Shown here piece after piece: positions 1-64,000 of a stretch of DNA of 64,000 nucleotides. Location of the stretch: positions 26,247-90,246 of the forward strand of contig JBAZMK010000002.1 of the NCBI GenBank assembly GCA_041649755.1, written 5' to 3'. This DNA comes from Candidatus Pacearchaeota archaeon (GTDB taxonomy: Archaea > Nanobdellota > Nanobdellia > Pacearchaeales > GW2011-AR1). Below the pieces are notes generated by a model, which was not told the origin of the DNA, searched no databases, and worked only from the letters and a program-made list of their open reading frames with translations. How positions within the stretch are numbered: position 1 is the first letter of the stretch; the number at the start of each line of letters is the position of its first letter. A program made the position numbers and the translations under genes.

Positions 1-1
1 C

Positions 2-1210
2 CTGAAAATTGGAGTGGGTACAGGAATCTTGCGAGACGCAATAGTAGATTTCTGCTTTCACCCAGAAGACTTAGATGAAAAAAGAAAATACTCCCAAATC
101 GTTCAGGAAGCTTACGACAAATCAACTGACTTTGCAGAAGTATTCGAAAAGGCTTCAAAAAATGAATTAAGTAAAATAAAACTATCCCCAGGAAAACCTG
201 TAAAAGTAATGCTTTTCCCAAAAGCAAAAGGAATAGAAGATGCATTTAAAATAATCGGGAAGCCCGCAGCATTTGAATACAAATACGACGGATTCAGAGT
301 AATGATTAACAAAGAAGAAAACGGAAAAATAAAAATATTCACAAGAAGACTGGAAGAAGTAACAAAACAATTTCCTGAAATAGTAGAATACACAAAGAGC
401 CACATAAGAGGAAAAACATTCATCGTCGACGCCGAAGCAGTAGGTTATAACAAAAAAACAAAAAAATACACCCCCTTCCAAGCAATCAGCCAAAGGATAA
501 AAAGAAAATACGAAGTCGCAAGAATGGCAGAAGAATTGCCAATAGAACTCGCAGTATTTGACATTATCTACCACGACGGCAAAAATTTGATTGAAGAACC
601 TTTCAAAGAAAGAAGAAAAATCTTAGAAAAAATAGTAAAAAAAGAACCTTTCAAAATAGTCTTAGCAAAACAAATAGTCACCGAAGAAATAAAAGAAGTT
701 GAGAAATTCTACGACGAAGCATTGAAAAATTCTCAGGAAGGATTAATGGGGAAAAACCTATTAGCACCATACAAACCTGGAGCAAGAGTAGGCTACGCCG
801 TAAAATTAAAACCCGAAGACAACGACTTTGATTTAGTAATTACAGGTGCAGAATGGGGCACCGGAAAAAGGTCAGGATGGCTGACAAGCTTTGATGTATC
901 CTGCAAAAACGAAGACGAGGAACTTCTTGAAATCGGAAAAGTTTCCACAGGATTAAAAGAACTTGAAGAGGGGGGGCTGAGTTTCAAAGAAATGACAGAA
1001 AAACTAAAAGAGATAACAATAAAAGAAGAAGGAAGAAAAATAAAAGTCAAACCAGAAATAGTCGTTTCAGTGCAATACCAAAACATTCAGAAGTCTCCAA
1101 CCTACTCCTCTGGCTACGCACTAAGATTCCCCAGAATAAAATCTCTGCGTCCAGACAGAGGTTTAAACGACATTGCGACGCTGGAAGAAGTAAAAAAAGA
1201 GATAAAATAA
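2..1210 (+). CDS. lig: ATP-dependent DNA ligase, C-terminal ~400 aa (5' end runs off window)
   Basis: The reading frame is open from base 2. The adenylation motif I 'EYKYDGFRVMI' (KxDGxR) is present, followed by OB-fold-like sequence. The first in-window alternative start is GTG at 14. Confidence 0.8.
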   Translation: MKIGVGTGILRDAIVDFCFHPEDLDEKRKYSQIVQEAYDKSTDFAEVFEKASKNELSKIKLSPGKPVKVMLFPKAKGIEDAFKIIGKPAAFEYKYDGFRVMINKEENGKIKIFTRRLEEVTKQFPEIVEYTKSHIRGKTFIVDAEAVGYNKKTKKYTPFQAISQRIKRKYEVARMAEELPIELAVFDIIYHDGKNLIEEPFKERRKILEKIVKKEPFKIVLAKQIVTEEIKEVEKFYDEALKNSQEGLMGKNLLAPYKPGARVGYAVKLKPEDNDFDLVITGAEWGTGKRSGWLTSFDVSCKNEDEELLEIGKVSTGLKELEEGGLSFKEMTEKLKEITIKEEGRKIKVKPEIVVSVQYQNIQKSPTYSSGYALRFPRIKSLRPDRGLNDIATLEEVKKEIK

Positions 1211-1250
1211 CAAACAAAGCCTTTATAAATGAAAATTTCTTATAAATAAC

Positions 1251-1841
1251 ATGGAAAATAAAAAAGATACTTCTCTAAGTGTGCAAAATATCGTCGCTAC
1301 AACCTCTCTTGGAAAAGACGTTTCACTGACAAAATTAGCCAGAACTCAGCCAAATACAGAATACAATCCTGACACATTCCCGGGTCTGGTTTTAAGAATA
1401 AAAAAACCAAAATCGGCAGTTCTTGTTTTTTCCTCAGGAAATTTAGTCTGCACTGGAACAAAATCAATCGCACAAGTAAAGGAAGTCGTTCAGCAGGTAA
1501 TAAAACAATTAAGAAAAATTGGTGTTAATGTAACAGCAAAACCAAAAATAACAGTCCAAAATATCGTAGCTTCCGGTGCTATAAATCTTGACCTTAATTT
1601 AAACACTCTTGCACTTGAACTAGAAAACACTGAATACGAACCCGAACAATTTCCAGGTCTAGTTTACAAATTAGACGAACCAACTGCAACATTTTTACTC
1701 TTCTCAAATGGAAAACTTGTCTGCACAGGAACAAAAAACAAAGCCCAATTAGAAGACTCAATGGTCCAGCTAAATAAGAACATAAGAGCCGTCCTAAAAA
1801 GAATAAAAAAGATGCAGGAAGAAAAAAACAACGACTTCTAA
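1251..1841 (+). CDS. tbp: TATA-box binding protein
   Basis: Two direct repeats show the typical TBP signature: 'NIVATTSLG...FPGLVLRIKKPKSAVLVFSSGNLVCTG' and 'NIVASGAINL...FPGLVYKLDEPTATFLLFSNGKLVCTG'. TATA-like TTTATAAA sequences lie immediately upstream. Confidence 0.9.
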   Translation: MENKKDTSLSVQNIVATTSLGKDVSLTKLARTQPNTEYNPDTFPGLVLRIKKPKSAVLVFSSGNLVCTGTKSIAQVKEVVQQVIKQLRKIGVNVTAKPKITVQNIVASGAINLDLNLNTLALELENTEYEPEQFPGLVYKLDEPTATFLLFSNGKLVCTGTKNKAQLEDSMVQLNKNIRAVLKRIKKMQEEKNNDF

Positions 1842-1862
1842 TTAAATAAAGCACAATGATAG

Positions 1863-2273
1863 ATGGAAAACAAAAAATTTAGGGAGTTTACAACTTCATC
1901 AGGCAAAATCGTTCTTTGCGGAAAATCGGCAAAAAATAATGAAGAGTTAATTGAACAAGTTAAGCCCTCTGAAATAGTCTTGCATACAGCAAATCCAGGA
2001 AGTCCATTCATAAACATAAGGGGAAAAGCCGAAAAAAAAGATATTGAAGAATCTGCAGTAATCTGTGCAAAATACTCTCACGACTGGAGAGACAATAGAA
2101 AAGACATTTTAGTTCATATATTTAAGGGTTCAGACATTTATAAAAATAAAAAAATGAAACTCGGAACATTTGGAGTAAGAGAATTCCAGATAAAAAAAGT
2201 AAAAAAAGAAGAAATATCAAATTTTGAGGAGAAACTAAAAAATGAAACAGATAAAAAAATTGCAATTAGGTAA
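1863..2273 (+). CDS. NFACT-R / DUF814-like RNA-binding domain protein
   Basis: Residues 'VLHTANPGSPFINIRGK' and 'ICAKYSHDWRDNRKDILVHIF' resemble the DUF814 (Tae2/FbpA C-terminal) consensus. Assignment is by motif memory only. Confidence 0.4.
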   Translation: MENKKFREFTTSSGKIVLCGKSAKNNEELIEQVKPSEIVLHTANPGSPFINIRGKAEKKDIEESAVICAKYSHDWRDNRKDILVHIFKGSDIYKNKKMKLGTFGVREFQIKKVKKEEISNFEEKLKNETDKKIAIR

Positions 2274-2529
2274 AAAAGGACCTAGTCCAGAATTCATTGA
2301 ACAGCTTAAAAATATCTTAAAAAATGAAAAAATTATCAAAGTTTCAATTCTTAAATCTGCCTGCAGAAACATTGAAGAAGCCGAAAAAATCGGTGAAAAA
2401 ATAGTAGAAGGTCTTGGAAAAAACTTTATTTATCGAAGAATAGGGTATGTTTTGACTATTAAAAAGCTTAAAAAAATAAAATTTAAATCGCCTCAAGCCC
2501 AATCTCAACTGCAACAACAGGCATTTTGA
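2242..2529 (+). CDS. CRS1/YhbY (CRM-domain) RNA-binding protein
   Basis: It is about 95 aa and contains 'KGPSPEFIEQLKNILKNEKIIKVSIL', typical of the YhbY/CRM family. It overlaps the upstream gene by 32 nt. Confidence 0.6.
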   Translation: MKQIKKLQLGKKGPSPEFIEQLKNILKNEKIIKVSILKSACRNIEEAEKIGEKIVEGLGKNFIYRRIGYVLTIKKLKKIKFKSPQAQSQLQQQAF

Positions 2530-4123
2530 TTTTCCAATTCTTAAGAACTCGTGGAGCAATTTCGCCGACAAAACCAACTTGTTTTCCTTCAACAAAAATT
2601 TTCGCACATCTCCCAGAGATATAATTATTATTTTCCTCTGCTTCAATTGTATAATTAACTCCAAGCATCTTAAATAAATAATCTAAAACTTGCTTCATAT
2701 CAGTAAAATTAACTTTTTCATCTACAAATGCTACAGCAAGATTTTCAGTTTCTTTAACCTTGGTCTCAAGACCATCGTCTAAGGAGAAAACTTTTCCCAT
2801 CTCAAAAATTTTCTGGGGATAAGTAGAATTAGAATTCTCAGAGAAAATCTGAAGTAAATTGGTAAGTAAATCAATCCTCAAAACATCCCTTTCAGTTTTT
2901 GAATTTTCAACTTCAATAAAACTACTATAATTATAATGCATCTTTTTCACATTTCTTTCCGTCGTTAAATGGAAAGACGAAACCTCCAAAAAACCAAGCC
3001 CTGCGAGAATCTCTGATATAATCTTTTTCTTTCTTGAATTCTTATCCTCCTCTGCAATCGTAGAAATTTTGGGAATCTCTGGTTCAAAATTCTGATAACC
3101 ATAAGCAATCGCAACCTCTTCTACCAAATCAACCCAATGAAGAATATCCATTCTATAAGGAGGAATCAAAGCAAAAGTCCTTTCTTTCTTTTTCTCAAAA
3201 CCTAACCCCATCCTCTCAAAATACTTCTTAATCTCTTTCTCACTTAACTTAATCCCCAAAGTTTTCTCGATATCCTCTAATTTAAACTCCATCTCTTCAA
3301 AATTCATTTCTGGTGAAACGAAACTCTCTTTTGAATCCTTTATATTCATTGAATAAACTTTTCCCCCCATTTCATACAAAGCCGAAACAATAATGCTTAT
3401 AACTTTCTTCAGATGATAAAGGCTATGCCCAGAACACTCAATAAAAATATCTTTAGTATTTTCTATAATTCTCCCCGTCTCTTCAGAATTTATTATCGGA
3501 GGCATTGAAAGAATCTTCTCATTCGCATCAACAAAAATTGGGTATACTTCTGCGTCCTTTAACAAATCAGCATATTCCCTCCCCGTAGGGTGCTGTCTCA
3601 AAATCTGACGACCATTAATCTCTCTTGGATACTCCAAAGGAACAAACCTAATATCCTCTGGCTTTCTCGCAGTAAATTTAATTGGCAACTTTATCTTTTC
3701 AAGAGGGTAAACTCCTATAGCAAGCTTCTTCCTTTTTCTGCCTACAGAGTTATGCAATTTTTCCTGAATATCCACTATCTCTTTTATTTTCTCATCGTCA
3801 AACTTAATCCCTTTGACAATCGCACAAGCCGTATAAGGTCTAACCTTTTTTACAGCTTTCTCAATTATCACATCGTAACCTTTTTCAGGAGGATAAATAT
3901 TAAATTTAGCAACACCTTTCTTCTCATTAAACTGATTCAAAGCCCGCGCAAAATTCTGCAGCGAAAGTAAATCGGGACGATTCGGAAAAACTTCAACAGA
4001 AACTTCTTCTTCAGTTATCTCTTCAACAGGGGTCCCCATTTCAGTTATTTTTCTCTCTAATTCAGGAGTTATCTTCCCGACCTCCTTTTCAAGCTCCTTC
4101 CTGTTAAGTGTTAGTATTGTCAT
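2483..4123 (-). CDS. pheT: Phenylalanyl-tRNA synthetase beta subunit (archaeal type)
   Basis: It is 546 aa with the archaeal PheT architecture and is adjacent to pheS. The motif 'FPNRPDLLSLQNFARAL' is present. Confidence 0.8.
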   Translation of the reverse strand: MTILTLNRKELEKEVGKITPELERKITEMGTPVEEITEEEVSVEVFPNRPDLLSLQNFARALNQFNEKKGVAKFNIYPPEKGYDVIIEKAVKKVRPYTACAIVKGIKFDDEKIKEIVDIQEKLHNSVGRKRKKLAIGVYPLEKIKLPIKFTARKPEDIRFVPLEYPREINGRQILRQHPTGREYADLLKDAEVYPIFVDANEKILSMPPIINSEETGRIIENTKDIFIECSGHSLYHLKKVISIIVSALYEMGGKVYSMNIKDSKESFVSPEMNFEEMEFKLEDIEKTLGIKLSEKEIKKYFERMGLGFEKKKERTFALIPPYRMDILHWVDLVEEVAIAYGYQNFEPEIPKISTIAEEDKNSRKKKIISEILAGLGFLEVSSFHLTTERNVKKMHYNYSSFIEVENSKTERDVLRIDLLTNLLQIFSENSNSTYPQKIFEMGKVFSLDDGLETKVKETENLAVAFVDEKVNFTDMKQVLDYLFKMLGVNYTIEAEENNNYISGRCAKIFVEGKQVGFVGEIAPRVLKNWKIKMPVVAVEIGLEAI

Positions 4124-4239
4124 TTTTCTTCCCCCTCAAAACTTCAATCAGTTCATCAAACTTATTATTTATTGTCTCTTCAAGACTCTCAAGTTGGTCT
4201 TTTATCCCTTCAAGCCCTGATTTATTTTCTTCTTCCATT

Positions 4240-4626
4240 CTAACTTAAAACCTTTATATGATTTATTTTTATTAAAATTGCCCCTTCACAGGGTTCTCCT
4301 TCATTAATTGGAATTCTTTTAATAAAATCTATCCATTTGCCTTCAATAAAATATTCGGCAATTCCTTTAAACTCATATCCAACACAATTTTCCTCCCAAT
4401 TTCTCACCCACACAACTAAGGCAACATTTTTGTTTCTTTTTATATTATCTATAGTTTCATTTAAGTAATTGTCAGTTAACAACAATTCGTCCCTAGAAAC
4501 CACTTTAACAAAACCTATTGCAATATTATGGGGGTTCCCTTCTTCATCAATTGTAGCTAAGCCCATTGCATTGTTCTCAATTATCTTCTTTATTCCTTCG
4601 TTAACCTCCACCATTAAAATCTCCAA
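4240..4626 (-). CDS. Pyridoxamine 5'-phosphate oxidase-like FMN-binding split-barrel protein
   Basis: It is 128 aa and contains 'GLATIDEEGNPHNIAIGFVKVV', typical of the PNPOx-like family. Confidence 0.55.
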   Translation of the reverse strand: MEILMVEVNEGIKKIIENNAMGLATIDEEGNPHNIAIGFVKVVSRDELLLTDNYLNETIDNIKRNKNVALVVWVRNWEENCVGYEFKGIAEYFIEGKWIDFIKRIPINEGEPCEGAILIKINHIKVLS

Positions 4627-6146
4627 ACTCTCGTTTCTCTCAATTTAGTTAAATCATTCCTGTACATTTCTCTTAAATCATTTATTTTAAAGAATTCCAT
4701 TATTATTCTGTCAAACCCAGGACCCCAAGCTAAAACGGGAATATGTCTTCCAAAGATAGGAATTGTAACTTCTGGTCGAAACATACCTGCACCTCCAAGC
4801 TCAACCCATTTTTTATGAGTTGGATGAAACACGTCAATTTCAAGAGATGGCTCGGTATACGGAAAGTATGCAGGGCGTATACGAATTTGCTCGTAACCCA
4901 TTTTCTTAAAAAATTCTACTAAATAACCCAATAACTGCCTAAAATTAGCATTCTCATCTACAACAATCCCTTCTGTCTGGTTAAATTCAAAACTATGACT
5001 CCAATCCACTGTTTCATTCCGAAAACACTTACCTAAAGCAAAATACTTCGCAGGAAATTCTTTGATCTCAGCAATCTTCTTTAAAGTCTGAGCAGATAAA
5101 CAAGTCGTATGTGTCCTTAAAACAACTTTCCTAGCATCGCCCTCATTCCATTTATACTGCCAACCCTTGCTGCCTCCCACCCCCTTCTCGTGCGACTTCT
5201 TTACTTCTTCAACAAGTCTGTTTTTATTGTCTGCCTCAGGCAGTTTTCCTTCAACATTTTTCAGATAAAAAGTATCCTGCATCTCTCTGACAGGATGGTC
5301 CTGTGCTGTAAAAAGAGCATCAAAATTCCAAAAACTAGTCTGAACTAAAGAACCAGTCATCTCCTTAAAACCCATTTCAAGCCAAATTGACTTAGCATAT
5401 CCCGTCGCCTGATTAACAAAATGCCTCTTACCTCCATAAACTTTAGGAACTGCAGTAGTCAAATCATATCTTCTAAACTTCTTGCCTTTCCACAAACCCT
5501 GCTTTATAATTTTAGGTGTTAACTGCTCAATAAGCTCTTCCGACAAGTTTATCTTAGAAACCTCTACCCCAAAAGAGGTAAGTTTAACACTAATAGTTTT
5601 CCTTTTCTCAACCTTAACAATCTCCTTTCTAGACTTCAAAACTCCCAAAGCCATTTTGTCCTGAGGCTCAAGAAAAGAAACTTCTAAAGGCAACTTCTCC
5701 ATAAAAATCTCTTCAAGCATCTTCTTTGTTACCTCTTCTGGTCTGGCGTTCAACACAATCTCCCCCTTTCTAACCTCAACCAAAGCCTTCTTTCTAAGAG
5801 CCCCCAAAGCAACCTTAGCTTCATTATCATTTAATCCGCAAATTCCTTTTATGTCTTTTATAGGGATGCTCTTTTTCTCAAAAATTTTATCAAGTAGAAC
5901 CCTCTCAGGCAGATGTTTCTTCAGGTAATTAACACCCAAAACATCCAAATCAACAACTTCTTTTTCTTCTCCCCTAATTTCAACCAAGCCTTTATTTTTC
6001 AAAAAACCCAAAGCTCTTAAAACAGAAGTCTTATCTAAACCAGCTTTCTTAGAAATATCACTAACATCAAATTCTTTAACAGAAAGACTAGGCAAAACAA
6101 TTCTCTCAATTGGAGAAAGCGATTCAGCAACCGTCTTACTATCCAT
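4614..6146 (-). CDS. pheS: Phenylalanyl-tRNA synthetase alpha subunit (archaeal type, N-terminal winged-helix repeats)
   Basis: Class II aaRS motifs are present: 'FNFDALFTAQDHPVREMQDTFYL' and 'RPAYFPYTEPSLEIDVF'. It is 510 aa. Confidence 0.85.
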   Translation of the reverse strand: MDSKTVAESLSPIERIVLPSLSVKEFDVSDISKKAGLDKTSVLRALGFLKNKGLVEIRGEEKEVVDLDVLGVNYLKKHLPERVLLDKIFEKKSIPIKDIKGICGLNDNEAKVALGALRKKALVEVRKGEIVLNARPEEVTKKMLEEIFMEKLPLEVSFLEPQDKMALGVLKSRKEIVKVEKRKTISVKLTSFGVEVSKINLSEELIEQLTPKIIKQGLWKGKKFRRYDLTTAVPKVYGGKRHFVNQATGYAKSIWLEMGFKEMTGSLVQTSFWNFDALFTAQDHPVREMQDTFYLKNVEGKLPEADNKNRLVEEVKKSHEKGVGGSKGWQYKWNEGDARKVVLRTHTTCLSAQTLKKIAEIKEFPAKYFALGKCFRNETVDWSHSFEFNQTEGIVVDENANFRQLLGYLVEFFKKMGYEQIRIRPAYFPYTEPSLEIDVFHPTHKKWVELGGAGMFRPEVTIPIFGRHIPVLAWGPGFDRIIMEFFKINDLREMYRNDLTKLRETRVWRF

Positions 6147-6316
6147 AACCCTCTATACTTTCGGATTTTTTAAATGTTATTAAAACACAATATCTTTAAA
6201 AACTTAATAAGTCAAATTTAAATACGGATAAAAGAGGACGCGGAATCCCTGTTGAAAAATTAAATGACCTCCCTAAGAGACTAAGAATCTTTCTTTTCCT
6301 ACTTATCTTTATTATA

Positions 6317-6973
6317 GTGTTTGGAACAGCAAGTTTTACACTAATAGAAAATATCCCCCTCTCAGAGGGTTTCTTCAGAACGCTTGAAGCATTAGCATTT
6401 ATGTTCAGTGCAACATCCCTTCACAGCAAACTACTAGAAATCTTTCTTGCAATATTCGGAGTTTTTTGTCTCTGGTGGATTCTATGGAGTATAGCAGATA
6501 TGTTTATTGAAGGAAAAATATCAGAATATTTAAAAATCAGCTTATATAATCTTAAATTAAGAAATATGAGCAAACACTATGTTATAGTCGGCGGGGGAAG
6601 GGTAGGTGAAGAAATCGCTAAAAGTCTTCAAAAAGAGAAAAAAGAATTCGTAATAATTGAAAAGGAAAAAACAATAGTTGAGAAATTAAGAAAAAAAGGA
6701 TATCTTGTAATTGAAGGTGACGCAACCGAATCTGATTCGGCAGTTCTTGAGAGGGCAAATTTAAAACAGGCAAAATCAGCAATCTTAGTAATGCACGAAA
6801 CAAAAGATAACTTAATGGCGACACTCTCTATAAAAGAAATGGCTCCTGATTTAGAAATTTATGCAAGAGCAGAAAATCATTCTTTTATCAACAGATTAAA
6901 AAAAGCCGGCGCAAAAGAAATAATTGTCCCAGAGATAACTGCTGCAGAAAAATTCTTACAAAAGCTAAACTAA
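6317..6973 (+). CDS. MthK-like RCK/TrkA-N domain channel homolog. The selectivity filter is degenerate and the start codon is uncertain.
   Basis: The Rossmann RCK motif 'HYVIVGGGRVGEEIAK' is present. The N-terminal segment 'FGTASFTLIE...FMFSATS' aligns to the MthK pore region, but TVGYGD is replaced. The frame is open upstream from 6200 with no ATG/GTG/TTG before the GTG at 6317. Confidence 0.55.
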   Translation: MFGTASFTLIENIPLSEGFFRTLEALAFMFSATSLHSKLLEIFLAIFGVFCLWWILWSIADMFIEGKISEYLKISLYNLKLRNMSKHYVIVGGGRVGEEIAKSLQKEKKEFVIIEKEKTIVEKLRKKGYLVIEGDATESDSAVLERANLKQAKSAILVMHETKDNLMATLSIKEMAPDLEIYARAENHSFINRLKKAGAKEIIVPEITAAEKFLQKLN

Positions 6974-8118
6974 TCCTTCAAGCGAAAACCAACCTTTTCC
7001 AGACCGATTTTTAATCCTATTAATTTTTCTTCTTCACGAATTCTCAATTTACCCAACAATTTATCCTTGCCTGCCTTCTTATTCTCCAAACTAGAAATCT
7101 CATCTGCCATCTCTCCCAAAACCCGCTCAAAAGAATTCTTCTCATCAATAATTTCAGAAGAAGATTTTTCGTCCAGATTAGTTAATGATTTCTTAACTTC
7201 AACTAACTTTTCAGCCAAACCTTTATCAAAAATATCTAAAAAATCATTCTGAACATCTTCAATTAAAGCCTGTCTAAAATTATCCTTATACTTTCTCAAC
7301 AAATTCCTCTTTTTCTCATTCTTATGATAGACACTCAATAAACCCTTCAAATCAATCTGATTCTTCAGGCGATCTATCTGATTAAAAAGAACCTTTCTTT
7401 CATTTTCTAACTCTTTTTCCTTTTTAAGAAAATTTCTAAATCTATTTGACTCCTTAAACTCCAGAAAATCCTTTTCTTTCTTCTCAAGAAGATTTCTCCT
7501 TTTCTTAACCTCACTTTCAAGAACCTTTAACTCATTCTCCATTTCTTCCTTAAGTCTGACAGATTCCTTAAAAGAGAAATAATCATTTAACAAAATCTCA
7601 AAAGACTTTCTCTTAAAAATAGTCTCTTTATTATCAAAAAACATTTTTTCATTCAATTTAAAAAAATCTCTAATTATTCTCCTGACCCCTGCAATCTCTT
7701 CACCGATAAGAATATTAGCTACACTATAACTCTTAGCGGACTCTTTTTCAAAACGTGAGATAAACTTACCGACTTCCCTGAAATAATTTTCAAAAGAGCT
7801 CTCTTTTAATTCGCGAATATTCCAAATGAGTTTCTCACAATAGCCCGCATAGGAATCTTTCCCCTCCAAAACCCTTCTTTTTAACCTCAAATCCTCTTTC
7901 CTGTTCTCAAGATTTACCCCCTCCAAAACTTCAATTTTCACAGTAAAATCATCAAGAAAACCTTTTTTAATCTGAAGAGCCGAATCCATTAGTCTCTTCT
8001 CAACATCTTCAAAACCCTTAATTATCTTTCTGACTTCTTCCTCATAATTCTCCAAAGAAATCTCTTTTATTTCAACAAGATTTTCTTTTTTCTTAAAAAT
8101 ATCAAAAAGACCCATCAC
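6970..8118 (-). CDS. Hypothetical K/E-rich coiled-coil protein, translationally coupled to the P-type ATPase
   Basis: It is 382 aa and highly charged with heptad-like repeats. The N-terminus is 'MMGLFDIFKKK'. It overlaps the upstream gene by 4 nt. Confidence 0.4.
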   Translation of the reverse strand: MMGLFDIFKKKENLVEIKEISLENYEEEVRKIIKGFEDVEKRLMDSALQIKKGFLDDFTVKIEVLEGVNLENRKEDLRLKRRVLEGKDSYAGYCEKLIWNIRELKESSFENYFREVGKFISRFEKESAKSYSVANILIGEEIAGVRRIIRDFFKLNEKMFFDNKETIFKRKSFEILLNDYFSFKESVRLKEEMENELKVLESEVKKRRNLLEKKEKDFLEFKESNRFRNFLKKEKELENERKVLFNQIDRLKNQIDLKGLLSVYHKNEKKRNLLRKYKDNFRQALIEDVQNDFLDIFDKGLAEKLVEVKKSLTNLDEKSSSEIIDEKNSFERVLGEMADEISSLENKKAGKDKLLGKLRIREEEKLIGLKIGLEKVGFRLKD

Positions 8119-10781
8119 TTCACCCCTTTAAAATCTTGATTAAAATCCTGCATATTCTCTTCCCATAAATTTAGCCTATCGCCAATTATCTTAACTACAT
8201 CTATAACAACTATTATCAGAAAAGAAGTAAGAAAAATAGGAATAAGATAGTAATAAGGTATTGAAGTAAGATTAATAAAAGAACCTATAGGAGAATAAAT
8301 TAAAAATACTGTTATCAAGAGAACAAGTACAGAAGCATAAAATAAAAACTTATTCGTAAATGGCGACCTATTAATTGTAAGCTTTCTGAAACTCCTAAAA
8401 TTATAGCTATTAAAAGTTGCAAAGAAAACCATACAAGCAAAAACAAGCGTCATTGATTCTTTAAGCTCCATATAAGAAAGAGTATGATAAAAAACCGTTA
8501 AAGCACTTAGACAGATAATTAATCCAGAGAAGACTATCAGCAAAAACAAGGGCTTAGAGACTATACTTGACTTTCTACGGGGTTTGGTTGTCATAACATC
8601 TTTTGAATATGGATTAAAAGCAAGAGTAATTGCCGTAAGTTCATCAGAGAAGATGTTCATAAAAAGAATTTGGATTGCAACCAGCGGAAGGGGAAGCCCT
8701 AGGAGAACCGATAGAAAAATAATGGCTACCTGAGCAAAATTAATTGAAATCTGATAGGAAGCAAATTTCTGAATGTTTGTAAAAATCGTCCTGCCTTCTT
8801 TTATAGCATCAATAATTGCAGCAAAATTATCGTCCTTCAGAGTCAGGTCTGCAACAGAACGAGAAACATCGGTTCCGCTCCTTCCCATGGCCACGCCAAT
8901 ATGCGCTTCTTTTAAGGCGGGAGCGTCATTCACTCCATCACCTGTCATCGTCACAACCTCACCATTAGCCTTAAGTGCCTGAACAATTCTAAGTTTATGC
9001 TCTGGCTTGACTCTTGAAAAAATAACTGTTTTCATCACTCTACGAACCAGTTCACGATCTGTAATCTTTTCTAACTCCTCTCCTTCTATTACTTCCCCCT
9101 CATCAAGACCAATTTGCTTCGCAATAGAAATCGCCGTCTCCCGATTATCCCCTGTAATCATCTTGACACGAATTCCGGCATTTCTGCAAGTCTCAACAGC
9201 CTCTTTAACTTCTTCTCTTGGAGGGTCGCTCATTCCAACAAGTCCAAGAAAAATCAAATCGTCCTCTAAACCCTCCTTAGAAACACCATTAGTCTTCTTA
9301 TAAGCAAAGGCAAGAGTTCTAAGTGTTCCAGAAGTAAAATTCCTATTGCAATCTTTAATGAGTTCCCTTTCTCTATTCAACATCTTAAAAACCCCGCTAT
9401 CTCTCTGTATATACTTGCACTTAGGAAGCAAAACCTCTAGAGCCCCTTTAGCATATACAACTTTTTTCTTTGATTCGCTACACATTATAGTCATCATCTT
9501 TCTCTCAGAAGTAAAGGGAATTTCTTTCTCCCTCTCTAAATCTATATCTTCTTTAAACAACCCCACCTTAGAAGCCATAATAAGCAAAGAAGCCTCGGTA
9601 GGTGTCCCCATTATATTATAGGTTTTTCCTTCCTCTGACCTTGAAATTTTTGAATCGTTACATAAAACGGCAGTCCTTAGAAGATTCTTCAAAGACTTCT
9701 CTTTTTCAACGTTAACCTTTTTAGAATTAAACAAAATCTCACCTTTTCGCGAGTATCCAGTACCAGATATATCATAAATCCTATTATCAGAAAGTACTTT
9801 CAAACAAGTCATTTCTCCTTTTGTTATAGTTCCTGTCTTATCAGAACAAATCACTGTAGTCTCCCCCAAGGTCTCAATTATAGACATCCTATTTACTACA
9901 GCATTTTTCTTAGCCATTCTATATGAACCAGAAGCCAAAGAAGTTATCAAAACTACTGGAAAGCCCTCTGGAAAAGAAGCAACACAAACAGCGATAACCA
10001 TTATCAAAACTTCTGAAAGAAATTCAAAATTAAAACTATGAGCCCTAATGACCATAATAATCCCTGTTAAAATAGCAAAAAGAGAACCAAAAATAACCAT
10101 ATACTTTGCGATAGAATTAACTTTCTTCTGTAGAGGGAGTTCTTTTTCTGTCTCAGAAATCATCTCTGCTATCTCACCAAAACGGGTTTCCATTCCTGTA
10201 CGGATAACCTTTGCAACACACTTCCCATCAATAATAAAAGAACCCATAAATAGAACATTCTTATCCTTGAATTTTTTCTCACTTTTAGTAGCAAACTTTT
10301 TTACTCCGGAAGACTCCCCAGTAAGTACAGCTTCACTAATAAGAAGGTCATTTTCTTTAAGAACAATACAATCAGCAGGAACCCTCTCCCCATTTCTTAA
10401 AATCAAAATATCTCCTGGCACAATCTCTTTTGAACTAATCTCTTTTTCAATCCCGTCTCGGAGTACAATAGAAACAGGCATTATCATACTTTTAAGTGCA
10501 AAAACAGCCTTCTCTGCCTTATACTCCTGAAAAAACCCAACTAAAATCACTATAAAAATAATACCTAAAATAATATACCCTGTAACTATCTTTTCTCCCC
10601 CAACAAAAAAACACAAAACCATAGCAAAAAACAGAATATAAATGACAAAATTACTTTTAACCTGCCTTAATAAAATTTTCAATGGGTGAACCTGAGATGT
10701 ATCTTTAATCTCATTAAAACCATAACTCCTTAAACTCTTTCTAGCTTCTTCAGAAGTCAAACCTCTCGTACTCCCCCCCAT
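8115..10781 (-). CDS. Cation-transporting P-type ATPase (type II, Ca2+/cation pump-like)
   Basis: It has the phosphorylation motif 'CSDKTGTIT' and the hinge motif 'MTGDGVNDAPALK'. About 10 TM segments are predicted and it is 888 aa. Confidence 0.85.
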   Translation of the reverse strand: MGGSTRGLTSEEARKSLRSYGFNEIKDTSQVHPLKILLRQVKSNFVIYILFFAMVLCFFVGGEKIVTGYIILGIIFIVILVGFFQEYKAEKAVFALKSMIMPVSIVLRDGIEKEISSKEIVPGDILILRNGERVPADCIVLKENDLLISEAVLTGESSGVKKFATKSEKKFKDKNVLFMGSFIIDGKCVAKVIRTGMETRFGEIAEMISETEKELPLQKKVNSIAKYMVIFGSLFAILTGIIMVIRAHSFNFEFLSEVLIMVIAVCVASFPEGFPVVLITSLASGSYRMAKKNAVVNRMSIIETLGETTVICSDKTGTITKGEMTCLKVLSDNRIYDISGTGYSRKGEILFNSKKVNVEKEKSLKNLLRTAVLCNDSKISRSEEGKTYNIMGTPTEASLLIMASKVGLFKEDIDLEREKEIPFTSERKMMTIMCSESKKKVVYAKGALEVLLPKCKYIQRDSGVFKMLNRERELIKDCNRNFTSGTLRTLAFAYKKTNGVSKEGLEDDLIFLGLVGMSDPPREEVKEAVETCRNAGIRVKMITGDNRETAISIAKQIGLDEGEVIEGEELEKITDRELVRRVMKTVIFSRVKPEHKLRIVQALKANGEVVTMTGDGVNDAPALKEAHIGVAMGRSGTDVSRSVADLTLKDDNFAAIIDAIKEGRTIFTNIQKFASYQISINFAQVAIIFLSVLLGLPLPLVAIQILFMNIFSDELTAITLAFNPYSKDVMTTKPRRKSSIVSKPLFLLIVFSGLIICLSALTVFYHTLSYMELKESMTLVFACMVFFATFNSYNFRSFRKLTINRSPFTNKFLFYASVLVLLITVFLIYSPIGSFINLTSIPYYYLIPIFLTSFLIIVVIDVVKIIGDRLNLWEENMQDFNQDFKGVK

Positions 10782-10822
10782 AAAAAAAGAAAAGAAACTT
10801 CATTAATAAATATTTGGATAAA

Positions 10823-10999
10823 TTAACAAGAATCTGTATTTTCAACTTCTTCTATATCTCCTTCAGCCCTCTCAAGTGAAAGCGCCGCATCTTCTAATGT
10901 CTCTCTGCACTTGCCTTTCATATTCTTTGCAGTGTCCATTACAATCTCTCCAGCAACTTTCACATGCTCTTCAGCCCTCTCAAGCTCATCTTTTTCCAT
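10823..10999 (-). CDS. Small hypothetical protein (58 aa) with internal LERAE repeat; not in the supplied ORF track
   Basis: Manual translation gives MEKDELERAEEHVKVAGEIVMDTAKNMKGKCRETLEDAALSLERAEGDIEEVENTDSC. A TATA-like TTTATATA lies about 30 nt upstream on the minus strand, suggesting a possible leaderless transcript. Confidence 0.25.
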   Translation of the reverse strand: MEKDELERAEEHVKVAGEIVMDTAKNMKGKCRETLEDAALSLERAEGDIEEVENTDSC

Positions 11000-11080
11000 A
11001 ATCTTCAGACAAATCTATTCTATATAAATGTATTGATACAAAGATAAATTTAAATAGCTCTACAGACTAAATAGTTAAAG

Positions 11081-12058
11081 ATGGTGAATGTAGCAATAAA
11101 CGGAATCGGAAGAATAGGAAAAGCCGTTTTAAAAATATGTTTAGAGAAAAAAATAAATGTAGTTGCTATCAATGACTTGACTCCTATAGAAAGTATGGTC
11201 TATTTATTAAAGTATGATTCTGTATATGGAAATTATGAAGAAAAAGTTGAAACAGGAAAAGATTTTCTAAAAATAGGAAGCCAAAAAATAAAAGTATTCA
11301 ACGAAACAAATCCTGAAAACTTGCCTTGGAAAGAACTGAAAGTAGACGTAGTTATTGAGTCAACAGGAATTTTCACTGACAGAGAAGGAGCACAAAAACA
11401 TATCAATGCTGGAGCAAAAAAAGTAATAATCTCCGCACCAGCAAAAAATCCGGATGTAACTATCGTTTTAGGAGTAAACGACAAAGACTTAAAAAAAGAA
11501 CATAAGGTAATCTCAATGGCTTCCTGCACGACTAATTGTCTCGCACCCATAGCAAAAATTCTGAACGAAGAATTTGGAATAGAAAAAGGTTTCATGACCA
11601 CAATCCACGCATATACGAATGACCAAAAAATCTTAGACGTCTCCCACAAAAAATTAAGAAGAGGACGGGCAGGAGCGATAAACTTAATACCTACATCATC
11701 CGGAGCAACAACCTCTGTTTCCGAAGTAATACCCGAACTTAAGGGAAAAATGAATGGACTCGCAGTACGTGCCCCTGTCGCCTGCGGAAGCTTAGTTGAT
11801 TTTACTGCAGAATTAAAAAGAAAGACCTCTGTTGAAGAGATAAATAAATCAATGAAAAAAGCTTCAGAAAAACTCAAAGGAATATTACAATACACCAATG
11901 ATGAAATAGTTTCTTCAGATATAATAAAAAACCCGCACACGTCAATATTTGATTCAACTTTAACTCAAGTGAATGGAAATCTTGTAAAAGTATTCTCATG
12001 GTATGACAACGAATATGGATATAGTTGCAAAATTGTAGATTTAATAAAAAAACTCTAA
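11081..12058 (+). CDS. gap: Glyceraldehyde-3-phosphate dehydrogenase, type I (bacterial/eukaryotic-type)
   Basis: The active-site motif 'ASCTTNCLAP' is present with an N-terminal 'INGIGRIGK' NAD-binding loop. It is 325 aa. Confidence 0.85.
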   Translation: MVNVAINGIGRIGKAVLKICLEKKINVVAINDLTPIESMVYLLKYDSVYGNYEEKVETGKDFLKIGSQKIKVFNETNPENLPWKELKVDVVIESTGIFTDREGAQKHINAGAKKVIISAPAKNPDVTIVLGVNDKDLKKEHKVISMASCTTNCLAPIAKILNEEFGIEKGFMTTIHAYTNDQKILDVSHKKLRRGRAGAINLIPTSSGATTSVSEVIPELKGKMNGLAVRAPVACGSLVDFTAELKRKTSVEEINKSMKKASEKLKGILQYTNDEIVSSDIIKNPHTSIFDSTLTQVNGNLVKVFSWYDNEYGYSCKIVDLIKKL

Positions 12059-12063
12059 ATAAA

Positions 12064-12990
12064 ATGGTTTACGACCTAATCATAATTGGGGCAGGTCCTG
12101 CCGGGATGACTGCTGCAATTTACGCAGCAAGAAACAAATTAAAATTTTTAATGATAAGTCTTGATATAGGGGGACAGGTTTCATGGAGCTCAGAAGTAGA
12201 TAACTACCCCGGACTACCTGACTGCACAGGAATAGAAATAGTAAATAAGTTCAAGGAACACCTAAAAGATTACAAAATAAAAGTGAAAATAGAAGAAGTT
12301 AAAGAGATAAAAAAAATAAAAAATTTCTTCAAAATCAAAACAAAAAATAAAGAATACAAAACAAAAACTATTATCCTTGCATCGGGCAAAAAACCGAAAA
12401 AACTTAATGTACCTGGAGAAGAAAAATTCCTAGGAAAAGGAGTATCTTACTGCACCACCTGCGAAATAAATCCTTATAAAAATAAAAAAGTTGCTATCAT
12501 TGGAGGTGGGAACTCGGGTCTTGAAGCAGCCTTATTTCTAACAAAACATTGTAAGAAAGTCTACGTAGTTGAAATCTTAGACCAAATAAACGGCGAAGAA
12601 TTCTTAAAAGAAAAAGTTAAAAAAAATAAAAAAATAAAAGTAATAACTGGTGCAAGGGTCAAAGAGATCCTAGGAAACCAGAAAGTCCACTCAATAAAAT
12701 ACGAAAAAAGCAACAGGGTGGAATCATTAAAAATTGAAGGAATATTTATTGAAATAGGACTTATAACTATTCTAGACTTTGCAAAGATTATAAAGAAAAA
12801 TCAGTGGAATGAGATTATGATTTTCAGAAGCACAAAAACCCACGAAGAAAATATGACAAACATTCCAGGGATATTCGCTGCAGGAGACTGCACTGATATA
12901 CCCACAAAACAAATCGTAGTCGCTGCAGGAGAAGGAGCAAAAGCAGCATTAGCGGCGATTGATTATATAAATAGAACCGATAAAAAATGA
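12064..12990 (+). CDS. trxB: Thioredoxin-disulfide reductase-like FAD/NAD(P) oxidoreductase
   Basis: It carries the FAD motif 'YDLIIIGAGPAGMTAA', a redox CxxC 'CTTC', the NAD(P) motif 'VAIIGGGNSGLE' and 'GIFAAGDC'. The start is placed at ATG 12064 because the longer ORF would overlap gap. Confidence 0.65.
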   Translation: MVYDLIIIGAGPAGMTAAIYAARNKLKFLMISLDIGGQVSWSSEVDNYPGLPDCTGIEIVNKFKEHLKDYKIKVKIEEVKEIKKIKNFFKIKTKNKEYKTKTIILASGKKPKKLNVPGEEKFLGKGVSYCTTCEINPYKNKKVAIIGGGNSGLEAALFLTKHCKKVYVVEILDQINGEEFLKEKVKKNKKIKVITGARVKEILGNQKVHSIKYEKSNRVESLKIEGIFIEIGLITILDFAKIIKKNQWNEIMIFRSTKTHEENMTNIPGIFAAGDCTDIPTKQIVVAAGEGAKAALAAIDYINRTDKK

Positions 12991-14120
12991 AAACACTATC
13001 TGACTTTAATTTTAAAAACAAAACAGTTATTCTTCGGTCAGACCTCAATTCAGATGTCATAAAAGGAAAAATAATCCCCTCAGAAAGAATTAAAGAATCT
13101 GCCGAAACAATTAAAGAGCTAAAAAACAAAGGAGCAAAAGTCATAGTAATAGCCCACCAAGGAAGCCCTGGAAAAGAAGATTTTATTTCATTAAAACAAC
13201 ATTCAAAAATTTTAAAGAAGTATACCAAAATTAAATTTGTAAAAGATATCATAGGGAAAAAAGCGATCTCAAAAATAAAAAATCTAAAACCGGGAAAAGC
13301 AATTCTTTTAGAAAATATAAGATTTGAAAAAGAGGAATTTAAAACAGATAAAAAAAATTATTTAATAGGAAAACTCTCTTCTCTCGCAGACTTCTATGTT
13401 AATGACGCATTCTCAGTTTGCCATCGTGAACAGGCATCAATAGTTCTTTTCCCAAAATATTTAGAAAGTTGTGCTGGTCGTCTCTTAGAAAAAGAAGTTA
13501 ATGCCCTAAAAAAATTAAAAATAAAGAATTGTCTTTACATTCTCGCAGGAGCAAAACCATCAGATAATTTAAAATTAATGAAAGAAAAAAAAATCCTTGC
13601 ATGTGGCCTCTTTGGACAAATGTGTTTAATTGCAAAAGGGAAGAAACTGGGGGCTCAAGAAGTATACCTAAGGAATATAATAAAAGATTTTGGTAAAATA
13701 ATCGGTATACTAAAGAATAAACAAAAAAATGTGATGACACCAATTGACTTCGCAGTAAAATTTAAAGGAAAAAGAAAAGAAATTGGATTAGAAGACTTCC
13801 CGGTTAACTTTGAAATTTTTGATATTGGAGAAAAAACAATTAATATATTTGTAAAAGAAATAAAAAAAGCAAAAGCGATTTATATGAAAGGTCCTGCAGG
13901 AGACTGTTCAAACAAAAACTTCAGAAAAGGAACATTCAAAATTCTGAAAGCAATAAGTGAATCAAAAGGATTCTCAGTAATCGGTGGGGGACATTTAAGC
14001 GACGCAATAGAAAAATCTAAAATTGACAAAAATAAGTTCAATCATGTTAGCTTATCAGGGGGTGCACTCTTAAATTACATTGCTGGAGAAAAACTCCCAG
14101 GTCTTGAAGCACTAAAATGA
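12987..14120 (+). CDS. pgk: Phosphoglycerate kinase
   Basis: It has the N-terminal 'ILRSDLNSDV' and a C-terminal 'VIGGGH' (GGGD-like) hinge. It is 377 aa and sits in a glycolytic neighbourhood. Confidence 0.7.
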   Translation: MKTLSDFNFKNKTVILRSDLNSDVIKGKIIPSERIKESAETIKELKNKGAKVIVIAHQGSPGKEDFISLKQHSKILKKYTKIKFVKDIIGKKAISKIKNLKPGKAILLENIRFEKEEFKTDKKNYLIGKLSSLADFYVNDAFSVCHREQASIVLFPKYLESCAGRLLEKEVNALKKLKIKNCLYILAGAKPSDNLKLMKEKKILACGLFGQMCLIAKGKKLGAQEVYLRNIIKDFGKIIGILKNKQKNVMTPIDFAVKFKGKRKEIGLEDFPVNFEIFDIGEKTINIFVKEIKKAKAIYMKGPAGDCSNKNFRKGTFKILKAISESKGFSVIGGGHLSDAIEKSKIDKNKFNHVSLSGGALLNYIAGEKLPGLEALK

Positions 14121-14833
14121 GAATAATTAAAACAAAAAATTATAAAGAGTTATCAAAAAAAGCAACAGAAATCTTAGCCGAAGAAATAAAAAATAAACCA
14201 GACACAACCCTTTTACTTCCTACTGGGAAAACACCTCTTGGGCTTTATAAAAATTTAGTCAAAAAGTATAATAAAAAAAGAATTGATTTCTCAAAAATTA
14301 AAATTTTCAACCTTGACGAGTATTATCTTATAGATAAAGATGACAAAAGAAGTTTTAATTATTATTTAAGAAAAAATCTTCTTGATAAGATTAATGCAAA
14401 AAAAGAAAATGTTTTACTGATAAATGGAAAATCAAAAGACTCAAAGAAAGAATGTGAAAATTACGAGAACAAAATAAGAAAAAATCCAGTTGACATTGCA
14501 ATTTTAGGGGTAGGAAAAAACGGACATATAGCATTTAACGAACCAAGCTCAAAATTTAATTCAAAAACAAGGCTGGTAAAACTAACCAATGAAACAATAA
14601 AAAGAAACTCTTCCTTTTTTAAAAAAGCCCCCAATAAAGCAATAACTTTAGGAATAAAAACTATTTTGTCTTCTAAAAAAATAGTTCTTTTGGCTTCTGG
14701 AAAAGAAAAAGCAAAAGCAATCAAAGAATTAGTTAGTAAAAGAATCTCGGAAGAATACCCTGTCAGTTTTTTAAAAAAACACAAAAATCTCCTTGTTATT
14801 ATTGACAAAGAAGCGGGAAAGTATATAAAATAA
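14117..14833 (+). CDS. Glucosamine-6-phosphate deaminase / 6-phosphogluconolactonase family protein
   Basis: Motifs 'LLLPTGKTPLGLY', 'FNLDEY' and 'ILGVGKNGHIAFNEP' match the NagB/Pgl signature. Confidence 0.7.
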   Translation: MRIIKTKNYKELSKKATEILAEEIKNKPDTTLLLPTGKTPLGLYKNLVKKYNKKRIDFSKIKIFNLDEYYLIDKDDKRSFNYYLRKNLLDKINAKKENVLLINGKSKDSKKECENYENKIRKNPVDIAILGVGKNGHIAFNEPSSKFNSKTRLVKLTNETIKRNSSFFKKAPNKAITLGIKTILSSKKIVLLASGKEKAKAIKELVSKRISEEYPVSFLKKHKNLLVIIDKEAGKYIK

Positions 14834-14850
14834 AAATCCTTAGGTAAAAT

Positions 14851-15945
14851 ATGATTGAAAAAGCATACAAAAAAGCCCTTGAAACAATAGACCTTTGTTC
14901 TCAAAAGCAAGGACTTTACGCATCTGGAGGAAAAAAAGGCTATAGAGGAGTCTGGGCACGAGACAGCATTATTAGTTTAATAGGCGCTATAACTGAAGAT
15001 AAAAAAGACTACAAAGAAATTTTCAAAAGAAGCCTCTTAACCCTAGGAGAAAAACAAAGCAAAAGAGGACAAATACCCAACGCAGTCCACGGATTTGAAG
15101 ATAAAAAACTAAAAGTAGATTACATCTCAATCGATTCTAGCCTTTGGTTCATAATCGGACACTATATCTATAAAGAAAAATACGGAAATTCCCTCTTCAA
15201 AAAAGAAAATAAAAAAATAAAAAAAGCTCTCACTTGGATTGAATATCGCGATTTCGGAGAAGAAGGCTTACCTGACCAACTGCCCACAACCGACTGGCAG
15301 GACGCCTTCCCCCATAAATACGGCGAAGTAATAAACACACAAGCCCTATACTATAAAATTCTAAAACTAATGAAAAACAAAAAAGCAAACAAGATTAGAA
15401 AAATAGTAAATCAAGACAAAGAACATGGTCTTTGGAATGGAAATTATTACTGGGCATACCGCTGGAAAAATCACAATAAGTATAAAGAAATCGGCGAGTG
15501 GTTCGACAGCCTCGGAAACCTTTTAGCAATAATCTTTGACTTAGCCGATAAAAAACAATCAGAAAAAATCATCACTTACATAAAGAAAAACAAAATTAAC
15601 AAACCTTTTCCTGTAAAAGCAATCTGGCCCCCAATAAAAAAAGGAAGCAAATATTGGGAGGATTATTTTTTAGATTGCGACGCAGGAAAACCTTTTCATT
15701 ACCTTAACGGAGGAATCTGGCCGTTCATCGGGGGTTTCTACGTTCTTGCCTTAATAAAAATGAAAAAATTTAAAGAAGCAAAAAAAGAACTACAACTTCT
15801 TGCCGAGTCAAACACAAAAAATAATCCTTTCCCGGAGTGGATAAATCCTCTTGACAAAAAAACCCATGGAGTCTATCAAGCATGGAGTGCAGGGCTCTAC
15901 ATCTTAGCTTACAACTCTTTGAAAAAGAAAAAAGTTTTAATCTAA
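14851..15945 (+). CDS. (alpha/alpha)6-barrel glycoside hydrolase (GDE_C / GH15-GH63-GH100 clan-like)
   Basis: The motif 'GYRGVWARDSIISL' and multiple aromatic-rich segments are typical of amylo-1,6-glucosidase/glucoamylase-type toroids. Confidence 0.45.
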   Translation: MIEKAYKKALETIDLCSQKQGLYASGGKKGYRGVWARDSIISLIGAITEDKKDYKEIFKRSLLTLGEKQSKRGQIPNAVHGFEDKKLKVDYISIDSSLWFIIGHYIYKEKYGNSLFKKENKKIKKALTWIEYRDFGEEGLPDQLPTTDWQDAFPHKYGEVINTQALYYKILKLMKNKKANKIRKIVNQDKEHGLWNGNYYWAYRWKNHNKYKEIGEWFDSLGNLLAIIFDLADKKQSEKIITYIKKNKINKPFPVKAIWPPIKKGSKYWEDYFLDCDAGKPFHYLNGGIWPFIGGFYVLALIKMKKFKEAKKELQLLAESNTKNNPFPEWINPLDKKTHGVYQAWSAGLYILAYNSLKKKKVLI

Positions 15946-15982
15946 TTAGTTTCAATTATGAAATTATTTTTCTTCAAAACAC

Positions 15983-17131
15983 TCACAAACCTAATTTCTC
16001 CTTAATAACGTCAAGCATTTTCTTACTGGTAACTCTATAATCAAGATTTTTGACAACATGTTCCCTTCCAGCTTTTCCCATCTGATTACGGAGCTTCTCA
16101 TCGGTTAAAAGTTTCAAAGTATACTTCTGCAAATCCTCTACGTCCGCCCTATAAGCAAAAGTCTTTGATTTATCAAACTTTACAATCTGCTTGGTGCAAA
16201 ACCCCATAGAAGGATAAGCCCACTCCTCATCTAATTGAACTTCCTCCGCAACTTTGGCTAAAAAGCCCGTCTTATTATGAACAATCGTTTCAGCAGGACC
16301 GCCAACATTTATAGAAATAACAGGTTTCCCGCAAGCCATAGCCTCAACCTGTATCATTCCAAAACCCTCAATTCTAGAAGGTGCGGCATAAATATCACAG
16401 CAATTCAAGACTTCAGCCATAAACTCGGGCGAAAAAGTATCATCAATAAAGACAACTTTGTCAATAATCCCAAGAGACTCCGCCAACTCCCTCTCGATAT
16501 CATGCCACTCGCCTGCACAGTCACTTGGCCAAGACTTACAGACATACTTCCAGTCCTTAAACTCTTTATCAATTTCGGCTAAAGCTCTCATCATTTCCTG
16601 CGCACCCTTAGAAGTAACGTCCCCCCCAATAGTTAAAATCATCTTCTCGTTATCCCTAACACCAAACATTCTTCTCAAGGCAAGCCTTTTCTCTTTATTT
16701 TTTTCAGTATTTTCCATAGGTTTAAACAAATCTGTATCTATCCCTATATGCATCGGAACAATCTTGCTGACATCAACACCATCACGGGCATAAATACTCC
16801 TTACCCACTCGCTCGTCGTAAACATCAGTTTAAGTTTGTTAAACTCTTCTTTATAATTAGCAACCCACCCATCAGCATTAAACCAAGGAATTGGAGTAAC
16901 ACCAAACTTTAAGGGTTCTTGAACAACTTCAGGAACATTCCCCCAAAATCCAACCCCGATAACAAAATCAAAATTCCCATTTCTCAGAAGAAACTCTTTC
17001 TGTATACTTTCCTTAAAGTGACAAGGAACAGCCTCAACACCCAAATTAAGCAACCCCTTATAAAGAAGATCTCCTTGCAGACTCTGTCCATCTGGCTCAG
17101 GGGGGTAGGCGTAAAGAATCAAAGCTTTCAT
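15983..17131 (-). CDS. Glycosyltransferase family 4 (GT-B fold; PIG-A/BshA/MshA-like)
   Basis: The C-terminal 'EGFGMIQVEAMACGKPVISINVGGPAETIVHNKTGFL' is the canonical GT4 EX7E region. Confidence 0.8.
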   Translation of the reverse strand: MKALILYAYPPEPDGQSLQGDLLYKGLLNLGVEAVPCHFKESIQKEFLLRNGNFDFVIGVGFWGNVPEVVQEPLKFGVTPIPWFNADGWVANYKEEFNKLKLMFTTSEWVRSIYARDGVDVSKIVPMHIGIDTDLFKPMENTEKNKEKRLALRRMFGVRDNEKMILTIGGDVTSKGAQEMMRALAEIDKEFKDWKYVCKSWPSDCAGEWHDIERELAESLGIIDKVVFIDDTFSPEFMAEVLNCCDIYAAPSRIEGFGMIQVEAMACGKPVISINVGGPAETIVHNKTGFLAKVAEEVQLDEEWAYPSMGFCTKQIVKFDKSKTFAYRADVEDLQKYTLKLLTDEKLRNQMGKAGREHVVKNLDYRVTSKKMLDVIKEKLGL

Positions 17132-17760
17132 CTTATTTTAACGAGATTAAATGCCTCAACCTTCTTGCAACATCTTTCTTCAAAACTATTTTCGTCAAAG
17201 CCATAAACCTGTTTAATTAAATTTTTTTTCTTAACTAAATCAGTGGATTGCAACCTTATAAATTTATCCGAACTCTTCTTTGCATAACAATGAGCTCCGC
17301 GCCTTGAATAAGAAAAGAAAAAAAGCTTATCACATCCTAGCATCCCATTCTCTATCATAAACTTTACAGCATTATGAACATCAATATGCCTCTTATGCCC
17401 ATATTCTCCATTCTCTCCGTGAGTAAAAATATAATCATACTTAGTTCTACTAATTAAAGATCTTATTCTGTCAACAACCTCTCTCAATTCAACATCTTCT
17501 AAAGAATCATCTTCTAAGTCTGACATAAAACAAGTAGCGTTATAATTCTCACAAACCTTCATAAATTTGGGCGCCCTGTCTGCGTCGTCTTTCCTGCATA
17601 GAGAAACAATCGTGATGTTCCACTTGTTCTGCAGAAGAGTTCCTCCCATCCAAATCGTTTCGTCGTCGGGATGAGCAACAATCACTAAGACCTCTTTCTT
17701 CATTAATAATCCTACTTCAATCAGATTTAAAAATCTTGTCATCACAAGAGACACAATCAA
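17128..17760 (-). CDS. PIG-L / LmbE family N-acetylglucosaminyl deacetylase
   Basis: The zinc-binding 'VIVAHPDDETIWMGGTL' and the downstream 'HxDH'-like 'HKRHIDVH' are present. It overlaps the GT4 gene by 4 nt. Confidence 0.75.
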   Translation of the reverse strand: MIVSLVMTRFLNLIEVGLLMKKEVLVIVAHPDDETIWMGGTLLQNKWNITIVSLCRKDDADRAPKFMKVCENYNATCFMSDLEDDSLEDVELREVVDRIRSLISRTKYDYIFTHGENGEYGHKRHIDVHNAVKFMIENGMLGCDKLFFFSYSRRGAHCYAKKSSDKFIRLQSTDLVKKKNLIKQVYGFDENSFEERCCKKVEAFNLVKIR

Positions 17761-17822
17761 ATCCTAACAAAATAAAGACAACATTTATTAACTTAACTAA
17801 ACATTTAATGAAAGGTGATAAA

Positions 17823-18719
17823 ATGTTTGATGTAGTCAGTTTCGGTTCCGCCCTTATAGATATATTTGTCAACACAGGAATATCAGAAGAAAAAGGATTT
17901 ATGTATTACCCCTTAGGAGAAAAAATCCAAATCAAAGAACTCCGATTTGACATAGGTGGCGGAGGAACAAACACTGCAGTAGCCTTCTCAAGACTGGGGT
18001 TAAAAACTGGATATGTAGGAAAAGTCGGAGACGATGAAAGCGGAGAAAAAGTTATTAAAATGTTGAAAAAGGAAAAAATAAAATTTCTGGGAAAAATAGA
18101 AAAAGGAAAAATTACTGGGCACTCAATAATCCTTGATGGCAAAGGTGGAGAAAGAACAATTTTAGTATACAAAGGAGTTAACGATGAAATAATTATGAAG
18201 GATATAAAGAGGTTTAAAACAAAATGGCTCTATTTTAGTTCATCAAGAGGCAAAAGCTTTCAGACAAAAAAAGAATTAATAGGAATATTAAAGAAAAGGG
18301 GGGTAAAACTCGCATTCAATCCTAGTGCCTACTTAATAAAAAAAGAGAACATAAGCTATCTGCTAAAAATGACTGATATCTTAATCCTTAATAAAGAAGA
18401 AGCACAAATGCTCGTCGGAAAAAGAGAAAAAGACTTGCTTAAGGGACTAAACAAACTTGGTCCAAAGATTATTGTAATAACAGACAAAAACAAATTGATA
18501 AGTTGTTACGACGGAAACAAAAAATATTTTCTAAAACCTAACAAAATAAAAGTTGTTGAAAGAACTGGTGCTGGAGACGCCTTCTCTTCAGGCTTCGTAG
18601 CTGGTCAAATTGCAGGAAAATCAATTGAGTATAGCTTAAGGCTCGGATTAAGAGAAAGCGAATCTGTAATTCAACACTTCGGAGCTAAGAATAATCTAAT
18701 AAGAGAAAAAATAAAATGA
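17823..18719 (+). CDS. PfkB-family carbohydrate kinase (possible 6-phosphofructokinase/ribokinase-like)
   Basis: It has the 'GGGGTNTAVA' and 'GAGDAFSSGFVAG' pfkB signatures. GGTGA lies 5 nt upstream of ATG 17823. It sits next to fba and tpi. Confidence 0.7.
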   Translation: MFDVVSFGSALIDIFVNTGISEEKGFMYYPLGEKIQIKELRFDIGGGGTNTAVAFSRLGLKTGYVGKVGDDESGEKVIKMLKKEKIKFLGKIEKGKITGHSIILDGKGGERTILVYKGVNDEIIMKDIKRFKTKWLYFSSSRGKSFQTKKELIGILKKRGVKLAFNPSAYLIKKENISYLLKMTDILILNKEEAQMLVGKREKDLLKGLNKLGPKIIVITDKNKLISCYDGNKKYFLKPNKIKVVERTGAGDAFSSGFVAGQIAGKSIEYSLRLGLRESESVIQHFGAKNNLIREKIK

Positions 18720-19462
18720 ACTTAAACAAAATTACGAAAAAAGGAAAGGCGTTGTTTCTTGCATACGACCAAGGTTTAGAGCACGGACCAACAGATTTCA
18801 ACGATAAAAATGTAGACCCAAATTATATAATTGATATCGCGAAAAAAGGAAAATATACTGGATTGGTCTTCCAGAAAGGAATTGCTGAAAAGTACAACAA
18901 AGAGATAAAAAAATCAGGGGTCCCATTAATAGTGAAACTAAACGGAAAAACAAATTTAGTCGGAGGCGAACCAGTTTCAACACAAATTTGCAGTGTAGAT
19001 GAATCAATAAAACTTGGAGCAAAAGCTGTCGGCTACACTATTTACATAGGAAGCCAGTACGAATCAAAAATGATGAAAGAATTTTCCGCAATTCAAAAAG
19101 AAGCACACTCAAAAGGATTACCAGTAATTGTATGGGTCTACCCGCGGGGGAAATCCGTTGAAAAAACTCCGAAAAAAGAGCTAATGGCTTACGCCTGTCG
19201 TGTTGGATTAGAAATAGGAGCAGACATAATAAAAATAGTTTACGACGGAAACCAAAAAGACTTAGAATGGGCAGTGAAATCTGCAGGAAAAACTAAGGTA
19301 GTAATCGCTGGAGGAGCAAAGAAAAGCGAAAAATTATTCCTAAAACAAGTCCAGGAATTAAATAGCGCTGGAGCAATTGGTCTAGCTATAGGTAGAAATA
19401 TCTGGCAGTCCACCAATCCTCTAGCAATAACAGAAAAAATAAAAAAAATAATCTGGAAATGA
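18716..19462 (+). CDS. fba: Class I fructose-bisphosphate aldolase (archaeal DhnA/FbaB type)
   Basis: It is 248 aa with 'LAYDQGLEHGP' and a TIM-barrel lysine region 'ADIIKIVY', typical of DhnA-family aldolases. Confidence 0.7.
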   Translation: MNLNKITKKGKALFLAYDQGLEHGPTDFNDKNVDPNYIIDIAKKGKYTGLVFQKGIAEKYNKEIKKSGVPLIVKLNGKTNLVGGEPVSTQICSVDESIKLGAKAVGYTIYIGSQYESKMMKEFSAIQKEAHSKGLPVIVWVYPRGKSVEKTPKKELMAYACRVGLEIGADIIKIVYDGNQKDLEWAVKSAGKTKVVIAGGAKKSEKLFLKQVQELNSAGAIGLAIGRNIWQSTNPLAITEKIKKIIWK

Positions 19463-20085
19463 AACCAATAATTCTAATCAATTTCAAAACGTACAACTAT
19501 GGAAAAATAGCCATTGCTTTAGCTAAGGAAATAGAAAAAGTAAACAAAAATATAATTATCGCAGTTCAGCCGACAGACATAAAAGAAATTTCATCAAAGA
19601 CAAAACTGAAAGTATACTCCCAACATGTTGACTCTGCTAAACCTGAAAGAGCAACAGGATTCATTACACCAGAATCTGTGAAAAGCGTCGGAGCTTCAGG
19701 AGTTTTACTAAACCATTCTGAACACCAAATTGATTTTAAGACTCTCAAAGAAACGATAAAAAGGTGTAAGAAGATAAAATTAAATACCGCTATCTTCGCT
19801 TCAGGGCTAAAGGAAGCAAAAAAAATAGAAAAACTTAAACCAACTTTTTTAATTTATGAACCGCCAGAATTAGTCGGAGGAAAAATTTCCGTCTCCTCAT
19901 CAAAGCCCGAAATCATAAGTAAAATTGCAAAATCGATAAAGACAAAATTTCTTGTCGGAGCAGGAATAAAAACAAAAGAAGATATAAAAAACTCCATTAA
20001 ACTCGGTGCATCTGGAGTCGCCTTCGCTTCAGTTATCACAACAGCAAAAAATCCCAAAAAGACTCTAAAAGAATTATTAATTTAA
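19459..20085 (+). CDS. tpiA: Triosephosphate isomerase (short archaeal type)
   Basis: It has 'IILINFKTY' and 'EPPELVGG', and at 208 aa matches the archaeal TIM length. Confidence 0.8.
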   Translation: MKPIILINFKTYNYGKIAIALAKEIEKVNKNIIIAVQPTDIKEISSKTKLKVYSQHVDSAKPERATGFITPESVKSVGASGVLLNHSEHQIDFKTLKETIKRCKKIKLNTAIFASGLKEAKKIEKLKPTFLIYEPPELVGGKISVSSSKPEIISKIAKSIKTKFLVGAGIKTKEDIKNSIKLGASGVAFASVITTAKNPKKTLKELLI

Positions 20086-20928
20086 AGAGTCACTTATTTT
20101 ACCAATCTGCTCTATCAAATCACTTGCCATCAAAGAATTTTTTCTTTTGGTCATTTCACCTGCTTTCCCATTTATATATGCCCCTGCACAGGCTGAATCA
20201 AATAAATCATTCCCTTGAGCAATTAACCCGCCGACAACCCCTGCTAAAACATCTCCTGTACCACCTTTAGTCATATGGGGTGTCCCTGTTTTATTTATTG
20301 CCACCTTATTTCCATCACTTATCACATCTACATTCCCTTTCAACAAAATAATTGTTCCTAATCTCCTTGCTTCTTCCTTAACTACATTGATCCTTTGCTC
20401 CAAATTATCCCCAACTTTTCTCCCAGTTAAAACAAAAAACTCTCCTGCATGAGGAGTCAGAACAAAATTATTCAAATTCATTCCTTCTTTAAGTGCATAA
20501 ACTGCATCTGCATCAATCACCCCCCTCAATTTTGTCACCTTCAAGAAACCTCTAACAAAATAAAGAGTCTCTTTTTCCCTGCAGATTCCACCTCCAATCA
20601 CAAAACCAGTTTTATTCTTACTTTCTCTTTCAAGGATTTTTAAATGCCCCCTATTTATAAATTTCCCATCTAAAGGAATCGTTATAATATCTGGAGAATA
20701 GCTAGCAATTATATTTGAAACTCTCCTTGGCGACGCAACTTCTACAACATCTGTCCCTGAACGCAAACTTGCAATTGCAGAAAGGGCATTAAACATTACA
20801 CTCCCTGAATACTTCTCACTTCCTCCTACTACCAGAAGCCTTCCAAAATCCCCTTTCTTACTCCACGCCCCCCTTTTTTTATAAACCTTCTTTAGAATCA
20901 AACTCTTTATTTGAACTACCATCATCAA
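20077..20928 (-). CDS. nnr: ADP-dependent NAD(P)H-hydrate dehydratase (YjeF C-terminal domain, Nnr2)
   Basis: It has 'GDFGRLLVVGGSEKYSGS' and 'GGTGDVLAGVVGGLIAQG'. Confidence 0.75.
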   Translation of the reverse strand: MMMVVQIKSLILKKVYKKRGAWSKKGDFGRLLVVGGSEKYSGSVMFNALSAIASLRSGTDVVEVASPRRVSNIIASYSPDIITIPLDGKFINRGHLKILERESKNKTGFVIGGGICREKETLYFVRGFLKVTKLRGVIDADAVYALKEGMNLNNFVLTPHAGEFFVLTGRKVGDNLEQRINVVKEEARRLGTIILLKGNVDVISDGNKVAINKTGTPHMTKGGTGDVLAGVVGGLIAQGNDLFDSACAGAYINGKAGEMTKRKNSLMASDLIEQIGKISDSLN

Positions 20929-20949
20929 AATTATTCCGTTTATTTTCTT

Positions 20950-21690
20950 TTACAAATGACAAGTCCAGCCACCATCAATAGTAATAATAGAACCAGTCAT
21001 ATAACTGCACTCATCAGAAGACAAATAAACTGCTAAACCTCCAAGCTCTTCAGCATTACCTGCCCTCTTTAACAAAACAGAATTACTAACCAACGCCCTC
21101 GTCCCTTTATCATTCAGAAGACCTTTTGTCATCGGACTCACAAACATCCCAGGACAAATAGCATTAACATTTATTCCTTTTGAAGCATACTCTACTGCCA
21201 TCGTCTTAGTAAGTTGAATAACTGCCCCCTTGCTTGCATTATACGCCGCAGAACCTGCAAAAGCGTGATGCCCTGCAACAGAAGCCACATTAATAATCTT
21301 AGAACCATTCCTCATAAAAGGAACACAATACTTCGCCAGTAAAAAATACCCTGTAAGATTTATACTTATTAACCTGTCCCACCTTTCTTTAGTCGTAGAA
21401 TTTATAGGTGTTGGATAAAAAACGCCCGCATTATTAATCAAAATGTCTATCCTGCCAAAATCTCTCTTTACAAAACCAACAGCATCTTTTACATTAAATT
21501 CATCAGACATATCTACCTTATAAAACTTAGACTTGGTCTTTATTTTCCTAGCAACCCTTTCCCCCTCAACTTCCTTAACATCAAAAATAGCCACCTTAGC
21601 CCCCTGCTTAGACAAAGCTAAAGCCATCGCCTCACCAAGACCCCCAGAAGCACCAGTCACTAAAGCCACCTTATTTTTTAAGTCAAACAT
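20950..21690 (-). CDS. Short-chain dehydrogenase/reductase (3-oxoacyl-ACP reductase-like)
   Basis: It has 'ALVTGASGGLGEAMA' and the YxxxK motif 'YNASKGAV'. An alternative upstream start lies at 21714. Confidence 0.75.
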   Translation of the reverse strand: MFDLKNKVALVTGASGGLGEAMALALSKQGAKVAIFDVKEVEGERVARKIKTKSKFYKVDMSDEFNVKDAVGFVKRDFGRIDILINNAGVFYPTPINSTTKERWDRLISINLTGYFLLAKYCVPFMRNGSKIINVASVAGHHAFAGSAAYNASKGAVIQLTKTMAVEYASKGINVNAICPGMFVSPMTKGLLNDKGTRALVSNSVLLKRAGNAEELGGLAVYLSSDECSYMTGSIITIDGGWTCHL

Positions 21691-21734
21691 TTTATCACCC
21701 TCCATCAAAAGCAAAAAGAGTTTTTAAATTTTTC

Positions 21735-22109
21735 TTAAACAATCTCCAACTTCTTTTTCCCGCGAATAACCATTTTCTTGTTCTTAACCTTCTTTTTAAG
21801 TCCTTTATCAAGAGTTGCAAGAACAATATCTTTGCCAAAAAGGTAATCTGAAATTCCCTTATCCACATTGGGATTCTTTAACTCAACGTAGGTTGGCTCT
21901 AAAAGATTTAATATTTCTAAACCAATTTTAGCGGAATTTCTATCTGCAATATTAATATCCTTCCTCATTTGCAGTTCTTCCAGTTCACCGACCACTCCTA
22001 TAGGAACAATCCACTCAATTTTTCTCTCCAAAAAAAACTCTGCACTCGCAAGGTCAATCTTCTGTTTAGCACAGGCAACGATAAAATTAGTATCTAACAA
22101 AACCATCAT
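21735..22109 (-). CDS. PIN-domain nuclease, Fcf1/Utp24-like (archaeal rRNA-processing type)
   Basis: It has 'LLDTNFIVACAKQKIDLASAEF...IVPIGVVGELEEL' and a basic C-terminal tail 'KKMVIRGKKKLEIV', resembling archaeal Fcf1 homologs. Confidence 0.55.
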   Translation of the reverse strand: MMVLLDTNFIVACAKQKIDLASAEFFLERKIEWIVPIGVVGELEELQMRKDINIADRNSAKIGLEILNLLEPTYVELKNPNVDKGISDYLFGKDIVLATLDKGLKKKVKNKKMVIRGKKKLEIV

Positions 22110-22158
22110 ATAAATCTATATTGCGAAGATTTATATAATTTACCTTATAAAAAATATT

Positions 22159-22719
22159 ATGGAAGAGGAAGAGAATATATTAAGAATTCTAATAGAAACC
22201 AAAAAAGCGTTCCAAAGAGATGACCCTTACGAACTAAAGCAACTTTCAAACCAGACTATTCATTCAGCAACAGTCTCTCAGGACGCAGATAATATAATTG
22301 TAGCTGTTTTAATCTATTCCTTAGGAAAAGTTTTAGAAAGAGCTAATTACAGAGAAATGTCCGGGTGGAAAGAGTTTTACAAAGCAACGGAAGAAAATCT
22401 TGACTCGGCTATAAACTCCTTACAAAATAAAGACATAGAAAAATGCAGAACCCATCTGGGAAAAATAAGAAACTATCTCAACAAAATCTCTGGAAATTTG
22501 GGGGAATACATAAAAGACATCTTTAGAAAAGCAGAAATAAACAAGGCCTTTAAAATTTACGAACACGGACTTTCTTCTGAACAAACAGCAAAACTACTTG
22601 GAGTAAGTCTTTGGGACCTATCTTCGTATATAGGACAATCAACAATATCCGAAGCAAAAGCCTCAATTAGTATGCCTGTAAAAAAAAGAATTAAAATTGC
22701 AGAAGACTTTTTAGAATGA
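22159..22719 (+). CDS. UPF0175 (COG2886)-like HTH protein with N-terminal extension; putative antitoxin-like partner
   Basis: The C-terminal 'KIYEHGLSSEQTAKLLGVSLWDLSSYIGQ' matches the UPF0175 HTH core. It overlaps the downstream PIN gene by 4 nt. Confidence 0.45.
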   Translation: MEEEENILRILIETKKAFQRDDPYELKQLSNQTIHSATVSQDADNIIVAVLIYSLGKVLERANYREMSGWKEFYKATEENLDSAINSLQNKDIEKCRTHLGKIRNYLNKISGNLGEYIKDIFRKAEINKAFKIYEHGLSSEQTAKLLGVSLWDLSSYIGQSTISEAKASISMPVKKRIKIAEDFLE

Positions 22720-23390
22720 AATATCTGATATTTGATGCGGGACCTATAATCTCTCTGACAATGAATGGGGTATTAGGAGTACTTGAAAAATTAAGAGAGA
22801 ATTTTGATGGAGAATTCATTTTAACCTCTTCTGTAAAAAAAGAAGTAATTGACAGACCATTAAAAATAAAAAAATACGCTCTTGAAGCAATTCAGGTACA
22901 GACTCTCCTTGATAAAAAAATATTTAGAATGGCTGAAGAAATAATTGACAGACAAGCTCTGGAAAAGGAAACAAAAAGAATACTTAAAATATCTTCAGGA
23001 ATTCTAAGAGTCTCTCATACTGGAGAAAAAATTAACTTAATTCAGGAAGGTGAAGCCTCCTGCATTGCATTTTCTCTTCTATGTGGGCAGGAAAATATTA
23101 TAGTAATAGATGAAAGAACAACGAGACTCTTAACAGAAGCCCCGCAAAATCTGGAATCTATAATGGAAAAAAAGCTCCACATTCCCCTGACCACAGAACC
23201 CTCATTAACTAAACAATTTAAAAACCTAAAATTTATACGTTCTTCTGAAATTCTGTTTATAGCTTACAAAAAAAATCTCCTCCCATTCAAAAAAGATAGA
23301 CAAACTCTTGATGCACTGCTATATGGAGTAAAAACAAAGGGAACGGCGATTTCCTCTTTAGAAATAGAAGAAATGAAAAAGATGATTTAA
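22716..23390 (+). CDS. PIN-like domain protein, COG2405/DUF3368 family, with C-terminal extension
   Basis: 'LIFDAGPIISLTMNGVLGVLEKL', 'EGEASCIAFS' and 'IIVIDERTTRLL' match the COG2405 predicted nucleic-acid-binding PIN layout. Confidence 0.5.
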   Translation: MKYLIFDAGPIISLTMNGVLGVLEKLRENFDGEFILTSSVKKEVIDRPLKIKKYALEAIQVQTLLDKKIFRMAEEIIDRQALEKETKRILKISSGILRVSHTGEKINLIQEGEASCIAFSLLCGQENIIVIDERTTRLLTEAPQNLESIMEKKLHIPLTTEPSLTKQFKNLKFIRSSEILFIAYKKNLLPFKKDRQTLDALLYGVKTKGTAISSLEIEEMKKMI

Positions 23391-23405
23391 CTCTAAAAGC
23401 AAGAC

Positions 23406-23413
23406 TTTAAAAA
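23406..23413 (+). promoter_or_regulatory. TATA-like box upstream of tRNA-Trp
   Basis: TTTAAAAA lies about 27 nt upstream of the tRNA 5' end. Confidence 0.35.
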
Positions 23414-23436
23414 ATAAAAAGTTCTTCTCAAATAAA

Positions 23437-23507
23437 GGGTTCATAGTTCAAAGGTAGAATTGCCGGCTCCAGACCGGCCGATGGGGGTTCGAGTCCTCCT
23501 GAGCCCA
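23437..23507 (+). tRNA. tRNA-Trp (anticodon CCA)
   Basis: It is a GC-rich island. The acceptor stem is GGGTTCA/TGAGCCC, the anticodon stem is GCCGG/CCGGC with loop CTCCAGA, and the T-loop is TTCGAGT. No intron is present. Confidence 0.8.
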
Positions 23508-23560
23508 TATTAAACTATTCTTCTGAAAACATTTATAAAGATTACAAACCTACTCTTTTT

Positions 23561-23980
23561 ATGGTGAAAAAAGAGGAAGATACGAGTTCTTTAAACAAAG
23601 AGAAACCTAAGAAGAAAATGACTGCTCAGGAAAGAGAACAACTTCTTATAGAAAACTTTGTCGGACTTCAGCACGCGATGACGAATCTTTCAATTAAGTT
23701 TAGTGCACTCTCCGAAAACATTAACAAACTACTACAGATTTTTGAAGAAGCTGCAAATAAATTTTCCCCCGAACCAGAAAGAAAAGAAATAATTAAAGAA
23801 CCTGGTAACGACTTAAATAAAGATTTAATAAGAAAAATTGACTCTCTGATAGACCAAAACAAAACGATAGCACAGGGTTTGGTGATTATGGAAGAAAAAC
23901 TTAGGTCTTCGGCAAGAGAAAACCCATATAGAGAAGAAACAATAAGTCATCTAAGACCTAGACCTCTCCCGAACATATGA
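23561..23980 (+). CDS. Hypothetical charged coiled-coil protein
   Basis: It is 139 aa and K/E-rich. It overlaps the downstream gene by 4 nt. Confidence 0.4.
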   Translation: MVKKEEDTSSLNKEKPKKKMTAQEREQLLIENFVGLQHAMTNLSIKFSALSENINKLLQIFEEAANKFSPEPERKEIIKEPGNDLNKDLIRKIDSLIDQNKTIAQGLVIMEEKLRSSARENPYREETISHLRPRPLPNI

Positions 23981-24780
23981 ACTCTAAACAAGTTTCACTT
24001 CTTGCAAAAAACCCTTTTATAAAGGCGTTCACACTTCAGATAATTAAAAATATAAAAGAAAGCAAGATTGACTATAAGTTTGAAGAAAAAATAGATATTG
24101 AACTCGTTCCAAAGTTCACAGAAAGAGGAAAACCTTCCATATTAGAGCCAAAAAAAGAAGAAAAAAGACCTATTCGATATCCACCCCTAATTTTCAGAAA
24201 AAAAGTATATGAAAAACCAAAAATCGAAAAAACCTCCAAATTTCAAATACCTGAAGGAGAAATCCCAAAAGAAGCACTCATTCCAAAGAAACCGATTATT
24301 GAAATTAAGCCAAAACTCATAGTTCTACCAAAAGTAACACAAATAGAGAAAAAACCAATTATAGAACCACCTAAGGAAAAGATTATTTCCCCCCCAAAAG
24401 TAATTCCTCACCCGATAATGAAAGTCGCGCCAAAAGTTCCTCCGATAATACAAAAATCTGCCCCTCAAATTAAAGAAAAAATCTTTCAGGGTAACGGCTT
24501 TGAACAATTAAAGCTCTTACTTGAAGACCCTTCAGTCTCCCTAATAGAGTGTACTGGAGCAAAAAAACCCCTGTCCGTAATAAGAAGAGGAAGAAAACAA
24601 CCTACAAAGATAATTCTAACCGAAGAAGAAATAAAAAAATACCTAAACGAAATATCAGAAAAAACCCATATCCCCCTTCTTGAAGGAGTCTTCAGAACAA
24701 TTATAGGACCTTTCTCAATCAATGCCGTTATATCAGAGATAATAGGCTCAAAATTTATAATAAAAAAACACCTCTTCTAA
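23977..24780 (+). CDS. Protein with Pro/Lys-rich N-terminal region and C-terminal FlaI/GspE-type N-terminal domain (T2SSE_N-like); no ATPase domain
   Basis: The C-terminal segment 'LLLEDPSVSLIECTGAKKPLSVIRRG...TKIILTEEEIKKYLNEISEKTHIPL...GSKFIIKK' parallels the FlaI/VirB11 N-domain. The ORF stops before any Walker A motif. Confidence 0.4.
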   Translation: MNSKQVSLLAKNPFIKAFTLQIIKNIKESKIDYKFEEKIDIELVPKFTERGKPSILEPKKEEKRPIRYPPLIFRKKVYEKPKIEKTSKFQIPEGEIPKEALIPKKPIIEIKPKLIVLPKVTQIEKKPIIEPPKEKIISPPKVIPHPIMKVAPKVPPIIQKSAPQIKEKIFQGNGFEQLKLLLEDPSVSLIECTGAKKPLSVIRRGRKQPTKIILTEEEIKKYLNEISEKTHIPLLEGVFRTIIGPFSINAVISEIIGSKFIIKKHLF

Positions 24781-24781
24781 A

Positions 24782-25063
24782 ATGGAAAAAGAAATTACAA
24801 AAGAAAAACTTAAAAAATACTTCAAAATAACTGAAACAGCCCTGGAAGAAGTCAAAAAAAACATTTTCAAAGGAAAGGAAAAAGAAGCAAAAGAGATAAT
24901 TGAAATGGTTGAGAACTATCTATCTGACGCTCGTCATTTTGAGAAAAAAGAGGACTTTGTAAATGCCTTCGCAGCAATAAACTACTCTCACGGCTGGATA
25001 GACTCGGGCGTAAGGTTAAAAATATTTAATGTGAACAACGATAAATTATTTACTATTAACTAA
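24782..25063 (+). CDS. DUF357-family archaeal protein
   Basis: The motif 'FVNAFAAINYSHGWIDSGVRL' matches the DUF357 signature. Confidence 0.5.
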   Translation: MEKEITKEKLKKYFKITETALEEVKKNIFKGKEKEAKEIIEMVENYLSDARHFEKKEDFVNAFAAINYSHGWIDSGVRLKIFNVNNDKLFTIN

Positions 25064-25387
25064 CCTTTCTTTAATTAAAATTACGATTCCATTAAAAAAA
25101 GAAGGCCAATTTGGACTATTATTAGATCGCCCGTCGTAAGGAACACCAACCAATTCTTCTATTCCATAACGCTCCCTACTTAGATCTCTAACCTCCACTC
25201 TACATTGAAAACTTCCTATAAAATTGGTTTCAACTTGATAATGAAAGATGTTATACCTTACTATTGTAGAGGAGAGCCTAAAAGTACGATAGCCTCCCTC
25301 TTCCGCAGGATTACACAAAAAATCATAAAAACCCCTTGCAAGAGACTCTTCAGAAAGACCTTCTGGTACCCTACGAACTCTTCCCAT
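25046..25387 (-). CDS. Hypothetical protein (locally GC-richer, low-lysine)
   Basis: It is a 113-aa ORF. Its composition is atypical for this genome and no family was recognised. Confidence 0.4.
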   Translation of the reverse strand: MGRVRRVPEGLSEESLARGFYDFLCNPAEEGGYRTFRLSSTIVRYNIFHYQVETNFIGSFQCRVEVRDLSRERYGIEELVGVPYDGRSNNSPNWPSFFNGIVILIKERLVNSK

Positions 25388-25464
25388 ACTCTTTAAAAGT
25401 TTTCACTATTAATAATTTTTTCTATTTTCAAAATATATATAAACGACCTCTCCTAAACCAGAAT

Positions 25465-26154
25465 ATGGAAAAAATATGGGTGATAAGTCTAGGGGGCTCA
25501 AGAATCGCTCCAAATAAAGTTGATGAAAAATTTTTAAAAGAATTTAAAAAATTAATAGAAAAACATTCAGAAAAGAGATTTGTTATTGTCACTGGAGGGG
25601 GTTTTACAGCAAGGAATTACATAAATGCCCTGAGAAATTTCAAAAAGGATACTGAACAACAATCTCTTATTGGAAGCTCAATAACAAGATTCCATGCAGA
25701 ATTTATGTCAAGAATATTCGGGGAAAAGGCAAACCCTCCAGAAAAAGTCCCAAAAAACATGAGAAAAGTCAAAAATCTGCTAAGAAAAAACCAAGTAGTC
25801 TTCTGTGGTGCGTTAAGATGGGAACCCCATAAAACTTCTGACGGAACAGCCGCCGAAATCGCAAATCACTTAAAATGTAAATTAATAAACCTGACAAATG
25901 TTGAAGGACTTTACACATCAGACCCCAGAAAAAACAAAAAAGCTAAAAAAATTCCGAGAATATCTTGGAAAGAATTCAATAGAATTACACAAAAAATAAA
26001 ATTTCAAGCAGGACAAAATTTCATTTTAGACCAGGACGCAGCAAAAACTATCATGAAAAACAAAATCCCTGCCTACATTCTAAAAGACTTAAAAGAAATG
26101 GACAAGGTACTAAACGGAAAAGAAAATTTTAAAGGTACCTTAATCAAAGGATAA
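25465..26154 (+). CDS. pyrH: Uridylate (UMP) kinase, archaeal type
   Basis: It has the amino-acid-kinase fold motifs 'WVISLGGSRI' and 'VTGGGFTARNYI'. The start is set at ATG 25465. Confidence 0.65.
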   Translation: MEKIWVISLGGSRIAPNKVDEKFLKEFKKLIEKHSEKRFVIVTGGGFTARNYINALRNFKKDTEQQSLIGSSITRFHAEFMSRIFGEKANPPEKVPKNMRKVKNLLRKNQVVFCGALRWEPHKTSDGTAAEIANHLKCKLINLTNVEGLYTSDPRKNKKAKKIPRISWKEFNRITQKIKFQAGQNFILDQDAAKTIMKNKIPAYILKDLKEMDKVLNGKENFKGTLIKG

Positions 26155-26184
26155 AAATAAAAACATAAAATTCCTATCAAAACA

Positions 26185-26745
26185 ATGAAAGACATAAACT
26201 TCTTACCATTAAAAGATTCTATCTATTTGAAAAAAATTTCAAACAAATCTGAAATTTCATCTAAAGACTCCTGCGAAGGTTACTTAATAGATACTAATGA
26301 AAAGGAATCAAGAAGAATAATAGACTTTCTAAAAGGAAAAAAGAAAATTTTAGCAGTTTTAGGAAGAGACAACTCTTTCAATAGAAGAGCAATTGAAACT
26401 TTAAAGATTGATTACCTTGTCTCGCCAGAAATCGGAGAGAGAAAAGACACACTCAAACAGAAAGATTCGGGATTAAACCACATCATAGCAAAAGAATCAG
26501 CGAAAAAAGGAATCGCTATAGTTATCCCCCTCTTTGAAATCTCAAAAATAGATAAAGAAAAAAAAGCCCTGAGACTTTCAAGAATAGCTCAAAATATAAA
26601 GATCTGCAGAAGAGCAAAATGCGAAATAAAAATAGCCAATCTTTCAGAAGACAAAAAAAACCTTATCAATGAAATAGGAAGAAGATCTTTGGGCTTGAGC
26701 TTGGGCATGTCTACAGAACAGGCAAAAAAGGCAACAAACTTCTAA
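26185..26745 (+). CDS. rnp3: Ribonuclease P protein component 3 (Rpp30-like)
   Basis: At 186 aa its size and motif pattern are consistent with archaeal Rpp30. Assignment is by motif memory only. Confidence 0.4.
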   Translation: MKDINFLPLKDSIYLKKISNKSEISSKDSCEGYLIDTNEKESRRIIDFLKGKKKILAVLGRDNSFNRRAIETLKIDYLVSPEIGERKDTLKQKDSGLNHIIAKESAKKGIAIVIPLFEISKIDKEKKALRLSRIAQNIKICRRAKCEIKIANLSEDKKNLINEIGRRSLGLSLGMSTEQAKKATNF

Positions 26746-28452
26746 CTATCTTTTTTCAATTCTTGGGTGTTCCTGCCCCTCTTTCAGCCTTTCCTTAAGG
26801 TTTCTTATATGTTTTGTTCTTATCTTAGCGTAACTCCTTTTGTCAGCCTTAACCTCTTCAATTAATCTGGCAGTATACTCCCCTCCAAGAAAATGAGGAA
26901 GAATCACATAATCAGCTCCCGACCTATAAAGCTCAAAGGCCTCATTTATCTGTCTCGCAGTAACTATAATAACACTCTTATTATTCTTGTGCTTTATCTT
27001 ATCTAACAAAAGCAAATTAGCTTCCATTTCAGGAACCGTAGAAACAATAAGTTTTGCTTTCTCAATCCTTAAATCCTGCAAAAATTCAATATCTTCAATA
27101 TCCCCATAAATACAATTCTTTCCGCTTTCACATAACTTTTTTGTTGTCTCAGGATTATAGTCTATTATAGCATAATTTTTATTGAGCTTAGAAAAAGCCT
27201 TCAGAATAGAAAATCCTATTCTATTGTAACCTAAAAGAACATAGTCAAACTCCTTCTCTGGAAAATCCTTTTCTCTTAACCTTTTTTTCTCAAAAAAAGA
27301 TAAGTATTTTGAAAGGAAAGGATAAATTTTCTCTGAGTACATTATCATATAAGTTGAACCAGCAATTGTAACAAGACCTATTATTGTCACAAAAGACAGG
27401 ACTTCCGCGGGAATATGCCCAACCTTTACCGCCAAAGCTACAAGTATCAAAGAAAACTCTGAGATCTGCGCAACCGTTAGTCCAGCCATAAAACCTGTTC
27501 TTTTACTATACCCAAAAGTACCCATTAACAAAATAACTATCAACGGATTTCCAACAAGAATAAAGATTGATAAAACAACTGCAGGTAAAATCAAATTAGA
27601 GATGTCTGCAAAAACCATCTGACTTCCTAACAAAAGGAAAAAAGAAATAATAAAAAAATCTCTCAGAGGCTTAAGTCGCGAACTGACTTCATAACTATAA
27701 GGGGACATAGATAGTAACACTCCTGCAATCAAAGCCCCGACCTCAATTGAAAAACCTAAATAAAAAAACAATGCTGACAAACCAAGCCCCCAGCAAATGG
27801 CAAACAAGAACAAGAACTCCTGACTCTTGGCAAAAAAATTGCTAACCTTAGGCAAAAGATAATAACAGAAGGGGGTAAGGACTAAAAGCACAACAATCCC
27901 TTTAATGAAAGTTGAAAGAATAAGATAACCCGCCCCACTGCTTCCAGCAAGAGAAGAAACCACAATAAGAATAATTATAGCTACAAAATCCTGAACAAGA
28001 AGAAACCCTATTGAAATCTTTCCATAAAGCTTGTCTAAAGCATCCTTATCAGAAAGAAGTTTCATGATGATAATAGTAGAAGAAAAAGTCAGAGCAATCG
28101 CAACGTAAAGAGCAGTTAGTGGAGAAAAACCAAAAAGTACAGCAAGAATATATCCTGCAATCATCGTAAAAACAATCTGACCAAGACCAGTAACAAGAGA
28201 AATTTTACCAACTTCTTTTATAACCTTAGGAGACAAATGAAGACCCACAATAAATAAAAGAAAAGCAATCCCAATCTCAGAAAAAGCCGTTATAACAGAA
28301 TTTTCATACATCAAATTAAGAAAAAAAGGTCCGACCAAAATACCTGAGATAATATAACCTATAATTAATGGCTGTTTAAGAACCCTCATAACAAAAGAGA
28401 CTATTAAAACAACTAAAAGAATCACACTAAACTGAAAAAACACATCCATCAT
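26746..28452 (-). CDS. Kef-type CPA2 cation:proton antiporter with C-terminal RCK/TrkA-N domain
   Basis: It has about 12 TM helices followed by the Rossmann 'YVLLGYNRIGFSILKAF'. It is 568 aa. Confidence 0.8.
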   Translation of the reverse strand: MMDVFFQFSVILLVVLIVSFVMRVLKQPLIIGYIISGILVGPFFLNLMYENSVITAFSEIGIAFLLFIVGLHLSPKVIKEVGKISLVTGLGQIVFTMIAGYILAVLFGFSPLTALYVAIALTFSSTIIIMKLLSDKDALDKLYGKISIGFLLVQDFVAIIILIVVSSLAGSSGAGYLILSTFIKGIVVLLVLTPFCYYLLPKVSNFFAKSQEFLFLFAICWGLGLSALFFYLGFSIEVGALIAGVLLSMSPYSYEVSSRLKPLRDFFIISFFLLLGSQMVFADISNLILPAVVLSIFILVGNPLIVILLMGTFGYSKRTGFMAGLTVAQISEFSLILVALAVKVGHIPAEVLSFVTIIGLVTIAGSTYMIMYSEKIYPFLSKYLSFFEKKRLREKDFPEKEFDYVLLGYNRIGFSILKAFSKLNKNYAIIDYNPETTKKLCESGKNCIYGDIEDIEFLQDLRIEKAKLIVSTVPEMEANLLLLDKIKHKNNKSVIIVTARQINEAFELYRSGADYVILPHFLGGEYTARLIEEVKADKRSYAKIRTKHIRNLKERLKEGQEHPRIEKR

Positions 28453-28539
28453 CTATTTAGTTATTTTTTCCATTTTATAAGGTTTTTTATTCTAAATCTC
28501 CATCTAAAAGATTTATAAATTTAGTTTATGTAAAAATAT

Positions 28540-29259
28540 ATGAAAAAACATTTTTCTCAGATGGAAAAAATTGAAAAGTTTCATCTTGCGATTACCTCTT
28601 TAATAAGGGTTGTTTTAACCATTGCTATCTCTCTTGCAATTTACGAAAAAAATTTTATGGCAACCTTTGTAATAATCTTAACATTTATTCTTACTTTTTT
28701 ACCAAGAATAATAGAGAAAAGATATCAATTAGATTTGCCTGCAGAAATAGAAATTATAATCGTATTATTCATCTTTGCGGCAATATTTTTAGGAGGGCCT
28801 TGGGAATTTTATTCCAGAATTTGGTGGTGGGACTCCTTACTCCACTTCTTTTCAGGAATAGCCTTGGGTCTTTCTGGATTCTTAATTCTCTATATATTCT
28901 ATAAAAAAGGCAAATTCAATGCAAGCCCAAAAACAATAATTCTTTTTGCATTTTGCTTTGCTCTGGCTCTTGGAGCTTTATGGGAAATACTTGAATTTGG
29001 GATAGACGCTACATTTGGCTATGACATGCAGGAAGCAAGAAACCTTGCAACACCGGAAGATTGCAATACTTGGTTTGGTGTAAGAGACACTATGATAGAT
29101 TTAATCCTTGATGCTACGGGAGCACTAATTGCCTCCCTCCTCGGATATTTCTATCTCAAAAAAGACGAAAAAGGAATCCTCACATTCTTAATAGAAAGAT
29201 TCAGGAAAAGAAATCCTTACTTATTCAAAAAAAGAAGAAATCATAAAATTCTTAACTGA
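28540..29259 (+). CDS. Integral membrane protein (possibly YjdF/DUF2238-like)
   Basis: It has about 6 predicted TM helices. The family call is weak. Confidence 0.35.
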   Translation: MKKHFSQMEKIEKFHLAITSLIRVVLTIAISLAIYEKNFMATFVIILTFILTFLPRIIEKRYQLDLPAEIEIIIVLFIFAAIFLGGPWEFYSRIWWWDSLLHFFSGIALGLSGFLILYIFYKKGKFNASPKTIILFAFCFALALGALWEILEFGIDATFGYDMQEARNLATPEDCNTWFGVRDTMIDLILDATGALIASLLGYFYLKKDEKGILTFLIERFRKRNPYLFKKRRNHKILN

Positions 29260-29666
29260 ATAATATGGAAATAATTCTTTAAAACATCTGACAACTCCTT
29301 TTCTCGTGCCCTATTTCGCCCAATCAAAGCTGCCTTACTCTGCCGCCCTGCAGTAATTGAAACTGAATCATTTTTTATTTCTATCTTATTAACTTCTATA
29401 GGATCTATAACTTCTTTAATGAACCCCTCCATCTCAGAAGAGTTCTCTTTGTTAGGCATCACAACAACCCTAATTTTCTTTCCTAAAATTTCACGAAGTT
29501 TCTTAACATTAACTGCGTTCTTTCCTATAGCTTGAGAAACTTTAGAGGGATTAACTGCAAAAAAGATCTGACCATTGTAAATAAAACAATTCATTGTTGA
29601 AACTCCAGAAATTTTAGAAAAAAGATTTATATACCTCATAAATTGCATATTAATAACACTAGCCAT
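29241..29666 (-). CDS. nusA: Transcription elongation factor NusA-like (archaeal, tandem KH)
   Basis: It has the KH GxxG-like 'QAIGKNAVNVKKLREILGKKIRVV'. Its position downstream of rpl30e in the RNAP operon is conserved. Confidence 0.7.
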   Translation of the reverse strand: MASVINMQFMRYINLFSKISGVSTMNCFIYNGQIFFAVNPSKVSQAIGKNAVNVKKLREILGKKIRVVVMPNKENSSEMEGFIKEVIDPIEVNKIEIKNDSVSITAGRQSKAALIGRNRAREKELSDVLKNYFHIIQLRIL

Positions 29667-29667
29667 C

Positions 29668-29904
29668 TTAAATTACAGAGAAAACTTCGCAATCAAAGTC
29701 AAGGTTTAATTCTCTGCTTAGTTCTCTCTTAGGTTTTAAAACAATAAATTCAACTCCCGCCTTCTCAAGTTTGTCAATAGTTTCGTCCCTCACATCCTTG
29801 GCTACGAAAACACTTGAAATCTTCTTCTTATTCTTAATCGCCTGTTTAACTCCGAAAAAAACTTTCTCTTTTTCCATTGCCTCCTTAATATCTTTAATAC
29901 TCAT
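29668..29904 (-). CDS. rpl30e: Ribosomal protein L30e
   Basis: It has 'FGVKQAIKNKKKISSVFVAKD'. It lies between rpoA and nusA as in the canonical archaeal operon. Confidence 0.65.
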   Translation of the reverse strand: MSIKDIKEAMEKEKVFFGVKQAIKNKKKISSVFVAKDVRDETIDKLEKAGVEFIVLKPKRELSRELNLDFDCEVFSVI

Positions 29905-29935
29905 ATTATTTATCCTAAAAAACTTTATTTAAACC

Positions 29936-32900
29936 TTACTCTTTCGCCTCGTCGTCAATTTTCTTCTTTTGTTTCTTATCTGCAAGAGACCCCGTTACCT
30001 TAACAAGCAAACCTGGGAGCCCTGTCCCGACAGGAACCGGCTGATTCAAAATTATGTTCTCTATAACCGAAGCAAGTTTATCCTTTTTACCAGTCTTTGT
30101 GGCTTGAACAAAATGCTTAACTGGGGTTTCAAAACTTGCACGGGCAAGAATAGAACTCTTGTCAGAGATTATTCCCATTCTTGTAATTCCTTTTACAACT
30201 CCTGAACAGGTCATAGTATCTGCAACAAGCATAGCGTGCTTCTTGTCAACATTAAGACCCTGAAAAACAATAACCTTTTCAATCTCATTAATAACCGCCT
30301 GACGAGCTGCTTCAATCCCAAACACATCAAATATCTCATGAATATCATTAGTTGTAGTCCTCTGAGAATCAACCCCTTTAAAGCTCAGAACATCTTTCAA
30401 ATTAGACCCTGCAGTCAACACAACAAAATCCTTACCCCTCTTAACAACCAAAACCTGAGATATCTTTTTAACACCAGTCAAGATAACTTCTTTTAATTTC
30501 TCCTTGATTTTATAAATAGCCTTAAAATCCTCCTTAGACATATCTATTGAAATCTGGTCCCCCTTCTTAGCCGCAAATCCCTTGTCCTTTAAAACATCAA
30601 CAACCTTGTCAACAGAAAGATGAGCAGACCTAAGTGAAGAAGGGTTAACACTAATTTTTATTTTCTTTGCACCAAAATCTACCGAAATATTAGAAATGAC
30701 TTCTTTTAACTTAACTTCTCTTATTTTCTCTGCAATCGCCCGAGAGTTACCTTCATTATTATGTTCTTTGTCCATATAAATTTCCATAGTAGGAGTCTTT
30801 GGAAGCTTTCTCGCGTCAAGAATCTCAATTATTCTTGGAAGACCTTGTGTAACCTGCATCTCTGCAACACCTGCTGAGTGGAATACGTTAAGAACCATCT
30901 GAGTGGAAGATTCTCCAAAAGATTGAGCTGCAACAACCCCTATCGCCTCGCCTGGAGCAATCTGTTCTTCCTTATGCTTTGAAGAAACATCAATGCCATC
31001 AATGCCGTACTTAAACTGAACAATACTATTTGATGCATCCCTTACAGTTCCATCATAAGCCACAATCAAATCCTGTAATGCATTAGCAAGTCTTCTGTAA
31101 AGATAACCTGACTTGGGGGTTCTTAAGGCTACATCCATTAAACCATCTCTCCCAGTCATAGAACCGAAGAAAAACTCATCAGGCTTTAGACCCTCCATAA
31201 GAGAACTATAAATGAACCCTCTGGATTTTGGAGACAAATCACCCTTCTTAAAAAAAGAAAGGGTCCTCCCAGTATAACCAAAGTCAATCCTCCTTCCATT
31301 AAGAACCTGCTGACCCACAGAACCTGCTATCTGAGAAATATTCAGAACACTTCCTTTAGCCCCTGAAGCAATCATCTTACTTGCCAAATTGCTCTCTGGA
31401 AGACCTTTCTTAATCGCACTTCCAATCTCTGTTCTTGTCTCGTTCAAAACAGTTAAAATCTTTAATTCTCTCGTCTCCTCAGCACTCTTGCCTGGAAGTA
31501 ATTCAAGACTATTATTATAATAACTCCCTATAATCTCTTGCGTCTTCTTCTCTGCAGAACTTATTATTTCTTGCGTCTTCTTCTTAACCTCTAAAGGAAC
31601 ATCTAAATCTTCCAAAGCCAACGTAAAACCGGTCCTTGATAAAAAAGAAGTCCCCATAGCAAAAATCTTTCTCAATAAATCAACCGCTTCCTCTCTTCCC
31701 ATCTTATTATCCACTTGTTTCAAAACCTCGCCTTTTCCTTTCCTGAACCCGCCAGAACTAACAGACCCGACATCAAGTCCTTTAGGAATTACTTTTAAGA
31801 AGATATTCTTCCCGTCATTATTCTTATTCAAACTTCCGACATTAATATCTGCCCCATATAAAAGCTGGGTTGCATCTTCCTTAGAAACTTCCATATTCTC
31901 AAGAAGATAATTACCACTAACAGCATCATCCACACAACCGAGAAAATTCATACCATTCTTAGGAGAAAATAAATTATTATTTACATTCAACAAAACTTTC
32001 GCTTCAGCCCTTGCTTCTTCAGTCTGGGGGGCGTGAATATTCATCTCATCACCATCAAAGTCAGCTCCATAAGGAAAACAAACAGCGGGATGAATTCTAA
32101 ATGTCCTGCAAGGCAAAACCTTGACAAAATGAGCCATTAAAGAAGCTCTATGAAGAGAAGGATGTCTGTTAAATAAAACAATGTCTCCATCAACTAAGTG
32201 TCTTTCAACAATATAACCAGGTTCTATCTCTTCAACAAGTGCATCTCTAAGGTCATCAGTAATTTTCTTTCTCTTTCCATCATGCCTTATTATATAATTA
32301 GCCCCAGGATATTCCTTAGAAAGAATAATTTTCTTCAACCTTTCCTTATTAATAGAAGTTACTTTTTCCGCAACAGTCAGTATCTTTGCAACCTCAACAG
32401 GAATCCCGACCTCATTTATTTTCATATTGGGGTCTGGAGAAATAACCGTTCTGGCAGAAAAATTAACCCTCTTTCCTGCAAGGTTCTTTCTTATCCTCCC
32501 CTCCTTACCCTTAATTCTCTCTGCAATAGTTTTCAAGGGCTGACCGCTTCTATGTCTCGCAGGAGGAACCTTAGCTATAGAATTATCAAACAAAGTCGTA
32601 ACATGATATTGCAACAAATCCCAAAGGTCTTCAATAATAACTTCTGGCGCACCTGCATTAAGATTCTCCCAAAGACGTTGGTTTGACCGAATTATATCAG
32701 AAAGCTTATGGCTAACATCATCTTCCGACCTCTCTCCTGTTTCAAGAGTTATGGAAGGTCTAACCGTAACGGGAGGAACTAAAAGTAAAGTTAAAACAGC
32801 CCATTCTGGTCTAAGAGTCTTAGCATTAATCCCCAAAATTTTCAAATCTTCATCTGTTACTTTAACAAGCCTCTCACGGATTTCAGAAGGAAAAAGTCTC

Positions 32901-33364
32901 CTCTTCCCACTCCTAAAAGTTGAAGGCTTCTCAATCTTAACTCTTTCCTGAATAATCCCGCAATGAGGGCATTTCTTTCCGTCCTTAGCCTTTTTTATTC
33001 TGGAAGGTAGATCTTTGTTTAAATCCTTCTCGTCTTTTATAAGAATCCTACCACAAGCCTCACAGGTGCATCTAAGAACAATGTCAATTATAGGGAGATA
33101 ATTAATGTGTATAATTGGTCTAGCTAGCTCAATAACCCCTGGATGACCAAGGCACTCTTTTAATCTCCCCCCACAAGTTCTGCATCTCACACCAGGATCA
33201 ACAGCACCAAGCCTCAAATCCATTAAACCCCCATCAACAGGATAACCATCAATATCATAAAGTTCAGGCGTCACAATCTTTGCAACAGCAAGCTTTTTTA
33301 TCTGCTCCGGACTAAGAAGCTGAAAATTCATTGATTTAATTTGTTTTCTTATAGGTCTACTCAT
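29936..33364 (-). CDS. rpoA: DNA-directed RNA polymerase subunit A, apparently fused A'+A'' (1142 aa)
   Basis: The N-terminus carries the A' zinc-binding 'CRTCGGRLKECLGHPG' and 'NADFDGDEMN' is the catalytic Mg site. The C-terminus 'ARASFETPVKHFVQA...PVPVGTGLPGL' is A''-like. No internal stop is present. Confidence 0.85.
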   Translation of the reverse strand: MSRPIRKQIKSMNFQLLSPEQIKKLAVAKIVTPELYDIDGYPVDGGLMDLRLGAVDPGVRCRTCGGRLKECLGHPGVIELARPIIHINYLPIIDIVLRCTCEACGRILIKDEKDLNKDLPSRIKKAKDGKKCPHCGIIQERVKIEKPSTFRSGKRRLFPSEIRERLVKVTDEDLKILGINAKTLRPEWAVLTLLLVPPVTVRPSITLETGERSEDDVSHKLSDIIRSNQRLWENLNAGAPEVIIEDLWDLLQYHVTTLFDNSIAKVPPARHRSGQPLKTIAERIKGKEGRIRKNLAGKRVNFSARTVISPDPNMKINEVGIPVEVAKILTVAEKVTSINKERLKKIILSKEYPGANYIIRHDGKRKKITDDLRDALVEEIEPGYIVERHLVDGDIVLFNRHPSLHRASLMAHFVKVLPCRTFRIHPAVCFPYGADFDGDEMNIHAPQTEEARAEAKVLLNVNNNLFSPKNGMNFLGCVDDAVSGNYLLENMEVSKEDATQLLYGADINVGSLNKNNDGKNIFLKVIPKGLDVGSVSSGGFRKGKGEVLKQVDNKMGREEAVDLLRKIFAMGTSFLSRTGFTLALEDLDVPLEVKKKTQEIISSAEKKTQEIIGSYYNNSLELLPGKSAEETRELKILTVLNETRTEIGSAIKKGLPESNLASKMIASGAKGSVLNISQIAGSVGQQVLNGRRIDFGYTGRTLSFFKKGDLSPKSRGFIYSSLMEGLKPDEFFFGSMTGRDGLMDVALRTPKSGYLYRRLANALQDLIVAYDGTVRDASNSIVQFKYGIDGIDVSSKHKEEQIAPGEAIGVVAAQSFGESSTQMVLNVFHSAGVAEMQVTQGLPRIIEILDARKLPKTPTMEIYMDKEHNNEGNSRAIAEKIREVKLKEVISNISVDFGAKKIKISVNPSSLRSAHLSVDKVVDVLKDKGFAAKKGDQISIDMSKEDFKAIYKIKEKLKEVILTGVKKISQVLVVKRGKDFVVLTAGSNLKDVLSFKGVDSQRTTTNDIHEIFDVFGIEAARQAVINEIEKVIVFQGLNVDKKHAMLVADTMTCSGVVKGITRMGIISDKSSILARASFETPVKHFVQATKTGKKDKLASVIENIILNQPVPVGTGLPGLLVKVTGSLADKKQKKKIDDEAKE

Positions 33365-36300
33365 ATTTATTCTTTAATTCAAATTTAGTTAATAAATGCA
33401 GACTTTGAAGCTCTTCTACTAATAGCTTAAAAGCATAACTCATCTCCACAGGCTCAACCTGATTTGAATGACAAAGACTGCAAACCTTCTTATTATGTAT
33501 CTGGTCATCTATAACAATACTTCCGCATCTTGAGCAAACATAAACTACAACCTTATCAGAATCGTATCTCTCTTTCAAAAGCAAAGACGCTCCGTGACCT
33601 ACAAGAGCCTCCTGCTCCATCTCTCCAAGTCTCAAAGCACCACCCCTTGCCCTTCCCTCTATAGGTTGTCTGGTCAAAAGAGCAATCTTTCCTGAAGCCC
33701 TTGAATGCATCTTATCAGCAACCATATATTTAAGTTTAAGATAGAACATATTCCCTATGAAAATCTTAATAGGCATTCTCTTGCCCGTAACTCCATGATA
33801 CATAACCTCCTTACCACTTTCTCTAAAACCTAGCTTCCTAAGGTTATTTTCTAAAGTATCAATATCTTCCCCTGAAAAAGGTGAAGCATCAATTACCCTG
33901 CCTGACAAAGCAGCAACTTTTCCTGCTAAAACATCCATCAAATAACCTGCAGTCATACGTGAAGGAATCCCATGAGGATTAAACAAAATATCCGGTCTTA
34001 TCCCGTTAGCTGTAAAAGGAATATCCATCTCCGGAGCAATAAAACCAACAACACCTTTCTGACCATGAGGAACGGAGAACTTATCTCCAATCTCTGGAAC
34101 TCTTAACTCTCTCGTCCTTACCTGAACTATCTTGTTTCCCTCTTTATCTTGGGTAACAAAAACAGCATCAACAGTCCCCTTCTCTTCCTGCCGAATAGCA
34201 GAAGAATTCTCTTTCTTTGTCTGAATAGATATTTCCCTCGCTTCACTAAGAAACTTAGGCGGACTAACCTTACCTATAACAACCTCTCCCTCACTCAAAT
34301 CCGCTTCAGGATAGACAATCCCATCATCTTCTAAAAATCTATAGCTCTCTTCAGTCCTATACCCTGAAACCTCTTTGTTAGGGGTGGTAATCTCGTCTTT
34401 CAAACCCCCTGCATAATTCAACTCAACAGAAGTATAAGGTCTAAACTTAGAGCTTCTCCCAAGCCCCCTATCTACAGAACCTTGGTTCAAAACAACAGAA
34501 TCTTCAAGATTATAACCTTCATAAGGCAAAACAGCAAGAACAACATTCTGTCCGACAGGATGAACATTTAAAGTATCATAAAGAAAACTTCTGACCAAGG
34601 GCTTCTGAGGATAATGAAGAAGAGAAACATCTGTGTCTACTCTCACAGGAAAATTTCCTGCATAGATCCCCAAACCCTGTCTATACGCCCTTGAACCCCC
34701 CTTAATCATTCTCGCTGGAGGATTATGATTTGCAAAAGGAATCAAAGAAACACTTACCCCAAAACAATCAATTTTATCAACTTCAAGATGGGTGTGTTCC
34801 GCAGTTACATCTTTTTCATCAAGTGCAATATAGCAGTCATCTTCTTCAGCAGCATCAAGATATTCAATTATCCCTTTCTTAACTAAGTCTTCCCAAACTA
34901 AAGCACCACTTTTTATTAATTCCAAATGTTCGCTCTTAAGCCTTGAAACTCCGTTATCCAAAATAATCAAAGGTCTCATAACCCTGCCCTCCTCTGAGTT
35001 CAAAAAAACTGTATCTAAAAATCTCTCATACTTCACTGACATTTCAACAGGGAGATTCCCATTCCTCCTCTCTTCCCTAACCTTTTTAACAAAATCCTCT
35101 GCATTCTTTACACCTCCGATAAATCGCCCATTATAGAAAATATCTTTGCTCTCTTCTAAAACAAGACCTGCTTTCTCTAAGACAGATAAAATTTTCTTTG
35201 GATCTTCACTAATCCTTATAGAAATTCTTGCAAGAAGAGCAAGATTCTTCCTTAAGCCAATCTCTGTCCCTTCAGGGGTTTCAATTGGACAAAATCTTCC
35301 ATAATGTGTAGGATGAACGGTTCGTGCTGCAAAATTTTCCTGTTCTCCAGGAAGAGTTGAAGTCACTCTCTGTAACTGAGACAAAACCGCAAAAGAATTG
35401 TTCTTATCCATATTCTGCGTAACCCCACTCCTCTCACCAATCCAGGCCCCTGTAGCAATCGCACTCTCAATCCTATGAGTAAACAAAGTTGACTTAGCTA
35501 TCGTTTTTATAGAATAAAATTTCCTTCTTTTGACTGTCTTCTGCAATGTATGTTGAATCTCCCTAAGGAGAATATTCATATTAACTCTGAACAAACTGGA
35601 AAGCAAATCCCCTGAAAGAAGAACCCTCTTATTAGCATAATGGTCTTTATCAGTCATTGAATCCCCTGGATGCTCTTTAGCAATATAAAATTGTTTTATA
35701 AATTTACAAAGAGTTCTCGCCTTTTCAAGACGCGACTCTTTGCCCAGCCCGATATGAGGAAGAAAATAAGAGTCTATTCTTTGCTTCACCCTATCTAACA
35801 TTTCTTTATTAGTCCCTTGTAAAGAACTCTTTTCAGCAATCCACATCAAAGCCTCATTAGTAGAGCCAACCCCTGCAAACTCATAAAGATTGACCATAAG
35901 ACTATCATTCTGTTTACCTATTAATTTTGCTATTTCAGCATCACTGGATAAACCAAGAGCCTTAAGTAAAATAATCGCAGGAATATCCCTAAACCGCGAA
36001 AAAGAAGCCTCTAAAAGCCCATCACTCCCCTCCATTATTGAAATAGGAATCTTATAAGCCCCCCTCTGAGAAAACAACCTCAGCATAAGCCTCTTTCTTG
36101 TCTTCTGAAATTCAATAAATGTCTGGTTGGACGCCAAATCCTCTGCCATAATCATAACACGTTCGTTCCCATTGATAAGAAAATAACCCCCCTGGTCTTT
36201 CGGGTCTATATAATTTTTAATCAAATCTTCTTCACTCATCCCGCTGAGATTACAAGCCTTGCTCTTAATCATAATAGGAATTCTCCCCAACTGAACTTCC

Positions 36301-36611
36301 TCTGTCTCAATCTGCCCAGCATAATTAATTGTCATCTCCATCCAGATAGGAGCAGAATAAGTAAGATTTCTTAGCCTCGCCTCGGCAGGAGTAATAATCC
36401 TTGAGGAACCGTCTGACTCAACAATATCCGGCTTACCCACTCTAATCTTGCCCAGCTTTATTTCAAAATCCTCCGTCGGCAAAGAATCCGAAAGCTCTGT
36501 TACAATCTCCTGCATTCTATTCTCAAAAAAGTCATTAAAAGATTTTATATTCGATTCTACAAGGGAATGATTCTTCAAAAACTCCTTAACTAAGATATGC
36601 TCTTCCATCAA
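33357..36611 (-). CDS. rpoB: DNA-directed RNA polymerase subunit B (unsplit)
   Basis: It is 1084 aa with 'GDKFSVPHGQKGVVG', 'GEMEQEALVGHGAS' and a C-terminal zinc ribbon 'CSRCGS...CSLC'. Confidence 0.9.
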   Translation of the reverse strand: MMEEHILVKEFLKNHSLVESNIKSFNDFFENRMQEIVTELSDSLPTEDFEIKLGKIRVGKPDIVESDGSSRIITPAEARLRNLTYSAPIWMEMTINYAGQIETEEVQLGRIPIMIKSKACNLSGMSEEDLIKNYIDPKDQGGYFLINGNERVMIMAEDLASNQTFIEFQKTRKRLMLRLFSQRGAYKIPISIMEGSDGLLEASFSRFRDIPAIILLKALGLSSDAEIAKLIGKQNDSLMVNLYEFAGVGSTNEALMWIAEKSSLQGTNKEMLDRVKQRIDSYFLPHIGLGKESRLEKARTLCKFIKQFYIAKEHPGDSMTDKDHYANKRVLLSGDLLSSLFRVNMNILLREIQHTLQKTVKRRKFYSIKTIAKSTLFTHRIESAIATGAWIGERSGVTQNMDKNNSFAVLSQLQRVTSTLPGEQENFAARTVHPTHYGRFCPIETPEGTEIGLRKNLALLARISIRISEDPKKILSVLEKAGLVLEESKDIFYNGRFIGGVKNAEDFVKKVREERRNGNLPVEMSVKYERFLDTVFLNSEEGRVMRPLIILDNGVSRLKSEHLELIKSGALVWEDLVKKGIIEYLDAAEEDDCYIALDEKDVTAEHTHLEVDKIDCFGVSVSLIPFANHNPPARMIKGGSRAYRQGLGIYAGNFPVRVDTDVSLLHYPQKPLVRSFLYDTLNVHPVGQNVVLAVLPYEGYNLEDSVVLNQGSVDRGLGRSSKFRPYTSVELNYAGGLKDEITTPNKEVSGYRTEESYRFLEDDGIVYPEADLSEGEVVIGKVSPPKFLSEAREISIQTKKENSSAIRQEEKGTVDAVFVTQDKEGNKIVQVRTRELRVPEIGDKFSVPHGQKGVVGFIAPEMDIPFTANGIRPDILFNPHGIPSRMTAGYLMDVLAGKVAALSGRVIDASPFSGEDIDTLENNLRKLGFRESGKEVMYHGVTGKRMPIKIFIGNMFYLKLKYMVADKMHSRASGKIALLTRQPIEGRARGGALRLGEMEQEALVGHGASLLLKERYDSDKVVVYVCSRCGSIVIDDQIHNKKVCSLCHSNQVEPVEMSYAFKLLVEELQSLHLLTKFELKNKYE

Positions 36612-36823
36612 ATCACCACACGATAATAAACCTCGTCAGCCCTCTCAATTTTTATAACATCTCCTTTTTTGCAACCTTCAGGCAATGCGGCATCTTTCGC
36701 AGAAATCTTAGGCAACTGCACTAAAGTAATATTAAGTTTATTAAGAATCTTTTCAGCCTCGTCAGAACTTACTTTTGTATGCTTTGGTTGGAGTACATGC
36801 ATCTTGGTTTTAGAATATTCCAT
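36608..36823 (-). CDS. rpoH: RNA polymerase subunit H (Rpb5-like)
   Basis: It is 71 aa with 'HVLQPKHTKVSSDEAEKILNKLNITLVQLPKI' and a C-terminal 'YYRVVI'. It overlaps rpoB by 4 nt. Confidence 0.8.
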   Translation of the reverse strand: MEYSKTKMHVLQPKHTKVSSDEAEKILNKLNITLVQLPKISAKDAALPEGCKKGDVIKIERADEVYYRVVI

Positions 36824-36910
36824 TTAGATATAGAAAAAACAAAAAACGCATTTAAAAATCTTTTGGTTTCGTTATTTTTGAGTAGTTCGTGGCAAAAACA
36901 CGAAATTTTT

Positions 36911-36917
36911 ACAAAAA
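36911..36917 (-). terminator. Oligo-T tract immediately 3' of tRNA-Lys
   Basis: The minus strand reads TTTTTGT directly after the discriminator base, the archaeal oligo-T termination signal. Confidence 0.35.
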
Positions 36918-36991
36918 TGGCCCCGACGGGATTTGAACCCGCGACACCTGGATTAAAAGTCCAGTGCTCTACCAAACTGAGCTACGGAGCC
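36918..36991 (-). tRNA. tRNA-Lys (anticodon TTT)
   Basis: The reverse complement is GGCTCCGTAGCTCAGTTTGGTAGAGCACTGGACTTTTAATCCAGGTGTCGCGGGTTCAAATCCCGTCGGGGCCA, with anticodon loop CTTTTAA. No CCA is encoded. Confidence 0.85.
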
Positions 36992-37015
36992 TCACAATAG
37001 AATAGAAAGAAGCGA

Positions 37016-37024
37016 TTTAAAAAA
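37016..37024 (-). promoter_or_regulatory. TATA-like box upstream of tRNA-Lys
   Basis: A TTTTTTAAA-type box on the minus strand lies about 25-33 nt upstream of the tRNA 5' end. Confidence 0.35.
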
Positions 37025-37086
37025 TTATGCCTCCATCATATATTATAATTCATCACACACATCTTTTTAAAAAATATATTCAACTG

Positions 37087-37647
37087 ATGAATATGACAGA
37101 AATAAAAGACCGACCAGATTGGGATAGGCTCTTCATGTCAATGGCAATAGATATGGCTACTCGTTCTTCGTGCAGATATATAGACGCTGGAGCACTCGTA
37201 GTCAAAGACAAAAGAATTATTTCAGATGGATATAATGGAGCTCCGCCAGGAGACAGAGAAAATTGTCTTTACACCGGATGTAGAAAAGATGAATTGGGAA
37301 TTTCCCAAGAAACCAAAGGCAAAGGAAAATGCAGAGGAACTCACGCAGAAATGAACGCACTCCACTATGCCGGCAGAGATTCAATCGGCGCAACATTATA
37401 TACTGTAATCTTACCTTGTTCATCATGCGCAAAACACGCAGCAGCAGGACAAATCGCACGAATCGTCTACGCAATAGAATATAAAGAACAAAGAAACGGA
37501 ATGGACGAAACCGAGGGAGATGTAACTCGTGGAATATGCCGACGAGCCGGAATTGAATTAGAACATTTAGCAATGGAAGAAGAAATAAAAACACAAAACC
37601 AAAGAAGACAAAACGTAATAGAAAATAATTTCAGAACAAAAAAATAA
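37087..37647 (+). CDS. dCMP deaminase (cytidine/deoxycytidylate deaminase family)
   Basis: The zinc motifs 'HAEMNAL' and 'PCSSCAKHAAAGQI' are present. The start is set at the internal ATG 37087. Confidence 0.75.
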   Translation: MNMTEIKDRPDWDRLFMSMAIDMATRSSCRYIDAGALVVKDKRIISDGYNGAPPGDRENCLYTGCRKDELGISQETKGKGKCRGTHAEMNALHYAGRDSIGATLYTVILPCSSCAKHAAAGQIARIVYAIEYKEQRNGMDETEGDVTRGICRRAGIELEHLAMEEEIKTQNQRRQNVIENNFRTKK

Positions 37648-37667
37648 TAATATTTTCAAAATATATT

Positions 37668-38120
37668 TTAAACTATCTTCTCAAGACTGCTGTTTCCACC
37701 AGTACTTCCCCAGGCACCTTCTCCCCTCACCGTATCACTTAGTTCCGTTACCTCTTCAATTATTGCAGTAGCAACGGGCGCAATAACCACCTGAGCAACC
37801 TTATCTCCTACCCTTATCTCAAAATCTTCTTTGCCTGTATTTAAAACAACTACTCCATACTCTCCGCGATAAGTATACTCAATAACCCCCCCTAAAATAG
37901 CAATACCTTTCTTTGATGCAAGCCCACTCTTTCCCCTAATTGAAGCAAAATAACCTTTAGGGAACTCCATCGCAATACCTGTAGAAACCAACTGCCTCTC
38001 ACCTGACCTCACAACATAATCTTCAGTAGAATACAAATCCATCGCCGCATCACCTTCATGAGCGTAACTCGGTAAAATCGCGTTTTCCTTCAACCTTTTT
38101 ACCTTAACGGGAATTTCCAT
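37668..38120 (-). CDS. dut: dUTP diphosphatase (trimeric dUTPase)
   Basis: It is 150 aa with 'DAAMDLYS', 'VLNTGKEDFEIRVGDKVAQVVI' and a C-terminal glycine-rich 'GEGAWGSTGG' motif 5-like tail. Confidence 0.75.
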   Translation of the reverse strand: MEIPVKVKRLKENAILPSYAHEGDAAMDLYSTEDYVVRSGERQLVSTGIAMEFPKGYFASIRGKSGLASKKGIAILGGVIEYTYRGEYGVVVLNTGKEDFEIRVGDKVAQVVIAPVATAIIEEVTELSDTVRGEGAWGSTGGNSSLEKIV

Positions 38121-38190
38121 AATTAGAAAAATAAAAAAGGGTTTTTATAATTTTAGGTAAATTTAAAACTCTTTCTTGTTAAATTAATTT

Positions 38191-39909
38191 ATGAAACTGG
38201 CAATAATCCACAAAGAAAAATGCAGACCGACAGCCTGCGGAAAAGAATGTAAAAAATACTGTCCTGTAGAAAAAAAAGAAAGTGATAGCTGTATTACCAT
38301 TGAAAATAAAGCCAAAATTAACGAAAAAACCTGCATTGGTTGCGGAATCTGTCAGAAAAGATGTCCTTTCGGAGCAATAGAAATAATTAACCTGCCGTCA
38401 ATAAAAGAAGAAGATTTAATTTACAGATACGAAGAAAACGGCTTCGCCCTCTACGGACTACCAACTCCTAAAGAAGGAAGCGTTCTGGGACTGCTTGGCA
38501 GAAACGGAATAGGGAAGTCAACAGCAATAAAAATTCTATCGGGACAAGAAAAGATAAATTTCGGAAAAGAAACTGACAAAAAAGAAATTTTAGACTACTT
38601 TCAAGGAAGCGAATTAAGAAACTACTTCGCAGGACTGGAACAAAAAAAAATAAGTTACAAACCACAAAACCTCTCTAAACTCTCTCAAAATGTCAAGGTG
38701 GTTGACCTCCTCAAACAATTCGGAAAAGAGAATAAAATAAGAGAACTCGCAAAAGAACTAAACATTGAAAGAATTTTAGAAAACAAAATGAACACCCTTT
38801 CTGGCGGAGAACTTCAAAAAACAGCAATCTTAACTGCGTCATTAAAACCTGCCGACGCCTATTTCTTTGATGAACCACTAGCTTATTTGGATATAAATGA
38901 AAGAATAAGAGTCTCAGATTTTATAAAAAAGATTTCTGAAGGAAAAACACTAATCGTCGTAGAGCACGACCTTCTAATATTGGATTACCTTACTGACTCA
39001 ATAAATGTCTTTTTCGGCTCACCAGGAGCTTTTGGTCTCGTAAGCGGAGTAAAAACCTCAAAATACGGAATCAATTCTTACCTTCAGGGATTCTTAAAGG
39101 AAGAAAACCTAAGAATACGGGAAAAAGAACTTAACTTTAATTTTACAAAAAATCCCCAAACGAACGGACACAAAATAGCAACGTGGCCTTCATTTAATGT
39201 GCAATTTAAAGAGGGTTTCAGGCTAAATGTAAAAGAGGGTTCAATTTATCAAAACCAAGTAATAGGAATTTTAGGGAAAAACGGAACTGGAAAATCAACT
39301 TTCGTAAAAGCACTCATCGGAGAAACTCAAACAGACATCGGAAAAATAAAATTAGACCTCAAGATAAGCTACAAACCCCAGTACCTTTTTACTGAAAGCG
39401 AAGAAACAATTAGAGACATCTGCTTTAAAGAAAAGATAAACAAAAAAATCTCTAGCCTATTCAATTTAGGGGTCTTACAACAAAAAAAATTAAAAGAACT
39501 CTCTGGCGGAGAACTCCAGCGTTTCAGTATTGCACGTTGTCTGACAAAAGATGCGGACGTATATTTCTTAGACGAACCATCTGCCTATCTGGATGTTGAA
39601 GAAAGGGTATCGTCCGCAAAAGCAATAAAGGAAATAATAAATGAAAAACAAAAAACAGCATTTGTCGTAGACCATGACCTCCTTTTAATCTCTTACCTTG
39701 CAGATTCAATCATCAACTTTGAAGGAGAATCTGGAATAGAAGGAATTTCAAGCGAAGAAAAAAATTTTGAAGAAGGAATTTCCGACCTTTTAAAATCTCT
39801 TGACATCACACTAAGAAAAGATAAAGAAACAGGCAGACCAAGAATAAATAAAAAAAATTCTGTACTTGACAGAGAACAAAAAGAAAAAGAAAAATGGGCT
39901 GTATTTTAA
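38191..39909 (+). CDS. abcE1: ABCE1 / RNase L inhibitor-type ribosome recycling ATPase
   Basis: It has N-terminal 4Fe-4S cysteine clusters 'CRPTACGKECKKYCP' and 'CIGCGICQKRCP', plus two ABC domains with 'LSGGELQ' signatures. Confidence 0.9.
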   Translation: MKLAIIHKEKCRPTACGKECKKYCPVEKKESDSCITIENKAKINEKTCIGCGICQKRCPFGAIEIINLPSIKEEDLIYRYEENGFALYGLPTPKEGSVLGLLGRNGIGKSTAIKILSGQEKINFGKETDKKEILDYFQGSELRNYFAGLEQKKISYKPQNLSKLSQNVKVVDLLKQFGKENKIRELAKELNIERILENKMNTLSGGELQKTAILTASLKPADAYFFDEPLAYLDINERIRVSDFIKKISEGKTLIVVEHDLLILDYLTDSINVFFGSPGAFGLVSGVKTSKYGINSYLQGFLKEENLRIREKELNFNFTKNPQTNGHKIATWPSFNVQFKEGFRLNVKEGSIYQNQVIGILGKNGTGKSTFVKALIGETQTDIGKIKLDLKISYKPQYLFTESEETIRDICFKEKINKKISSLFNLGVLQQKKLKELSGGELQRFSIARCLTKDADVYFLDEPSAYLDVEERVSSAKAIKEIINEKQKTAFVVDHDLLLISYLADSIINFEGESGIEGISSEEKNFEEGISDLLKSLDITLRKDKETGRPRINKKNSVLDREQKEKEKWAVF

Positions 39910-39938
39910 AGAAAAAAATAAAAAAATTTGTTAAAAGT

Positions 39939-40400
39939 TTATTTGCTCCAAGCGGCTATTCCTATGAATACTAACCAAACAATATTCAATACAGGGATAA
40001 TTTGGAATATTGCCCACCAACCAGGTCTCTTCACAGCTTCAAAAGTTTTCCACATCCATATTACAAAGAAAACCGCAAAAGCTAAACCTAAAATTCCACC
40101 CAAAACTGGAATCCAAAAGCCGATTAGTAAAAGAATTGGCCACCAATGCATCTTCGCTGCCTTTGAAGCAATCAATGCAGGACCTACAATGGGAATCCAC
40201 GCAAGATTAGGACTTTTCTGCTTATTTCTTCGTGCAATAGCCACAAAAGCTAACGACATATAAATCCAAAGAGCCACACCAATTATGACTACAAAAACAA
40301 GCATACCCATCAAAAAAGCTATAAGACCCCCACCAACGGCACCTCCGACAAAAGCCGAAGAATCAAAAGGAATTGCTGCATCAGCTAATAATTTAATCAT
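39939..40400 (-). CDS. Hypothetical multi-pass membrane protein
   Basis: It is 153 aa with 4 hydrophobic segments and Trp-rich loops. No family was recognised. Confidence 0.4.
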   Translation of the reverse strand: MIKLLADAAIPFDSSAFVGGAVGGGLIAFLMGMLVFVVIIGVALWIYMSLAFVAIARRNKQKSPNLAWIPIVGPALIASKAAKMHWWPILLLIGFWIPVLGGILGLAFAVFFVIWMWKTFEAVKRPGWWAIFQIIPVLNIVWLVFIGIAAWSK

Positions 40401-40465
40401 TTAAATCACCTCCTTTCATTCTAAAAATCATTAAAAATAAAGGAATAGGGGATTTATAAAACTTA

Positions 40466-41050
40466 TTAACCTCGTCGGCTAACCCAATCATTACCTTTTA
40501 TATAAAACCTGTAAAGCAAATCTGTTCCTTGAGAAATTCCAACTCTGTTTGTCTTAATAATTTCAAAATTTTCATTTTTTCCTTGCATCAATTTAAGAGA
40601 AGAATTTTTATCTGTCAAATCTACTCCATTAAAACCCTTATCAATTCCAAAAGCAATTGCAAATTTTGAAGGACCATTACAAAGGTTCTTTATTTCAGTA
40701 ATCCCCCTATTTCCTTTCATTATCTCCATACCTTCAACAGGCTCAACAGCACGAATTAAAACTGCCTCACCGATTCCTTTTTTATTTGTAACAACATTAA
40801 AACAATGATACATCCCGTAAGTAAAATAAACATACGCAACACCTCCTTCCTCAAACATAGGCAAATTCCGAGGAGTCTTACCTTTACTTGCATGACACGC
40901 AGGGTCGTCCTTCAAATAGGCTTCTGTTTCAACAATTTTACCAACGATTCTTCCTTCCCCAGTTTCTCTAACTATAAACTTACCAAGAAGTTCCTGAGCC
41001 ACATTTAAAGTTTCTTTTTCAAAGAAAGACTTCTCTAAAAGTTTCATCAA
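40466..41050 (-). CDS. mpg: DNA-3-methyladenine glycosylase (MPG/AAG family)
   Basis: 'NVAQELLGKFIVRE', 'GKIVETEAYLKDDPACHASKGKTPRN' and 'YVYFTYGMYHCFNVV' match the AAG fold signature. Confidence 0.8.
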   Translation of the reverse strand: MMKLLEKSFFEKETLNVAQELLGKFIVRETGEGRIVGKIVETEAYLKDDPACHASKGKTPRNLPMFEEGGVAYVYFTYGMYHCFNVVTNKKGIGEAVLIRAVEPVEGMEIMKGNRGITEIKNLCNGPSKFAIAFGIDKGFNGVDLTDKNSSLKLMQGKNENFEIIKTNRVGISQGTDLLYRFYIKGNDWVSRRG

Positions 41051-41124
41051 ATCAAAGGAAAAATAAAATTAATAAACTTTTACAAAAAAACAAAGGGTCC
41101 AACGAGTGGACCACCCCAAATAAT

Positions 41125-41325
41125 TTAATTCTTGAAAGCGAAATATATCATCCATAGTGCTGCAATACCCACTAAGGTATAAACAATTGTTGCAAGAATA
41201 GGAATGCTTCCCAACAAAGCACTAACAAGGTCCAAACTGAAAAGACCATACAATCCCCAATTAAGACCGCCAATTATCACTAGGACAAGAGCAATCCAGT
41301 CAATTACATTCTTTTCCATTTTCAC
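41125..41325 (-). CDS. DUF378-family small membrane protein
   Basis: It is 66 aa and 'IALVLVIIGGLNWGLYGLF' matches the DUF378 consensus. Confidence 0.55.
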   Translation of the reverse strand: MKMEKNVIDWIALVLVIIGGLNWGLYGLFSLDLVSALLGSIPILATIVYTLVGIAALWMIYFAFKN

Positions 41326-41408
41326 CTCCTTTTATTTAATTTTCAAGGCAAAACTACTATATAAATTTATTGAGATAGTTTTATTAATTCTTTTTCTATC
41401 TATCTTTT

Positions 41409-43076
41409 ATGAAAGAAATTATTGCAAAGGAAATTTCAAAGGAGGTGAAAATAAATGAAAAAGAAATTCTGAATTTTATTGAAATCCCCCCTAACGAAGA
41501 AATGGGAGACTTCGCATTTCCTTGTTTCGGTCTAGCAAAATCACTCAAAAGGAATCCTCTTGAAATTGCAAAAGAACTAACTGAAAAACTAAGAAAAGAA
41601 ATCCCTAAAGAAATTTCCAACATTGAACAAAAAGGAGCATACATTAATTTCTTCATAGATAAAAAAATTTTAGTAAAAGAAATCTTCAAAAAAGCTTCCA
41701 GCAATAATTTCGGGGCAAATAAAGAAGGAAAAGGAAAAACGATAGCAATAGATATGTCTGCCCCAAACATAGCCAAGCCATTCGGAATAGGACATCTCCG
41801 TTCAACAATTATAGGAAACTCAATTTCAAAAATAGCTAAAATGAACGGATACAAAACAATCAAAATAAACTATTTAGGTGATTGGGGAACTCAGTTTGGG
41901 AAATTAATACTTGGTTACAAAAAATGGGGAGATGAAAAAAAATTAAAAGAAAATCCAATTTCACATCTCAACGAATTATATGTAAAAATAAATTCTGACG
42001 AAACATTAGAACAACCCGCAAGAGATGAATTCAAAAAACTTGAAGAAGGAGACAAAGAAAACTTAGAACTATGGAAAAAATTCAGAAAATTGTCCATTGA
42101 AGAGTTTGAGAAGATTTACAAAACTCTTGGAGTAAAATTTGATGTAATCTCAGGAGAGAGTTTCTATAATGACAAAATGGAAAAAATTATTGATAAACTA
42201 AAAGATAAAAAATTAATTCAAAAAGACGACGGTGCCGAAATAGTTAATTTGAAAGAAGAAGGATTAGGTGTAGCCCTGATAAAAAAAAGTGACGGAACAA
42301 GCCTTTATGTAACAAGAGACTTAGCCGCCGCAATAGACAGAAAAGAGAAATACAATTTTTCAAAATTAATCTATGAAGTCGGACAGGAACAAAAACTTCA
42401 TTTCAAACAGCTATTTAAAATATTAGAAAAAATGGGCTATGGCTGGGCAAAAGGCTGTATTCACGTTTCACACGGACTCTACCTTGACAAAGACGGAAAA
42501 AAATTCGCAACAAGAAAGGGAAAAACAATATTCATGAAAGATATTTTAGAAGAAGTAACAACCAAAGCAAAAGAAAATTTAAAGGAAAAGACTAATCTTT
42601 CTGAGAAAGAAATAGAAAAAAGAGCAGTCAAAGTAGCCTTATCAGCAATTTTTTACGGCGACCTAAAAAACTCCCCAAATAATAACATAATTTTCGACGC
42701 CGACAAATTTCTAAACTTCGAAGGAGACACGGGACCATATCTTCTTTACTCATACGCTCGGGCAAACTCAATACACAAAAAAGTAAAAAACGATAAACCC
42801 TTCAAAATTCTTGACATAAATAATTATGAAATAAAATTAATGAAAAAAATAAACGACTTCCCTGAAATTGTCAAAAAATCTTTCTCTCAACTTGCACCAA
42901 ATTTAATAGCCAATTACTCTTTTGAACTCGCCCAAATATTTAACGAATTTTATCACTCCTGCCCTGTAATCGGAAGCGTTGAAGAAGGTTTCAGACTAAA
43001 ACTCACTGAAACATTCAGAATAACTCTTAAAAAAAGCCTCGAATTACTAGGAATTGAAACTTTAGAAGAAATGTAG
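41409..43076 (+). CDS. argS: Arginyl-tRNA synthetase
   Basis: It has the class I 'HIGH'-region 'DMSAPNIAKPFGIGHLRSTIIGN', a C-terminal DALR-type anticodon-binding region and the N-terminal add-1 domain. It is 555 aa. Confidence 0.85.
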   Translation: MKEIIAKEISKEVKINEKEILNFIEIPPNEEMGDFAFPCFGLAKSLKRNPLEIAKELTEKLRKEIPKEISNIEQKGAYINFFIDKKILVKEIFKKASSNNFGANKEGKGKTIAIDMSAPNIAKPFGIGHLRSTIIGNSISKIAKMNGYKTIKINYLGDWGTQFGKLILGYKKWGDEKKLKENPISHLNELYVKINSDETLEQPARDEFKKLEEGDKENLELWKKFRKLSIEEFEKIYKTLGVKFDVISGESFYNDKMEKIIDKLKDKKLIQKDDGAEIVNLKEEGLGVALIKKSDGTSLYVTRDLAAAIDRKEKYNFSKLIYEVGQEQKLHFKQLFKILEKMGYGWAKGCIHVSHGLYLDKDGKKFATRKGKTIFMKDILEEVTTKAKENLKEKTNLSEKEIEKRAVKVALSAIFYGDLKNSPNNNIIFDADKFLNFEGDTGPYLLYSYARANSIHKKVKNDKPFKILDINNYEIKLMKKINDFPEIVKKSFSQLAPNLIANYSFELAQIFNEFYHSCPVIGSVEEGFRLKLTETFRITLKKSLELLGIETLEEM

Positions 43077-43211
43077 GGCTTGTAGTATAACTGCATTATG
43101 CACGGCTGACAGTCGTGAGATGCGGGTTCAACGAACAATTAGGTCTTGCGAATTTTTAACAGATTGAAACTATCCTGAGCAAGACATGATTGTGAGCACC
43201 GGCAAGTCCAT
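43077..43211 (+). ncRNA. Candidate structured ncRNA (unassigned)
   Basis: It is a 135-nt GC-enriched island (about 45% GC against a roughly 30% background). A 7-bp terminal helix GGGCTTG/CAAGTCC encloses an inner 7-bp helix GTCTTGC/GCAAGAC. No ORF is present. Confidence 0.3.
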
Positions 43212-43244
43212 AATTAAAGAAAAATTTACAAAATTTTAAATTCA

Positions 43245-43808
43245 TTAATTTTTTATTCCAAGAACATACAAAGTTTTTTTAAAAGTTTCTTCAGTAACCT
43301 TGGGAAATTTTTTATTAATAATTTGATATATCCCACAAAAATTCCATAACTCGTCAAAATTTCCTTCACTATTTTGAAATTTTTCTTTAAAGTGAATATT
43401 CCAATTAACCTGATTAAAATCTACACACAAACAATAGGGGCTAACATTAAATGTTAAAATCAAAGTTGCATCTTTCCAAAAATCAAGATAATCTTTCATA
43501 TGACCCCACTTGAAAGCTACATTGCTCTTTTTCATATCAAAATATTCTTTATAATTCCTATTCTTAACTTCAATAATCCAAGTTTCCTTAGACTCCTTAT
43601 CCATCACAACAAAATCTGGCATTGAAAGTAACCTTCTATTTGTTTCAGGTTTATAATTTGTCTTAATCTGTTTAATAATTTCTTGTTTATGATTTTCAAT
43701 ACCAAAATCCATTATTTCATATCCAGATAAATCAAAAAGGGTTCTAACAAAATTCTGCGAAGATCTTTCCTTTGCCTTAGATTCTGCCCAACCAGACTCA
43801 TTTTCCAT
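43245..43808 (-). CDS. Hypothetical protein with PD-(D/E)xK nuclease-like motif
   Basis: 'SMPDFVVMDKESKETWIIEVK' fits the PD...(D/E)xK core. It is 187 aa. Confidence 0.4.
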   Translation of the reverse strand: MENESGWAESKAKERSSQNFVRTLFDLSGYEIMDFGIENHKQEIIKQIKTNYKPETNRRLLSMPDFVVMDKESKETWIIEVKNRNYKEYFDMKKSNVAFKWGHMKDYLDFWKDATLILTFNVSPYCLCVDFNQVNWNIHFKEKFQNSEGNFDELWNFCGIYQIINKKFPKVTEETFKKTLYVLGIKN

Positions 43809-43870
43809 AATCTTCTTTAATTAAAATCTTAATAAATGTTTTTAATCTTTCAAAAAATCCCCTTTTAAAT

Positions 43871-44674
43871 CTAAACTTTCTTCATATTTTTCCAAGCCAT
43901 CTCAAACAATTGCTCAAGAGCCTGTGCAAAAAACTCAGTGTTTATCCAAATACCCACATCATAAGAAGGATGAACCTCTTCATCACTTAAAAGCATAAAC
44001 ATTAATTGCTCAGAGTCAACCACCATAAACCGAGCTTTAAGTCCTTCAAGATTTCTCACTTCAGCAACTTTTGAAAAGTCCTTAGCAACTTTCTTATTGC
44101 TCTCGTTTATTGGCGCAGCAATTCTTATTGTAACTCCTCTTTTCTTAGCTTTTTCTAAACTAGGTAAAATTACTTCTAACTTCCTACTTAACCCATCAGC
44201 AGTTGTCACAAGAGTAATTGACTTCTCAGCATCACGAACAAGCATATCAAGATGATTATAAATATTCGGTCTTCCTTTCAAGGCACCAGACAAGTCAGTA
44301 GGTTCTACATACTTAATCCCATCTTTAAAAAGAATATTAAGCTCATCCAGAACATCATTACCTTTTAACTTCTCAAGAGTCTCTGATTTTTCCCTCGCAG
44401 TTACAACCAAATTCTTTTTTACTCTCTCAATTACTTCCTCTGGCTTCAAAGCGACAAACTTTATCGGCTTACCTAACTTCATAATAATAAATCCCTTCTT
44501 TTCAAGAGACTCCAAAATATCATAAGTTCGTGAACGCGGAACATCAGAAATTGAAGAAAGCTCACCTGCCGTGGAAGTTCCCCTCGACAAAAGTGCTGTC
44601 CACACCTTAACCTCATACAAATTAAGGTCAAAAATCTTTCTTAACCTACCCAAAAATTCCTCTTTGACAATCAT
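43871..44674 (-). CDS. TrmB-family transcriptional regulator
   Basis: It has the N-terminal wHTH 'LYEVKVWTALLSRGTSTAGELSSISDVPRSRTYDILESLEKKGFI' and a C-terminal sensor-like domain. Confidence 0.7.
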   Translation of the reverse strand: MIVKEEFLGRLRKIFDLNLYEVKVWTALLSRGTSTAGELSSISDVPRSRTYDILESLEKKGFIIMKLGKPIKFVALKPEEVIERVKKNLVVTAREKSETLEKLKGNDVLDELNILFKDGIKYVEPTDLSGALKGRPNIYNHLDMLVRDAEKSITLVTTADGLSRKLEVILPSLEKAKKRGVTIRIAAPINESNKKVAKDFSKVAEVRNLEGLKARFMVVDSEQLMFMLLSDEEVHPSYDVGIWINTEFFAQALEQLFEMAWKNMKKV

Positions 44675-44734
44675 ATTTCTTACAAGACTAAAGAGTATTT
44701 AAATGTTTTCTTGACAAAACCCCATTAATAAAGA

Positions 44735-45367
44735 TTATTTCTTCAAAACAAGATAAGTAGTTCTATTTTTAGGAACCTCAGGCCAATCGGTCACTATCTC
44801 TCCCTTAAAACCTTTTTTGCAAAAAATATCCGCAACTTCATTCAATTCTCCTTCGCTTCTAGGATAAAACTGAATTACGCAGACACCCTCTTTTTTCAAA
44901 ACAAAATGAATCCCTAAAGCAACCTTCTCTATCCCTTCTTTATCTTTAATCCACTGAAGAGCAGAAACAGAAACCACCCCATCAAACTTCCTTTTAGGAA
45001 AAAATTTCTTAATCTCCTTCATATCACCTAAATAAGATTCAAAACCCTCCTCCTTAGCTTTCTCAACCATTTTAGGAATCAAATCTAAACAAGCCACCTT
45101 ATAACCTTCTAAAGTATAAATTTTTGCAGTATATCCTGGACCAGAGCCCAAATCAAGAAGAGAACTTCCTTTTTTCAAACCCAACAACTCCAAAACACGA
45201 TAAGCTATTCTCTCTTGAGCCCTTCTCATACCCCCCGAACGAGAATACCTTTCAACTTCATCATCTGTATAATAATCTACCGGACTTTGTAAATACTCTT
45301 CGGGGCGATCCTTTTTCACAGCCCATCCTTTAAAATTCTTTGTTTTCATTTTAACATTTATTTCCAC
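44735..45367 (-). CDS. Class I SAM-dependent methyltransferase, Bud23/WBSCR22-like
   Basis: It has 'YYTDDEVERYSRSGGMRRAQERIAYRVLELLGL' followed by the SAM motif I 'LLDLGSGPGYTA'. Confidence 0.5.
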   Translation of the reverse strand: MEINVKMKTKNFKGWAVKKDRPEEYLQSPVDYYTDDEVERYSRSGGMRRAQERIAYRVLELLGLKKGSSLLDLGSGPGYTAKIYTLEGYKVACLDLIPKMVEKAKEEGFESYLGDMKEIKKFFPKRKFDGVVSVSALQWIKDKEGIEKVALGIHFVLKKEGVCVIQFYPRSEGELNEVADIFCKKGFKGEIVTDWPEVPKNRTTYLVLKK

Positions 45368-45551
45368 ACTCGGGACAAAACTTTTCCCCGCCTTCCAAAA
45401 CCCAATTGCACTTCTGACACCTTTTTACCTCTTTCTTTTTCTCAATAATCGCCTCATAACCTTCCCTGCCAGAAAGAATCTTTCCCAAAATACTTGCAAC
45501 CTCTTTTTGCCCCTCGCCTTCCTGATACTTAGTCAAATCAAACCCATCCAT
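45351..45551 (-). CDS. Small zinc-ribbon protein (possible Trm112-like methyltransferase partner)
   Basis: It is 66 aa with C-terminal 'CQKCNWVLEGGEKFCPECGNKC'. It overlaps the downstream methyltransferase by 17 nt. Confidence 0.35.
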   Translation of the reverse strand: MDGFDLTKYQEGEGQKEVASILGKILSGREGYEAIIEKKKEVKRCQKCNWVLEGGEKFCPECGNKC

Positions 45552-45572
45552 AATTGGAAATAATTAAAAGGT

Positions 45573-45580
45573 TTTATAAA
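45573..45580 (+). promoter_or_regulatory. TATA box upstream of tRNA-Thr
   Basis: TTTTATAAA lies 23-30 nt upstream of the tRNA 5' end. Confidence 0.4.
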
Positions 45581-45602
45581 ATTATCTTCCATGAGATTAC
45601 AT

Positions 45603-45675
45603 GCCTGTGTAACTCAGTTGGTAGAGTATCTGATTCGTAATCAGAAAGTCGTCGGTTCAATCCCGGCCACAGGCT
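45603..45675 (+). tRNA. tRNA-Thr (anticodon CGT)
   Basis: The sequence is GCCTGTGTAACTCAGTTGGTAGAGTATCTGATTCGTAATCAGAAAGTCGTCGGTTCAATCCCGGCCACAGGCT, with anticodon loop TTCGTAA. Confidence 0.85.
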
Positions 45676-45689
45676 TTCCCAAACTTAAA

Positions 45690-46502
45690 ATGAACATTGA
45701 AAAAAAAATCAAAGAGAGTTTAAAAAAATACAATTTATTAAACAAAAATGAAAAAATAGTCGTAGCCTTATCAGGAGGGAAAGACTCAACTTCAGTTATT
45801 TACATATTAAAAAAAGAAGGATACCAAGTTTCAGGACTTCTCATTGACTTAAATTTAGGGGAATGGTCAAAAACCCATAACGAAAAAATGAAAAAGTTTT
45901 GCTCCGAAAACGAAATCCCATTAACAATCGTAGACCTAAAAAAAGAACTAGGACAAGGAATTTGTTTTATTAAAGCCGTCTTAAAAAAACAAAAAAATCT
46001 CTCTGGGTGCACTGTCTGCGGAATTGTAAAAAGATGGATTTTAAATAGATGGGCAAAAAAGCTAAAAGCTGACAAACTTGTAACAGGACACAACCTCGAC
46101 GATGAAGCCCAAAATGTCTTAATGAATTTCCTTAAAGGGAATGTTTACTTAGGAATAAACTCGGGACCTGCAACAGGAGGAAAAGCGATTAAAGGCTTCG
46201 TCCAAAGAGTCAAACCACTCTTCTTCGTCCCAGAATCAGAAATACTAAAATACGCCAAAGATAAAAAATTTGACATACTCTACGACAAATGCCCTTGCGC
46301 GTTTAGAACGTACCGTGTAGAAACAAGGAATTGGATGAAGAGTATAGAGAATAAAGAAAAACTAAAGATAGTCAAGGGATTCCAAAAAATAGTTCCAAGC
46401 CTAAGAAAATCCAGCAAATCAGAAATTAAAATATGTAGAAAATGTGGTGAACCTTCCCGTTCAGAAATTTGCAACGCCTGTAAAATATTTGAATGCTTAT
46501 AA
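45690..46502 (+). CDS. PP-loop ATPase, tRNA thiolation family (TtcA/TtuA/NcsA-like)
   Basis: It has 'VVALSGGKDSTSV', 'LVTGHNLDDEAQN' and a C-terminal Cys cluster 'CRKCGE...CNAC'. The longer listed ORF would run through tRNA-Thr, so the start is set at ATG 45690. Confidence 0.65.
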   Translation: MNIEKKIKESLKKYNLLNKNEKIVVALSGGKDSTSVIYILKKEGYQVSGLLIDLNLGEWSKTHNEKMKKFCSENEIPLTIVDLKKELGQGICFIKAVLKKQKNLSGCTVCGIVKRWILNRWAKKLKADKLVTGHNLDDEAQNVLMNFLKGNVYLGINSGPATGGKAIKGFVQRVKPLFFVPESEILKYAKDKKFDILYDKCPCAFRTYRVETRNWMKSIENKEKLKIVKGFQKIVPSLRKSSKSEIKICRKCGEPSRSEICNACKIFECL

Positions 46503-46555
46503 AATATACTTTGAAATATAATTATATTTATTAAGAGAATTTATAGGTTAAACTC

Positions 46556-47689
46556 ATGGAAGTCAGTTTGAGAAGCACTCCAAACGGAATCAAAACCTTG
46601 AAAGGAGCATTAAAATATTGCCAAGACTTCGCAAGAGTTTGTTATACAAAATCAGACTTATCAGAAGTAAAAGAAGAGGGATACAAACCTGCATTAGTTA
46701 ATCGACTAATCCGCACAGGACACCATAGTGTTTTTGACCACTTTACATTAGGATTATATCTTAAAGGGCTTCCAAAAGCTATGGCTATGGTCCTAAACAA
46801 TGAACCCCCCCTAACCACCAGTGAAAAGTCAGCAAGATATACTGTAATGGGAGGTATACCCGAAAAACAAAAGACTCTTTATGATAAATGGATGGGAATC
46901 CTTACAAACCAAATTGATGAAATTTTCCCAGAGTGTGAGGATAGAGATAATAGAATAAGGAAATTAGCACAAGAAAATGCCCGTTATATGACTAGTGTTT
47001 TTACTCCGACAAGAATGGGGTACACAATTTCCTTAAGGCAATTAAATCTCTTAGCAGATAATTTTGAAGAGTTCGGTATGGAGATAAGTAATGATGAATT
47101 TAAGAACAGACTTTTTTGGGGGGGGATGGTTCCTTTTTTAAACTCTGAAATTGTTCAACGTTTTAGAGTAAAAAGTCTTGAAGATAAATCTACTAGGGGA
47201 GTCAAGTTATTTGGAGAAGATGTTGAGGAACACTTTGGAAGTAGCATTTACTCTACAAGTCTCTTTATGAGTTTCGCTTGCCTTGCTCAGAATCATCGCC
47301 ATAGAACTATTAGAAACCATATAGTTGAAGGTTGGCAAAAAGGAGCTCCATTAAGATACTTCATTCCCCCAATCCTTCAAGAAGAAACGTCAAAAAAATG
47401 GGTTTCTGATTTAAAAAGAGTTTCTGAAACAGATTTTCCACAAGGACAATTACTAAAGGTTGCGGAAAGAGGAACAAAAGAAGATTTAGAAATGAAACTG
47501 CGTGAAAGACTATGTGGCTTAGCACAACTTGAAATAGTAAGAGCTATGGACGATTTAGTTAAACGTTATTCTAAAGAGGTCCCTGAAATGAAAAAACTTA
47601 TAGGCCCGACATGTGTTACCTCTAAAGAAGGTTGTAAGAAAGGTGGATGTATCTTTGGTCCTAAACATGCAATTGACCGATTAATATGA
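46556..47689 (+). CDS. ThyX-like (flavin-dependent thymidylate synthase fold) protein, divergent and extended
   Basis: 'HHSVFDHFTLGLYL' and 'SEKSARYT' resemble ThyX, but the canonical RHRx7S is not at the expected position and an 'RHRHR' appears later. It is 377 aa and overlaps tmk by 4 nt. Confidence 0.45.
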   Translation: MEVSLRSTPNGIKTLKGALKYCQDFARVCYTKSDLSEVKEEGYKPALVNRLIRTGHHSVFDHFTLGLYLKGLPKAMAMVLNNEPPLTTSEKSARYTVMGGIPEKQKTLYDKWMGILTNQIDEIFPECEDRDNRIRKLAQENARYMTSVFTPTRMGYTISLRQLNLLADNFEEFGMEISNDEFKNRLFWGGMVPFLNSEIVQRFRVKSLEDKSTRGVKLFGEDVEEHFGSSIYSTSLFMSFACLAQNHRHRTIRNHIVEGWQKGAPLRYFIPPILQEETSKKWVSDLKRVSETDFPQGQLLKVAERGTKEDLEMKLRERLCGLAQLEIVRAMDDLVKRYSKEVPEMKKLIGPTCVTSKEGCKKGGCIFGPKHAIDRLI

Positions 47690-48330
47690 AAAGAGGTAAA
47701 TTTATAGTTATTGAAGGGATTAATGGATGCGGAAAAGGAACCCAGTTAGAACGACTTGTAGGGTTGATTCATGGAGCGGATAAGTACAGCACTATTTTTG
47801 TTACAAGAGAACCAAATAATTTTGATAAAAATGGGATAAAAGCTCGTGAAATGTTAGCGCAAGACGGAGACCCTTATAAAAATGCAGAATCTGCCGTAGA
47901 ATACTTCGCAAGAAACCGACAATTTCACAACGCCCAATTTATTCTGCCTATGATTGAAAAGGGGATTCATGTTGTATCGGATAGATACTGGTACTCAAAT
48001 TTTGCATTTCAGCACGCACAAGGAATCCCTTATGAAAAAATTGCTGAAGCAAACAGGCGTTCAAGAAGTCCTGAATTAACTTTAATTATTGATGTTCCCG
48101 CAGAAGTTGCTGCAGAAAGACTAATAAAAAGAGACGGAGAACAAAGAAGAAAGTTTGATAATAATATTGAATTTTTAGAGAAAGTTAGACAAAATTATTT
48201 AGAACTCCCTGAAGTTTTGCCAAGCCTTATTCAAGACAGGAGTATTGTTTTAATTAAAGGAAACAGAGATATTGAGGCTGTCTGGGAAGATATCAAAGAT
48301 GCATACAGCTCAGCTTTTAAATCTTGCTAA
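47686..48330 (+). CDS. tmk: Thymidylate (dTMP) kinase
   Basis: It has the P-loop 'FIVIEGINGCGKGTQ', a DRY-like 'SDRYWYS' and a lid region. Confidence 0.8.
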   Translation: MKRGKFIVIEGINGCGKGTQLERLVGLIHGADKYSTIFVTREPNNFDKNGIKAREMLAQDGDPYKNAESAVEYFARNRQFHNAQFILPMIEKGIHVVSDRYWYSNFAFQHAQGIPYEKIAEANRRSRSPELTLIIDVPAEVAAERLIKRDGEQRRKFDNNIEFLEKVRQNYLELPEVLPSLIQDRSIVLIKGNRDIEAVWEDIKDAYSSAFKSC

Positions 48331-48439
48331 CTCCTTAAAAAAAGTAACTTCCAGTTAGCTAAGTTTACAAATAAAAAGTAAATCATATTCTTGACTACAA
48401 CAATATTTAAAAAGACTATTGATTTTCATTCCATTACAC

Positions 48440-48455
48440 CCACAAGGGATTGTGG
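48440..48455 (+). promoter_or_regulatory. NrdR-box-like palindrome 1
   Basis: CCACAAGGGATTGTGG has CACAA/TTGTG arms matching the outer half-sites of the NrdR box consensus (acaCwAtATaTwGtgt). Confidence 0.4.
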
Positions 48456-48467
48456 AAAAAGGAGGTG

Positions 48468-48484
48468 CAAGATACCATATCTTG
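48468..48484 (+). promoter_or_regulatory. Palindrome 2 (possible second NrdR box) overlapping the nrdR leader
   Basis: CAAGATACCATATCTTG has 7-bp arms. It lies about 30 bp from palindrome 1 and ends 8 nt before the nrdR ATG. Confidence 0.3.
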
Positions 48485-48491
48485 TATTAAG

Positions 48492-48935
48492 ATGTTATGC
48501 CCTTATTGCAATAATCCAGATACAAAAGTCACGGATAAGAGGGATTGTGATTCAATCACCCGTAGGAGAAGAGAGTGCCTTAAGTGTGAAAAAAGATTCA
48601 CGACCTATGAAAGAGTAGAACTGGATTTAAATGTTATAAAAAAAGACGGAAGAAGAGAGAAGTTTTCAAGAAGAAAACTCTTTGAAGGCGTAGCAAAAAA
48701 CCTTGAAAAAAGACCTTTCACAAGCGAACAAATTGAGGATATAGTAAGTGAAATGGAAGCCACAATCTATCGAACAGCAAAAGACAAAGATATCAAAAGT
48801 TCAAAAATAGGAGAAATCGTTATGAACAAACTAAAAAAAGTGGACAAAGTCGCATATATAAGATTCGCAGCAGTTTACAGAGATTTTGAAGATGTAAACG
48901 ATTTCAAAGAAGAAATAAAAAAATTAGAGGATTAA
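48492..48935 (+). CDS. nrdR: Transcriptional repressor NrdR (zinc ribbon + ATP-cone)
   Basis: 'MLCPYCNNPDTKVTDKRDCDSITRRRRECLKCEKRFTTYERVEL' closely matches the NrdR N-terminus, and an ATP-cone follows. The listed longer ORF starts at a TTG, so ATG 48492 is preferred. Confidence 0.8.
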   Translation: MLCPYCNNPDTKVTDKRDCDSITRRRRECLKCEKRFTTYERVELDLNVIKKDGRREKFSRRKLFEGVAKNLEKRPFTSEQIEDIVSEMEATIYRTAKDKDIKSSKIGEIVMNKLKKVDKVAYIRFAAVYRDFEDVNDFKEEIKKLED

Positions 48936-48939
48936 TAAT

Positions 48940-51036
48940 ATGGTTAACAAAATAAGAAAAAGAGATGGGAGTATTGTCTTATTTCAAAAAGACAAAATTG
49001 CAAATGCCATCTGGAAAGCAGTGAGAGCAGTCGGAGGAAATGACAGGGAAAGAGCAGAAAAAGTATCTGAAATCGTTATAGAGAAACTTGAAAGACTTCA
49101 TGGGGATTATGGTATACCTGATGTAGAAGAGGTTCAGGACCTTGTAGAAAAAGTCTTAATAGAAGAAGGTCACGCAAAAGTTGCCAAAGCATACATCCTT
49201 TACAGAAAAAGTCACGAAGAATTAAGAAATATAAAAGGACTTTTTGATACGATTGAAGTAATTGAAGATTACATTGGATTGGACGACTGGATGGTTAAAG
49301 AAAATTCAAATATGGGCTTTTCTCTTCAGGGGCTAAACAACTACATCGCTACAAAAATAGTATCCAATTATTGGATGAGAAGAATATATCCTGAAGCGAT
49401 AAGAAAAGTTCATGAAGCAGGAGATCTCCATATCCACGACTTAGGAACTTTGGGAGCTTACTGCGTTGGATGGGACCTAAAAGATTTATTAATGGTGGGA
49501 TTTAGAGGAGTTAAAGGAAAAGTTGAAAGTAAACCTGCAAAACATCTAAGAACTGCACTCGGGCAAGTAGTAAACTTCTTTTACACACTGCAAGGGGAAA
49601 CCGCGGGAGCACAAGCCTTCTCAAATTTTGACACACTTCTCGCCCCCTTCATCAGATATGACAAATTAAATTACAAAGATGTAAAACAAATAATGCAGGA
49701 ATTCGCCTTTAACTTAGCAGTACCTACACGAGTAGGATTTCAAACCCCCTTCACGAATATAACTATGGACCTAGAGGTACCAGAATACATGAAAAACGAG
49801 CCAGTTGTAATTGGAGGAGAACTAAAAAAAGAAACCTATAAAGAATTTGAAGAAGAAATGAAAATGATAAATAGAGCTTTTGCAGAGATTATGCTTGAAG
49901 GAGATGCCTCTGGACAAGTATTTACATTTCCTATCCCAACATATAATATAACAAAAAATTTTAAATGGGACAATCCTGACCACGACCTAATTTGGGAAAT
50001 GACCGCAAAATATGGTATACCTTACTTTTCAAACTTTGTCAACTCAGATATGAAACCAGAAGATTCAAGAAGTATGTGTTGCAGACTTAGACTTGATCAA
50101 AAAGAACTAAAAAAAAGAGGGGGAGGACTCTTCGGAGCAAACCCTCAGACAGGGAGTATAGGGGTTGTAACAATAAATATGCCCCGACTGGGATTTGTCT
50201 CCTCAAATGAAGAAGATTTCTTTACCAGATTAGACAGATTAATGGAACTATCAAAAGAAAGCTTAGAAATAAAAAGAAAAACTATAGAAAAATTCACAGA
50301 AGTTGGACTTTATCCTTACTCAAAATTCTATCTAAGACAAGTATACCAAAGATTCAACGAATACTGGAAAAACCACTTTGCAACAATAGGATTAATAGGA
50401 ATGAATGAGGCAATAATAAATTTTCTTCCTGGAGAAGATATAACAACGTCAAGAGGAAGAGAATTCGCCATCAAAGTTTTAGATTTTATGAGAAATCGCT
50501 TAGAGGGATATCAAAAAGAAACAGGAAACATATATAACCTCGAAGCCACGCCGGGAGAAGGAGTAACCTATCGTTTCGCAAGAATGGACAAGAAAAGATT
50601 CGGAAAGATAATTGTTGCAAATGAAAAATCAGTCACTCAAGGAGCAAAACCCTATTATACAAACTCGTCACAACTGCCTGTAAATTACACAGAAGACATA
50701 TTTGAGGCACTTGATTTACAAGATGAATTACAATGTAAGTATACTGGCGGAACGGTCTTTCACACTTATGTTGGAGAAAAACTAAACAAAGAAGCCGTAA
50801 AAACAATTGTCAAAAAAATTGCAAACACTTACCATCTTCCTTATTTCACAATAACACCAACATTTTCTATCTGTCCTATCCATGGGTATCTCCCTGGAGA
50901 ACACGAATATTGCCCAAAATGCGACTTAGAACAAGCCTCAAACTCTTCAATTGAAGCAAACACCAAAATTGATGAAGGAAAAAAAGTTGAATTAATGTCT
51001 CAAATAAATAAAGGAGGTGTTCATGGGACGGACTAA
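48940..51036 (+). CDS. nrdD: Anaerobic ribonucleoside-triphosphate reductase (class III) large subunit, apparently lacking the glycyl-radical tail
   Basis: It has an N-terminal ATP-cone 'KRDGSIVLFQKDKIANAI', the NrdD core and a C-terminal Cys/His cluster 'CPIHGYLPGEHEYCPKCD'. It is followed by the nrdG activase. The RVxGY tail is in another frame, annotated separately below. Confidence 0.75.
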   Translation: MVNKIRKRDGSIVLFQKDKIANAIWKAVRAVGGNDRERAEKVSEIVIEKLERLHGDYGIPDVEEVQDLVEKVLIEEGHAKVAKAYILYRKSHEELRNIKGLFDTIEVIEDYIGLDDWMVKENSNMGFSLQGLNNYIATKIVSNYWMRRIYPEAIRKVHEAGDLHIHDLGTLGAYCVGWDLKDLLMVGFRGVKGKVESKPAKHLRTALGQVVNFFYTLQGETAGAQAFSNFDTLLAPFIRYDKLNYKDVKQIMQEFAFNLAVPTRVGFQTPFTNITMDLEVPEYMKNEPVVIGGELKKETYKEFEEEMKMINRAFAEIMLEGDASGQVFTFPIPTYNITKNFKWDNPDHDLIWEMTAKYGIPYFSNFVNSDMKPEDSRSMCCRLRLDQKELKKRGGGLFGANPQTGSIGVVTINMPRLGFVSSNEEDFFTRLDRLMELSKESLEIKRKTIEKFTEVGLYPYSKFYLRQVYQRFNEYWKNHFATIGLIGMNEAIINFLPGEDITTSRGREFAIKVLDFMRNRLEGYQKETGNIYNLEATPGEGVTYRFARMDKKRFGKIIVANEKSVTQGAKPYYTNSSQLPVNYTEDIFEALDLQDELQCKYTGGTVFHTYVGEKLNKEAVKTIVKKIANTYHLPYFTITPTFSICPIHGYLPGEHEYCPKCDLEQASNSSIEANTKIDEGKKVELMSQINKGGVHGTD

Positions 51037-51151
51037 ATGTGAGGTTTGGAGCAGAGTTGTAGGATACCTTAGACCTGTTTCCCAGTTTAACGAAGGAAAA
51101 GCAGAAGAATTCAAAGACCGAACGTGCTTTAATTGTTCTTGCGAATGCTAA
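51023..51151 (+). CDS. NrdD glycyl-radical tail peptide (42 aa) encoded in the +1 frame; split gene, frameshift or error
   Basis: It translates to MGRTKCEVWSRVVGYLRPVSQFNEGKAEEFKDRTCFNCSCEC. The canonical class III RNR 'RVxGY...NxGKxEE' glycyl radical signature is present. GGAGGTG lies 3 nt upstream of the ATG. The ORF is absent from the supplied track because it is under 60 aa. Confidence 0.55.
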   Translation: MGRTKCEVWSRVVGYLRPVSQFNEGKAEEFKDRTCFNCSCEC

Positions 51152-51183
51152 ATTTTTGGGAGGAAACTCCCTTTCTTTTTAAA

Positions 51184-51885
51184 ATGAAAATCGCTGGATT
51201 CCAAAAAATAACCCTTATTGACTACCCTTCAAAAGTCTCATGTATAATATTTTTATGGGGCTGTAACTTTCGTTGCGGTTTCTGTTACAACCCTGACCTT
51301 GTGATAAGAGAAAAAGAAGAAGAATTCTCTAAAAAAGAGATATTAAAATTTCTTGAAAAAAGGAAAGACAAGTTAGAAGCAGTTTGTATAACTGGAGGTG
51401 AACCTCTTTTAAGCATAGAAGAAAACTTCCTAAAAGAAATAAAAAAATTAGGGTACCTCATAAAAATAGACACAAATGGAAGTTACCCTGAAAAATTAAA
51501 AGATTTAATCAAAAAGAACCTCGTAGATTATATTGCAATGGATATAAAAGCTAGCAGAGAAAATTACCCAAAAGTCACAGGAATTAAAGTTAATTTAAAC
51601 AAAATTGAAGAGTCTATAAAGATTGTATATGAATTTGGTGAATATGAATTTAGAACAACAGTCGTCCCAAGATTCCACAACGAGAAAGAAATAGAAGAAA
51701 TAGGAAAATGGGTAAATAAAATTTGCAATGGAAAACCAAAAAAACATTTTCTTCAGGGATTTAAAAATAAAGGTAATTTTATAGATGACAAATTTAAAAA
51801 AGAAAAAGAAGTGGAAGAAAAATTTTTAAAAAGACTCAAAAAAATTGATGAAGAATATTTTGAAAATGGAGAGGTAAGGATATGA
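51184..51885 (+). CDS. nrdG: Anaerobic ribonucleotide reductase-activating radical SAM protein
   Basis: The 'CNFRCGFCYNPD' CxxxCxxC cluster with the NrdG-type context is present. The start is set at ATG 51184. Confidence 0.75.
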   Translation: MKIAGFQKITLIDYPSKVSCIIFLWGCNFRCGFCYNPDLVIREKEEEFSKKEILKFLEKRKDKLEAVCITGGEPLLSIEENFLKEIKKLGYLIKIDTNGSYPEKLKDLIKKNLVDYIAMDIKASRENYPKVTGIKVNLNKIEESIKIVYEFGEYEFRTTVVPRFHNEKEIEEIGKWVNKICNGKPKKHFLQGFKNKGNFIDDKFKKEKEVEEKFLKRLKKIDEEYFENGEVRI

Positions 51886-52289
51886 TAACCAAAATAAGGT
51901 CAGAAGAAGTTTATAGACATTTTAAGGGAGAAGAAAAGCTATACAAAGTTCTGGGCGTTGCAAGATGTAAAATAATAAGACAAAGTGATTTGAAGAATCT
52001 TGAACTAATATGCCACGCAAAAGATTGTGAAAATCCCGATGAAGAATTTGATGTTTTTAGGGAAATCTTGGAAGAAATAAATTCAGCTAATGTAAAATTT
52101 TGGATAAATGGAAAAGATAAAATTACTTATGTTGTCTACCAGCAACTATATAGCTCAGAAGATTTTCCAAAAAACACAATTTGGATGAGAAGTATAAGAG
52201 ATTTTACAGGATATAAAAACCTTGAAGAAGGAAGAAGGGTTAAAAGATTTGAACTAGTAAAAGATTTATCTTTAGTTACAAATATTTAA
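51882..52289 (+). CDS. DUF1653 domain protein, translationally coupled to nrdG
   Basis: 'VYRHFKGEEKLYKVLGVAR' and a second 'ITYVVYQQLYSSEDFPKNTIWMRSIRDF' match the DUF1653 consensus (YRHYKG..Y.V...A). Confidence 0.45.
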   Translation: MITKIRSEEVYRHFKGEEKLYKVLGVARCKIIRQSDLKNLELICHAKDCENPDEEFDVFREILEEINSANVKFWINGKDKITYVVYQQLYSSEDFPKNTIWMRSIRDFTGYKNLEEGRRVKRFELVKDLSLVTNI

Positions 52290-52313
52290 AATCACCCTTT
52301 TCATTTTATCTAT

Positions 52314-53027
52314 ATGGAAAGAATACATATAATAGGAAAAAACCCCGAAAGCATAGACAACTTAAAGAAAGAACTAAAAGATAATAATTTCACTTATTGC
52401 GAAGAAAACCCAGAAATTGTAATTAGTTACGGAGGAGACGGAATGTTCCTCATAGCAGAAAGAATATTCCCAAGTATACCTAAGTTGCTCATAAGAGATA
52501 GCGCCAAAGGAAACAATTGCCATAAAATAAATTTAAAAGAAGCATTAAAATATCTCAACGAAGGAAATTTCAAAATTGAAGAAATAAAAAAGATAAAAGC
52601 CACACACAAAGGAAGATTTGAATACAGAGAATTAATAGGGATAAATGATATCGTTATAAGAAACAGCTTACCAACAGAAGCGATAAGATTTAGATACAAA
52701 GTAAATAACTCTGAATGGAGTGATACTTTAATTGGAGATGGGCTTGTAATTTCAACTCCTTATGGCTCAAAAAGAGGCGCATACTTTTATTCAATTGAAC
52801 AAAAAAGTTTCAATGAAGGTTTAGGAATCGCATTTAATAATACAACAGAAAAAAAAGGACATTTAATATTAAAAGAAGAAGATATAGTTGAAGTTGAAAT
52901 AATGAGGGGTATAGGAGTTTTAGTCTCTGACAACAACAGAGATTTCATCAATCTGGAAAATGGAGATAAGGTAAAAATCAGACTAATTAAAGACACTGCA
53001 AAAAGAATAATCCTTAAAGAAGAATAA
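52314..53027 (+). CDS. nadK: NAD kinase
   Basis: It has the 'ISYGGDGMFL' GGDG motif and 'GDGLVISTPYGSKRGAYFYS'. Confidence 0.75.
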   Translation: MERIHIIGKNPESIDNLKKELKDNNFTYCEENPEIVISYGGDGMFLIAERIFPSIPKLLIRDSAKGNNCHKINLKEALKYLNEGNFKIEEIKKIKATHKGRFEYRELIGINDIVIRNSLPTEAIRFRYKVNNSEWSDTLIGDGLVISTPYGSKRGAYFYSIEQKSFNEGLGIAFNNTTEKKGHLILKEEDIVEVEIMRGIGVLVSDNNRDFINLENGDKVKIRLIKDTAKRIILKEE

Positions 53028-53039
53028 TCTTTGAAAATC

Positions 53040-53047
53040 TTTTTAAA
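53040..53047 (+). promoter_or_regulatory. TATA box upstream of tRNA-Gly
   Basis: TTTTTAAA lies 23-30 nt upstream of the tRNA 5' end. Confidence 0.35.
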
Positions 53048-53069
53048 GAGTCATTCCATCAAAGTTTAT

Positions 53070-53140
53070 GCGCGATTGGTTTAGTGGTAGAACGTAACGT
53101 TGCCAACGTTGAGACACGAGTTCGATTCTCGTATCGCGCA
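53070..53140 (+). tRNA. tRNA-Gly (anticodon GCC)
   Basis: The sequence is GCGCGATTGGTTTAGTGGTAGAACGTAACGTTGCCAACGTTGAGACACGAGTTCGATTCTCGTATCGCGCA, with anticodon loop TTGCCAA. Confidence 0.85.
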
Positions 53141-53186
53141 TTGATCAGAATGTATTAAACGACCTTATACGAAAAGCTAACTCGTA

Positions 53187-53209
53187 GAGTTCGATTCTCG
53201 TATCGCGCA
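53187..53209 (+). repeat. Exact 23-nt direct repeat of the tRNA-Gly 3' end (T-arm plus acceptor 3' strand)
   Basis: GAGTTCGATTCTCGTATCGCGCA at 53118..53140 is repeated at 53187..53209, 46 nt downstream. This is att-site-like duplication. Confidence 0.6.
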
Positions 53210-53256
53210 CTAAATTTCAATCCTAACAAAGATTCTAAAGAATTACATTAAATAAG

Positions 53257-56085
53257 TTAAACTTTCCTAAATCCAAACCAAAACTTCTTTCCTTTTACCT
53301 TACCATCTTCAGTAAAATCCAGATTTTCATCGCTTCTTCCAAAGAAAATCTTTTTAGCACCGACTCTTTCTTTAAGAAAACCTTCATAACCCCTCAAAAC
53401 CGAATCGTCTTCCACTTCAACAAAAAGGTCTATTAAGTCCTCTTTAACTAAATTTACTTTCTTTCTGGAAGCCTGAATATTCCTTGAAATTTCTCTCACA
53501 AAACCCTCTGCTTCAAGCTCAGGGGTTATAATAAAATCTAATTTAACAAACAACCCTTTCCCTTTCTTCAATTTTACTCTCTTTACATTTACTTCCTCTT
53601 TTATAATGTCTAAAAACTCCTCAGATAATTCAACACCAGTAACCTCAAGTTTAGAAAGAGGCTGTTTAAGTGAAACCTTCGCAACATCCCTCTCTTTAAG
53701 TGCAAGCGACACAACTTCCCTTGTAAGGTTCATTTTATCCTTAAGGTTTTTATTCATTTTCTTTTTATCAAAATCAGGCCAATTTTGAAGATGAACAGAT
53801 TCCTTATTACCTAAACTCCTGTAAATTACCTCTGAAACAAAAGGTATTATTGAAGCACAGACTTTAGAGAGATTATTTAAAACATAATTCAAAGTAGTCT
53901 TAGCATCTGAATCGCCCTCGTTAAATCTATCCCTGCTCCTACGAACATACCATGTTGAAAGGTCATCAATAAAGACCCTCATAAGATTTGTTGCAGAGAC
54001 AGTATCATAACCATTAAGAGAATTTTTAACATCACAGATTAACTCATTCATTCTTGAAATTACCCACAAATCTAAAACATTTTTAGAGTCTATAACTTTC
54101 TTCACTTTTATCTCAGGATAAAGAGAATAAAAATTACTTACGTTATAAAGCAAAACCAGAACTTTCTTGTAAATCTCTTCCAAACTTTTCTCCGAGAAAT
54201 TAATATTCTCTGCACTCATTACGGGAGAAGACAAAAGATAAAATCTCAAAGAATCTGCCCCATATTTTTCAACTATTTTAAAAGGATCCTGATAATTCCT
54301 CTTAGATTTTGACATCTTCTGCCCATCTTCAGCTAAAATGGTACCCGTCACAAGAACATTCTCAAAAGGTTTTTTACCAAATAATATCGCAGACAAAGCC
54401 ATCATATAATAAAACCACGCACGAGTCTGACCTATATACTCTGTAATAAACTGAGCAGGAAAATTCTTGTCAAAATAATCTTTATTCTCAAAAGGATAAT
54501 GAAACTGGGCAAAACTCATTGAGCCTGACTCGAACCAGCAATCCAAAACTTCCGGAATTCTCTTATACTCCTCTCCACCTATCTTTAAAACAACCTCATC
54601 AAGGTAATCTTTGTGTAAATCAATCTCACCTTTCAAACTCTTAGCATACTTCTTTAACTCATCTATTGAACCTATAACTTTTATTTTTCCAGAATCTGAC
54701 TTCCAGATAGGAATAGCTGACGCCCAGTACCTGTTTCTCGTAATATTCCAGTCAGGAGCCATCTCTATGTTGTTTCTCATTCTGCCTTCCTTCAAAAATT
54801 CAGGAAACCAGCTTATTTTGGAATTTACTTCAAGAAGCTTTTTCTTAATTTTCTGAATATTCACAAACCAGGCAGGAAGAGCTCGATAAATCAATTTTGT
54901 ATCACATCTGTAACAAAAAGGATATTCATGCTCTATTTTCCGCGACAAAACCACCTTCCCTTCTTTCTTCAAATCGGCCACAATTTTCTCATTTACCTCA
55001 TGAACGTACTCCCCTTCATAATCCGCAACTTCAGACGTAAACCTACCATTTCCATCAACTGGCTGAACTGAAGGAATACTATACTTCCTGCATACAACAT
55101 TATCGTCTTCCCCAAAAGCAGGTGCAGTATGAACAATTCCTGTCCCATCTTCCTCACTCACAAAATCCCCTAAAATAACCCTAAACGAATTCGGCATACC
55201 CTTAAAATAAGGATATAGAGGTTCATACTCCATCCCTTCAAGCTCCCTTCCCTTCACAGACTTTAGAACCTCATACTCCTCTTCAGATTTATAGAAATTT
55301 TTTAAAAGTGCCTTTGAAAGAATGTAAGTATTCCCATCTGACTTATCTTTTACAAAAGCATATTCAAGTAAAGGATTAACTGCTAAAGCAAGATTTGAAG
55401 GAAGTGTCCAGGGCGTAGTTGTCCAGGATAAAGCAAAAGTCTTATCAAGATTTTTCACCTTAAACTTTACTACAACAGAAATATCCTTCACATTTTTATA
55501 AGAATTATCCATCGCTATCTCAGATTTCGCAAGAGGTGTCGCACAATGAGGACAATACATTAAAATTTTCTCTCCCTCATATAGATATCCTTTATCATAC
55601 AACTCCTTAAAAGCCCACCATACCGACTCTATATATTTCGTATCCATCGTTTTATACCCTTTTTCAAAATCCACCCACCTCCCAATCCGATTAATATACT
55701 CTTTCCAATCCTCTACATAAGTAAGAACCTTAGAGCGACAAAAATCATTAAATTTCTTTACTCCCATTTTCTCAATTTCATCTTTTGAATTAATTCCGAG
55801 TTCTCTTTCTGCAATGCTTTCGACTGGAAGCCCGTGACAATCCCACCCCCAGACCCGCTTGACATACATACCATTCATAGTAAAAAACCTCGGAAAAACA
55901 TCTTTTATAACAGAAACAAGTATATGCCCATAGTGGGGGAGACCCGTAGCAAAAGGAGGACCATCATAAAAAGTATAAGGTTTTCCTTTCTTTGTCTTCT
56001 CAAGAGATTTCTCAAAAGTCTTATCTTTATTCCAAAAAACTAAAACCTCCTTTTCCTGTTCATCAATAGTTTTCCTTTCAGCCAT
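53257..56085 (-). CDS. ileS: Isoleucyl-tRNA synthetase (archaeal/eukaryal type)
   Basis: It has the HIGH region 'PPFATGLPHYGH', the editing-domain 'GTGIVHTAPAFGEDD', 'WFESG' and 'KMSKS'. It is 942 aa. Confidence 0.7.
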   Translation of the reverse strand: MAERKTIDEQEKEVLVFWNKDKTFEKSLEKTKKGKPYTFYDGPPFATGLPHYGHILVSVIKDVFPRFFTMNGMYVKRVWGWDCHGLPVESIAERELGINSKDEIEKMGVKKFNDFCRSKVLTYVEDWKEYINRIGRWVDFEKGYKTMDTKYIESVWWAFKELYDKGYLYEGEKILMYCPHCATPLAKSEIAMDNSYKNVKDISVVVKFKVKNLDKTFALSWTTTPWTLPSNLALAVNPLLEYAFVKDKSDGNTYILSKALLKNFYKSEEEYEVLKSVKGRELEGMEYEPLYPYFKGMPNSFRVILGDFVSEEDGTGIVHTAPAFGEDDNVVCRKYSIPSVQPVDGNGRFTSEVADYEGEYVHEVNEKIVADLKKEGKVVLSRKIEHEYPFCYRCDTKLIYRALPAWFVNIQKIKKKLLEVNSKISWFPEFLKEGRMRNNIEMAPDWNITRNRYWASAIPIWKSDSGKIKVIGSIDELKKYAKSLKGEIDLHKDYLDEVVLKIGGEEYKRIPEVLDCWFESGSMSFAQFHYPFENKDYFDKNFPAQFITEYIGQTRAWFYYMMALSAILFGKKPFENVLVTGTILAEDGQKMSKSKRNYQDPFKIVEKYGADSLRFYLLSSPVMSAENINFSEKSLEEIYKKVLVLLYNVSNFYSLYPEIKVKKVIDSKNVLDLWVISRMNELICDVKNSLNGYDTVSATNLMRVFIDDLSTWYVRRSRDRFNEGDSDAKTTLNYVLNNLSKVCASIIPFVSEVIYRSLGNKESVHLQNWPDFDKKKMNKNLKDKMNLTREVVSLALKERDVAKVSLKQPLSKLEVTGVELSEEFLDIIKEEVNVKRVKLKKGKGLFVKLDFIITPELEAEGFVREISRNIQASRKKVNLVKEDLIDLFVEVEDDSVLRGYEGFLKERVGAKKIFFGRSDENLDFTEDGKVKGKKFWFGFRKV

Positions 56086-56185
56086 ACCTATCTATAGCTT
56101 TTAGTTTTTTAAATTTAGTCATTTAGGCTTTAGTCCCTTTTTAGATACAAGAAAGATTTATAATACCTAAATAATTAAATTAAAT

Positions 56186-56437
56186 ATGAAAGGCTCAAAA
56201 TTCCTAAAAGAATTCAAAAAACAAACCGCGATAGCTATTGTTGCCGCATTTGGCTTCTTAATTGCATTAGCTTGGAGAGATTTCATATCTGAAGTTGTAA
56301 CAAAAATAGTAGAAAGTTTAGGTGTTGAAACATCCCTTTATCTCTACAAACTCCTTGCAGCAGTAATCATAACAATAATTGCAATAATAGGAATAATCTT
56401 AGCTTCCAAACTTAATTCAGAAGAAAAGAAAGACTAA
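56186..56437 (+). CDS. Small hypothetical membrane protein (2 TM)
   Basis: It is 83 aa with two hydrophobic helices. Confidence 0.35.
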   Translation: MKGSKFLKEFKKQTAIAIVAAFGFLIALAWRDFISEVVTKIVESLGVETSLYLYKLLAAVIITIIAIIGIILASKLNSEEKKD

Positions 56438-57156
56438 CTAAATAACTCTAGAAACTCTTTTTCTAAAAAGTGTAATTCACTTGGAATAATTAAACAAAAA
56501 GGCATCTTAACCTTCTTACTTTTTAATCTATCAAGAGAATCATAATAAATTTCCTGAGAATTGATTCCAGCATTTGAAACAACGATAATCTTCTTAGGTA
56601 AATCTACTTTTTCCTTAAAAGCACTTTCTTCTAACTGCCTTATTGCACCCCCCAACTCTAACCCTATGTCGGTTAAAACTAAAGTATGTGCTTTAATACT
56701 TAAATTATCTTTAACATAACCTATAAAAGAAGTAGGTTTATTCGTATGCTCTTTCCAGTCAGGCATAGAAGCAGTCTTACCAAATTTATAAAGAGAAAGC
56801 CCCGTCTCGGCTACAGCAGTCAAAATTGAAGAATTATGAAAAACCTTGTAAGGTATACCCTTCTTTTTACAGGATAAAATAAGCTGAAGATGAGTAGTTG
56901 CTGAAAGAGAATCCCCATAAACTAAAAGAACAACATCTTTTTTTCCTGCTACCCCCAAAATAGATTCATCTTCAACAGAACTCCTTTTTAAAGGCTCAAT
57001 TTTCACACCCAAACTTTTTTCCAATGTTTCCAAATTATAAGGAAAATTAACAGTGTAATTATCTAAATAAACTTTATCAGATGACTCTATCGCTTTCAGA
57101 GCTTCAGCTGTCACAGACAATTCATTAAGTCCAAGCCCAACCAAATAAAATACCAT
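56434..57156 (-). CDS. dph5: Diphthine synthase (tetrapyrrole-methylase fold)
   Basis: It has the N-terminal 'MVFYLVGLGLNELSVTAEALKAIESSDKVYLDNYT' and 'LLVYGDSLSATTH'. Confidence 0.75.
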   Translation of the reverse strand: MVFYLVGLGLNELSVTAEALKAIESSDKVYLDNYTVNFPYNLETLEKSLGVKIEPLKRSSVEDESILGVAGKKDVVLLVYGDSLSATTHLQLILSCKKKGIPYKVFHNSSILTAVAETGLSLYKFGKTASMPDWKEHTNKPTSFIGYVKDNLSIKAHTLVLTDIGLELGGAIRQLEESAFKEKVDLPKKIIVVSNAGINSQEIYYDSLDRLKSKKVKMPFCLIIPSELHFLEKEFLELFS

Positions 57157-57179
57157 AAAAATAGAGAATAACAGGAATT

Positions 57180-57404
57180 TTAAATATTAGCTTTCCACCA
57201 AACAAGAACGGTCAAAAAAGAAAAAGCAAGACTTATCCCAAGAGTTTTATTTAAAGTTAAAAAAATCGCCGAAAGAAAAGCCAGAACCCAAACTATCGTA
57301 GGAAAATAAATTGGCTTAACATAAATTGACCTTTCATCTTTGGTTATCTTAGACAAAATAATCCCTAACGGAATAGCCAAAATTAAGGTAAAATATTCTA
57401 TCAT
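57180..57404 (-). CDS. Small hypothetical membrane protein
   Basis: It is 74 aa with 2-3 hydrophobic helices. Confidence 0.3.
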   Translation of the reverse strand: MIEYFTLILAIPLGIILSKITKDERSIYVKPIYFPTIVWVLAFLSAIFLTLNKTLGISLAFSFLTVLVWWKANI

Positions 57405-57480
57405 AAAAATATATTGAAAAAGAGTTTATAATTTTATGGTTTAAGTAAAAGTTTATAACCTCCTAAGGATTATTTATAAC

Positions 57481-58077
57481 ATGAGAACCCTGATTTATTC
57501 TTTTGAAAAATTTGGTAACCTGAATAGCAACCCTACATACGAGATTGGAAAAGAAATCAAAGCCCTTTCTAATTCTAAAGAGATGGAATTAATTCAATTA
57601 CCTGTTACATACAAATGCTGGGGCTTATTAAAAGATAAAATTGATGAATTCAAACCCCATTTTGTTCTAGGGTTAGGAGTCGCAATAGGGACAAATAAAG
57701 TCAAAGTTGAAAAGATAGGATTAAATTATAAACACGCAGAGATTACTGACAATGAAGGAATAAAATTACAATCCGAAAAAATTTCTATAAATAACAAACT
57801 GGCTCTTGAAACTAATATTGATATATTTAAATTTGTCAACAAGTTAAAAGAAAAAGGAATTCCTACTGAAGTCTCCTTTCATGCAGGGACATATGTCTGT
57901 AATTATGTATATTATAGTTGTCTCAGTTATTTTGACAATAAAGAAATGAAAACTTTATTTATCCACGTTCCCGCCTCCCCCAAGGAAGTAATTGAATTAA
58001 ATATAAATACCCCTTCCTTTCCAACCTCTTACATAGCTAAAGGAATTTTTCAAACATTACAAGAAACGCAAATCTAA
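57481..58077 (+). CDS. pcp: Pyrrolidone-carboxylate (pyroglutamyl) peptidase I
   Basis: It has 'LIYSFEKFGNLNSNPTYEIGKEI', the catalytic Cys context 'HAGTYVCNYVYY' and 'LFIHVPA'. Confidence 0.7.
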   Translation: MRTLIYSFEKFGNLNSNPTYEIGKEIKALSNSKEMELIQLPVTYKCWGLLKDKIDEFKPHFVLGLGVAIGTNKVKVEKIGLNYKHAEITDNEGIKLQSEKISINNKLALETNIDIFKFVNKLKEKGIPTEVSFHAGTYVCNYVYYSCLSYFDNKEMKTLFIHVPASPKEVIELNINTPSFPTSYIAKGIFQTLQETQI

Positions 58078-58158
58078 GAAAACCTCTTCATAATTACCCC
58101 AACCTAAACAGAAAATAATATTGATAAGATTTATAACCCTCTTCAGTCTTAATAACTT

Positions 58159-58677
58159 ATGAAAATAAAATCAACACTTATTTCAGAAAAAGTAACTTCC
58201 AACTCAAAAGAAGCATTTGACTTATTCGCATCACAAAGGTTTGGAGAGAAAAAAGGAGAAAAAATTACTTATATGTTAAGCGAAGCACTCTATTTATTAG
58301 AAGATGGAAAAATAGAAATCTTTGACTCAAAAAATAAACTCTTAACTGAAGAAGAAGTTATAAGAAAATTTAAGAAAATAGATAAGAAATTCAAAACAAA
58401 ATATATCGTGTTTAAAGACTTAAGAAAAAAAGGCTACATTGTAAAAACCGCCCTAAAATACGGAGCTGAATTTCGCGTCTACGACAAAGGAATAAAAATA
58501 GAATCTGGACACTCAAAATGGATTTGTTTCCCAATTTCAGAAAATCAATCTTTAACGTGGCAGGAATTTTCAGCGAAAAACCGCGTCGCGCACTCAACAA
58601 AAAAGAACCTTTTAATAGCAATAGTAGACGAAGAGGAAGACATATCTTACTTTGAAATTAAATGGATTAAACCCTAA
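58159..58677 (+). CDS. endA: tRNA-splicing endonuclease
   Basis: 'YIVFKDLRKKGYIVKTALKYGAEFRVY' and 'HSKWICF' match the EndA catalytic-domain signature. It is 172 aa. Confidence 0.8.
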   Translation: MKIKSTLISEKVTSNSKEAFDLFASQRFGEKKGEKITYMLSEALYLLEDGKIEIFDSKNKLLTEEEVIRKFKKIDKKFKTKYIVFKDLRKKGYIVKTALKYGAEFRVYDKGIKIESGHSKWICFPISENQSLTWQEFSAKNRVAHSTKKNLLIAIVDEEEDISYFEIKWIKP

Positions 58678-58678
58678 G

Positions 58679-59485
58679 ATGATTGACATAAAAGAAAAAA
58701 AAGGCAAGATAATCTCTTTTCTTGAATCAAACGGACCTTCCCTCCCTGTCAGAATAGCAAAAGTGATTGAAATGGAGCCTGTATTCGCATCTGCTATTCT
58801 TTCTGAACTATACAATGAAAGAAGAATAAAAATGAGTTTCATAAAAGTCGGTTCATCAAGACTATATTTCTTACCGGGACAAGAACAAAAACTAGAAGAA
58901 CATACTGAAAATCTAAAACCTGTAGAAAAAGAAGCCTACTTAAAAATAAAAGATAAAAAAATCCTAAAAGATGAAGATGAAGAACCTGCAGTCAGAGTTG
59001 CACTAAGAAATCTAAAAGACTTCGCCGAATCATCTTATGAAAACAACGCCCTAATCTGGAAATACAAATTTTTCAAAGAAGAGACAAAAGAACCCAAGAA
59101 AAAAATCGAAGAAGTAAAAAAACCAAGAAAAATCGAAGAAAAAATTGAAATATTTGATTCGGAAAAGAAAGAATCGGAATTCTCTTCTGAAATAAAACAA
59201 TTCTTAGATAAAAAAGAAATCGGAATAATTGAAGAAATTCAGAGTAATAAAAAAGAACTTATAGCCAAAGTAAGTGTTAAAACCTCTATAGGAGAAGTAA
59301 ACTTTCTTTTAATCGCAAAAAATAAAAAATCAACCAATAAAGAAGAAATAAATACTTATGCTCAAAGAGCCGGCTATTATAAAATGCCTTGTTTAATAAT
59401 CCTTAAAAAAGAAGCCTCTAAAACGATTAAAAATTACTTAAAAGAGAATAACTTAATAAAAATCATATCTATTGAAGAACCATAA
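58679..59485 (+). CDS. Hypothetical protein with N-terminal winged-helix-like region; in operon endA-X-rps17e-albA
   Basis: It is 268 aa and starts 2 nt after the endA stop. 'FLESNGPSLPVRIAKVIEMEPVFASAILSELYNERRIK' looks wHTH-like. Confidence 0.35.
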   Translation: MIDIKEKKGKIISFLESNGPSLPVRIAKVIEMEPVFASAILSELYNERRIKMSFIKVGSSRLYFLPGQEQKLEEHTENLKPVEKEAYLKIKDKKILKDEDEEPAVRVALRNLKDFAESSYENNALIWKYKFFKEETKEPKKKIEEVKKPRKIEEKIEIFDSEKKESEFSSEIKQFLDKKEIGIIEEIQSNKKELIAKVSVKTSIGEVNFLLIAKNKKSTNKEEINTYAQRAGYYKMPCLIILKKEASKTIKNYLKENNLIKIISIEEP

Positions 59486-59516
59486 CACTTTTAAACCTAA
59501 TTTATATTTTTTAAAT

Positions 59517-59720
59517 ATGGGAAGAATAAAATCAAAACTAATTAAAAGAACTGCGAAACAATTAGTAAACACATCTCCAGACATGTTTGAAAATTCTTTT
59601 GAAGAAAATAAAAAAGCCCTAGGTAGTAATTTGGAATCAAAAAAAACCCGAAACAAGATTGCAGGGTATATAACAAGAATAAAAAAGAATACTAAAAACA
59701 TTCTAGAAGAGGTCAAATGA
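59517..59720 (+). CDS. rps17e: Ribosomal protein S17e
   Basis: 'MGRIKSKLIKRTAKQLV...KKTRNKIAGYITRIKK' matches S17e. The start is set at ATG 59517. Confidence 0.8.
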   Translation: MGRIKSKLIKRTAKQLVNTSPDMFENSFEENKKALGSNLESKKTRNKIAGYITRIKKNTKNILEEVK

Positions 59721-60013
59721 GCGAAGAGAAATACAAAGATAACATAATTTTTATAGGAGGAAAACCATTCATGAATTACGTTACTGGAGTTGTAGTTCAG
59801 TTTAACACAAACAATGCTGAAGAAGTCATAATAAAATCAAGGGGAAAATTCATAGCGAAAGCTGTTGATGTCGCAGAAGTTTCAAGAAGAAAATTCCTTA
59901 AAGATAAAAATATTCAGGTAAAAGAAGTAAAAATAGGAAGCGAAGAATTTGAAAATAAAGAAGGGAAAAACATAAACGTTTCCACTTTAGAGATAATCCT
60001 AATAAAAAAATAG
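59717..60013 (+). CDS. albA: Chromatin protein Alba
   Basis: 'IIFIGGKPFMNYVTGVVVQF...VIIKSRGKFIAKAVDVAEVSRRKFL...NVSTLEIILIKK' matches Alba/Sso10b almost motif for motif. Confidence 0.85.
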   Translation: MSEEKYKDNIIFIGGKPFMNYVTGVVVQFNTNNAEEVIIKSRGKFIAKAVDVAEVSRRKFLKDKNIQVKEVKIGSEEFENKEGKNINVSTLEIILIKK

Positions 60014-60054
60014 AACGAAAGGTTTAAAAATCCACAAAGTTTTTAAACCTTGCT

Positions 60055-60984
60055 ATGACACATTCTAAAAAATGCCCAGAGTGCAATAGTTCTAATTTAA
60101 TTTATGATGAAACAAGAGGAGAAGTAATTTGCGGTGATTGCGGTCTTTTAGTTGAAGAAAAAATGGTAGACACTTCTCACGAATTAAGAGCCTTTGATAA
60201 ATCTGAAAAGAAATCCCGTGGAGGAGCTCCAATGTCCCTTCAAAAATTTGACAAAGGCTTAACAACAAATGTCGGGGAAATTTCAGACATCTACAAATTA
60301 GACTCAACACAACAAACAAGAAAATACCTAAGACTAAAAAAATGGCAGGAAAGAGTCTCAACATCAATAGAAAGAAATCTTCGTCTTGCAATGTCAGAAT
60401 TAAGAAGAGTAGCGTCCTATCTTGATTTACCTTCTGTTGTTCGTGACGAGTCTGCAAGAATTTACAATTTTGTTCTTCAAAGAGGTCTAGTCAGGGGTCG
60501 TTCAATGGAATCTGTAATAGCAGCCTGCATTTACGCAGCGTGCCGTTCTTACAACATCCCAAGAACCTTAGATGAAATCTCAAACGCATCAGAAGTAGAA
60601 AGAAAAGAAATAGGAAGAACTTACAGGTTTATAATAAGAAAAATAGGCTTAAAAGTAACACCCAGTTCTCCAAAAGACTACATTTCAAGATTCTCCTCCA
60701 CCCTGCACTTATCACCGCAATCACAAAATGAAGCACTAAAAATTCTTCAGAGAGCAGAAGTCTCAGAACTAACTTCTGGCAGAGGTCCTGCAGGAATTGC
60801 CGCAGCTGCACTCTACGTCGCCGCACTTCTAAACGACGAAAAGAAAACACAAAGAGAAGTCGCAGATGTTGCAGGAATAACTGAAGTAACAATAAGAAAC
60901 CGATACAAAGAGCTTCTTGAAAGACTTGATCTAGAAGACAAAATGAAAATCAAAGAAAACGAAAAAAAGAAAAAGAAAGAATAG
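60055..60984 (+). CDS. tfb: Transcription initiation factor IIB (TFB)
   Basis: It has the N-terminal zinc ribbon 'CPECNSSNLIYDETRGEVICGDCG', the B-reader/linker and two cyclin repeats. It is 309 aa. Confidence 0.9.
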   Translation: MTHSKKCPECNSSNLIYDETRGEVICGDCGLLVEEKMVDTSHELRAFDKSEKKSRGGAPMSLQKFDKGLTTNVGEISDIYKLDSTQQTRKYLRLKKWQERVSTSIERNLRLAMSELRRVASYLDLPSVVRDESARIYNFVLQRGLVRGRSMESVIAACIYAACRSYNIPRTLDEISNASEVERKEIGRTYRFIIRKIGLKVTPSSPKDYISRFSSTLHLSPQSQNEALKILQRAEVSELTSGRGPAGIAAAALYVAALLNDEKKTQREVADVAGITEVTIRNRYKELLERLDLEDKMKIKENEKKKKKE

Positions 60985-60995
60985 TTCTCCGATAC

Positions 60996-61003
60996 TTTTA
61001 TAA
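60996..61003 (+). promoter_or_regulatory. TATA box upstream of tRNA-Leu
   Basis: TTTTATAA lies 25-32 nt upstream of the tRNA 5' end. Confidence 0.35.
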
Positions 61004-61027
61004 CTCCTGCAAATGTTTAATTTACCT

Positions 61028-61110
61028 GAGGAGATGCCGGAGCGGTCAAACGGGCTAGGCTTAGGACCTAGTGGCTCATGCCTACGGGGGTTCGAATCCT
61101 CCTCTCCTCA
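61028..61110 (+). tRNA. tRNA-Leu (anticodon TAG), class II with long variable arm
   Basis: It has the acceptor stem GAGGAGA/TCTCCTC, the anticodon stem CTAGG/CCTAG with loop CTTAGGA, a long variable arm and the T-loop TTCGAAT. Confidence 0.8.
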
Positions 61111-61284
61111 TTTATTTGCTATTGAGCAAAGCGAAATAGCAATGTTATAGGGTTCTGAAGTAAAGGTAACTGCAATGGCGATGACTAATACGGAGGTGGA
61201 GCAATTCGCTCCAAATAACGAAAACAAATAAATAATTGTTATGAGGTACAAATTGTGAACAGAATCCTCTCTCTTTAAAATTAC

Positions 61285-64000
61285 CTAACCTTCTCTATTT
61301 TTCAAAATCTCACATCCACCTGCTAAATCTTTTCCCCTAAACGAAGATAAAGTCACGCCCTCCCCTAACTCTGGCAACTTCGTAACCTGTGTTGTTATCT
61401 TATAATAAACATTTTTATCAAAAGAATACTCCCACCCCTCATTACCATATCTTATATAAATAGTTCTCGAACTGCTTAAAACAAATTCAAAATTCTGATT
61501 CTCCCTACACTCAAATTCGTCCACGCTCACAGATTTAACATAGCACTCTCCCTCTAAGCATTCCTGACCTTCTGCACAGTGTTCATTTACTAAACACACA
61601 ACACACTTTTTCTCCTCAGAACAATAACCTATCCCACAATCTTCATCTACCTCGCACTCAGTTAAATTCCTCTGAACAACCCCTACATCAGGAGTACTTC
61701 CCTCCAACTTAGACATAACGATCATTCTGTAAACACTTAACTTTAAAGCCAAAGCCTCAGCCTTATTGGCATTCGTTCCAGCACCGCCAGTCTCTCCAGT
61801 AATCCCAATAACCTTATCTAACTCATTAAAAATCTTTGTAATATTACCCTCTGAACTGCCTTTTCTTAGAACATCCTCATCTAAATTTTTTATATCCGTT
61901 CGCGCTTTTGACAAAATACTCTCTACTTCTTCTTGAGTAGCCAATTCTCCTTCCAATAGTTCGCTATTCTCTTCAATGAGGGATATAGAAGTACCTTCCA
62001 CAGACTCTATATCCTCTAAACTATCTTCTACACTACTTATATCAAGCCAACACCTTGTATTAACTTCCCCACAATAACCGACATCTTTCCACCTAGTTGA
62101 GTCTACACTAACTCCTGGATTCACCGAAGCACAAACTCTTACAATCCCCTTCAAGGCAATCTCCGAATCAACTGTATCCTCAACTCCTGACTGCAAGTTA
62201 AGATTAGCCATAGATAAAACAGAAGGACTGCCAGAAATACACTCTTTCTCTGTCGTTATCCCCTCTTTTTCAGCCTGTTCCTCAACATACTTATCTGCAA
62301 GGTAATTAATCCCAAGGTCTGTACTAACCTGACCAAACCCGCACCACTCCTCCGCGTCAATCACAACACAAAGCTCTTTATAGCCGGAAGGGGCTGTAAA
62401 GTCAATAGACTCATCGGCAGAATTACCCAAAGCAACAAACCCAGTCTTAACATTAATTATCGGCGAAGAAGCATAATAACTGCTCGCAGGGGGATTCTTC
62501 AAATAAACCCTGTACTGAACCCCCTTATCTTTCCCTGCATAAATATGATAGTAAACCTTATACTGAGAAGTTGACGGAACCGTCGCCTCGCTAAATAACA
62601 CTTCAGAAAACTGAGCATAAAATTGTGATGGACTCTCTGGCTCAAGCAGACTCTCTATTCCCTCAGCAGAAGAAGGGAAGCTCGTACCAATAAATGCCTT
62701 GCAAACTTCACTTCCAGCCTCATCAATACTTCTTATCTGAAACGCCTTAAAAGCATTAGGAGCATAAGTATTTTGAAAATAATCTACACTCTTCTGAAGA
62801 TTATCCCACGCATTCTGAACGAGGAGATACTCTCCGCCACCCCTAACTCCTGACGAACCCCCATAAAGATTCGCAATTAACTTAGGAACTAAAATATCCA
62901 TAACTGGAGAAAACTGCCTCCAAAAGAACTCACACATATAAATCGCAGTTATTTCATCACATATCCCCACATGCTCGCCAGTCTCAAGACTCCACTGAAG
63001 ACAATCCCTTTCAGACTCAAGTATAGAAACGAAAGCATCAATACCCGCCACAACACCACTTACACAAATAGGAACAATAACCCCCTCTTGAAAATTGGGA
63101 AGACACAAAATCAAACTTCCGATAATCCCTGTCTGAATAACATCACTCACAGGCATTTTACCTCCTAAATCACATCTGGAAGCAGGGCAGATAACAGGGT
63201 CACATACATTAAACAAAATCTTACAATCCTGAGGACTCATAAAATCCTGACATTCAAAGCCCGTAACAGCACTCATTGGACTCCCCACATCAATCTTTTG
63301 ATTAAGAATCGTAACAACTTTTTGGTCTTTCTGTGCAGAGGCCTGCCTTATCGCCTCCCGAGCATTATTATATAAATTCTTAACTTCAGTAGAAGTCAAG
63401 GAAGGACAAGGGATAAATTTATCTACACTTCCTGCACTATTAATGTCAAAAGTCTGACACAAATCGTCACTCAAACCACTCTCCATCTTCCTATTAGACC
63501 CAATATTGCAAATCTTAAAATAACTAACATCTCCCGAAGCAGTATATCCTTGCACAGAAGTATCTAAAAAAGTCCCTCCAGAATTCGGAACCATAACATA
63601 CCAGCCGTTTTTCAAATCAAAAGGAACAATCCCAGGCAGACCTTTCACATTGCCAGATTCATAATAACTTATCTTTGCAGTCCCCTCAGGCCAGGAATTA
63701 GAACAACTCCCAGAACCTTCCTGCGAAAAAACATACTTTTCAAAAGTCTTTCTTTCAGTGTCAGTCTTATCAACCCAACCACTCCCCTCTCTTAAATAAA
63801 TCTTCTCTGCATACATATTGCTCCCTGCTAAATCCTCTTTCAACTTCAAAAGATACATCCTTCCATCAAGATTCAAAAATTGAATTTTATCACCCCTATT
63901 CAACCCACTAACACTTCCTGCTAACTGAGAATTAGCAATATCCTTTCCCCAACGCAAAGTCCTCACTTCCTTGCTCGTAACTGACTGAACGCTCGGGCTA
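61285..64000 (-). CDS. Large Cys-rich putative secreted/surface protein (N-terminus beyond window)
   Basis: More than 900 aa, with the frame open to the window edge. It has many Cys pairs and C-terminal CxxC/Cx2-5C clusters ('CEVDEDCGIGYCSEEKKCVVCLVNEHCAEGQECLEGECY'). It is low in Lys and rich in G/S/T/D, with higher GC than the flanks. No recognisable enzyme motif was found. Confidence 0.6.
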   Translation of the reverse strand, partial: SPSVQSVTSKEVRTLRWGKDIANSQLAGSVSGLNRGDKIQFLNLDGRMYLLKLKEDLAGSNMYAEKIYLREGSGWVDKTDTERKTFEKYVFSQEGSGSCSNSWPEGTAKISYYESGNVKGLPGIVPFDLKNGWYVMVPNSGGTFLDTSVQGYTASGDVSYFKICNIGSNRKMESGLSDDLCQTFDINSAGSVDKFIPCPSLTSTEVKNLYNNAREAIRQASAQKDQKVVTILNQKIDVGSPMSAVTGFECQDFMSPQDCKILFNVCDPVICPASRCDLGGKMPVSDVIQTGIIGSLILCLPNFQEGVIVPICVSGVVAGIDAFVSILESERDCLQWSLETGEHVGICDEITAIYMCEFFWRQFSPVMDILVPKLIANLYGGSSGVRGGGEYLLVQNAWDNLQKSVDYFQNTYAPNAFKAFQIRSIDEAGSEVCKAFIGTSFPSSAEGIESLLEPESPSQFYAQFSEVLFSEATVPSTSQYKVYYHIYAGKDKGVQYRVYLKNPPASSYYASSPIINVKTGFVALGNSADESIDFTAPSGYKELCVVIDAEEWCGFGQVSTDLGINYLADKYVEEQAEKEGITTEKECISGSPSVLSMANLNLQSGVEDTVDSEIALKGIVRVCASVNPGVSVDSTRWKDVGYCGEVNTRCWLDISSVEDSLEDIESVEGTSISLIEENSELLEGELATQEEVESILSKARTDIKNLDEDVLRKGSSEGNITKIFNELDKVIGITGETGGAGTNANKAEALALKLSVYRMIVMSKLEGSTPDVGVVQRNLTECEVDEDCGIGYCSEEKKCVVCLVNEHCAEGQECLEGECYVKSVSVDEFECRENQNFEFVLSSSRTIYIRYGNEGWEYSFDKNVYYKITTQVTKLPELGEGVTLSSFRGKDLAGGCEILKNREG

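Follow-up and report, generated by a model that had tools for sequence, protein, structure and literature searches.

A 135-nt element on the plus strand, lying 3′ of argS in the genome of a Pacearchaeota (DPANN) archaeon, is probably the relic of a disrupted, decaying tRNA-Val(GAC) gene at the edge of a variable gene cassette; rather than a new kind of RNA, the locus most likely represents a tRNA gene that is dead or in decay. It occupies positions 43076 to 43210 of the window, i.e., the 64,000-nt stretch of DNA that we analyzed. We propose that a tRNA-Val(GAC) gene would once have sat directly 3′ of argS in this Pacearchaeota lineage, and that its T-loop would have been broken after UUCAA by ~66 nt of hairpin-forming DNA, with the 3′ strand of the T stem losing its match to its partner. 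The damage would probably have come from a rearrangement at a tRNA-associated variable site. Transcription of the element would now probably occur only at the trailing end of the argS mRNA; there, between two convergent genes, its stable helices may incidentally serve as a 3′ structure. We infer that the locus no longer gives a translation-competent tRNA, because the resident EndA, apparently of the strict-BHB type, would not be able to remove the insert, and because, even after its removal, the product would lack a T stem and carry an alanine identity pair.

The layout of the element is given in Table 1. Its first base (G) is the final base of the argS stop codon TAG (43074 to 43076); the sequence-only reading had placed the element at 43077 to 43211, and the element is real, but its true start lies one base earlier. 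Two independent assemblies (ENA ERZ27247363 and Logan SRR8542065) hold an identical sequence, and the element is therefore not an assembly artefact. The same reading had described a perfectly complementary 7-bp terminal helix enclosing an inner 7-bp helix (GTCTTGC/GCAAGAC). A 7-bp terminal helix is present, but its third pair is G:U; the inner helix is indeed perfect in sequence, and belongs to a longer inverted repeat with arms at 43135 to 43149 and 43179 to 43193 (87% complementary). More specifically, the insert hairpin starts with GUUC/GAGC (4 bp), followed by a 5-nt bulge (AACGA) and then by two 15-nt arms (ACAAUUA/UGAUUGU, a G/A mismatch, and GUCUUGC/GCAAGAC) closed by a loop of 29 nt. 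CCA is not encoded at the 3′ end of the element.

Table 1. Features of the element and of the genes discussed with it, in window coordinates.
Feature	Position	Strand	Basis or remark
argS (arginyl-tRNA synthetase, 555 aa)	41409-43076	+	Stop codon shares base 1 of the element
Acceptor-stem 5′ strand, GGGCTTG	43076-43082	+	Sequence, Rfam tRNA alignment, ARAGORN cloverleaf of spliced versions
U8 and A9	43083-43084	+	Directly 3′ of the acceptor-stem 5′ strand
Weak D arm, GTAT-AACTGCA-TTAT	43085-43099	+	Rfam alignment, comparison with the 5 window tRNAs
G26	43100	+	Between D arm and anticodon arm
Anticodon arm, CACGG-CTGACAG-TCGTG, with U33 and A37	43101-43117	+	Rfam alignment, ARAGORN
Anticodon GAC (Val)	43108-43110	+	Rfam alignment, ARAGORN
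Variable loop, AGAT (4 nt)	43118-43121	+	
T-stem 5′ strand GCGGG and T-loop start TTCAA (five bases)	43122-43131	+	Sequence
T-loop insert, ~66 nt (edges ± ~3 nt)	43132-43197	+	Folds, inverted repeat
ACCGG at the expected T-stem 3′ strand	43198-43202	+	Exhaustive deletion scan, ARAGORN drawings
Acceptor-stem 3′ strand CAAGTCC and discriminator A73	43203-43209 and 43210	+	Sequence, ARAGORN
Gene for a 187-aa conserved DPANN protein, PD-(D/E)XK nuclease-like fold	43245-43808	-	Convergent with the element
EndA tRNA-splicing endonuclease (172 aa)	58159-58677	+	Pfam PF02778 and PF01974 (tRNA_int_endo_N, tRNA_int_endo)

Judged by its sequence, the element is tRNA-derived. Its 5′ two-thirds can still be recognized as a tRNA, from the acceptor strand through the D and anticodon arms to the beginning of the T arm. 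We identified a 7-bp acceptor stem with one G:U pair, U8, A14, A21, and a 5-bp/7-nt anticodon arm with U33 and R37; the claim that no anticodon arm fits is thus contradicted by a canonical one, accompanied by a D arm and a GGTTCAA T-loop start. The D arm is paired through G10:U25, U11-A24, and A12-U23, with a U13/U22 mismatch, and the T-stem 5′ strand and T-loop start are carried in identical form (GCGGGTTCAA) by the tRNA-Lys of the window. The Rfam search that had been proposed gave no match at gathering level, tRNA being the sole family to match: the tRNA model (RF00005) aligned to 43076 to 43130 (the first 55 nt) at 18.2 bits, against a gathering threshold of 29 bits. The E value of this match (0.37) is for 401 nt searched with 4227 families; rescaled by our own arithmetic, it corresponds to ~1e-4 if only the tRNA family and that stretch are counted, and to ~0.014 for the whole window. 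ARAGORN called no tRNA on the intact element, with or without intron mode. When the products of every internal deletion were submitted, it called tRNA-Val(GAC) only if ~64 nt were removed, and the accepted removals fell between relative positions 54 to 59 and 118 to 123, inside the T-loop. A search for tRNAs with a split T-loop across 0.95 Mb (115 loci in addition to the window) returned only the element and a duplication at tRNA-Gly (see below), with none in bacterial loci; given this outcome, the T-loop-split signature is no common chance product. Among the three candidates that the sequence-only reading had listed, the evidence supports the degenerate or intron-containing tRNA-like element.

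The element departs from a working tRNA in several respects. First, G53-U54-U55-C56-A57-A58 is present, but a 5-bp T stem closed by G53-C61 with a 7-nt UUCRANN loop is not: the arm is interrupted by ~66 nt, and G53 stands opposite A61. Only three of the five bases of ACCGG pair with GCGGG, G49/G65 and G53/A61 being mismatched. None of the single deletions tested gave a 5-bp T stem, the canonical register having 3 pairs, and 4 pairs were reached only in a register that destroys or displaces the UUC motif; this exhaustive scan bears out the earlier assertion that no proper T arm can be made. The T stems of the other tRNAs of the genome are fully paired, one of them with a G:U pair. Second, G18, which with G19 makes the elbow contacts, is lacking from the D loop (AACUGCA), which has U G where the other window tRNAs, among them tRNA-Trp (loop AAAGGUA), have G18 G19; tRNA-Trp was used for this comparison as the other tRNA of the window with a 7-nt D loop. 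Third, the anticodon GAC and A73 fit valine, yet the acceptor stem bears G3:U70, a pair found in 0 of the 5 other window tRNAs. G3:U70 is the universal identity element for alanine, recognized by AlaRS.

Base composition and coding content were in part as previously described. The element is richer in GC than the window (45% versus 34.7%), with 50% in its 5′ part and 38% in the insert; however, the proposed GC island is modest, lies below the true tRNAs (49 to 60% in the five real tRNAs), and is matched in level by many coding stretches. The absence of an ORF was essentially correct, the sole ORF (61 aa, minus strand, 42953 to 43138) being mostly antisense to argS.

We also inspected the signals expected around a tRNA gene. 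A TATA-like box (TTTATAA/TTTTAAA) starts at -32 to -28 in all five window tRNAs (upstream of 23437, 36991 [minus strand], 45603, 53070, and 61028) and in 10 of 14 clade tRNAs (examples being found in L070, L071, L072, and L076). This spacing in the lineage of the window resembles that of the fixed-spacing promoters giving leaderless tRNAs in Nanoarchaeum. At about -30 of the element, the sequence is gaattactaggaatt and no such box is present; the nearest one is at -49, inside argS. Moreover, exact maturation of the 5′ end from a read-through transcript would cut into the argS stop codon, because base 1 of the element belongs to it.

To place the element in its lineage, we compared synteny 3′ of argS in 19 related loci, the ArgRS relatives being annotated as Pacearchaeota or Woesearchaeota. 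In the closest locus (L001, 82% ArgRS identity), homology extends as far as the argS stop codon and resumes at the 3′ end of trmB; between these, from the first base after the stop, L001 carries unrelated DNA with a small ORF. Its stop codon is TAA, and the base aligned with the first G of the element is A. Four loci with 75% ArgRS identity (L002, L003, L006, and L070) keep only TAG-GGCTTGT-TGGTTCAA / GGGCTTGT..GGTTCAA of the element, matching its first 8 nt and GGTTCAA. We read this sequence as a putative further-decayed remnant of the same ancestral tRNA gene. Because a global alignment of the L002 spacer with the element was not significant (140 of 500 shuffles scored as well), it is the short identities, and not the spacer as a whole, that carry this reading. 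In the same four loci, the gene 3′ of argS encodes RtcB, the tRNA-splicing ligase (L002, 3241 to 4656, minus strand), and is convergent with argS; the RtcB-argS spacer measures 72 nt and opens with the GGGCTTGT remnant. No RtcB was found in the 64-kb window. Eleven further argS loci showed no trace of the element. Likewise, exact or degenerate element patterns gave 0 matches in JGI metagenomes, pattern searches of viral contigs gave 0 matches, blastn against phage and plasmid collections gave 0 matches, and by blastn against all fetched loci the element matched itself alone. The sequence-only reading had named a lack of conservation in related genomes as a ground for refutation, and the element was indeed not conserved in any relative reached.

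Since L001 is homologous on both sides with unrelated DNA between, the element and the 187-aa gene together represent a replaced cassette; beyond the 187-aa gene lie genes for a TrmB-like regulator and then a methyltransferase. The 187-aa protein is identical to an NCBI protein assigned to a Candidatus Pacearchaeota MAG. Its family comprises 53 relatives in Pacearchaeota and Woesearchaeota, belongs to no Pfam family, and occurs in varied neighborhoods. Its predicted structure is confident (pLDDT 91) and weakly similar to PD-(D/E)XK DNA nucleases, i.e., a SPARDA nuclease domain, R.SwaI, and MunI. We rejected the 187-aa protein as a splicing endonuclease, as it has no Pfam EndA match and a PD-(D/E)XK-like fold, and the real EndA is encoded elsewhere in the window (Table 1). 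A link between the element and the 187-aa gene was likewise rejected, since homologues of the gene occur elsewhere without the element. Directly after an 81%-identical homologue of the 187-aa gene in L062 (3066 to 3125; also in L063 to L065), we noted a GC-rich stretch of ~60 nt; Rfam gave no match to it, and neither of its strands folded significantly.

Several observations run against a relic: (i) the helices are unusually intact for a pseudogene in a genome of 35% GC (acceptor 7/7, anticodon stem 5/5, and inner hairpin 7/7 plus 7/7); (ii) the insert lies at a known DPANN T-loop intron site, and GUUC/GAGC, with bulges on the correct strands, resembles a relaxed BHB; and (iii) a GAC decoder is needed, and neither the 64-kb window nor ~19 kb of extra flank contains another tRNA-Val. 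Regarding the last point, GUU and GUC account for 108 of 185 Val codons (58%) in six window genes, so a GAC decoder must exist somewhere. For annotation, we recommend the label of a pseudogene or relic, tRNA-Val(GAC)-like and disrupted; the locus should be listed neither as a new sRNA nor, unless evidence appears, as a working tRNA. It would also offer a small, concrete case of how tRNA genes decay and turn over next to a variable cassette when a DPANN genome is reduced. As DPANN tRNA sets are often reported to be incomplete, it is useful to know that some tRNA-like matches missed by tRNA finders may be relics and not functional genes in hiding.

We considered whether the structure itself might have been put to use. 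Under this reading, which we regard as unlikely, the element would be a co-opted tRNA-derived, Y-shaped three-helix RNA, which might stabilize or terminate the argS transcript at its 3′ end or might be a signal for processing or recognition. Compared with shuffled sequences, the plus strand folded with a z score of -2.63 (2 of 200 shuffles equal or better), the minus strand was not structured (z of +0.20), and the T-side hairpin region alone reached -3.05 (equaled by 0 of 200 shuffles). At minimum energy, the plus strand folds into a three-way junction formed by the acceptor helix, an extended anticodon hairpin, and a long T-side hairpin, as such an RNA would require. In all predicted folds, the anticodon hairpin is lengthened by an alternative 7-bp pairing (CUGCAUU/GAUGCGG, 43091 to 43097 with 43119 to 43125) that connects the D-loop side with the variable loop and the 5′ strand of the T stem, in competition with the cloverleaf. 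The position of the element between convergent genes, its start at the argS stop codon without a promoter of its own, and the stability of its sequence across three assemblies would also suit co-option. However, no relative has the element, so neither conservation nor covariation backs a selected structure; there is no T-run terminator in the sequence 3′ of it; no Rfam family matches it at gathering level; and fold statistics of this kind would be expected, function or no function, from helices inherited from a tRNA together with one palindromic insert. A cis-acting role of the element, e.g., as a 3′ structure of argS, is conceivable, but nothing observed points to it.

A further reading, to which we assign a low probability, is that the element is a functional tRNA-Val(GAC) gene whose ~64-nt non-canonical T-loop intron (at 58/59 or 59/60) would be removed at a relaxed BHB, with ligation by RtcB leaving an atypical T arm. 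That it is the sole tRNA-Val(GAC) of the genome, made functional either by non-strict-BHB removal of the insert (leaving a 3-4-bp T stem) or by use as a tRNA-like RNA with a greatly extended T arm, seems to us improbable. The insert-removal route would have the 64-66-nt T-loop insert cut by a plain alpha4-type EndA or by another nuclease. Precedents exist: another DPANN lineage, ARMAN-2, has introns in the T-loop (53/54 and 59/60) as well as tRNAs whose D arms are very poor (PMC3239211), known DPANN T-loop introns lie at 58/59 to 59/60 (PMC3239211), and the incomplete tRNA sets often found in DPANN have been attributed to unrecognised disrupted genes (PMC5829648). The element resembles these archaeal T-loop-intron pre-tRNAs in its DPANN host, in a T-loop interruption that directly follows U54-A58 (the insert starts 3′ of A58/C59, and DPANN introns are documented at 59/60), in an insert that pairs with T-loop bases as a 4-bp helix and runs into a hairpin, and in being missed by standard tRNA finders. 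Its intact acceptor and anticodon stems, an A73 that fits valine identity, the opposite-strand bulges of the 4-bp helix, the presence of EndA in the window and of RtcB in the clade (L002), and the abundance of GUU/GUC with no other tRNA-Val seen would likewise favor a working gene.

Judged by its splicing signals, the element is probably not such a gene. No canonical anticodon-loop intron was found by ARAGORN with introns enabled. For a strict 3-4-3 BHB, we enumerated all 4-bp helices with 3-nt bulges, requiring ≥2 bp in an outer or inner helix and comparing the products with the ARAGORN-accepted junctions; none yields a tRNA at 68 to 95 nt. A relaxed motif would have bulges of 1 to 4 nt or an hBH/HBh′ form and would be served by an endonuclease of broad specificity. 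The best BHB-like arrangement consists of h CGG/CCG (3 bp), a 1-nt bulge, H GUUC/GAGC (4 bp), a 5-nt bulge, and h′ ACAAUUA/UGAUUGU (7 bp); its bulges are on the correct strands, but the 5-nt bulge falls outside the reported range of 1 to 4 nt (PMC3239211). Read by hand, cuts 2 nt 3′ of each GUUC/GAGC strand give ...GCGGGUUCAA|CGGCAAGUCCA, a product devoid of a T arm. With UUCA/UGAG as H instead, again read by hand, the result is CGGG-UUCAA-CCCG (a 4-bp stem with a 5-nt loop), and the computed fold of that product has no T arm either. A two-intron model, in which CUUGC serves as the T-stem 3′ strand and introns of 11 nt and 54 nt are removed, was dropped as overfitting, because by hand neither junction had BHB support.

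The resident EndA (for which the Pfam assignment was found on the same gene in L117) aligns gap-free over residues 5 to 172 with the M. jannaschii enzyme (1A79), whereas alignment with the N. equitans alpha subunit (3IEY_A) leaves a 6-residue gap at a loop that has been associated with relaxed specificity. Being free of insertions, colinear with the M. jannaschii enzyme, and devoid of the N. equitans 6-residue loop, the protein looks like a plain alpha4-type, strict M. jannaschii-like enzyme in a DPANN genome. The alpha4 and alpha2 splicing endonucleases require a strict BHB motif (PMC3239211), and broad specificity accompanies the inserted loops L1 to L3 (PMC5829648). Thus, the functional reading faces several obstacles at once: no junction gives a 5-bp T stem, and rule-based cuts leave no T arm; no strict BHB exists for a strict-type EndA without a specificity loop; G3:U70 would invite alanine mischarging; a promoter is lacking where all other window tRNAs have one; the element is absent from all relatives; and no other T-loop-interrupted tRNA turned up in 0.95 Mb. 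Known T-loop introns differ: their removal restores a regular T arm (5-bp stem, 7-nt loop), and they are cut by an epsilon2 enzyme with an added specificity loop, and the known T-loop intron is 13 nt, compared with an insert of ~64-66 nt and bulges of 1 and 5 nt in the element. Were the functional reading nonetheless true, it would widen either the range of archaeal splicing substrates or the structural limits of cytosolic tRNA; if this were also the only GUU/GUC decoder, it would imply an unrecognised repair route for T-loop-interrupted pre-tRNAs.

The remaining suggestion, a C/D-box or H/ACA guide sRNA, drew on a GC-richer, structured intergenic stretch in an archaeon in which CUGA occurs twice, but is scarcely credible: no C box (RUGAUGA) is present within one mismatch on either strand, the two CUGA motifs (43106, in the anticodon loop, and 43175, in the hairpin loop) are internal and not in C/D order, the hairpin has merely a 1x1 mismatch and a 5-nt bulge with no pseudouridylation pocket, ACC and not ACA follows the hairpin stem, and no Rfam snoRNA or sRNA family rose above noise, tRNA being the only family found below threshold. 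We also looked by hand for a K-turn or K-loop, both atop the inner helix and in the 5-nt bulge, and rejected it because the 3-nt bulge geometry is absent.

Returning to the proposed disrupted tRNA-Val(GAC) gene, we looked into the origin of its insert. A MITE or other mobile hairpin was rejected, the insert being single-copy in the window (at up to 3 mismatches), with no further copy revealed by blastn of the window plus 0.89 Mb of related loci. The insert loop CGAATTTTTAACAGATTGAAACT (43148 to 43171) resembles the argS 3′ end CGAATTACTAGGAATTGAAACT (43040 to 43061), with which it shares the exact 9-mer ATTGAAACT, and the insert stem and flanks (UAGGUCUUG ... CAAGACAU) resemble the termini of the element (UAGGGCUUG ... 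CAAGUCCAU). These similarities may hint that the insert arose by local duplication; because the resemblance to argS is marginal (24 of 1000 shuffles score as well) and not colinear, we left them out of the argument. The split tRNA genes of Nanoarchaeum equitans also show a ~15-bp helix directly beside the tRNA body at the break point; however, they break at 37/38, whereas the element breaks in the T-loop, has its halves joined in cis by the 29-nt loop, and lacks a BHB at the helix base.

Finally, we compared the element with the scars that integration leaves in tRNA genes, as in genomic islands and prophages. T-loop crossover sites are documented for integrases, e.g., the T-loop attB of phage Ms6 (PMC1762012), and the element shares with such scars damage in the T-loop and a position at the border of DNA that varies from one close relative to the next and includes a nuclease-like gene. 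In contrast, no direct repeat of the tRNA 3′ part flanks its cassette: within the window, no part of the element has a second copy longer than 12 nt, and none is present at the far end of the cassette; nor was an integrase noticed beside it. Typical integration scars are, moreover, 3′ fragments, whereas the element keeps the 5′ part and both acceptor strands. A classic 3′-end duplication does occur at another tRNA of the window, tRNA-Gly(GCC) (53070 to 53140), where the last 23 nt of the gene (T arm and acceptor 3′ end) are directly repeated 46 nt downstream of the 3′ end (GAGTTCGATTCTCGTATCGCGCA, at 53118 to 53140 and 53187 to 53209); we count this among the points for the relic reading, as local context of tRNA-linked rearrangement. 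Site-specific integration into a tRNA gene usually leaves such a downstream copy of the 3′ end, and the tRNA-Gly repeat looks like an att-type integration scar or a small duplication.

Follow-up and report, generated by a model that had tools for sequence, protein, structure and literature searches.

The glycyl-radical loop of a Pacearchaeota class III ribonucleotide reductase is probably encoded by a separate small gene

The class III ribonucleotide reductase (RNR) of a Candidatus Pacearchaeota archaeon is very probably the product of two genes, one for a catalytic core that has no glycyl-radical loop and one for a small protein that carries it, and comparison with related loci suggests that this peptide would be an obligate subunit and not a back-up copy. 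The window, that is, the whole stretch of DNA that was analysed, is 64 kb long and corresponds to positions 26,247 to 90,246 on the forward strand of contig JBAZMK010000002.1 (assembly GCA_041649755.1). A sequence-only reading of this DNA had proposed that the radical tail of NrdD has an ORF to itself, out of frame with nrdD and preceded by a Shine-Dalgarno sequence of its own, and the coordinates, the GGAGGTG, the 3-nt spacer and the 14-nt overlap of the core ORF with the mini-ORF are all present (Table 1).

Organization of the nrd locus

The core ORF is preceded by nrdR, whose product matches Pfam Zn_ribbon_NrdR (5e-15) and ATP-cone (9e-20) and whose true start is likely the ATG at 48492 (MLCPYCNN...). 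Downstream of the mini-ORF lies nrdG, which matches NCBIfam TIGR02495 NrdG2 (E 2e-60) and Pfam Radical_SAM (E 8e-22) and is presumed to encode the enzyme that installs the glycyl radical on the mini-protein. The short hairpin between these two genes resembles a terminator, a kind of match that is no commoner than in shuffled sequence; it could be a partial terminator or attenuator.

Table 1. Features of the nrd locus, numbered by position in the window.
Feature	Position	Strand	Remarks
nrdR, ATP-cone and Zn-ribbon repressor	48450..48935	+	directly 5' of nrdD; from ORF list
nrdD core subunit, 698 aa	48940..51036	+	stop TAA 51034-36
Core ATP-cone domain, aa 4-94	48949..49221	+	Pfam PF03477, E 8e-23
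Finger loop S-M-C-C-R-L, aa 378-383	50071..50088	+	phmmer alignment to 8P23
Zn-ribbon CPIHG-x9-CPKC, aa 645-661	50872..50922	+	final conserved element of core
Acidic hypervariable C-terminal core tail, 37 aa	50923..51033	+	translation runs on through the mini-ORF start
Shine-Dalgarno GGAGGTG	51013..51019	+	inside core ORF (codons G-G-V), 3-nt spacer to mini-ORF ATG
Glycyl-radical mini-protein gene, 42 aa, 4.9 kDa	51023..51151	+	+1 frame, ATG 51023, TAA 51149-51
Gly14 codon, R-V-V-G-Y, predicted radical site	51062..51064	+	alignment with T. maritima RIVGY loop
Short hairpin GGGAG-GAAA-CTCCC and T-run	51158..51180	+	between mini-ORF and nrdG
nrdG activase, radical-SAM, NrdG2 type	51184..51885	+	NCBIfam and Pfam

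The core is an NrdD without a radical loop

Matches to Pfam PF13597 (NRDD), TIGR02487 and PRK08270 assign the core to the class III RNR catalytic subunit NrdD, with the NCBIfam model PRK08270 scoring 1045 bits against a cut-off of 548, and its domains are an ATP-cone, a 10-stranded barrel and a Zn ribbon. The claim that the core ORF has no glycyl-radical loop is borne out by the NRDD match, which takes in the profile from position 1 to 530 of 562 (E 2e-182) but no further, and by the absence of an R-V-x-G-Y loop from the 698-aa core polypeptide. When aligned with P. copri NrdD (8P23) the core runs to the CPKC(G) at residue 704. Core Cys381 aligns with the finger-loop Cys of the P. copri enzyme (T-M-G-C-R) and Met379 is kept; we take Cys381 to be the thiyl-radical Cys and the Met two residues before it to be a formate-type signature. 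M379, C380, C381 and R382 are invariant in core alignments A2 and A3, as are C645, P646, H648, G649, C658, P659 and C661; in A2 contiguous tails lay in the wrong register relative to the acidic linker, and A3 has the corrected register. The core Zn ribbon aligns with the Zn site of 8P23 (PMC11226230).

Contrary to the sequence-only reading, the core does not stop right after its Cys/His cluster, as 37 further codons follow C645..C661. They encode a tail of pI 4.8 that in homologues is 14-385 aa long and that is predicted to be disordered (pLDDT <50, residues 664-702). The frame of this tail stays open for longer than chance predicts (P 0.0005-0.044 per locus, with 385 codons in locus L003) and the other two frames across the same region are full of stops. 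The acidic tail is kept open by selection, for which a simple two-subunit model offers no reason other than translational coupling.

The mini-ORF encodes the missing radical loop

The product of the mini-ORF is MGRTKCEVWSRVVGYLRPVSQFNEGKAEEFKDRTCFNCSCEC, with a pI of 7.6. It matches Pfam NRDD at profile positions 531-561 of 562 (E 5e-10), RVVGY included, and it aligns to residues 609-639 of T. maritima NrdD (4COI), for which the core alignment spans residues 109-609. Both the Pfam profile and the T. maritima chain are hence divided between the two ORFs, and because NRDD covers them at complementary profile positions the match of the pair is not due to chance. The earlier identification of the mini-ORF as a class III RNR radical tail is thereby upheld. 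In Pfam, NRDD is the sole match of the mini-protein, and Gly_radical (PF01228), the C-terminal domain of pyruvate formate-lyase (PFL), is not matched.

GenBank includes a CDS whose 42-aa product is 100% identical (P0121), and the protein search recovered 35 free-standing homologues; a look-up of contigs by the exact sequence of the product gave no match, though P0121 is in the protein database. Across 34 mini-proteins C6, E7, V8, S10, R11, G14, Y15, L16, R17 and P18 are invariant. The mini-ORF has a pN/pS of 0.19, at a pS that is saturated at 0.84, and judged by these substitution patterns is under strong purifying selection. We also built an AF2 model from alignment A3 with core and peptide concatenated as one chain. 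In this model Gly14 forms part of a beta-hairpin tip, which is weak support because pLDDT is only ~55 in the peptide region, and we base no claim about structure on it; a single-sequence run on the concatenated chains gave a pLDDT of 35.

Split NrdD recurs in archaea and bacteria

No R-x-x-G-Y was present in any of the 120 closest core homologues (74-91% identity). Among 80 species-representative loci, 55 are split, 24 are contiguous and one is truncated, and split NrdD is spread over DPANN archaea, Elusimicrobia and Halanaerobiales. The comparison with orthologous loci that had been proposed as a check thus finds the split itself conserved and the frame offset variable (0, +1 or +2). The surveyed loci are mostly MAGs, and the cultured isolates among them are the Halanaerobiales cases; in Halanaerobium kushneri ATCC 700103 and Orenia metallireducens the gene order is core, nrdG, mini-ORF. 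An exhaustive search of 1.84 billion cluster representatives with a profile of the mini-proteins returned 5057 matches, and of the best 150 of these, 149 are free-standing proteins of 42-106 aa. Since Met is the first residue of 139 of the 148 short matches among the best 150, and a CxxC lies upstream in only 3, they are not fragments of contiguous NrdDs.

The start signals of the mini-ORF are conserved and the core stop is not

We scored 52 junctions, comprising 51 scored loci and the window. The mini-ORF starts with ATG in 50 of them and is preceded by a Shine-Dalgarno sequence of at least 4 nt in 49 and of at least 5 nt in 38, and across the window's clade the two signals are kept as gaGgtGaT-N4-ATGG. 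Elsewhere in this genome few ORFs have a Shine-Dalgarno sequence (4 of 62, against a background of 2.8%). The core stop, by contrast, floats: it lies before the Shine-Dalgarno sequence, inside it (tagGAGG), on the start codon (ATGA, TAATG) or 5-70 nt past the start. The gap from core to mini-ORF is between -137 and +25 nt in 38/52 junctions, with ATGA, TAATG and TAAATG overlaps. That ATG and Shine-Dalgarno are fixed while the core stop floats points to translational coupling, and indicates that core and mini-ORF would form a translationally coupled gene pair. We reject a promoter reading of the conserved TAAA block 5' of the Shine-Dalgarno sequence: judged by spacing, an archaeal TATA box would lie farther from the ATG. 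A sigma-70 scan gave no excess of matches.

The sequence-only reading had also raised a programmed +1 frameshift. If prfB-like, with the internal Shine-Dalgarno sequence as its stimulator, such a shift would yield a single polypeptide in which the acidic tail is a flexible linker between core and Gly loop. This possibility gains from the window's own clade, where the offset is always +1, a strong Shine-Dalgarno sequence lies just 5', a region of 17-86 nt is always present in which a frameshift could fuse the frames, and the tail is open in frame 0 far beyond chance, as a linker would be expected to be. The details of the junction do not fit it. In the window the proposed search for a slippery motif came up empty, and the fusable region (51008..51033) contains no homopolymer of more than 3 nt, which also rules out transcriptional slippage. 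Across loci the sequence from Shine-Dalgarno to ATG is unconserved and the ATG is conserved throughout, the 0-frame stop may precede the ATG or follow it by as much as 70 nt, and no shift site is conserved. We found no conserved RNA structure at the junction, neither a hairpin occluding the Shine-Dalgarno sequence nor a frameshift stimulator, and in 10 of 11 loci the RNA across the junction lacks stable structure (z about 0 to +2).

Sister lineages weigh further against recoding. Among the 51 scored loci the mini-ORF is offset by +1 in 22 and by +2 in 18, and is in frame (0) after a stop in 11, and these offsets are interleaved among close relatives in an NJ tree that is indicative only. No single frameshift can join the frames in 20/52 junctions, and in Halanaerobiales nrdG intervenes between the two ORFs, so that three different recoding mechanisms would be needed across lineages. 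Given the three frame relations, the order with intervening nrdG and the 20 unfusable junctions, we regard the mini-ORF as an independent gene and a programmed frameshift as very unlikely, although a minor fused product may be made in the window's own clade.

The mini-protein is probably the only source of the radical loop

The mini-protein could alternatively be a spare part of the GrcA/YfiD type, a facultative back-up that rescues a full-length NrdD after cleavage by oxygen, and as a small free-standing protein with a glycyl-radical loop it does resemble GrcA, which serves PFL in this way. Against this, the accompanying core has no Gly loop of its own, and the window contains neither a second nrdD nor a second Gly motif. 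Exactly one Gly motif is found at each of the 55 split and 24 contiguous loci; split loci always have one mini-ORF and an extra one occurs at none of the 24 contiguous loci. It is this count of one motif per locus that argues for an obligate subunit over a GrcA-like spare, and the match to NRDD and not to the PFL Gly_radical family adds to it. We therefore give a back-up role little credence. Of the earlier suggestion of a trans-acting peptide like GrcA, the free-standing and radical-bearing part holds, and the PFL-type, spare part does not, the peptide being NrdD-type and its core loopless.

A sequencing or assembly indel, or decay into a pseudogene, could in principle have broken an ordinary contiguous nrdD, considering that the source is a MAG and that a one-base indel gives a +1 offset. 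The same split is nevertheless common to independent assemblies (NCBI, JGI, ENA, Logan), from which the 120 closest homologues come, and it recurs in 55 species loci that include the genomes of cultured isolates, and an assembly indel is refuted on these grounds. The conserved Shine-Dalgarno and ATG and the low pN/pS of the mini-ORF speak against breakage or decay as well, and in a 91%-identical relative the two ORFs (P0003 and P0123) each come from a JGI contig of 8141 nt, probably one and the same. The sequence-only reading had argued that the only nearby homopolymer, an A7 run, could not be the site of a fusing indel; the run is at 50979..50985 and not at 50973..50979, and it still lies upstream of the +1-frame TAA at 51005-07, 5' of the mini-ORF, so the argument stands. 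We consider the chance of such an artefact or relic negligible.

Joining of the chains after translation, by split-intein trans-splicing or another ligation, is scarcely conceivable: inteins are common in this NrdD family, with homologues of 1022-1213 aa carrying LAGLIDADG or intein domains, but neither ORF has an intein domain in Pfam, core tails go down to 4-20 aa in length and are of low complexity, mini-proteins have just 3-10 residues ahead of the conserved block, and split-intein halves need more room than this.

A model for the two-gene enzyme

With the Shine-Dalgarno sequence and ATG of the mini-ORF within the last core codons, ribosomes that finish the core would terminate 11 nt past the mini-ORF start, as one would expect if the two genes are translationally coupled and core and peptide are made at about 1:1. 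The peptide would then dock in the barrel at the site that the C-terminal Gly loop takes in single-chain NrdD, NrdG, encoded next door, would abstract a hydrogen from Gly14, and the radical would pass to finger-loop Cys381, with catalysis proceeding as in formate-type NrdD.

A bolder idea, possible but in our estimate rather unlikely, is that the mini-protein is an exchangeable radical cartridge, to be replaced once oxygen has cut it at the glycyl radical. On this view the 5-kDa peptide would be activated by NrdG while still free, much as the PFL activase accepts short peptides, and the radical-bearing peptide would plug into the Gly-less core; when oxygen has cleaved it, its fragments would come away and the enzyme would regain activity with a fresh peptide. 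Recruitment or retention of the peptide might be aided by the core's acidic tail, whose frame is conserved as open, or in Elusimicrobia by two heptad helices that may pair. A role for the acidic tail as an electrostatic tether is unsupported, the peptide being near neutral.

Discussion

To our knowledge glycyl-radical enzymes are taught as single chains with the radical on the C-terminal domain, GrcA being the only exception known to us. If the radical loop of these RNRs is always a separate protein of ~40 residues, it would constitute a second and obligate exception, in a different branch of the superfamily. In the literature that we searched we found no published description of a split NrdD and could not find a radical tail on a separate gene described for class III RNR.

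With the peptide as a natural minimal substrate one could ask how an activase gets to the glycine and activates it and how the loop is brought into the barrel, and the peptide bears on the repair of oxygen damage and on the evolution of radical-carrying RNR subunits. The cultured Halanaerobium and Orenia make split NrdD directly testable. If the peptide is indeed exchangeable, small-genome anaerobes would replace 42 residues in place of a protein of ~700, class III RNR would be a two-component system of catalytic part and radical carrier, like class I, and the peptide would be a minimal model substrate for glycyl-radical formation. There is also a consequence for annotation. The 42-aa ORFs are either labelled anaerobic ribonucleoside-triphosphate reductase or left uncalled, and the cores look truncated or inactive; metabolic reconstructions of DPANN archaea could therefore wrongly score dNTP synthesis as broken.

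The canonical single-chain class III enzymes (T4, E. coli, T. maritima 4COI, P. copri 8P23) share with the present system the fold family, the ATP-cone, the finger-loop Met-x-Cys, the Zn ribbon, the sequence of the R-V-x-G-Y loop and the adjacent radical-SAM activase. They differ in that the chain here is interrupted after the last Zn-ribbon Cys, ahead of the Gly loop, so that the radical-bearing part is a separate gene product of 39-100 aa, and in that the core in the window's clade has an extra acidic disordered tail. As in prfB, an ORF contains an element like a Shine-Dalgarno sequence, and a frame change and a 0-frame stop follow soon after; unlike in prfB, no shift codon or frame relation is conserved here, and there is a conserved ATG at optimal spacing from the Shine-Dalgarno sequence.

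GrcA/YfiD is likewise small and free-standing with a glycyl-radical loop, and it, too, presumably receives its radical from the cognate activase and takes its place in a barrel without a functional loop. GrcA, at ~127 aa, is PFL-type and an optional spare to an enzyme already equipped with a loop, whereas the mini-protein is ~42 aa, NrdD-type and the bearer of the sole Gly loop. A 2026 review gives spare-part proteins as known for formate lyases only. In the split class II RNR NrdJa/NrdJb (PMC9669993), an RNR catalytic chain is also distributed over two genes with a C-terminal functional module on the second. That enzyme belongs to the B12-dependent class and is broken at another point, and NrdJb is a folded IscU-like and Zn-finger domain that carries reducing cysteines and not a radical. 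Class I RNR offers a conceptual analogy only, in that its radical resides on a separate smaller subunit and is passed to the catalytic one; its beta subunit is an unrelated ferritin-like metalloprotein that works by long-range transfer, whereas the 5-kDa peptide described here would insert beside the catalytic Cys.

The nrd locus and its surroundings

The plus strand of the window carries an operon-like series of nrdR, nrdD, a 42-codon ORF and nrdG (table below). The sequence-only reading had placed the NrdD radical tail on a separate +1-frame ORF with its own Shine-Dalgarno (SD) sequence, and this is borne out by the Pfam NRDD profile, which is divided between the large ORF (the core) and the short one (the mini-ORF, encoding the mini-protein). 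Residues 109-609 of T. maritima NrdD (4COI) are matched by the core and 609-639 by the mini-ORF product, and alignment of the core to P. copri NrdD (8P23) extends as far as the final Cys of the Zn ribbon, which is a few residues short of the radical Gly711. The core does not stop right after its Cys/His cluster, as had been read, but extends 37 acidic codons beyond it and overlaps the mini-ORF by 14 nt. Both the core protein and the 42-aa protein have exact matches in GenBank, as two separate CDSs of a Candidatus Pacearchaeota MAG.

Features of the nrd locus and other genes of the window
Feature	Position	Strand	Description
ORF with Rpb1 domains	29936..33364	-	single 1141-aa ORF, RNA polymerase Rpb1 domains 1-5
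nrdR	48450/48492..48935	+	bacterial-type repressor, Zn ribbon + ATP-cone
nrdD core	48940..51036	+	698 aa; Pfam NRDD profile 1-530 of 562, + ATP-cone
Acidic tail of core	50923..51033	+	3' of Zn ribbon
SD GGAGGTG	51013-19	+	3 nt, then mini-ORF ATG
Mini-ORF	51023..51151	+	42 codons, +1 frame; Pfam NRDD profile 531-561, E 5e-10
Hairpin GGGAG-GAAA-CTCCC + T-run	51158..51180		between mini-ORF stop and nrdG start
nrdG	51184..51885	+	NrdG2 type
DUF1653-containing ORF	51882..52289		begins at nrdG stop (ATGA overlap)
892-aa ORF	61285..63966	-	no Pfam match at E <=1e-5

The hairpin could lower expression of the activase relative to the reductase; such hits are no commoner than in shuffled sequence. The window is archaeal, with an RpoB carrying Rpb2 domains 4 and 5 and with ABCE1/RLI; the NrdR directly 5' of nrdD is of bacterial type on this otherwise archaeal contig. 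In most archaea the largest RNA polymerase subunit is split into A' and A''; in the window it appears unsplit.

Complementarity of core and mini-protein

Loci of relatives are either split, with a core and a separate mini-ORF, or contiguous, with a single-chain NrdD that has its own Gly loop. Exactly one Gly-radical motif is present per split locus and exactly one per contiguous locus, an additional mini-ORF occurs in no contiguous locus, and the motif count in the 64-kb window is 1. A peptide analogous to GrcA had been among the options first left open. The free-standing radical-loop protein stands, while the role of a spare is rejected because each locus has a single Gly motif; the mini-protein is thus predicted to be the obligate partner of the Gly-less core. 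The mini-ORF has a pN/pS of 0.19 in the window's clade (30 codons; pS saturated at 0.84), and C6, E7, V8, S10, R11, G14, Y15, L16, R17, P18, N23, G25 and R33 are invariant among 34 mini-proteins. Three free-standing mini-proteins (P0157, P0158, P0179) have a tandem double Gly-radical block (e.g. ...EVYSRVVGYLSPVSHWNEGKKEEWEVYSRVVGYLSPVSHWNEGKKEEW...), which may be a true duplication or an assembly artefact.

Separate gene or recoding

A programmed +1 frameshift at a slippery motif would instead join both ORFs into one product. Among 51 loci scored, the mini-ORF is offset by +1 in 22, by +2 in 18, and in 11 it shares the frame of the core but follows a stop, with the offsets interleaved among sister taxa in an NJ tree of core proteins. 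In 20 of 52 junctions (these 51 and that of the window) the mini-ORF frame contains a stop 3' of the core stop, so that a single frameshift cannot join the frames. Neither a slippery motif nor a homopolymer longer than 3 nt was found in the window's fusable region (51008..51033), and junction RNA was without structure in 10 of 11 loci; the A7 run reported at 50973..50979 is actually at 50979-85. These results argue against the frameshift.

The mini-ORF starts with ATG in 50 of the 52 junctions and has an SD of 4 nt or more upstream in 49. Placed in register, SD and ATG are constant and the core stop floats, lying 5' of the SD, within it (tagGAGG, taaGGAGG), on the start (ATGA, TAATG, TAAATG) or 5-70 nt past, a pattern that reads as the signature of translationally coupled neighbour genes. 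A core tail end L-N-x-G-G-D-x-N-G, found in ~90 of the 120 closest homologues, is a mere translation of GGAGGTGA-N4-AATGG, i.e. the SD and the +1-frame ATG, and a few tails continue as MRSLEQSCRIP, a frame-shifted reading of EVWSRVVGY. Few genes of this genome have a full SD (4 of 62 long ORFs versus a 2.8% background), so GGAGGTG before the mini-ORF is a specific internal-initiation signal. Just one further full GGAGGTGAT is present, ahead of a 153-aa minus-strand ORF starting at 40400. Two isolates, Halanaerobium kushneri ATCC 700103 and Orenia metallireducens MSL40, have the mini-ORF 3' of nrdG. Core, nrdG, mini-ORF is the gene order in Halanaerobiales (L045 5749..5904; L067 5837..5968; L042; L056), and the radical motif of Orenia and some others is RVVGF instead of RVVGY.

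Conservation and spread of the split

An assembly indel fails as an explanation, since R-x-x-G-Y occurs in none of the 120 closest core homologues (74-91% identity; NCBI, JGI, ENA, Logan) and 55 of the 80 species-representative loci dissected at the junction (60-82% identity) are split, 24 being contiguous and 1 truncated. Archaeal split loci come from Pacearchaeota, Woesearchaeota, Nanoarchaeota, Aenigmatarchaeota, Iainarchaeota and Micrarchaeota bins, and others from Elusimicrobia, one Parcubacteria bin and Halanaerobiales; nrdD is contiguous in Bacteroidales, Syntrophomonas and CPR Paceibacterota (119/119). A mini-protein profile run on 1.84 billion cluster representatives retrieved 5057 matches (2811 at E <=1e-10), and 149 of the best 150 are 42-106 aa long. 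Met is the first residue of 139 of the 148 short matches examined, and an upstream CxxC of any kind occurs in only 3; hence these are not contiguous NrdDs cut short at a contig edge. The two-ORF split of nrdD is real and conserved.

NrdD homologues of 1022-1213 aa are numerous in both split and contiguous clades (P0006, P0029, P0030, P0062, P0114, P0345-P0352, P0360), and LAGLIDADG or intein Pfam domains on some of them suggest inteins inserted in the core.

The acidic tail and the chain ends

The acidic tail is hypervariable in the core homologues P0001-P0120 (14-385 aa). In the window's clade its frame is open far above chance (P 0.0005-0.044 per locus) and its two other frames are dense with stops; the longest open tail has 385 codons (L003). 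Since coupling needs ribosomes at the mini-ORF start, premature tail stops would be selected against, but this need does not account for the tail not being deleted outright. In locus L020 the acidic stretch is on the mini-protein N-terminus and not on the core, and in Elusimicrobia heptad-like helices flank the break on both sides. In five of the latter (L068, L070, L074, L075, L080; gap between the ORFs 93-155 nt) the core ends in ERMQELEHQIKLLEEQLYSK and the mini-protein begins with MTAQERQAVENKISELKKEM, and the paired helices could form a non-covalent zipper that holds both chains. Taken with L020, they raise the possibility that the acidic tail is a device for recruitment or retention.

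The window's mini-protein has a Cys-rich C-terminus, CFNCSCEC (51125..51148), with CDCSCGCEC and similar tails in L074, L075 and L080, and Cys occurs within the last 12 residues in 34 of 148 family representatives. Such tails recall the redox-shuttle C-terminal tails of class I/II RNRs, or a metal site.

Proposed mechanism and comparison with known systems

The best explanation of the locus is a two-gene class III RNR whose putative glycyl-radical mini-subunit is separately translated and translationally coupled. The core is complete apart from the radical loop, with ATP-cone, finger loop S-M-C-C-R and Zn ribbon; Cys381 aligns with the finger-loop Cys of the P. copri enzyme, and the Met, a formate-type signature, is kept. 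The mini-protein would provide a beta-hairpin, tipped by Gly14, together with the segment after it, and the adjacent NrdG2 would install the radical. PFL activase takes short peptides and GrcA as substrates, which makes activation of the free 42-mer by NrdG plausible by analogy. AF2 modelling of core and mini-protein as one concatenated chain (correctly registered MSA) weakly supports Gly14 at the hairpin tip, with a disordered acidic tail and a peptide pLDDT of ~55. The barrel of P. copri NrdD encloses the Gly loop, and the enzyme's C-terminal tail runs over the protein surface (PMC11226230). The mini-protein may act as an exchangeable radical cartridge, a reading that we consider less likely than not.

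Full-text searches of the literature outside subscription-only sources turned up no account of a split NrdD; a split class II RNR, NrdJa/NrdJb, is already known (PMC9669993). According to a 2026 review, formate lyases are the sole enzymes for which spare-part proteins are known. GrcA/YfiD is the autonomous glycyl-radical cofactor of PFL, and it differs from the mini-protein in serving PFL as a spare, whereas the mini-protein carries the only Gly loop of a Gly-less NrdD core.

Follow-up and report, generated by a model that had tools for sequence, protein, structure and literature searches.

Why the end of a tRNA gene is present a second time directly behind the gene, and what the second copy is, are the questions raised by one intergenic region of a Candidatus Pacearchaeota MAG. 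This region was analysed within a window of 64,000 nt (the whole stretch of DNA under study, to which positions refer unless a locus is named). The window is low in GC (about 0.29–0.41), and its source contig has a length of 101 kb in ENA and of 119.7 kb in NCBI. An earlier reading based on the letters alone (the sequence-only reading) had reported that the last 23 nt of the tRNA-Gly(GCC) gene recur exactly 46 nt downstream, and had taken the pair of repeats as an integration or excision footprint. The repeat is present as reported and is the same in two assemblies. The features of the locus are listed in Table 1.

Table 1. Features of the tRNA-Gly(GCC) locus in window coordinates.
Feature	Position	Strand	Description
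NAD-kinase-like gene, upstream flank	52314..53027	+	Synteny anchor; homologues P0002 (85%) and P0003 (78%) lead to L009 and L010
Promoter region of tRNA-Gly (predicted)	53030..53047	+	Block TTTGAAAATCTTTTTAAA, invariant in the window, L009 and L010
Intact tRNA-Gly(GCC)	53070..53140	+	71 nt; Rfam RF00005, 69.3 bits, full length; ARAGORN
Direct repeat, copy 1	53118..53140	+	GAGTTCGATTCTCGTATCGCGCA, tRNA positions 51-73
First part of spacer	53141..53166	.	26 nt without assigned source; window and L009 identical at 16/26
Degenerate inverted T-arm copy	53167..53185	-	ATACGAAAAGCTAACTCGT, reverse complement of tRNA positions 49-67
Quasi-palindrome, 17-3-17	53167..53203	+	Inverted T-arm copy plus start of copy 2; 82% complementary, 3-nt loop
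Invariant island	53174..53209	+	36 nt; window and L009 identical at 36/36; 13 nt before copy 2 plus copy 2
Direct repeat, copy 2	53187..53209	+	Exact orphan copy of tRNA positions 51-73
Isoleucyl-tRNA synthetase (IleRS) gene, downstream flank	53257..56085	-	Convergent with tRNA-Gly

The gene that contains copy 1 has no encoded CCA and ends with the discriminator A73. ARAGORN places its bounds one base wider on each side than Rfam. Copy 1 comprises three nucleotides of the 5′ strand of the T stem, the T loop, the 3′ strand of the T stem, the 3′ strand of the acceptor stem and the discriminator. The 23-mer is present exactly twice in the window, where it is the sole long high-complexity exact repeat. 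None of 100 dinucleotide shuffles contained a match to it, even with three mismatches allowed. Thus, the recurrence is far beyond chance. The window contains five tRNA genes, and the 3′ end is duplicated in tRNA-Gly(GCC) alone.

Between the ENA contig assembled with MEGAHIT (L001) and an independent Logan assembly of SRR8542065 (L002), the identity of the intergenic region is 100%. Furthermore, a diverged relative from another sample (L009) has the same architecture with sequence differences, which argues against an assembly artefact. With this agreement of different assembly software and the missing matches in shuffled sequence, an artefact or a chance repeat retains practically no probability.

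Upstream of the tRNA gene is a TATA-like box (TTTTTAAA, 53040-53047), the end of which is 22 nt away from the mature 5′ end. The other four tRNA genes of the window have boxes of the CTTT(T)AWAA type, which end 21–26 nt upstream. The block around the box of tRNA-Gly is the putative promoter of this gene, as judged from its sequence and position. A sub-threshold Rfam match to the C/D-box snoRNA-like family SNORD47 (52991-53067, minus strand, 21 bits, E 0.19) overlaps the promoter region and is probably due to chance in AT-rich sequence. On the other side of the repeat, the stop codon of the IleRS gene is located 47 nt past copy 2.

Copy 2 is not a second tRNA gene. ARAGORN calls no tRNA there, and Rfam has no match at 53141-53215, not even at E<=10. 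The two bases before copy 2 are TA, not AC, so that only three of the five T-stem pairs are possible. An acceptor 5′ strand for ATCGCGC (GCGCGAT) is present nowhere in the window except in tRNA-Gly itself. The sequence-only reading had named a second functional tRNA as the finding that would overturn the footprint, and in this respect the footprint survives. A cis intron with copy 2 as an alternative 3′ exon was also rejected: inspection revealed no bulge-helix-bulge in whichever register the repeat is read, and splicing would yield the same tRNA again.

Another function for copy 2 is suggested by split tRNAs. Separately encoded 3′ halves are known from Nanoarchaeum equitans, and a tri-split tRNA-Gly from Caldivirga maquilingensis. 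The leaders of N. equitans have a length of 13 nt. Like these halves, copy 2 is an orphan 3′ piece of a tRNA behind a conserved leader of about 13 nt, and the host is a DPANN archaeon. Copy 2 and its leader would then represent the 3′ half of a trans-spliced tRNA-Gly, with the 5′ piece encoded elsewhere. A tRNA splicing endonuclease gene is located about 5 kb away, and related tRNA-Gly(UCC) genes share the same 23-mer. These UCC genes are all complete, however, the sole endonuclease seen is a single 172-aa subunit of the alpha type, and the introns of relatives are at the canonical position 37/38. Unlike the halves from N. equitans and Caldivirga, the piece starts at position 51 and not at 26, 30 or 38, and neither a partner nor a bulge-helix-bulge nor a promoter was found for it. 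About 81 kb of the contig contain no 5′ piece, no anti-leader, no CGAG..TTAGCTT junction and no additional GCGCGAT strand. For a bulge-helix-bulge at 50/51, the CUCG at positions -6..-3 of the leader needs CGAG at -6..-3 of the 5′ exon. On inspection, this motif is present in no related tRNA-Gly gene; at the corresponding site these genes end with ...GGAC/GACA-AC. A promoter box is missing 21-26 nt upstream of the piece, and the only TATA-like hexamer (CTTATA) ends 17 nt before G51, i.e. 4 nt before the conserved leader. Additionally, an intact gene for the same tRNA is located 46 nt upstream of copy 2, and the leader is explained as inverted T arm (see below). Split tRNAs have been discussed for this phylum in a preprint, and the split-tRNA set of N. 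equitans is summarised in a preprint. All in all, a split tRNA-Gly is highly improbable here.

Many of the related Pace- and Woesearchaeota tRNA-Gly genes contain introns of about 40–110 nt at position 37/38 (L003/L018 and L027 with anticodon GCC; L007/L021, L014, L016, L017, L019 and L031 with UCC). ARAGORN did not call these genes, and the tRNA inventories of such MAGs are thus easily undercounted.

A detailed view of the 69 bases that follow the intact tRNA gene shows one inverted and one forward partial copy of the tRNA end. The order of the elements is tRNA positions 1-73, 26 nt, the reverse complement of 49-67, a single A and positions 51-73. The inverted segment covers the whole T arm plus positions 66-67 and forms the last 19 nt of the 46-nt spacer, with the A as the joint to copy 2. 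It is complementary to 53116-53134 at 16 of 19 positions in the window and at 15 of 19 in L009. These matches were equalled in 5 of 5000 and 30 of 5000 shuffles. Behind 34 other genes (the four remaining tRNAs of the window and 30 related tRNA-Gly loci) the best comparable match is 9-13 of 19. The inverted copy and copy 2 face each other head to head and form a quasi-palindrome, the junction of which (CTCGT/A[C]GAG) is the perfect palindrome CTCGT/ACGAG minus one C. The description given in the sequence-only reading is correct for the direct repeat and incomplete for the spacer, in which the inverted T arm had been overlooked.

The remaining 26 nt do not significantly resemble the local flanks, be it in the window, L009 or L010 (p 0.06-0.93), and have no match in the phage or plasmid collections. 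Several sources and functions of the spacer were tried and rejected. A simple 69-bp tandem duplication of the tRNA end and its flank was discarded because in none of the three lineages do the flanks significantly resemble the spacer. A resemblance to L010 (CAGAAT/TTAAAC) is lost on shuffling, and the identity to a tRNA 5′ half, which might have decayed in place, is at the random level (~24%). No pair of C and D boxes is kept between the window and L009, as would be expected of a C/D-box sRNA, and the SNORD47 match is below threshold. A mini-CRISPR array does not apply either, because the spacers are homologous between the lineages and the repeat is the tRNA end itself. A terminator scan found no intrinsic terminator.

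The distribution of the repeat was followed in related genomes. An exact search with the 23-mer yielded six loci in GTDB species genomes and 21 loci in JGI metagenomes. All are from contigs of the Pace-, Woese- or Nanoarchaeota type and are ordinary tRNA-Gly(GCC) or (UCC) genes, and the 23-mer is single-copy in each of the 27. A comparison with relatives had been proposed to reveal an occupied site; none was found among these 27 loci, which are followed by thermosome, SecF/SecD-like and similar genes.

Two loci share the flanking genes of the window. L009, from another sample, contains in the same order a tRNA-Gly gene, a 46-nt spacer, an exact copy 2 and IleRS. L010 has the same neighbours and an identical tRNA-Gly gene, the sequence of which is common to all three lineages, but neither spacer nor copy 2. 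Its tRNA gene runs straight into the flank, which is the arrangement of an unoccupied site. The next-closest relatives of NAD kinase and IleRS have lost the tRNA from this position, and the informative lineages are these three only. Thus, the repeat is carried by two of three syntenic lineages and an element by none. According to the sequence-only reading, the same tandem arrangement in all relatives, with no element ever present, would speak against a footprint; of this, the second half is what was found.

The window and L009 are far apart. Their NAD kinase genes are 81% identical at the DNA level, with 60% identity at four-fold degenerate sites (52% in IleRS). Since L009 has the same spacer and copy 2 at this distance, the scar predates the split of the two lineages. 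Two mismatches of the inverted arm are common to both, which argues for a single ancestral event. By these comparisons the scar is old and inherited, and older than the separation of lineages that differ at about 40% of their four-fold sites. The repeat had also been interpreted as an excision footprint. It is not the footprint of a recent excision: precise excision leaves no repeat, and the scar was present before these lineages diverged.

The flanks of the locus have a history of their own. The IleRS of the window shares only 67% identity with the enzymes of L009 and L010, compared with 84% between these two, and no database protein exceeds 70% identity to it. Genes near IleRS are 73-91% identical to those of L010, and NAD kinase is 85% identical to that of L009. 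This pattern suggests that IleRS has evolved fast or was replaced by a xenologue, the tRNA locus being the breakpoint.

The layout of the locus resembles the displaced tDNA fragments (attL/attR) of integrase-mediated genomic islands and proviruses, which are listed in Islander and known as partial tRNA genes from Thermococcaceae: an intact tRNA gene is followed on the same strand by an exact 3′ copy that starts in the T stem, a relative has an empty site and the fragment is not functional as a tRNA. In Islander, a 3′ fragment is present in 3760 of 3919 islands and 1836 of the 3919 belong to the T-stem class. Fragments of this class are the common outcome of insertion by tyrosine integrases. 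Among the documented sources of archaeal partial tRNA genes, integration is the main one. The repeat matches a fragment of the T-stem class in position, orientation and extent, L010 is empty and insertions are seen at related loci (L006 and L028, see below); an ancient insertion is favoured for these reasons. We therefore tentatively read the feature as what is left of one ancient insertion, which took place at the T arm and 3′ end of tRNA-Gly(GCC) in a lineage of Pacearchaeota and survives as a non-coding fossil. An extension of the direct repeat from the T stem to exactly the discriminator, immediately downstream of the intact gene, is in line with an insertion, and so is the 26-nt segment without detectable homology to the local flanks.

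In this event, which was presumably site-specific, a DNA element would have recombined with the tRNA gene inside the segment from T arm to discriminator. The recombination would have regenerated an intact tRNA gene with copy 1 and displaced the original 3′ segment downstream as copy 2. Nearly all of the inserted DNA would later have been deleted, with the 26 nt and the inverted T-arm copy as the 46 nt left. The scar would then have been inherited vertically and kept in the lineages of the window and of L009. The lineage of L010 would either never have had it or would have lost it by recombination between the 23-nt repeats. Today, the scar contains no gene, no integrase and no second tRNA.

No mobile element was found that could be assigned to the scar. 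The sequence-only reading had noted that no integrase is present in the window. This is borne out by precomputed Pfam calls, which for all genes of the window and of about 8 kb on each side include no integrase, resolvase or transposase family and only housekeeping genes, with some ORFs having no Pfam hit. The 23-mer, two junction probes and an idealised palindrome have no match in 2.9 million viral contigs. An 18-mer finds only ordinary phage tRNAs with other acceptor stems there, and a 16-mer finds four chance matches. An attP-like match was also not found in the phage and plasmid collections; like the viral contigs, these collections sample DPANN elements poorly. Unlike in the islands of Islander, where kilobases separate the two copies, the intervening sequence is only 46 nt long, of which 19 nt are tRNA-derived, and it holds neither an integrase gene nor foreign DNA of island size. 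No integrase or element is present in relatives or collections. Furthermore, an inverted T arm abuts the fragment, which is perfect over a long divergence. The footprint proposed in the sequence-only reading is in part borne out as an origin, by the displaced-fragment layout and by the empty site in L010; a recent or still active site is not supported, and no element, integrase or attP was obtained.

Two large adjacent genes (1702 aa and 618 aa) without a Pfam hit are located in the window from 61285 to beyond 64000 and in L139 at 11231-18192. The genes next to them, outside the window, are tRNA-Ser(GCT) and small HEPN and HNH genes.

Two related loci contain insertions at tRNA-Gly genes. On the minus strand of L006 (JAUUWR010000083.1, 919-420), a divergent tRNA-Gly(GCC), itself complete, precedes an 85-aa ORF and a 42-nt 3′ half. 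This half corresponds to the window-type tRNA-Gly from anticodon loop to 3′ end and is displaced by about 400 nt. The sequence TAAATCAA is present after both tRNA copies. Genes for a ThsB-type TIR protein, an 8xMP membrane protein and a CARF-wHTH protein are located upstream, which gives the locus the appearance of a defence islet at a tRNA hot spot. The contig (4.2 kb) has no integrase gene. In L028 (CEPX01402625.1, minus strand, about 1530-955), about 0.5 kb of DNA interrupts the tRNA-Gly(GCC) gene in the D loop. The 5′ piece (positions 1-22) is followed by the 11-mer GTTGGATAATG and a complete, different tRNA-Gly(GCC) (1459-1387). A stretch of about 370 nt, in which the opposite strand has a small ORF, leads to CATTATCCAAC, which is complementary to the 11-mer, and to the 3′ piece (positions 12 to 73). 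Between the 5′ and the 3′ piece there is an overlap of 10 nt. Possible readings of the arrangement are a giant intron, a split gene and an insertion with a replacement tRNA of its own. Together with the scar, both loci indicate that the same type of tRNA-Gly gene is a recurrent insertion target in related archaea.

The inverted T arm is a difficulty for the favoured insertion. From a plain attP x attB exchange between double strands, no inverted T arm directly next to copy 2 would be expected, and a local replication error accounts better for it. Quasi-palindromes and the series duplication, inversion, duplication are known products of replication template switching or fold-back synthesis. The locus shares with them the order direct, inverted, direct and the head-to-head junction that is one base short of a perfect palindrome. 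[quoted passage not shown] All identifiable sequence of the insertion is tRNA-derived, and foreign genes are present nowhere in the window and about 8 kb on each side. Another small local duplication is found at the same locus in L010, i.e. a 20-nt repeat across the IleRS stop codon. However, the 26-nt segment would have to be a copy of the flank behind copy 2, and the predicted duplicated flank is not detectable (see above); it may have been lost through divergence and indels. The first junction of this path shows no microhomology. Furthermore, the ends of the repeat coincide with functional boundaries of the tRNA (start of the T arm and discriminator), for which an att core is the simpler explanation. 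Local template switching is the main rival of the insertion as the origin of the scar, and somewhat less likely than it.

The duplication in L010 is located at 4832-4873. It is a direct repeat with one mismatch, (c/t)(a/t)gaatccaaacttaaactt, the copies of which are 22 nt apart. With this, the lineage without the tRNA-end repeat has a small duplication of its own in the same intergenic region.

An inverted copy next to a regenerated site also has a parallel among insertions. CTX phage integrates with XerCD by means of a folded single-stranded hairpin attP, and an inverted copy of the target is then present beside the regenerated site at one end of the insert. The layout of the scar is the same, by analogy only. 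In contrast to CTX phage, neither an element of this kind nor recombinase dependence nor a single-stranded replicon is known or was found here, and the loop of the hairpin would have only 1–3 nt.

The insertion, which we continue to favour, and template switching meet the same obstacle in the conservation of the scar. Between the window and L009, the first 33 nt of the spacer are identical at 20 positions, which is the neutral level, and the first 26 nt have the same identity as four-fold sites (0.60). In the adjacent 36 nt there is no change at all, against about 14 expected. The difference between 36/36 and 20/33 is significant (Fisher p=1.5e-5), also for the 13-nt part alone (p=0.009). Past copy 2, the sequence is again diverged, with indels. 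Part of the scar thus appears, from this comparison, to have been held constant since the lineages split. A neutral scar left by an insertion should have decayed, and template switching leaves the invariance equally unexplained; neither origin accounts for the 36 unchanged nucleotides. They may be held by selection, either on a hairpin of the plus-strand trailer or on a DNA palindrome, or by copy correction from the tRNA gene, with chance added for the 13-nt part.

Selection would make the 36–40 nt of inverted T arm and tRNA 3′ piece a functional module now, whatever their origin. In its most likely form, this module would be an RNA hairpin in a read-through 3′ trailer, with a putative role in termination, in 3′ processing or in shielding the convergent IleRS gene from antisense transcripts. 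A protein-bound DNA palindrome is the alternative. Apart from the invariance itself, at an identity of 60% at four-fold sites, the pattern of substitutions is in favour of an RNA. RNAalifold predicts a consensus hairpin over the quasi-palindrome. The three differences in the inverted arm (C>U, A>G and A>G from window to L009) keep or add pairs in the plus-strand RNA, with predicted energies of -8.2 kcal/mol in the window and -11.9 kcal/mol in L009, and the hairpin of the minus strand is lost in L009. No run of four or more T is present between tRNA-Gly and copy 2, which makes read-through plausible. On the other hand, the stability of the hairpin is unremarkable compared with shuffled sequences (z -0.7 and -1.5; z 0.05 to 0.5 for a larger region). 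L010 manages without the module, and no similar inverted T-arm copy is present 3′ of the other tRNAs of the window or at 30 related tRNA-Gly loci. The comparison comprises two independent sequences only, and each of the three substitutions is a transition opposite G, U or C, of a kind that is readily tolerated by chance. A selected module is therefore improbable as the primary explanation, although less so than a split tRNA. Slightly fainter still is the chance that the quasi-palindrome is not junk in a wider sense, being either a selected tRNA-Gly module (a trailer hairpin, or a free tRNA 3′ piece that acts in trans) or the first footprint of a CTX-phage-like hairpin attP in DPANN archaea.

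The object is real and of an ordinary kind: a scar with a tRNA fragment, which has an unusual palindromic structure and an unexpectedly strong conservation. Partial tRNA genes are routine markers of past integration, and the scar mostly belongs to this ordinary class. A repeat of a tRNA 3′ end is nevertheless not automatically an attL/attR pair, as a template switch during replication gives the same first impression. For Pacearchaeota and other DPANN archaea, the mobile elements of which are almost unknown, the scar and the two related loci with insertions mark this tRNA-Gly as a gene that seems to be targeted repeatedly. Finally, 36 nt of a supposedly dead scar are perfect while their neighbours are randomised. 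If selection is the reason, they would constitute an undescribed cis element at an archaeal tRNA locus.

Follow-up and report, generated by a model that had tools for sequence, protein, structure and literature searches.

A giant cysteine-rich protein of Pacearchaeota and Woesearchaeota as a likely host-contact surface protein

Introduction

Large extracellular proteins of up to 3,000 amino acids carrying an SLT domain were described as specific to Pacearchaeota and Woesearchaeota, and a role in attachment to the host cell wall was proposed (Castelle et al. 2021, Front Microbiol, PMC8204110). The same study credits earlier sightings in three genomes to Rinke 2013 and Castelle 2015. Literature searches for a functional characterisation of this family turned up these genomic notes and a citation of them. 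Here we analyse a related giant gene found at the edge of a 64,000-nucleotide stretch of a Pacearchaeota contig, referred to below as the window. The family to which it belongs resembles the published proteins in taxonomic restriction, size (up to about 2,800-3,000 aa) and predicted extracellular location, and from the description alone it is probably fam00969 of Castelle et al. 2021. Unlike the SLT-bearing proteins described, the window copy and its closest relatives lack SLT or any other lytic domain.

Several other systems invite comparison. The PilY1/PilC tip adhesins are likewise large, Sec-exported, presumed to act in adhesion and encoded beside a pilin-like gene, an arrangement that the giant gene shows in related genomes; a PilY-like adhesin has been reported in archaeal TFF subsystem 4A (bioRxiv 10.64898/2026.04.22.720090). 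However, the giant protein lacks a PilY1-type beta-propeller and matches these adhesins in neither sequence nor fold, its partner of about 600 aa is far above pilin size, and no ATPase or platform genes are adjacent in the inspected loci. SlaA and SlaB of Sulfolobales are likewise a surface pair encoded by two genes, of which one partner is anchored in the membrane, and the bindosome proteins provide a precedent for class III signals on large surface proteins that are not pilins. The giant protein has no sequence or fold likeness to either, and differs in being Cys-rich, with a highly conserved core and few glycosylation sequons.

Polymorphic toxins of the Rhs, CDI and MAFB types likewise combine a conserved scaffold with lineage-variable C-terminal modules. 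In contrast to these toxins, the giant gene has no evident immunity gene (its downstream neighbour encodes TFIIB), its family's modules are wall hydrolases and binding repeats rather than nucleases or deaminases, and Pfam searches found no RHS/YD, PT-HINT or other pre-toxin domain in the giant protein or its relatives. Phage tape-measure proteins are long and helical and contain hydrophobic segments; Pb2 of phage T5 combines such segments with a muralytic domain, and some members of the giant family also carry a C-terminal SLT or peptidase domain. The giant protein differs from tape-measure proteins by the Sec signal peptide of its relatives, by a housekeeping rather than prophage context, and by the lack of any match in PHROGs or BFVD.

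Results

The window encodes the C-terminal part of a giant protein

The open reading frame at 61285-64000 (minus strand) comprises 904 codons and a stop codon (61285-61287) and is open to the window edge, in agreement with a sequence-only reading that had described a partial frame of more than 900 aa. Comparison with the closest relative, L038 (L038:4767-9893; 1,708 aa), indicated that the whole protein has about 1,700 residues, of which the window copy supplies the last 904. It aligns collinearly with L038 residues 801-1708, with 61% identity over 922 columns. About 800 N-terminal residues, among them those of the presumed signal peptide, are encoded past the window edge.

Amino-acid counts were compared with expectations derived from the window's 50 other ORFs. 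Cysteine (31 observed against 10.3 expected, binomial P = 1e-7) and serine (94 against 55, P = 4e-7) were enriched, lysine was depleted (52 against 105, P = 1e-9) and glycine was slightly enriched (P = 0.004). The protein had been called G/S/T/D/C-rich and K-poor; this holds for Cys, Ser and Lys and mildly for Gly, but neither Thr (P = 0.29) nor Asp (P = 0.11) is enriched relative to the window ORFs. The dozens of cysteines and the closely spaced C-terminal run that had been noted are both present, the run consisting of 9 Cys at aa 782-831. The stacked CxxC knots are not: a single CxxC occurs in 904 aa (CVVC, aa 799), and the cysteines form two clusters (aa 250-360 and 782-831) with spacings of 5-9 residues, the other conserved ones being scattered.

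A GC shift had also been reported, and the GC content of the ORF (0.403) does exceed the window mean (about 0.35). The amino acids of the ORF combined with the codon usage of the window predict a value of 0.394, leaving a residual of +0.009 (z = 1.0), and the shift has no counterpart in codon usage: GC3 (0.341) and synonymous-codon distance both fall inside the range of other long genes. Since amino-acid composition predicts the rise in GC and codon usage is normal, recent horizontal transfer is unsupported.

Scans of the ORF against Pfam and NCBIfam returned no significant match and no enzymatic domain, consistent with the reported lack of an enzymatic motif, and no match to an intracellular enzyme family was found. 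The PHROGs scan hit 0 families, and single-sequence and profile searches of the PDB gave no match. TIGR04201 (Myxo_Cys_RPT) scored 13.7 bits at aa 799-819 (E = 0.053), below its 25-bit cut-off. No paralog was found within the window. Kyte-Doolittle analysis identified no hydrophobic segment at the C-terminus of the ORF, and the sole strongly hydrophobic region is located at aa 282-327. An AF2 model of the whole 904 aa had a pLDDT of 70.7 and a pTM of 0.34; the flanking beta domains were modelled well and the hallmark core poorly.

A near-universal family with Sec-type signals

At least 158 sequences matched the window ORF, with E-values from 0 to 1e-141 among the 120 listed, and the names of the matches point to Nanoarchaeota, Pacearchaeota or Woesearchaeota. 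Clustering at 50% identity gave 1,085 family representatives, 965 of them with E <= 1e-30 and the longest with 2,833 aa. Relatives occur in at least 497 GTDB species genomes, essentially all of them Pacearchaeota, Woesearchaeota or Nanoarchaeota, and the family is near-universal in Pacearchaeota and Woesearchaeota. The window itself encodes an archaeal RNA polymerase, TFIIB, Alba and a tRNA-splicing endonuclease; together with the affiliation of the relatives, these genes point to a small DPANN-type archaeon, in line with the small symbiotic archaea considered in the sequence-only reading.

Full-length members range from about 1,550 to 2,830 aa, and nearly all of those from other genomes start with a Sec-type signal-peptide-like sequence. 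This includes L038, whose N-terminus (MKNYLRFFGFFLILLLASFVASF) is signal-peptide-like. The sequence-only reading had named the lack of a signal peptide as grounds for refutation, and the full-length relatives give no such refutation. The N-terminus of the window protein is outside the window, and the signal peptides of its relatives make it very probable that this protein is exported.

A conserved core with a hydrophobic Gly-rich hairpin

All features of the window copy described below are encoded on the minus strand. Residues 11-240 (63280..63969) contain one or more beta-rich domains with a long helix at the end; the conserved motifs KGxPAxVPFDxxxGWY and CNVGxNG...DDxC are found within this region. 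It is followed by a Cys-rich helical hallmark core at aa 250-454 (62638..63252), the most conserved part of the family. The family core as a whole spans about 570 aa and is 37-69% identical across the 120 homologs listed. Its four motifs, FNVCDPVICPxSRC, GGGEY, QYKV(F/Y)YHIYAG and CWLD, are all present in the window copy, at aa 263-276, 387-391, 478-489 and 650-653, respectively. Among 121 sequences, G387, G388 and Y391 of the GGGEY motif (62827..62841) and Y412 are invariant, G389 and E390 being conserved in 90% or more. The homolog alignment also revealed ten 100%-invariant cysteines at aa 250-356 of the hallmark core, and the window copy has 17 nearly invariant cysteines in total. Given this invariance and the predicted export, the conserved cysteines probably form disulfides.

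Hydropathy and conservation among homologs delineate a hydrophobic Gly-rich hairpin at aa 284-327 (63019..63150; VSDVIQTGIIGSLILCLPNFQEGVIVPICVSGVVAGIDAFVSIL). It is made of two uncharged segments with a polar turn between them (NFQEG in the window copy), flanked by the invariant C299 and C312, and its 19-aa Kyte-Doolittle mean reaches 2.13. In 119 homologs, none carried a charged residue at aa 287-303; aa 306-320 were mostly uncharged, with exceptions at positions 306, 308 and 317. GxxG and GxxxG motifs in the hairpin are invariant. The hallmark core had no match in Pfam, PDB or BFVD (BFVD threshold E < 1e-3). AF2 confidence for the core was low in both runs, that of the whole fragment and that of isolated aa 236-460 (pLDDT 59). 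The Cys cluster had no usable fold in the isolated model, and helices at aa 313-340, 345-379 and 389-427 reached a pLDDT of 74-86 in that run only. With no detectable homolog and no confident model, the role of the core is guesswork.

A beta-sandwich region with embedded helices follows at aa 455-665 (62005..62637), as defined by AF2 and conservation, and terminates in a conserved C-x6-CWLD motif. Apart from aa 596-615, it was modelled at a pLDDT of about 86-95, and seven nearly invariant cysteines lie in or near it (C433, C544, C553, C587, C623, C643 and C650). Beta-sandwich modules of this kind in the AF2 model are typical of surface proteins. The acidic Glu/Ser-rich linker that had been pointed out is indeed present at aa 660-694 (61918..62022; SLEDIESVEGTSISLIEENSELLEGELATQEEVES). 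Homolog conservation declines at this linker, and AF2 confidence falls below a pLDDT of 50 at aa 667-686. A helical stalk at aa 689-767 (61699..61935) comprises AF2 helices at aa 689-704, 718-731 and 743-767 (pLDDT 74-96), and the tail consensus contains a semi-conserved motif, N-x2-KA-x-AL-x-LK-x3-Y.

C-terminal modules differ between lineages

The modules located after the conserved core are swapped between lineages. Those observed include SLT, amidase, glucosaminidase, NlpC/P60, GH3, trypsin-like protease, ankyrin, LRR, LysM and Cys-rich repeats; about 70 of 77 C-terminal tails have no recognisable domain. SLT (PF01464) is found C-terminal to the core in a subset of homologs, and SLT or another lytic domain occurs in about 5-20% of members. 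The family is therefore not defined by its SLT domain, which is an accessory. PF01464 had no match at E <= 0.1 in the 904 aa of the window copy, which cover the whole C-terminal region, and none in full-length L038; the positive controls P0067 and P0053 did match.

The lineage-variable module of the window copy (aa 782-831, 61507..61656) holds 9 Cys in 50 aa, arranged as two tandem units, each about 20 aa long (C-x5-C-x4-C-x5-C and C-x5-C-x5-C-x4-C) and one further Cys. The same module was found in L038, L008, L004 and P0001, and most other tails differ. It is followed by a small terminal beta domain (aa 832-904, 61288..61506), which aligns to the C-terminus of L038, is common to the closest relatives only (covered by 0-6 of 120 homologs) and was modelled with low confidence (pLDDT 29-65). 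As its C-terminal module consists of a two-unit Cys-rich repeat and a small beta domain, the window protein probably binds rather than lyses.

The giant gene is linked to a conserved partner

In the window, the giant gene is flanked by housekeeping genes, and a convergent TFIIB gene (60055-60984) lies downstream of it. Of 83 related loci, 53 contain TFIIB, 52 of them in convergent orientation, and L084 has it as well; the downstream neighbour in the window and inspected loci is either TFIIB or a small ORF. Upstream of the giant gene, 72 of the 83 loci contain a partner gene, and the 11 loci without it extend less than 2.6 kb beyond the core on that side. For the window copy, the position of the partner falls past the window edge. 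In L038, genes for other surface proteins are found just upstream of the giant gene.

The partner is as conserved as the giant protein, is 610-650 aa long and belongs to a family of at least 1,820 members, all unnamed. Its N-terminus has the form [K/R]-[G/A]-Q and then some 20 hydrophobic residues; in 65 of 71 N-termini, [KR][GAS]Q precedes a hydrophobic residue and a discernible hydrophobic stretch. Read from the sequence, this N-terminus looks like an archaeal class III (prepilin/archaellin-type) signal. No type IV filament genes, including those for the ATPase and platform, adjoin the module in the window or inspected loci. In 38 of 71 loci, the gap between the partner stop and the giant start is -4 nt (an ATGA overlap), and the 4-nt overlap in most loci indicates that the giant gene is translationally coupled to its partner.

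Discussion

The giant protein is most likely a host-contact surface protein. That it is strongly acidic, about 1,700 aa long, exported by Sec, probably stabilised by disulfides and active in host contact by the mechanism outlined here is a reading we hold with somewhat better than even confidence. According to this explanation, the giant gene would be a chromosomal gene ancestral in the Pacearchaeota/Woesearchaeota branch of DPANN. The partner would be processed by prepilin peptidase, stay in the membrane or a pilus-like filament through its N-terminal helix, and provide the surface docking site for the giant protein, whose beta-sandwich domains may serve as spacers. The Cys-rich helical core and its uncharged Gly-rich hairpin would be the shared working part, either as a membrane anchor for the giant protein or by inserting into a membrane, and the variable C-terminal module would bind or attack the partner's or host's cell envelope.

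Some of the same features could suit an outer S-layer or cell-wall canopy held by the partner as a membrane stalk, as in SlaA/SlaB, with the C-terminal enzymes as decorations. An S-layer-like structure had been put forward in the sequence-only reading, and it agrees with the signal peptide, with the great length, acidity and beta-sandwich domains of the protein, and with a two-gene operon that includes a predicted membrane-anchored partner. Near-universality and a fixed locus would be expected of an essential envelope component, and the further surface-protein genes just upstream in L038 are compatible with one. However, S-layer proteins usually diverge fast, whereas the core here is 37-69% identical among the 120 homologs listed, with its 17 nearly invariant cysteines. 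Only 2 N-x-S/T sequons occur in 904 aa, half the background density, neither a known S-layer domain (Pfam, NCBIfam) nor a C-terminal membrane anchor was found, and swapping of lytic and protease modules is better suited to an offensive or host-directed role. The S-layer reading is therefore disfavoured, and we regard it as unlikely. The hairpin raises another explanation, that of a membrane penetration device: once the module has bound or breached the wall, the Cys-stapled hairpin would enter the host membrane, and metabolites would be taken up through the resulting pore, conduit or fusion site. Its hydropathy (Kyte-Doolittle up to 2.13), its GxxG/GxxxG motifs and a first arm uncharged in 119 homologs are in keeping with this, as are the wall-degrading enzymes of some members; low AF2 confidence in the most conserved part of the protein can occur where a membrane or oligomer is needed. 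Yet the hydrophobic arms are short (about 15-17 residues each), the hairpin may simply lie buried at the centre of a disulfide-rich helical bundle or fix the protein in the archaeon's own membrane, lytic domains are absent from most members, and there is no similarity to pore-formers, fusogens or tape-measure proteins in PDB, BFVD or PHROGs. We consider such a device improbable. The extended version, in which the two-gene module is a host-penetration apparatus with a pilus-like stalk, swappable binding or breaching modules and a hairpin that opens a conduit or fusion site, is a shade more speculative still.

A different use of the invariant cysteines would be to coordinate metals (Zn or Fe-S) in a cytoplasmic or membrane protein. 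DPANN archaea are often anoxic, conditions in which extracellular disulfides are less obviously stable, and the cysteines are many. Against this, the signal peptides of homologs are Sec-type and not Tat-type, the single CxxC and the other spacings do not correspond to known cluster binding, no metal-binding family matched in Pfam or NCBIfam, and the cysteines occur in helices and beta domains alike, a distribution shared with extracellular proteins that disulfides stabilise; a metal-binding role is quite improbable. The higher GC (0.403 against about 0.35) and atypical amino-acid composition had also suggested a recently acquired foreign or mobile-element gene. GC follows the amino-acid content (0.394 predicted, z = 1.0) and synonymous codon usage is normal, the position beside TFIIB and the partner is kept across dozens of genomes, the flanking genes are housekeeping ones, and no phage family (PHROGs) or viral fold (BFVD) matched. 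The chance of such an origin is close to negligible, and we reject recent horizontal gene transfer on the grounds of codon usage and synteny.

The window gene itself is one more member of a known, uncharacterised family. Beyond the published description, the analysis adds a coupled partner with a prepilin-type N-terminus, a fixed chromosomal position, an invariant core that contains a hydrophobic hairpin and matches no known fold, and the finding that the SLT domain after which the family was named is an accessory present in a minority of members. If the host-penetration reading were true, the family would define a novel class of membrane-active proteins and a novel fold. Pacearchaeota and Woesearchaeota rank with the most abundant archaea yet to be cultivated. 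For these organisms, a near-universal family of very large, exported proteins that swap wall-degrading or binding modules is one of the best genomic handles on cell contact, and the type of C-terminal module could mark the type of host, distinguishing bacterial murein from archaeal envelopes.

Composition and GC content of the window protein

The sequence-only reading had singled out the ORF at 61285-64000 as an unusual, cysteine-rich and lysine-poor protein, and rightly so. A single long minus-strand frame of 904 codons runs from a stop at 61285-61287 to the window edge, where the N-terminus is missing. Compared with the other 50 window ORFs of at least 150 aa, its product contains 31 cysteines where 10.3 are expected (P = 1e-7) and 52 lysines where 105 are expected (P = 1e-9). 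Serine is also in excess (94 observed, 55 expected) and glycine mildly so, but threonine and aspartate, listed with them in that reading, are not enriched against the same ORFs. The net charge is -51. The description as "stacked CxxC knots" was inaccurate: there is only one CxxC motif, and the cysteines, some of them scattered, form two clusters with spacings of 5-9 residues, 10 at aa 250-360 and 9 at aa 782-831, the latter being the reported C-terminal run. For a predicted extracellular protein, the product (61285-63999, minus strand) is nonetheless poor in N-x-S/T sequons, with only 2 across its 904 aa, a density of 0.22 per 100 aa compared with 0.49 for the other ORFs.

The gene has a GC content of 0.403 compared with roughly 0.35 for the window, so that the reported shift is real; its reading as a foreign signature did not hold. 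Window codon preferences combined with the amino acids of the protein predict a GC of 0.394 (residual z = 1.0), and neither GC3 nor synonymous usage is unusual, indicating that the shift is a by-product of low lysine and high glycine, serine and cysteine.

A lineage-specific family of giant proteins

Searches of Pfam, NCBIfam, PHROGs and PDB sequences with the window protein returned no match; the empty Pfam and NCBIfam scans agree with the reported absence of an enzymatic motif. A public-protein search found at least 158 matches, the best 120 of which had E-values from 0 to 1e-141 and 37-69% identity, and came from sources labelled Nanoarchaeota, Pacearchaeota, Woesearchaeota or the like. With a core profile, an exhaustive HMM search recovered 1,085 representatives of 50%-identity clusters (the longest of 2,833 aa), 965 of them at E <= 1e-30; few matches fell between 1e-3 and 1e-10, which gives the family a sharp boundary. 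When one genome was scanned for each GTDB species, at least 497 contained relatives. The few matches filed under bacteria or Thaumarchaeota, all on 3-7 kb contigs, came from Omnitrophota, Ignavibacteria, Levybacteria and Thaumarchaeota bins (locus L013; proteins P0060, P0070 and P0112) and probably reflect mis-binning rather than real occurrence outside DPANN.

The closest relative comes from a Pacearchaeota MAG (locus L038); it is 1,708 aa long and opens with the signal peptide MKNYLRFFGFFLILLLASFVASF. Its residues 801-1708 align with the entire window protein (61% identity), C-terminal module included, which places about 800 residues of the giant outside the window. Full-length genes from 80 genome loci encode 1,550-2,550 aa, and nearly all start with similar signal peptides. 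Together with the collinear L038 protein, these support the earlier idea of a surface protein and suggest that the giant is very probably exported. At three related loci (L002, L003 and L057), the first in-frame ATG of the giant gene lies 1.8-2.7 kb downstream of the partner gene (see below), with several short ORFs in between; frameshifts, assembly errors or decay have apparently broken up the N-terminal part.

Domain organisation and variable C-terminus

The giant is built of beta-sandwich modules and a conserved helical core rich in cysteine, and its C-terminal module is swappable. Conservation across 121 sequences delimits a core that spans aa ~100-670 of the fragment in the window. AF2 predicted a beta-rich region at aa 11-240 (pLDDT mostly 88-97) and a beta-sandwich region at aa 455-665 (about 86-95), followed by the acidic linker quoted in the earlier reading (aa 660-694; below 50 at aa 667-686), a helical stalk (aa 689-767; 74-96) and two Cys-rich repeat units with a small beta domain (aa 782-904; low confidence).

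The best-conserved stretch, helical aa 250-454, was modelled with low confidence in both full-length and isolated runs. It contains ten cysteines that are 100% invariant in the 121 sequences and the motifs FNVCDPVICPxSRCxLGG and GGGEY, with G387, G388 and Y391 invariant. The isolated run gave long helices at aa 313-340, 345-379 and 389-427 (pLDDT 74-86), and left the Cys cluster at aa 250-285 unmodelled. The same stretch holds a hairpin of two uncharged segments, aa 287-303 and 306-320, with a polar turn between them, invariant C299 and C312 as flanks and a Kyte-Doolittle 19-aa mean of up to 2.13. Its first arm carries charged residues in 0 of 119 homologs, the second is uncharged at most positions, and GxxG and GxxxG motifs are invariant.

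Family sequences diverge downstream of a CWLD motif. A minority of the public-search matches carry SLT (PF01464), the lytic transglycosylase domain after which the literature names these giants, or amidase (PF01520), glucosaminidase (PF01832) or trypsin-like domains. Among 19 of the longest representatives we found 4 SLT, 2 ankyrin and one each of GH3, DUF1615, NlpC/P60 and LRR. The 77 tails analysed (76 from related loci and the window's own) yielded 4 SLT, 2 trypsin and 1 LysM, the remainder having no Pfam match; 15 of them have Cys-dense modules of several kinds, the window type being common to L038, L008, L004 and P0001. SLT was absent from the window protein and from full-length L038, whereas the positive controls P0067 and P0053 matched about 200-340 aa beyond the core. 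SLT is thus an optional accessory.

Genomic context and partner gene

The window carries housekeeping genes of a DPANN-type archaeon, including those for PheRS, GAPDH, PGK, ArgRS, IleRS, RNAP B and A, ABCE1, NrdD, ThyX, DNA ligase, Alba and tRNA-splicing endonuclease. RNA polymerase subunit A, split into A' and A'' in most archaea, appears unsplit here: a single 1,142-aa ORF (29936-33364, minus strand) contains Rpb1 domains 1-5 and shares 8 nt with the end of the subunit B gene (33357-36611).

TFIIB (60055-60984) is convergent with the giant gene; it lies downstream of the giant in 53 of 83 related loci and is convergent in 52. Beyond it, the inspected loci often have S8e (L001, L002, L003, L084) and LSm (further beyond in L001-L003) genes. 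A conserved gene of 610-650 aa, here termed the partner, lies upstream of the giant in 72 of the 83 loci; in the other 11, the sequence available ahead of the core is under 2.6 kb. S3Ae (L001, L002, L084) and NDK, SRP54 and FtsY (L001, L084) occur upstream of the partner, a block that the window stops short of.

The giant gene is translationally coupled to the partner: in 38 of 71 loci the partner's stop and the giant's start overlap by 4 nt. The partner N-terminus reads [K/R][G/A/S]Q and then a hydrophobic residue in 65 of 71, followed by about 20 hydrophobic residues (e.g. KRGQVTIFIILAIVIV). Archaeal class III signal peptides of pilins, archaellins and bindosome proteins have this form and, judged from its sequence, the partner N-terminus is prepilin-like. 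At least 1,820 proteins, all of them annotated as hypothetical, make up the partner family. No Pfam domain was detected in these proteins, and none of the inspected loci had a type IV filament ATPase or platform gene alongside.

In L038 (93-2870, plus strand), further surface-protein genes immediately precede the partner: an Asn/Ser/Thr-rich ORF, a 161-aa protein with an N-terminal hydrophobic helix and a protein of 424 aa that combines a signal peptide and a C-terminal membrane anchor with a sub-threshold match to the WxLIP host-binding domain (27.1 vs 28.9 bits). Another locus, filed as "Methanococcoides sp. SA1" (L084; GCA_013166765.1, JABKBV010000001.1, 569 kb), encodes a 613-aa partner, a 2,102-aa giant with SLT and convergent TFIIB at locus positions 10001-19390. 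It appears to be a DPANN genome bearing the name of a methanogen, which may be a mislabel or may hint at co-culture.

Discussion

We lean towards the view that the giant is a host-contact surface protein. The partner would anchor or display it at the cell surface, and the variable C-terminal module may bind or attack another cell's envelope; since the module of the window copy is a Cys-rich repeat, binding would be its role. The invariant core could be the mechanistic element that all members share, perhaps anchoring the protein in a membrane or inserting its hairpin into one. A sharper version, in which the giant is specifically a membrane-penetrating device, seems rather improbable.

An S-layer-type structural role is an unlikely alternative, though the least so of the others: the high conservation of the core, its invariant cysteines and the scarcity of sequons argue against it. 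We give little credence to a metal-binding function. Recent horizontal acquisition, proposed in the sequence-only reading, is excluded by the fixed position of the gene across related loci and its native codon usage; the protein is vertically inherited.

Castelle et al. (2021, Front Microbiol, PMC8204110) described a family widespread in Pacearchaeota and Woesearchaeota and mostly absent elsewhere, and proposed that its members are extracellular enzymes attaching to bacterial cell walls, a statement repeated in a later paper (PMC11537232). By its description, theirs is probably the family analysed here, and our literature search found no functional or structural study of it. The window protein adds one more member to this DPANN family, which had been noticed before but is uncharacterised. 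New here are the coupled prepilin-like partner, the fixed locus, the minority status of SLT and the invariant hydrophobic hairpin within a fold-less core; they give the family a clearer outline and a mechanism that can be tested.
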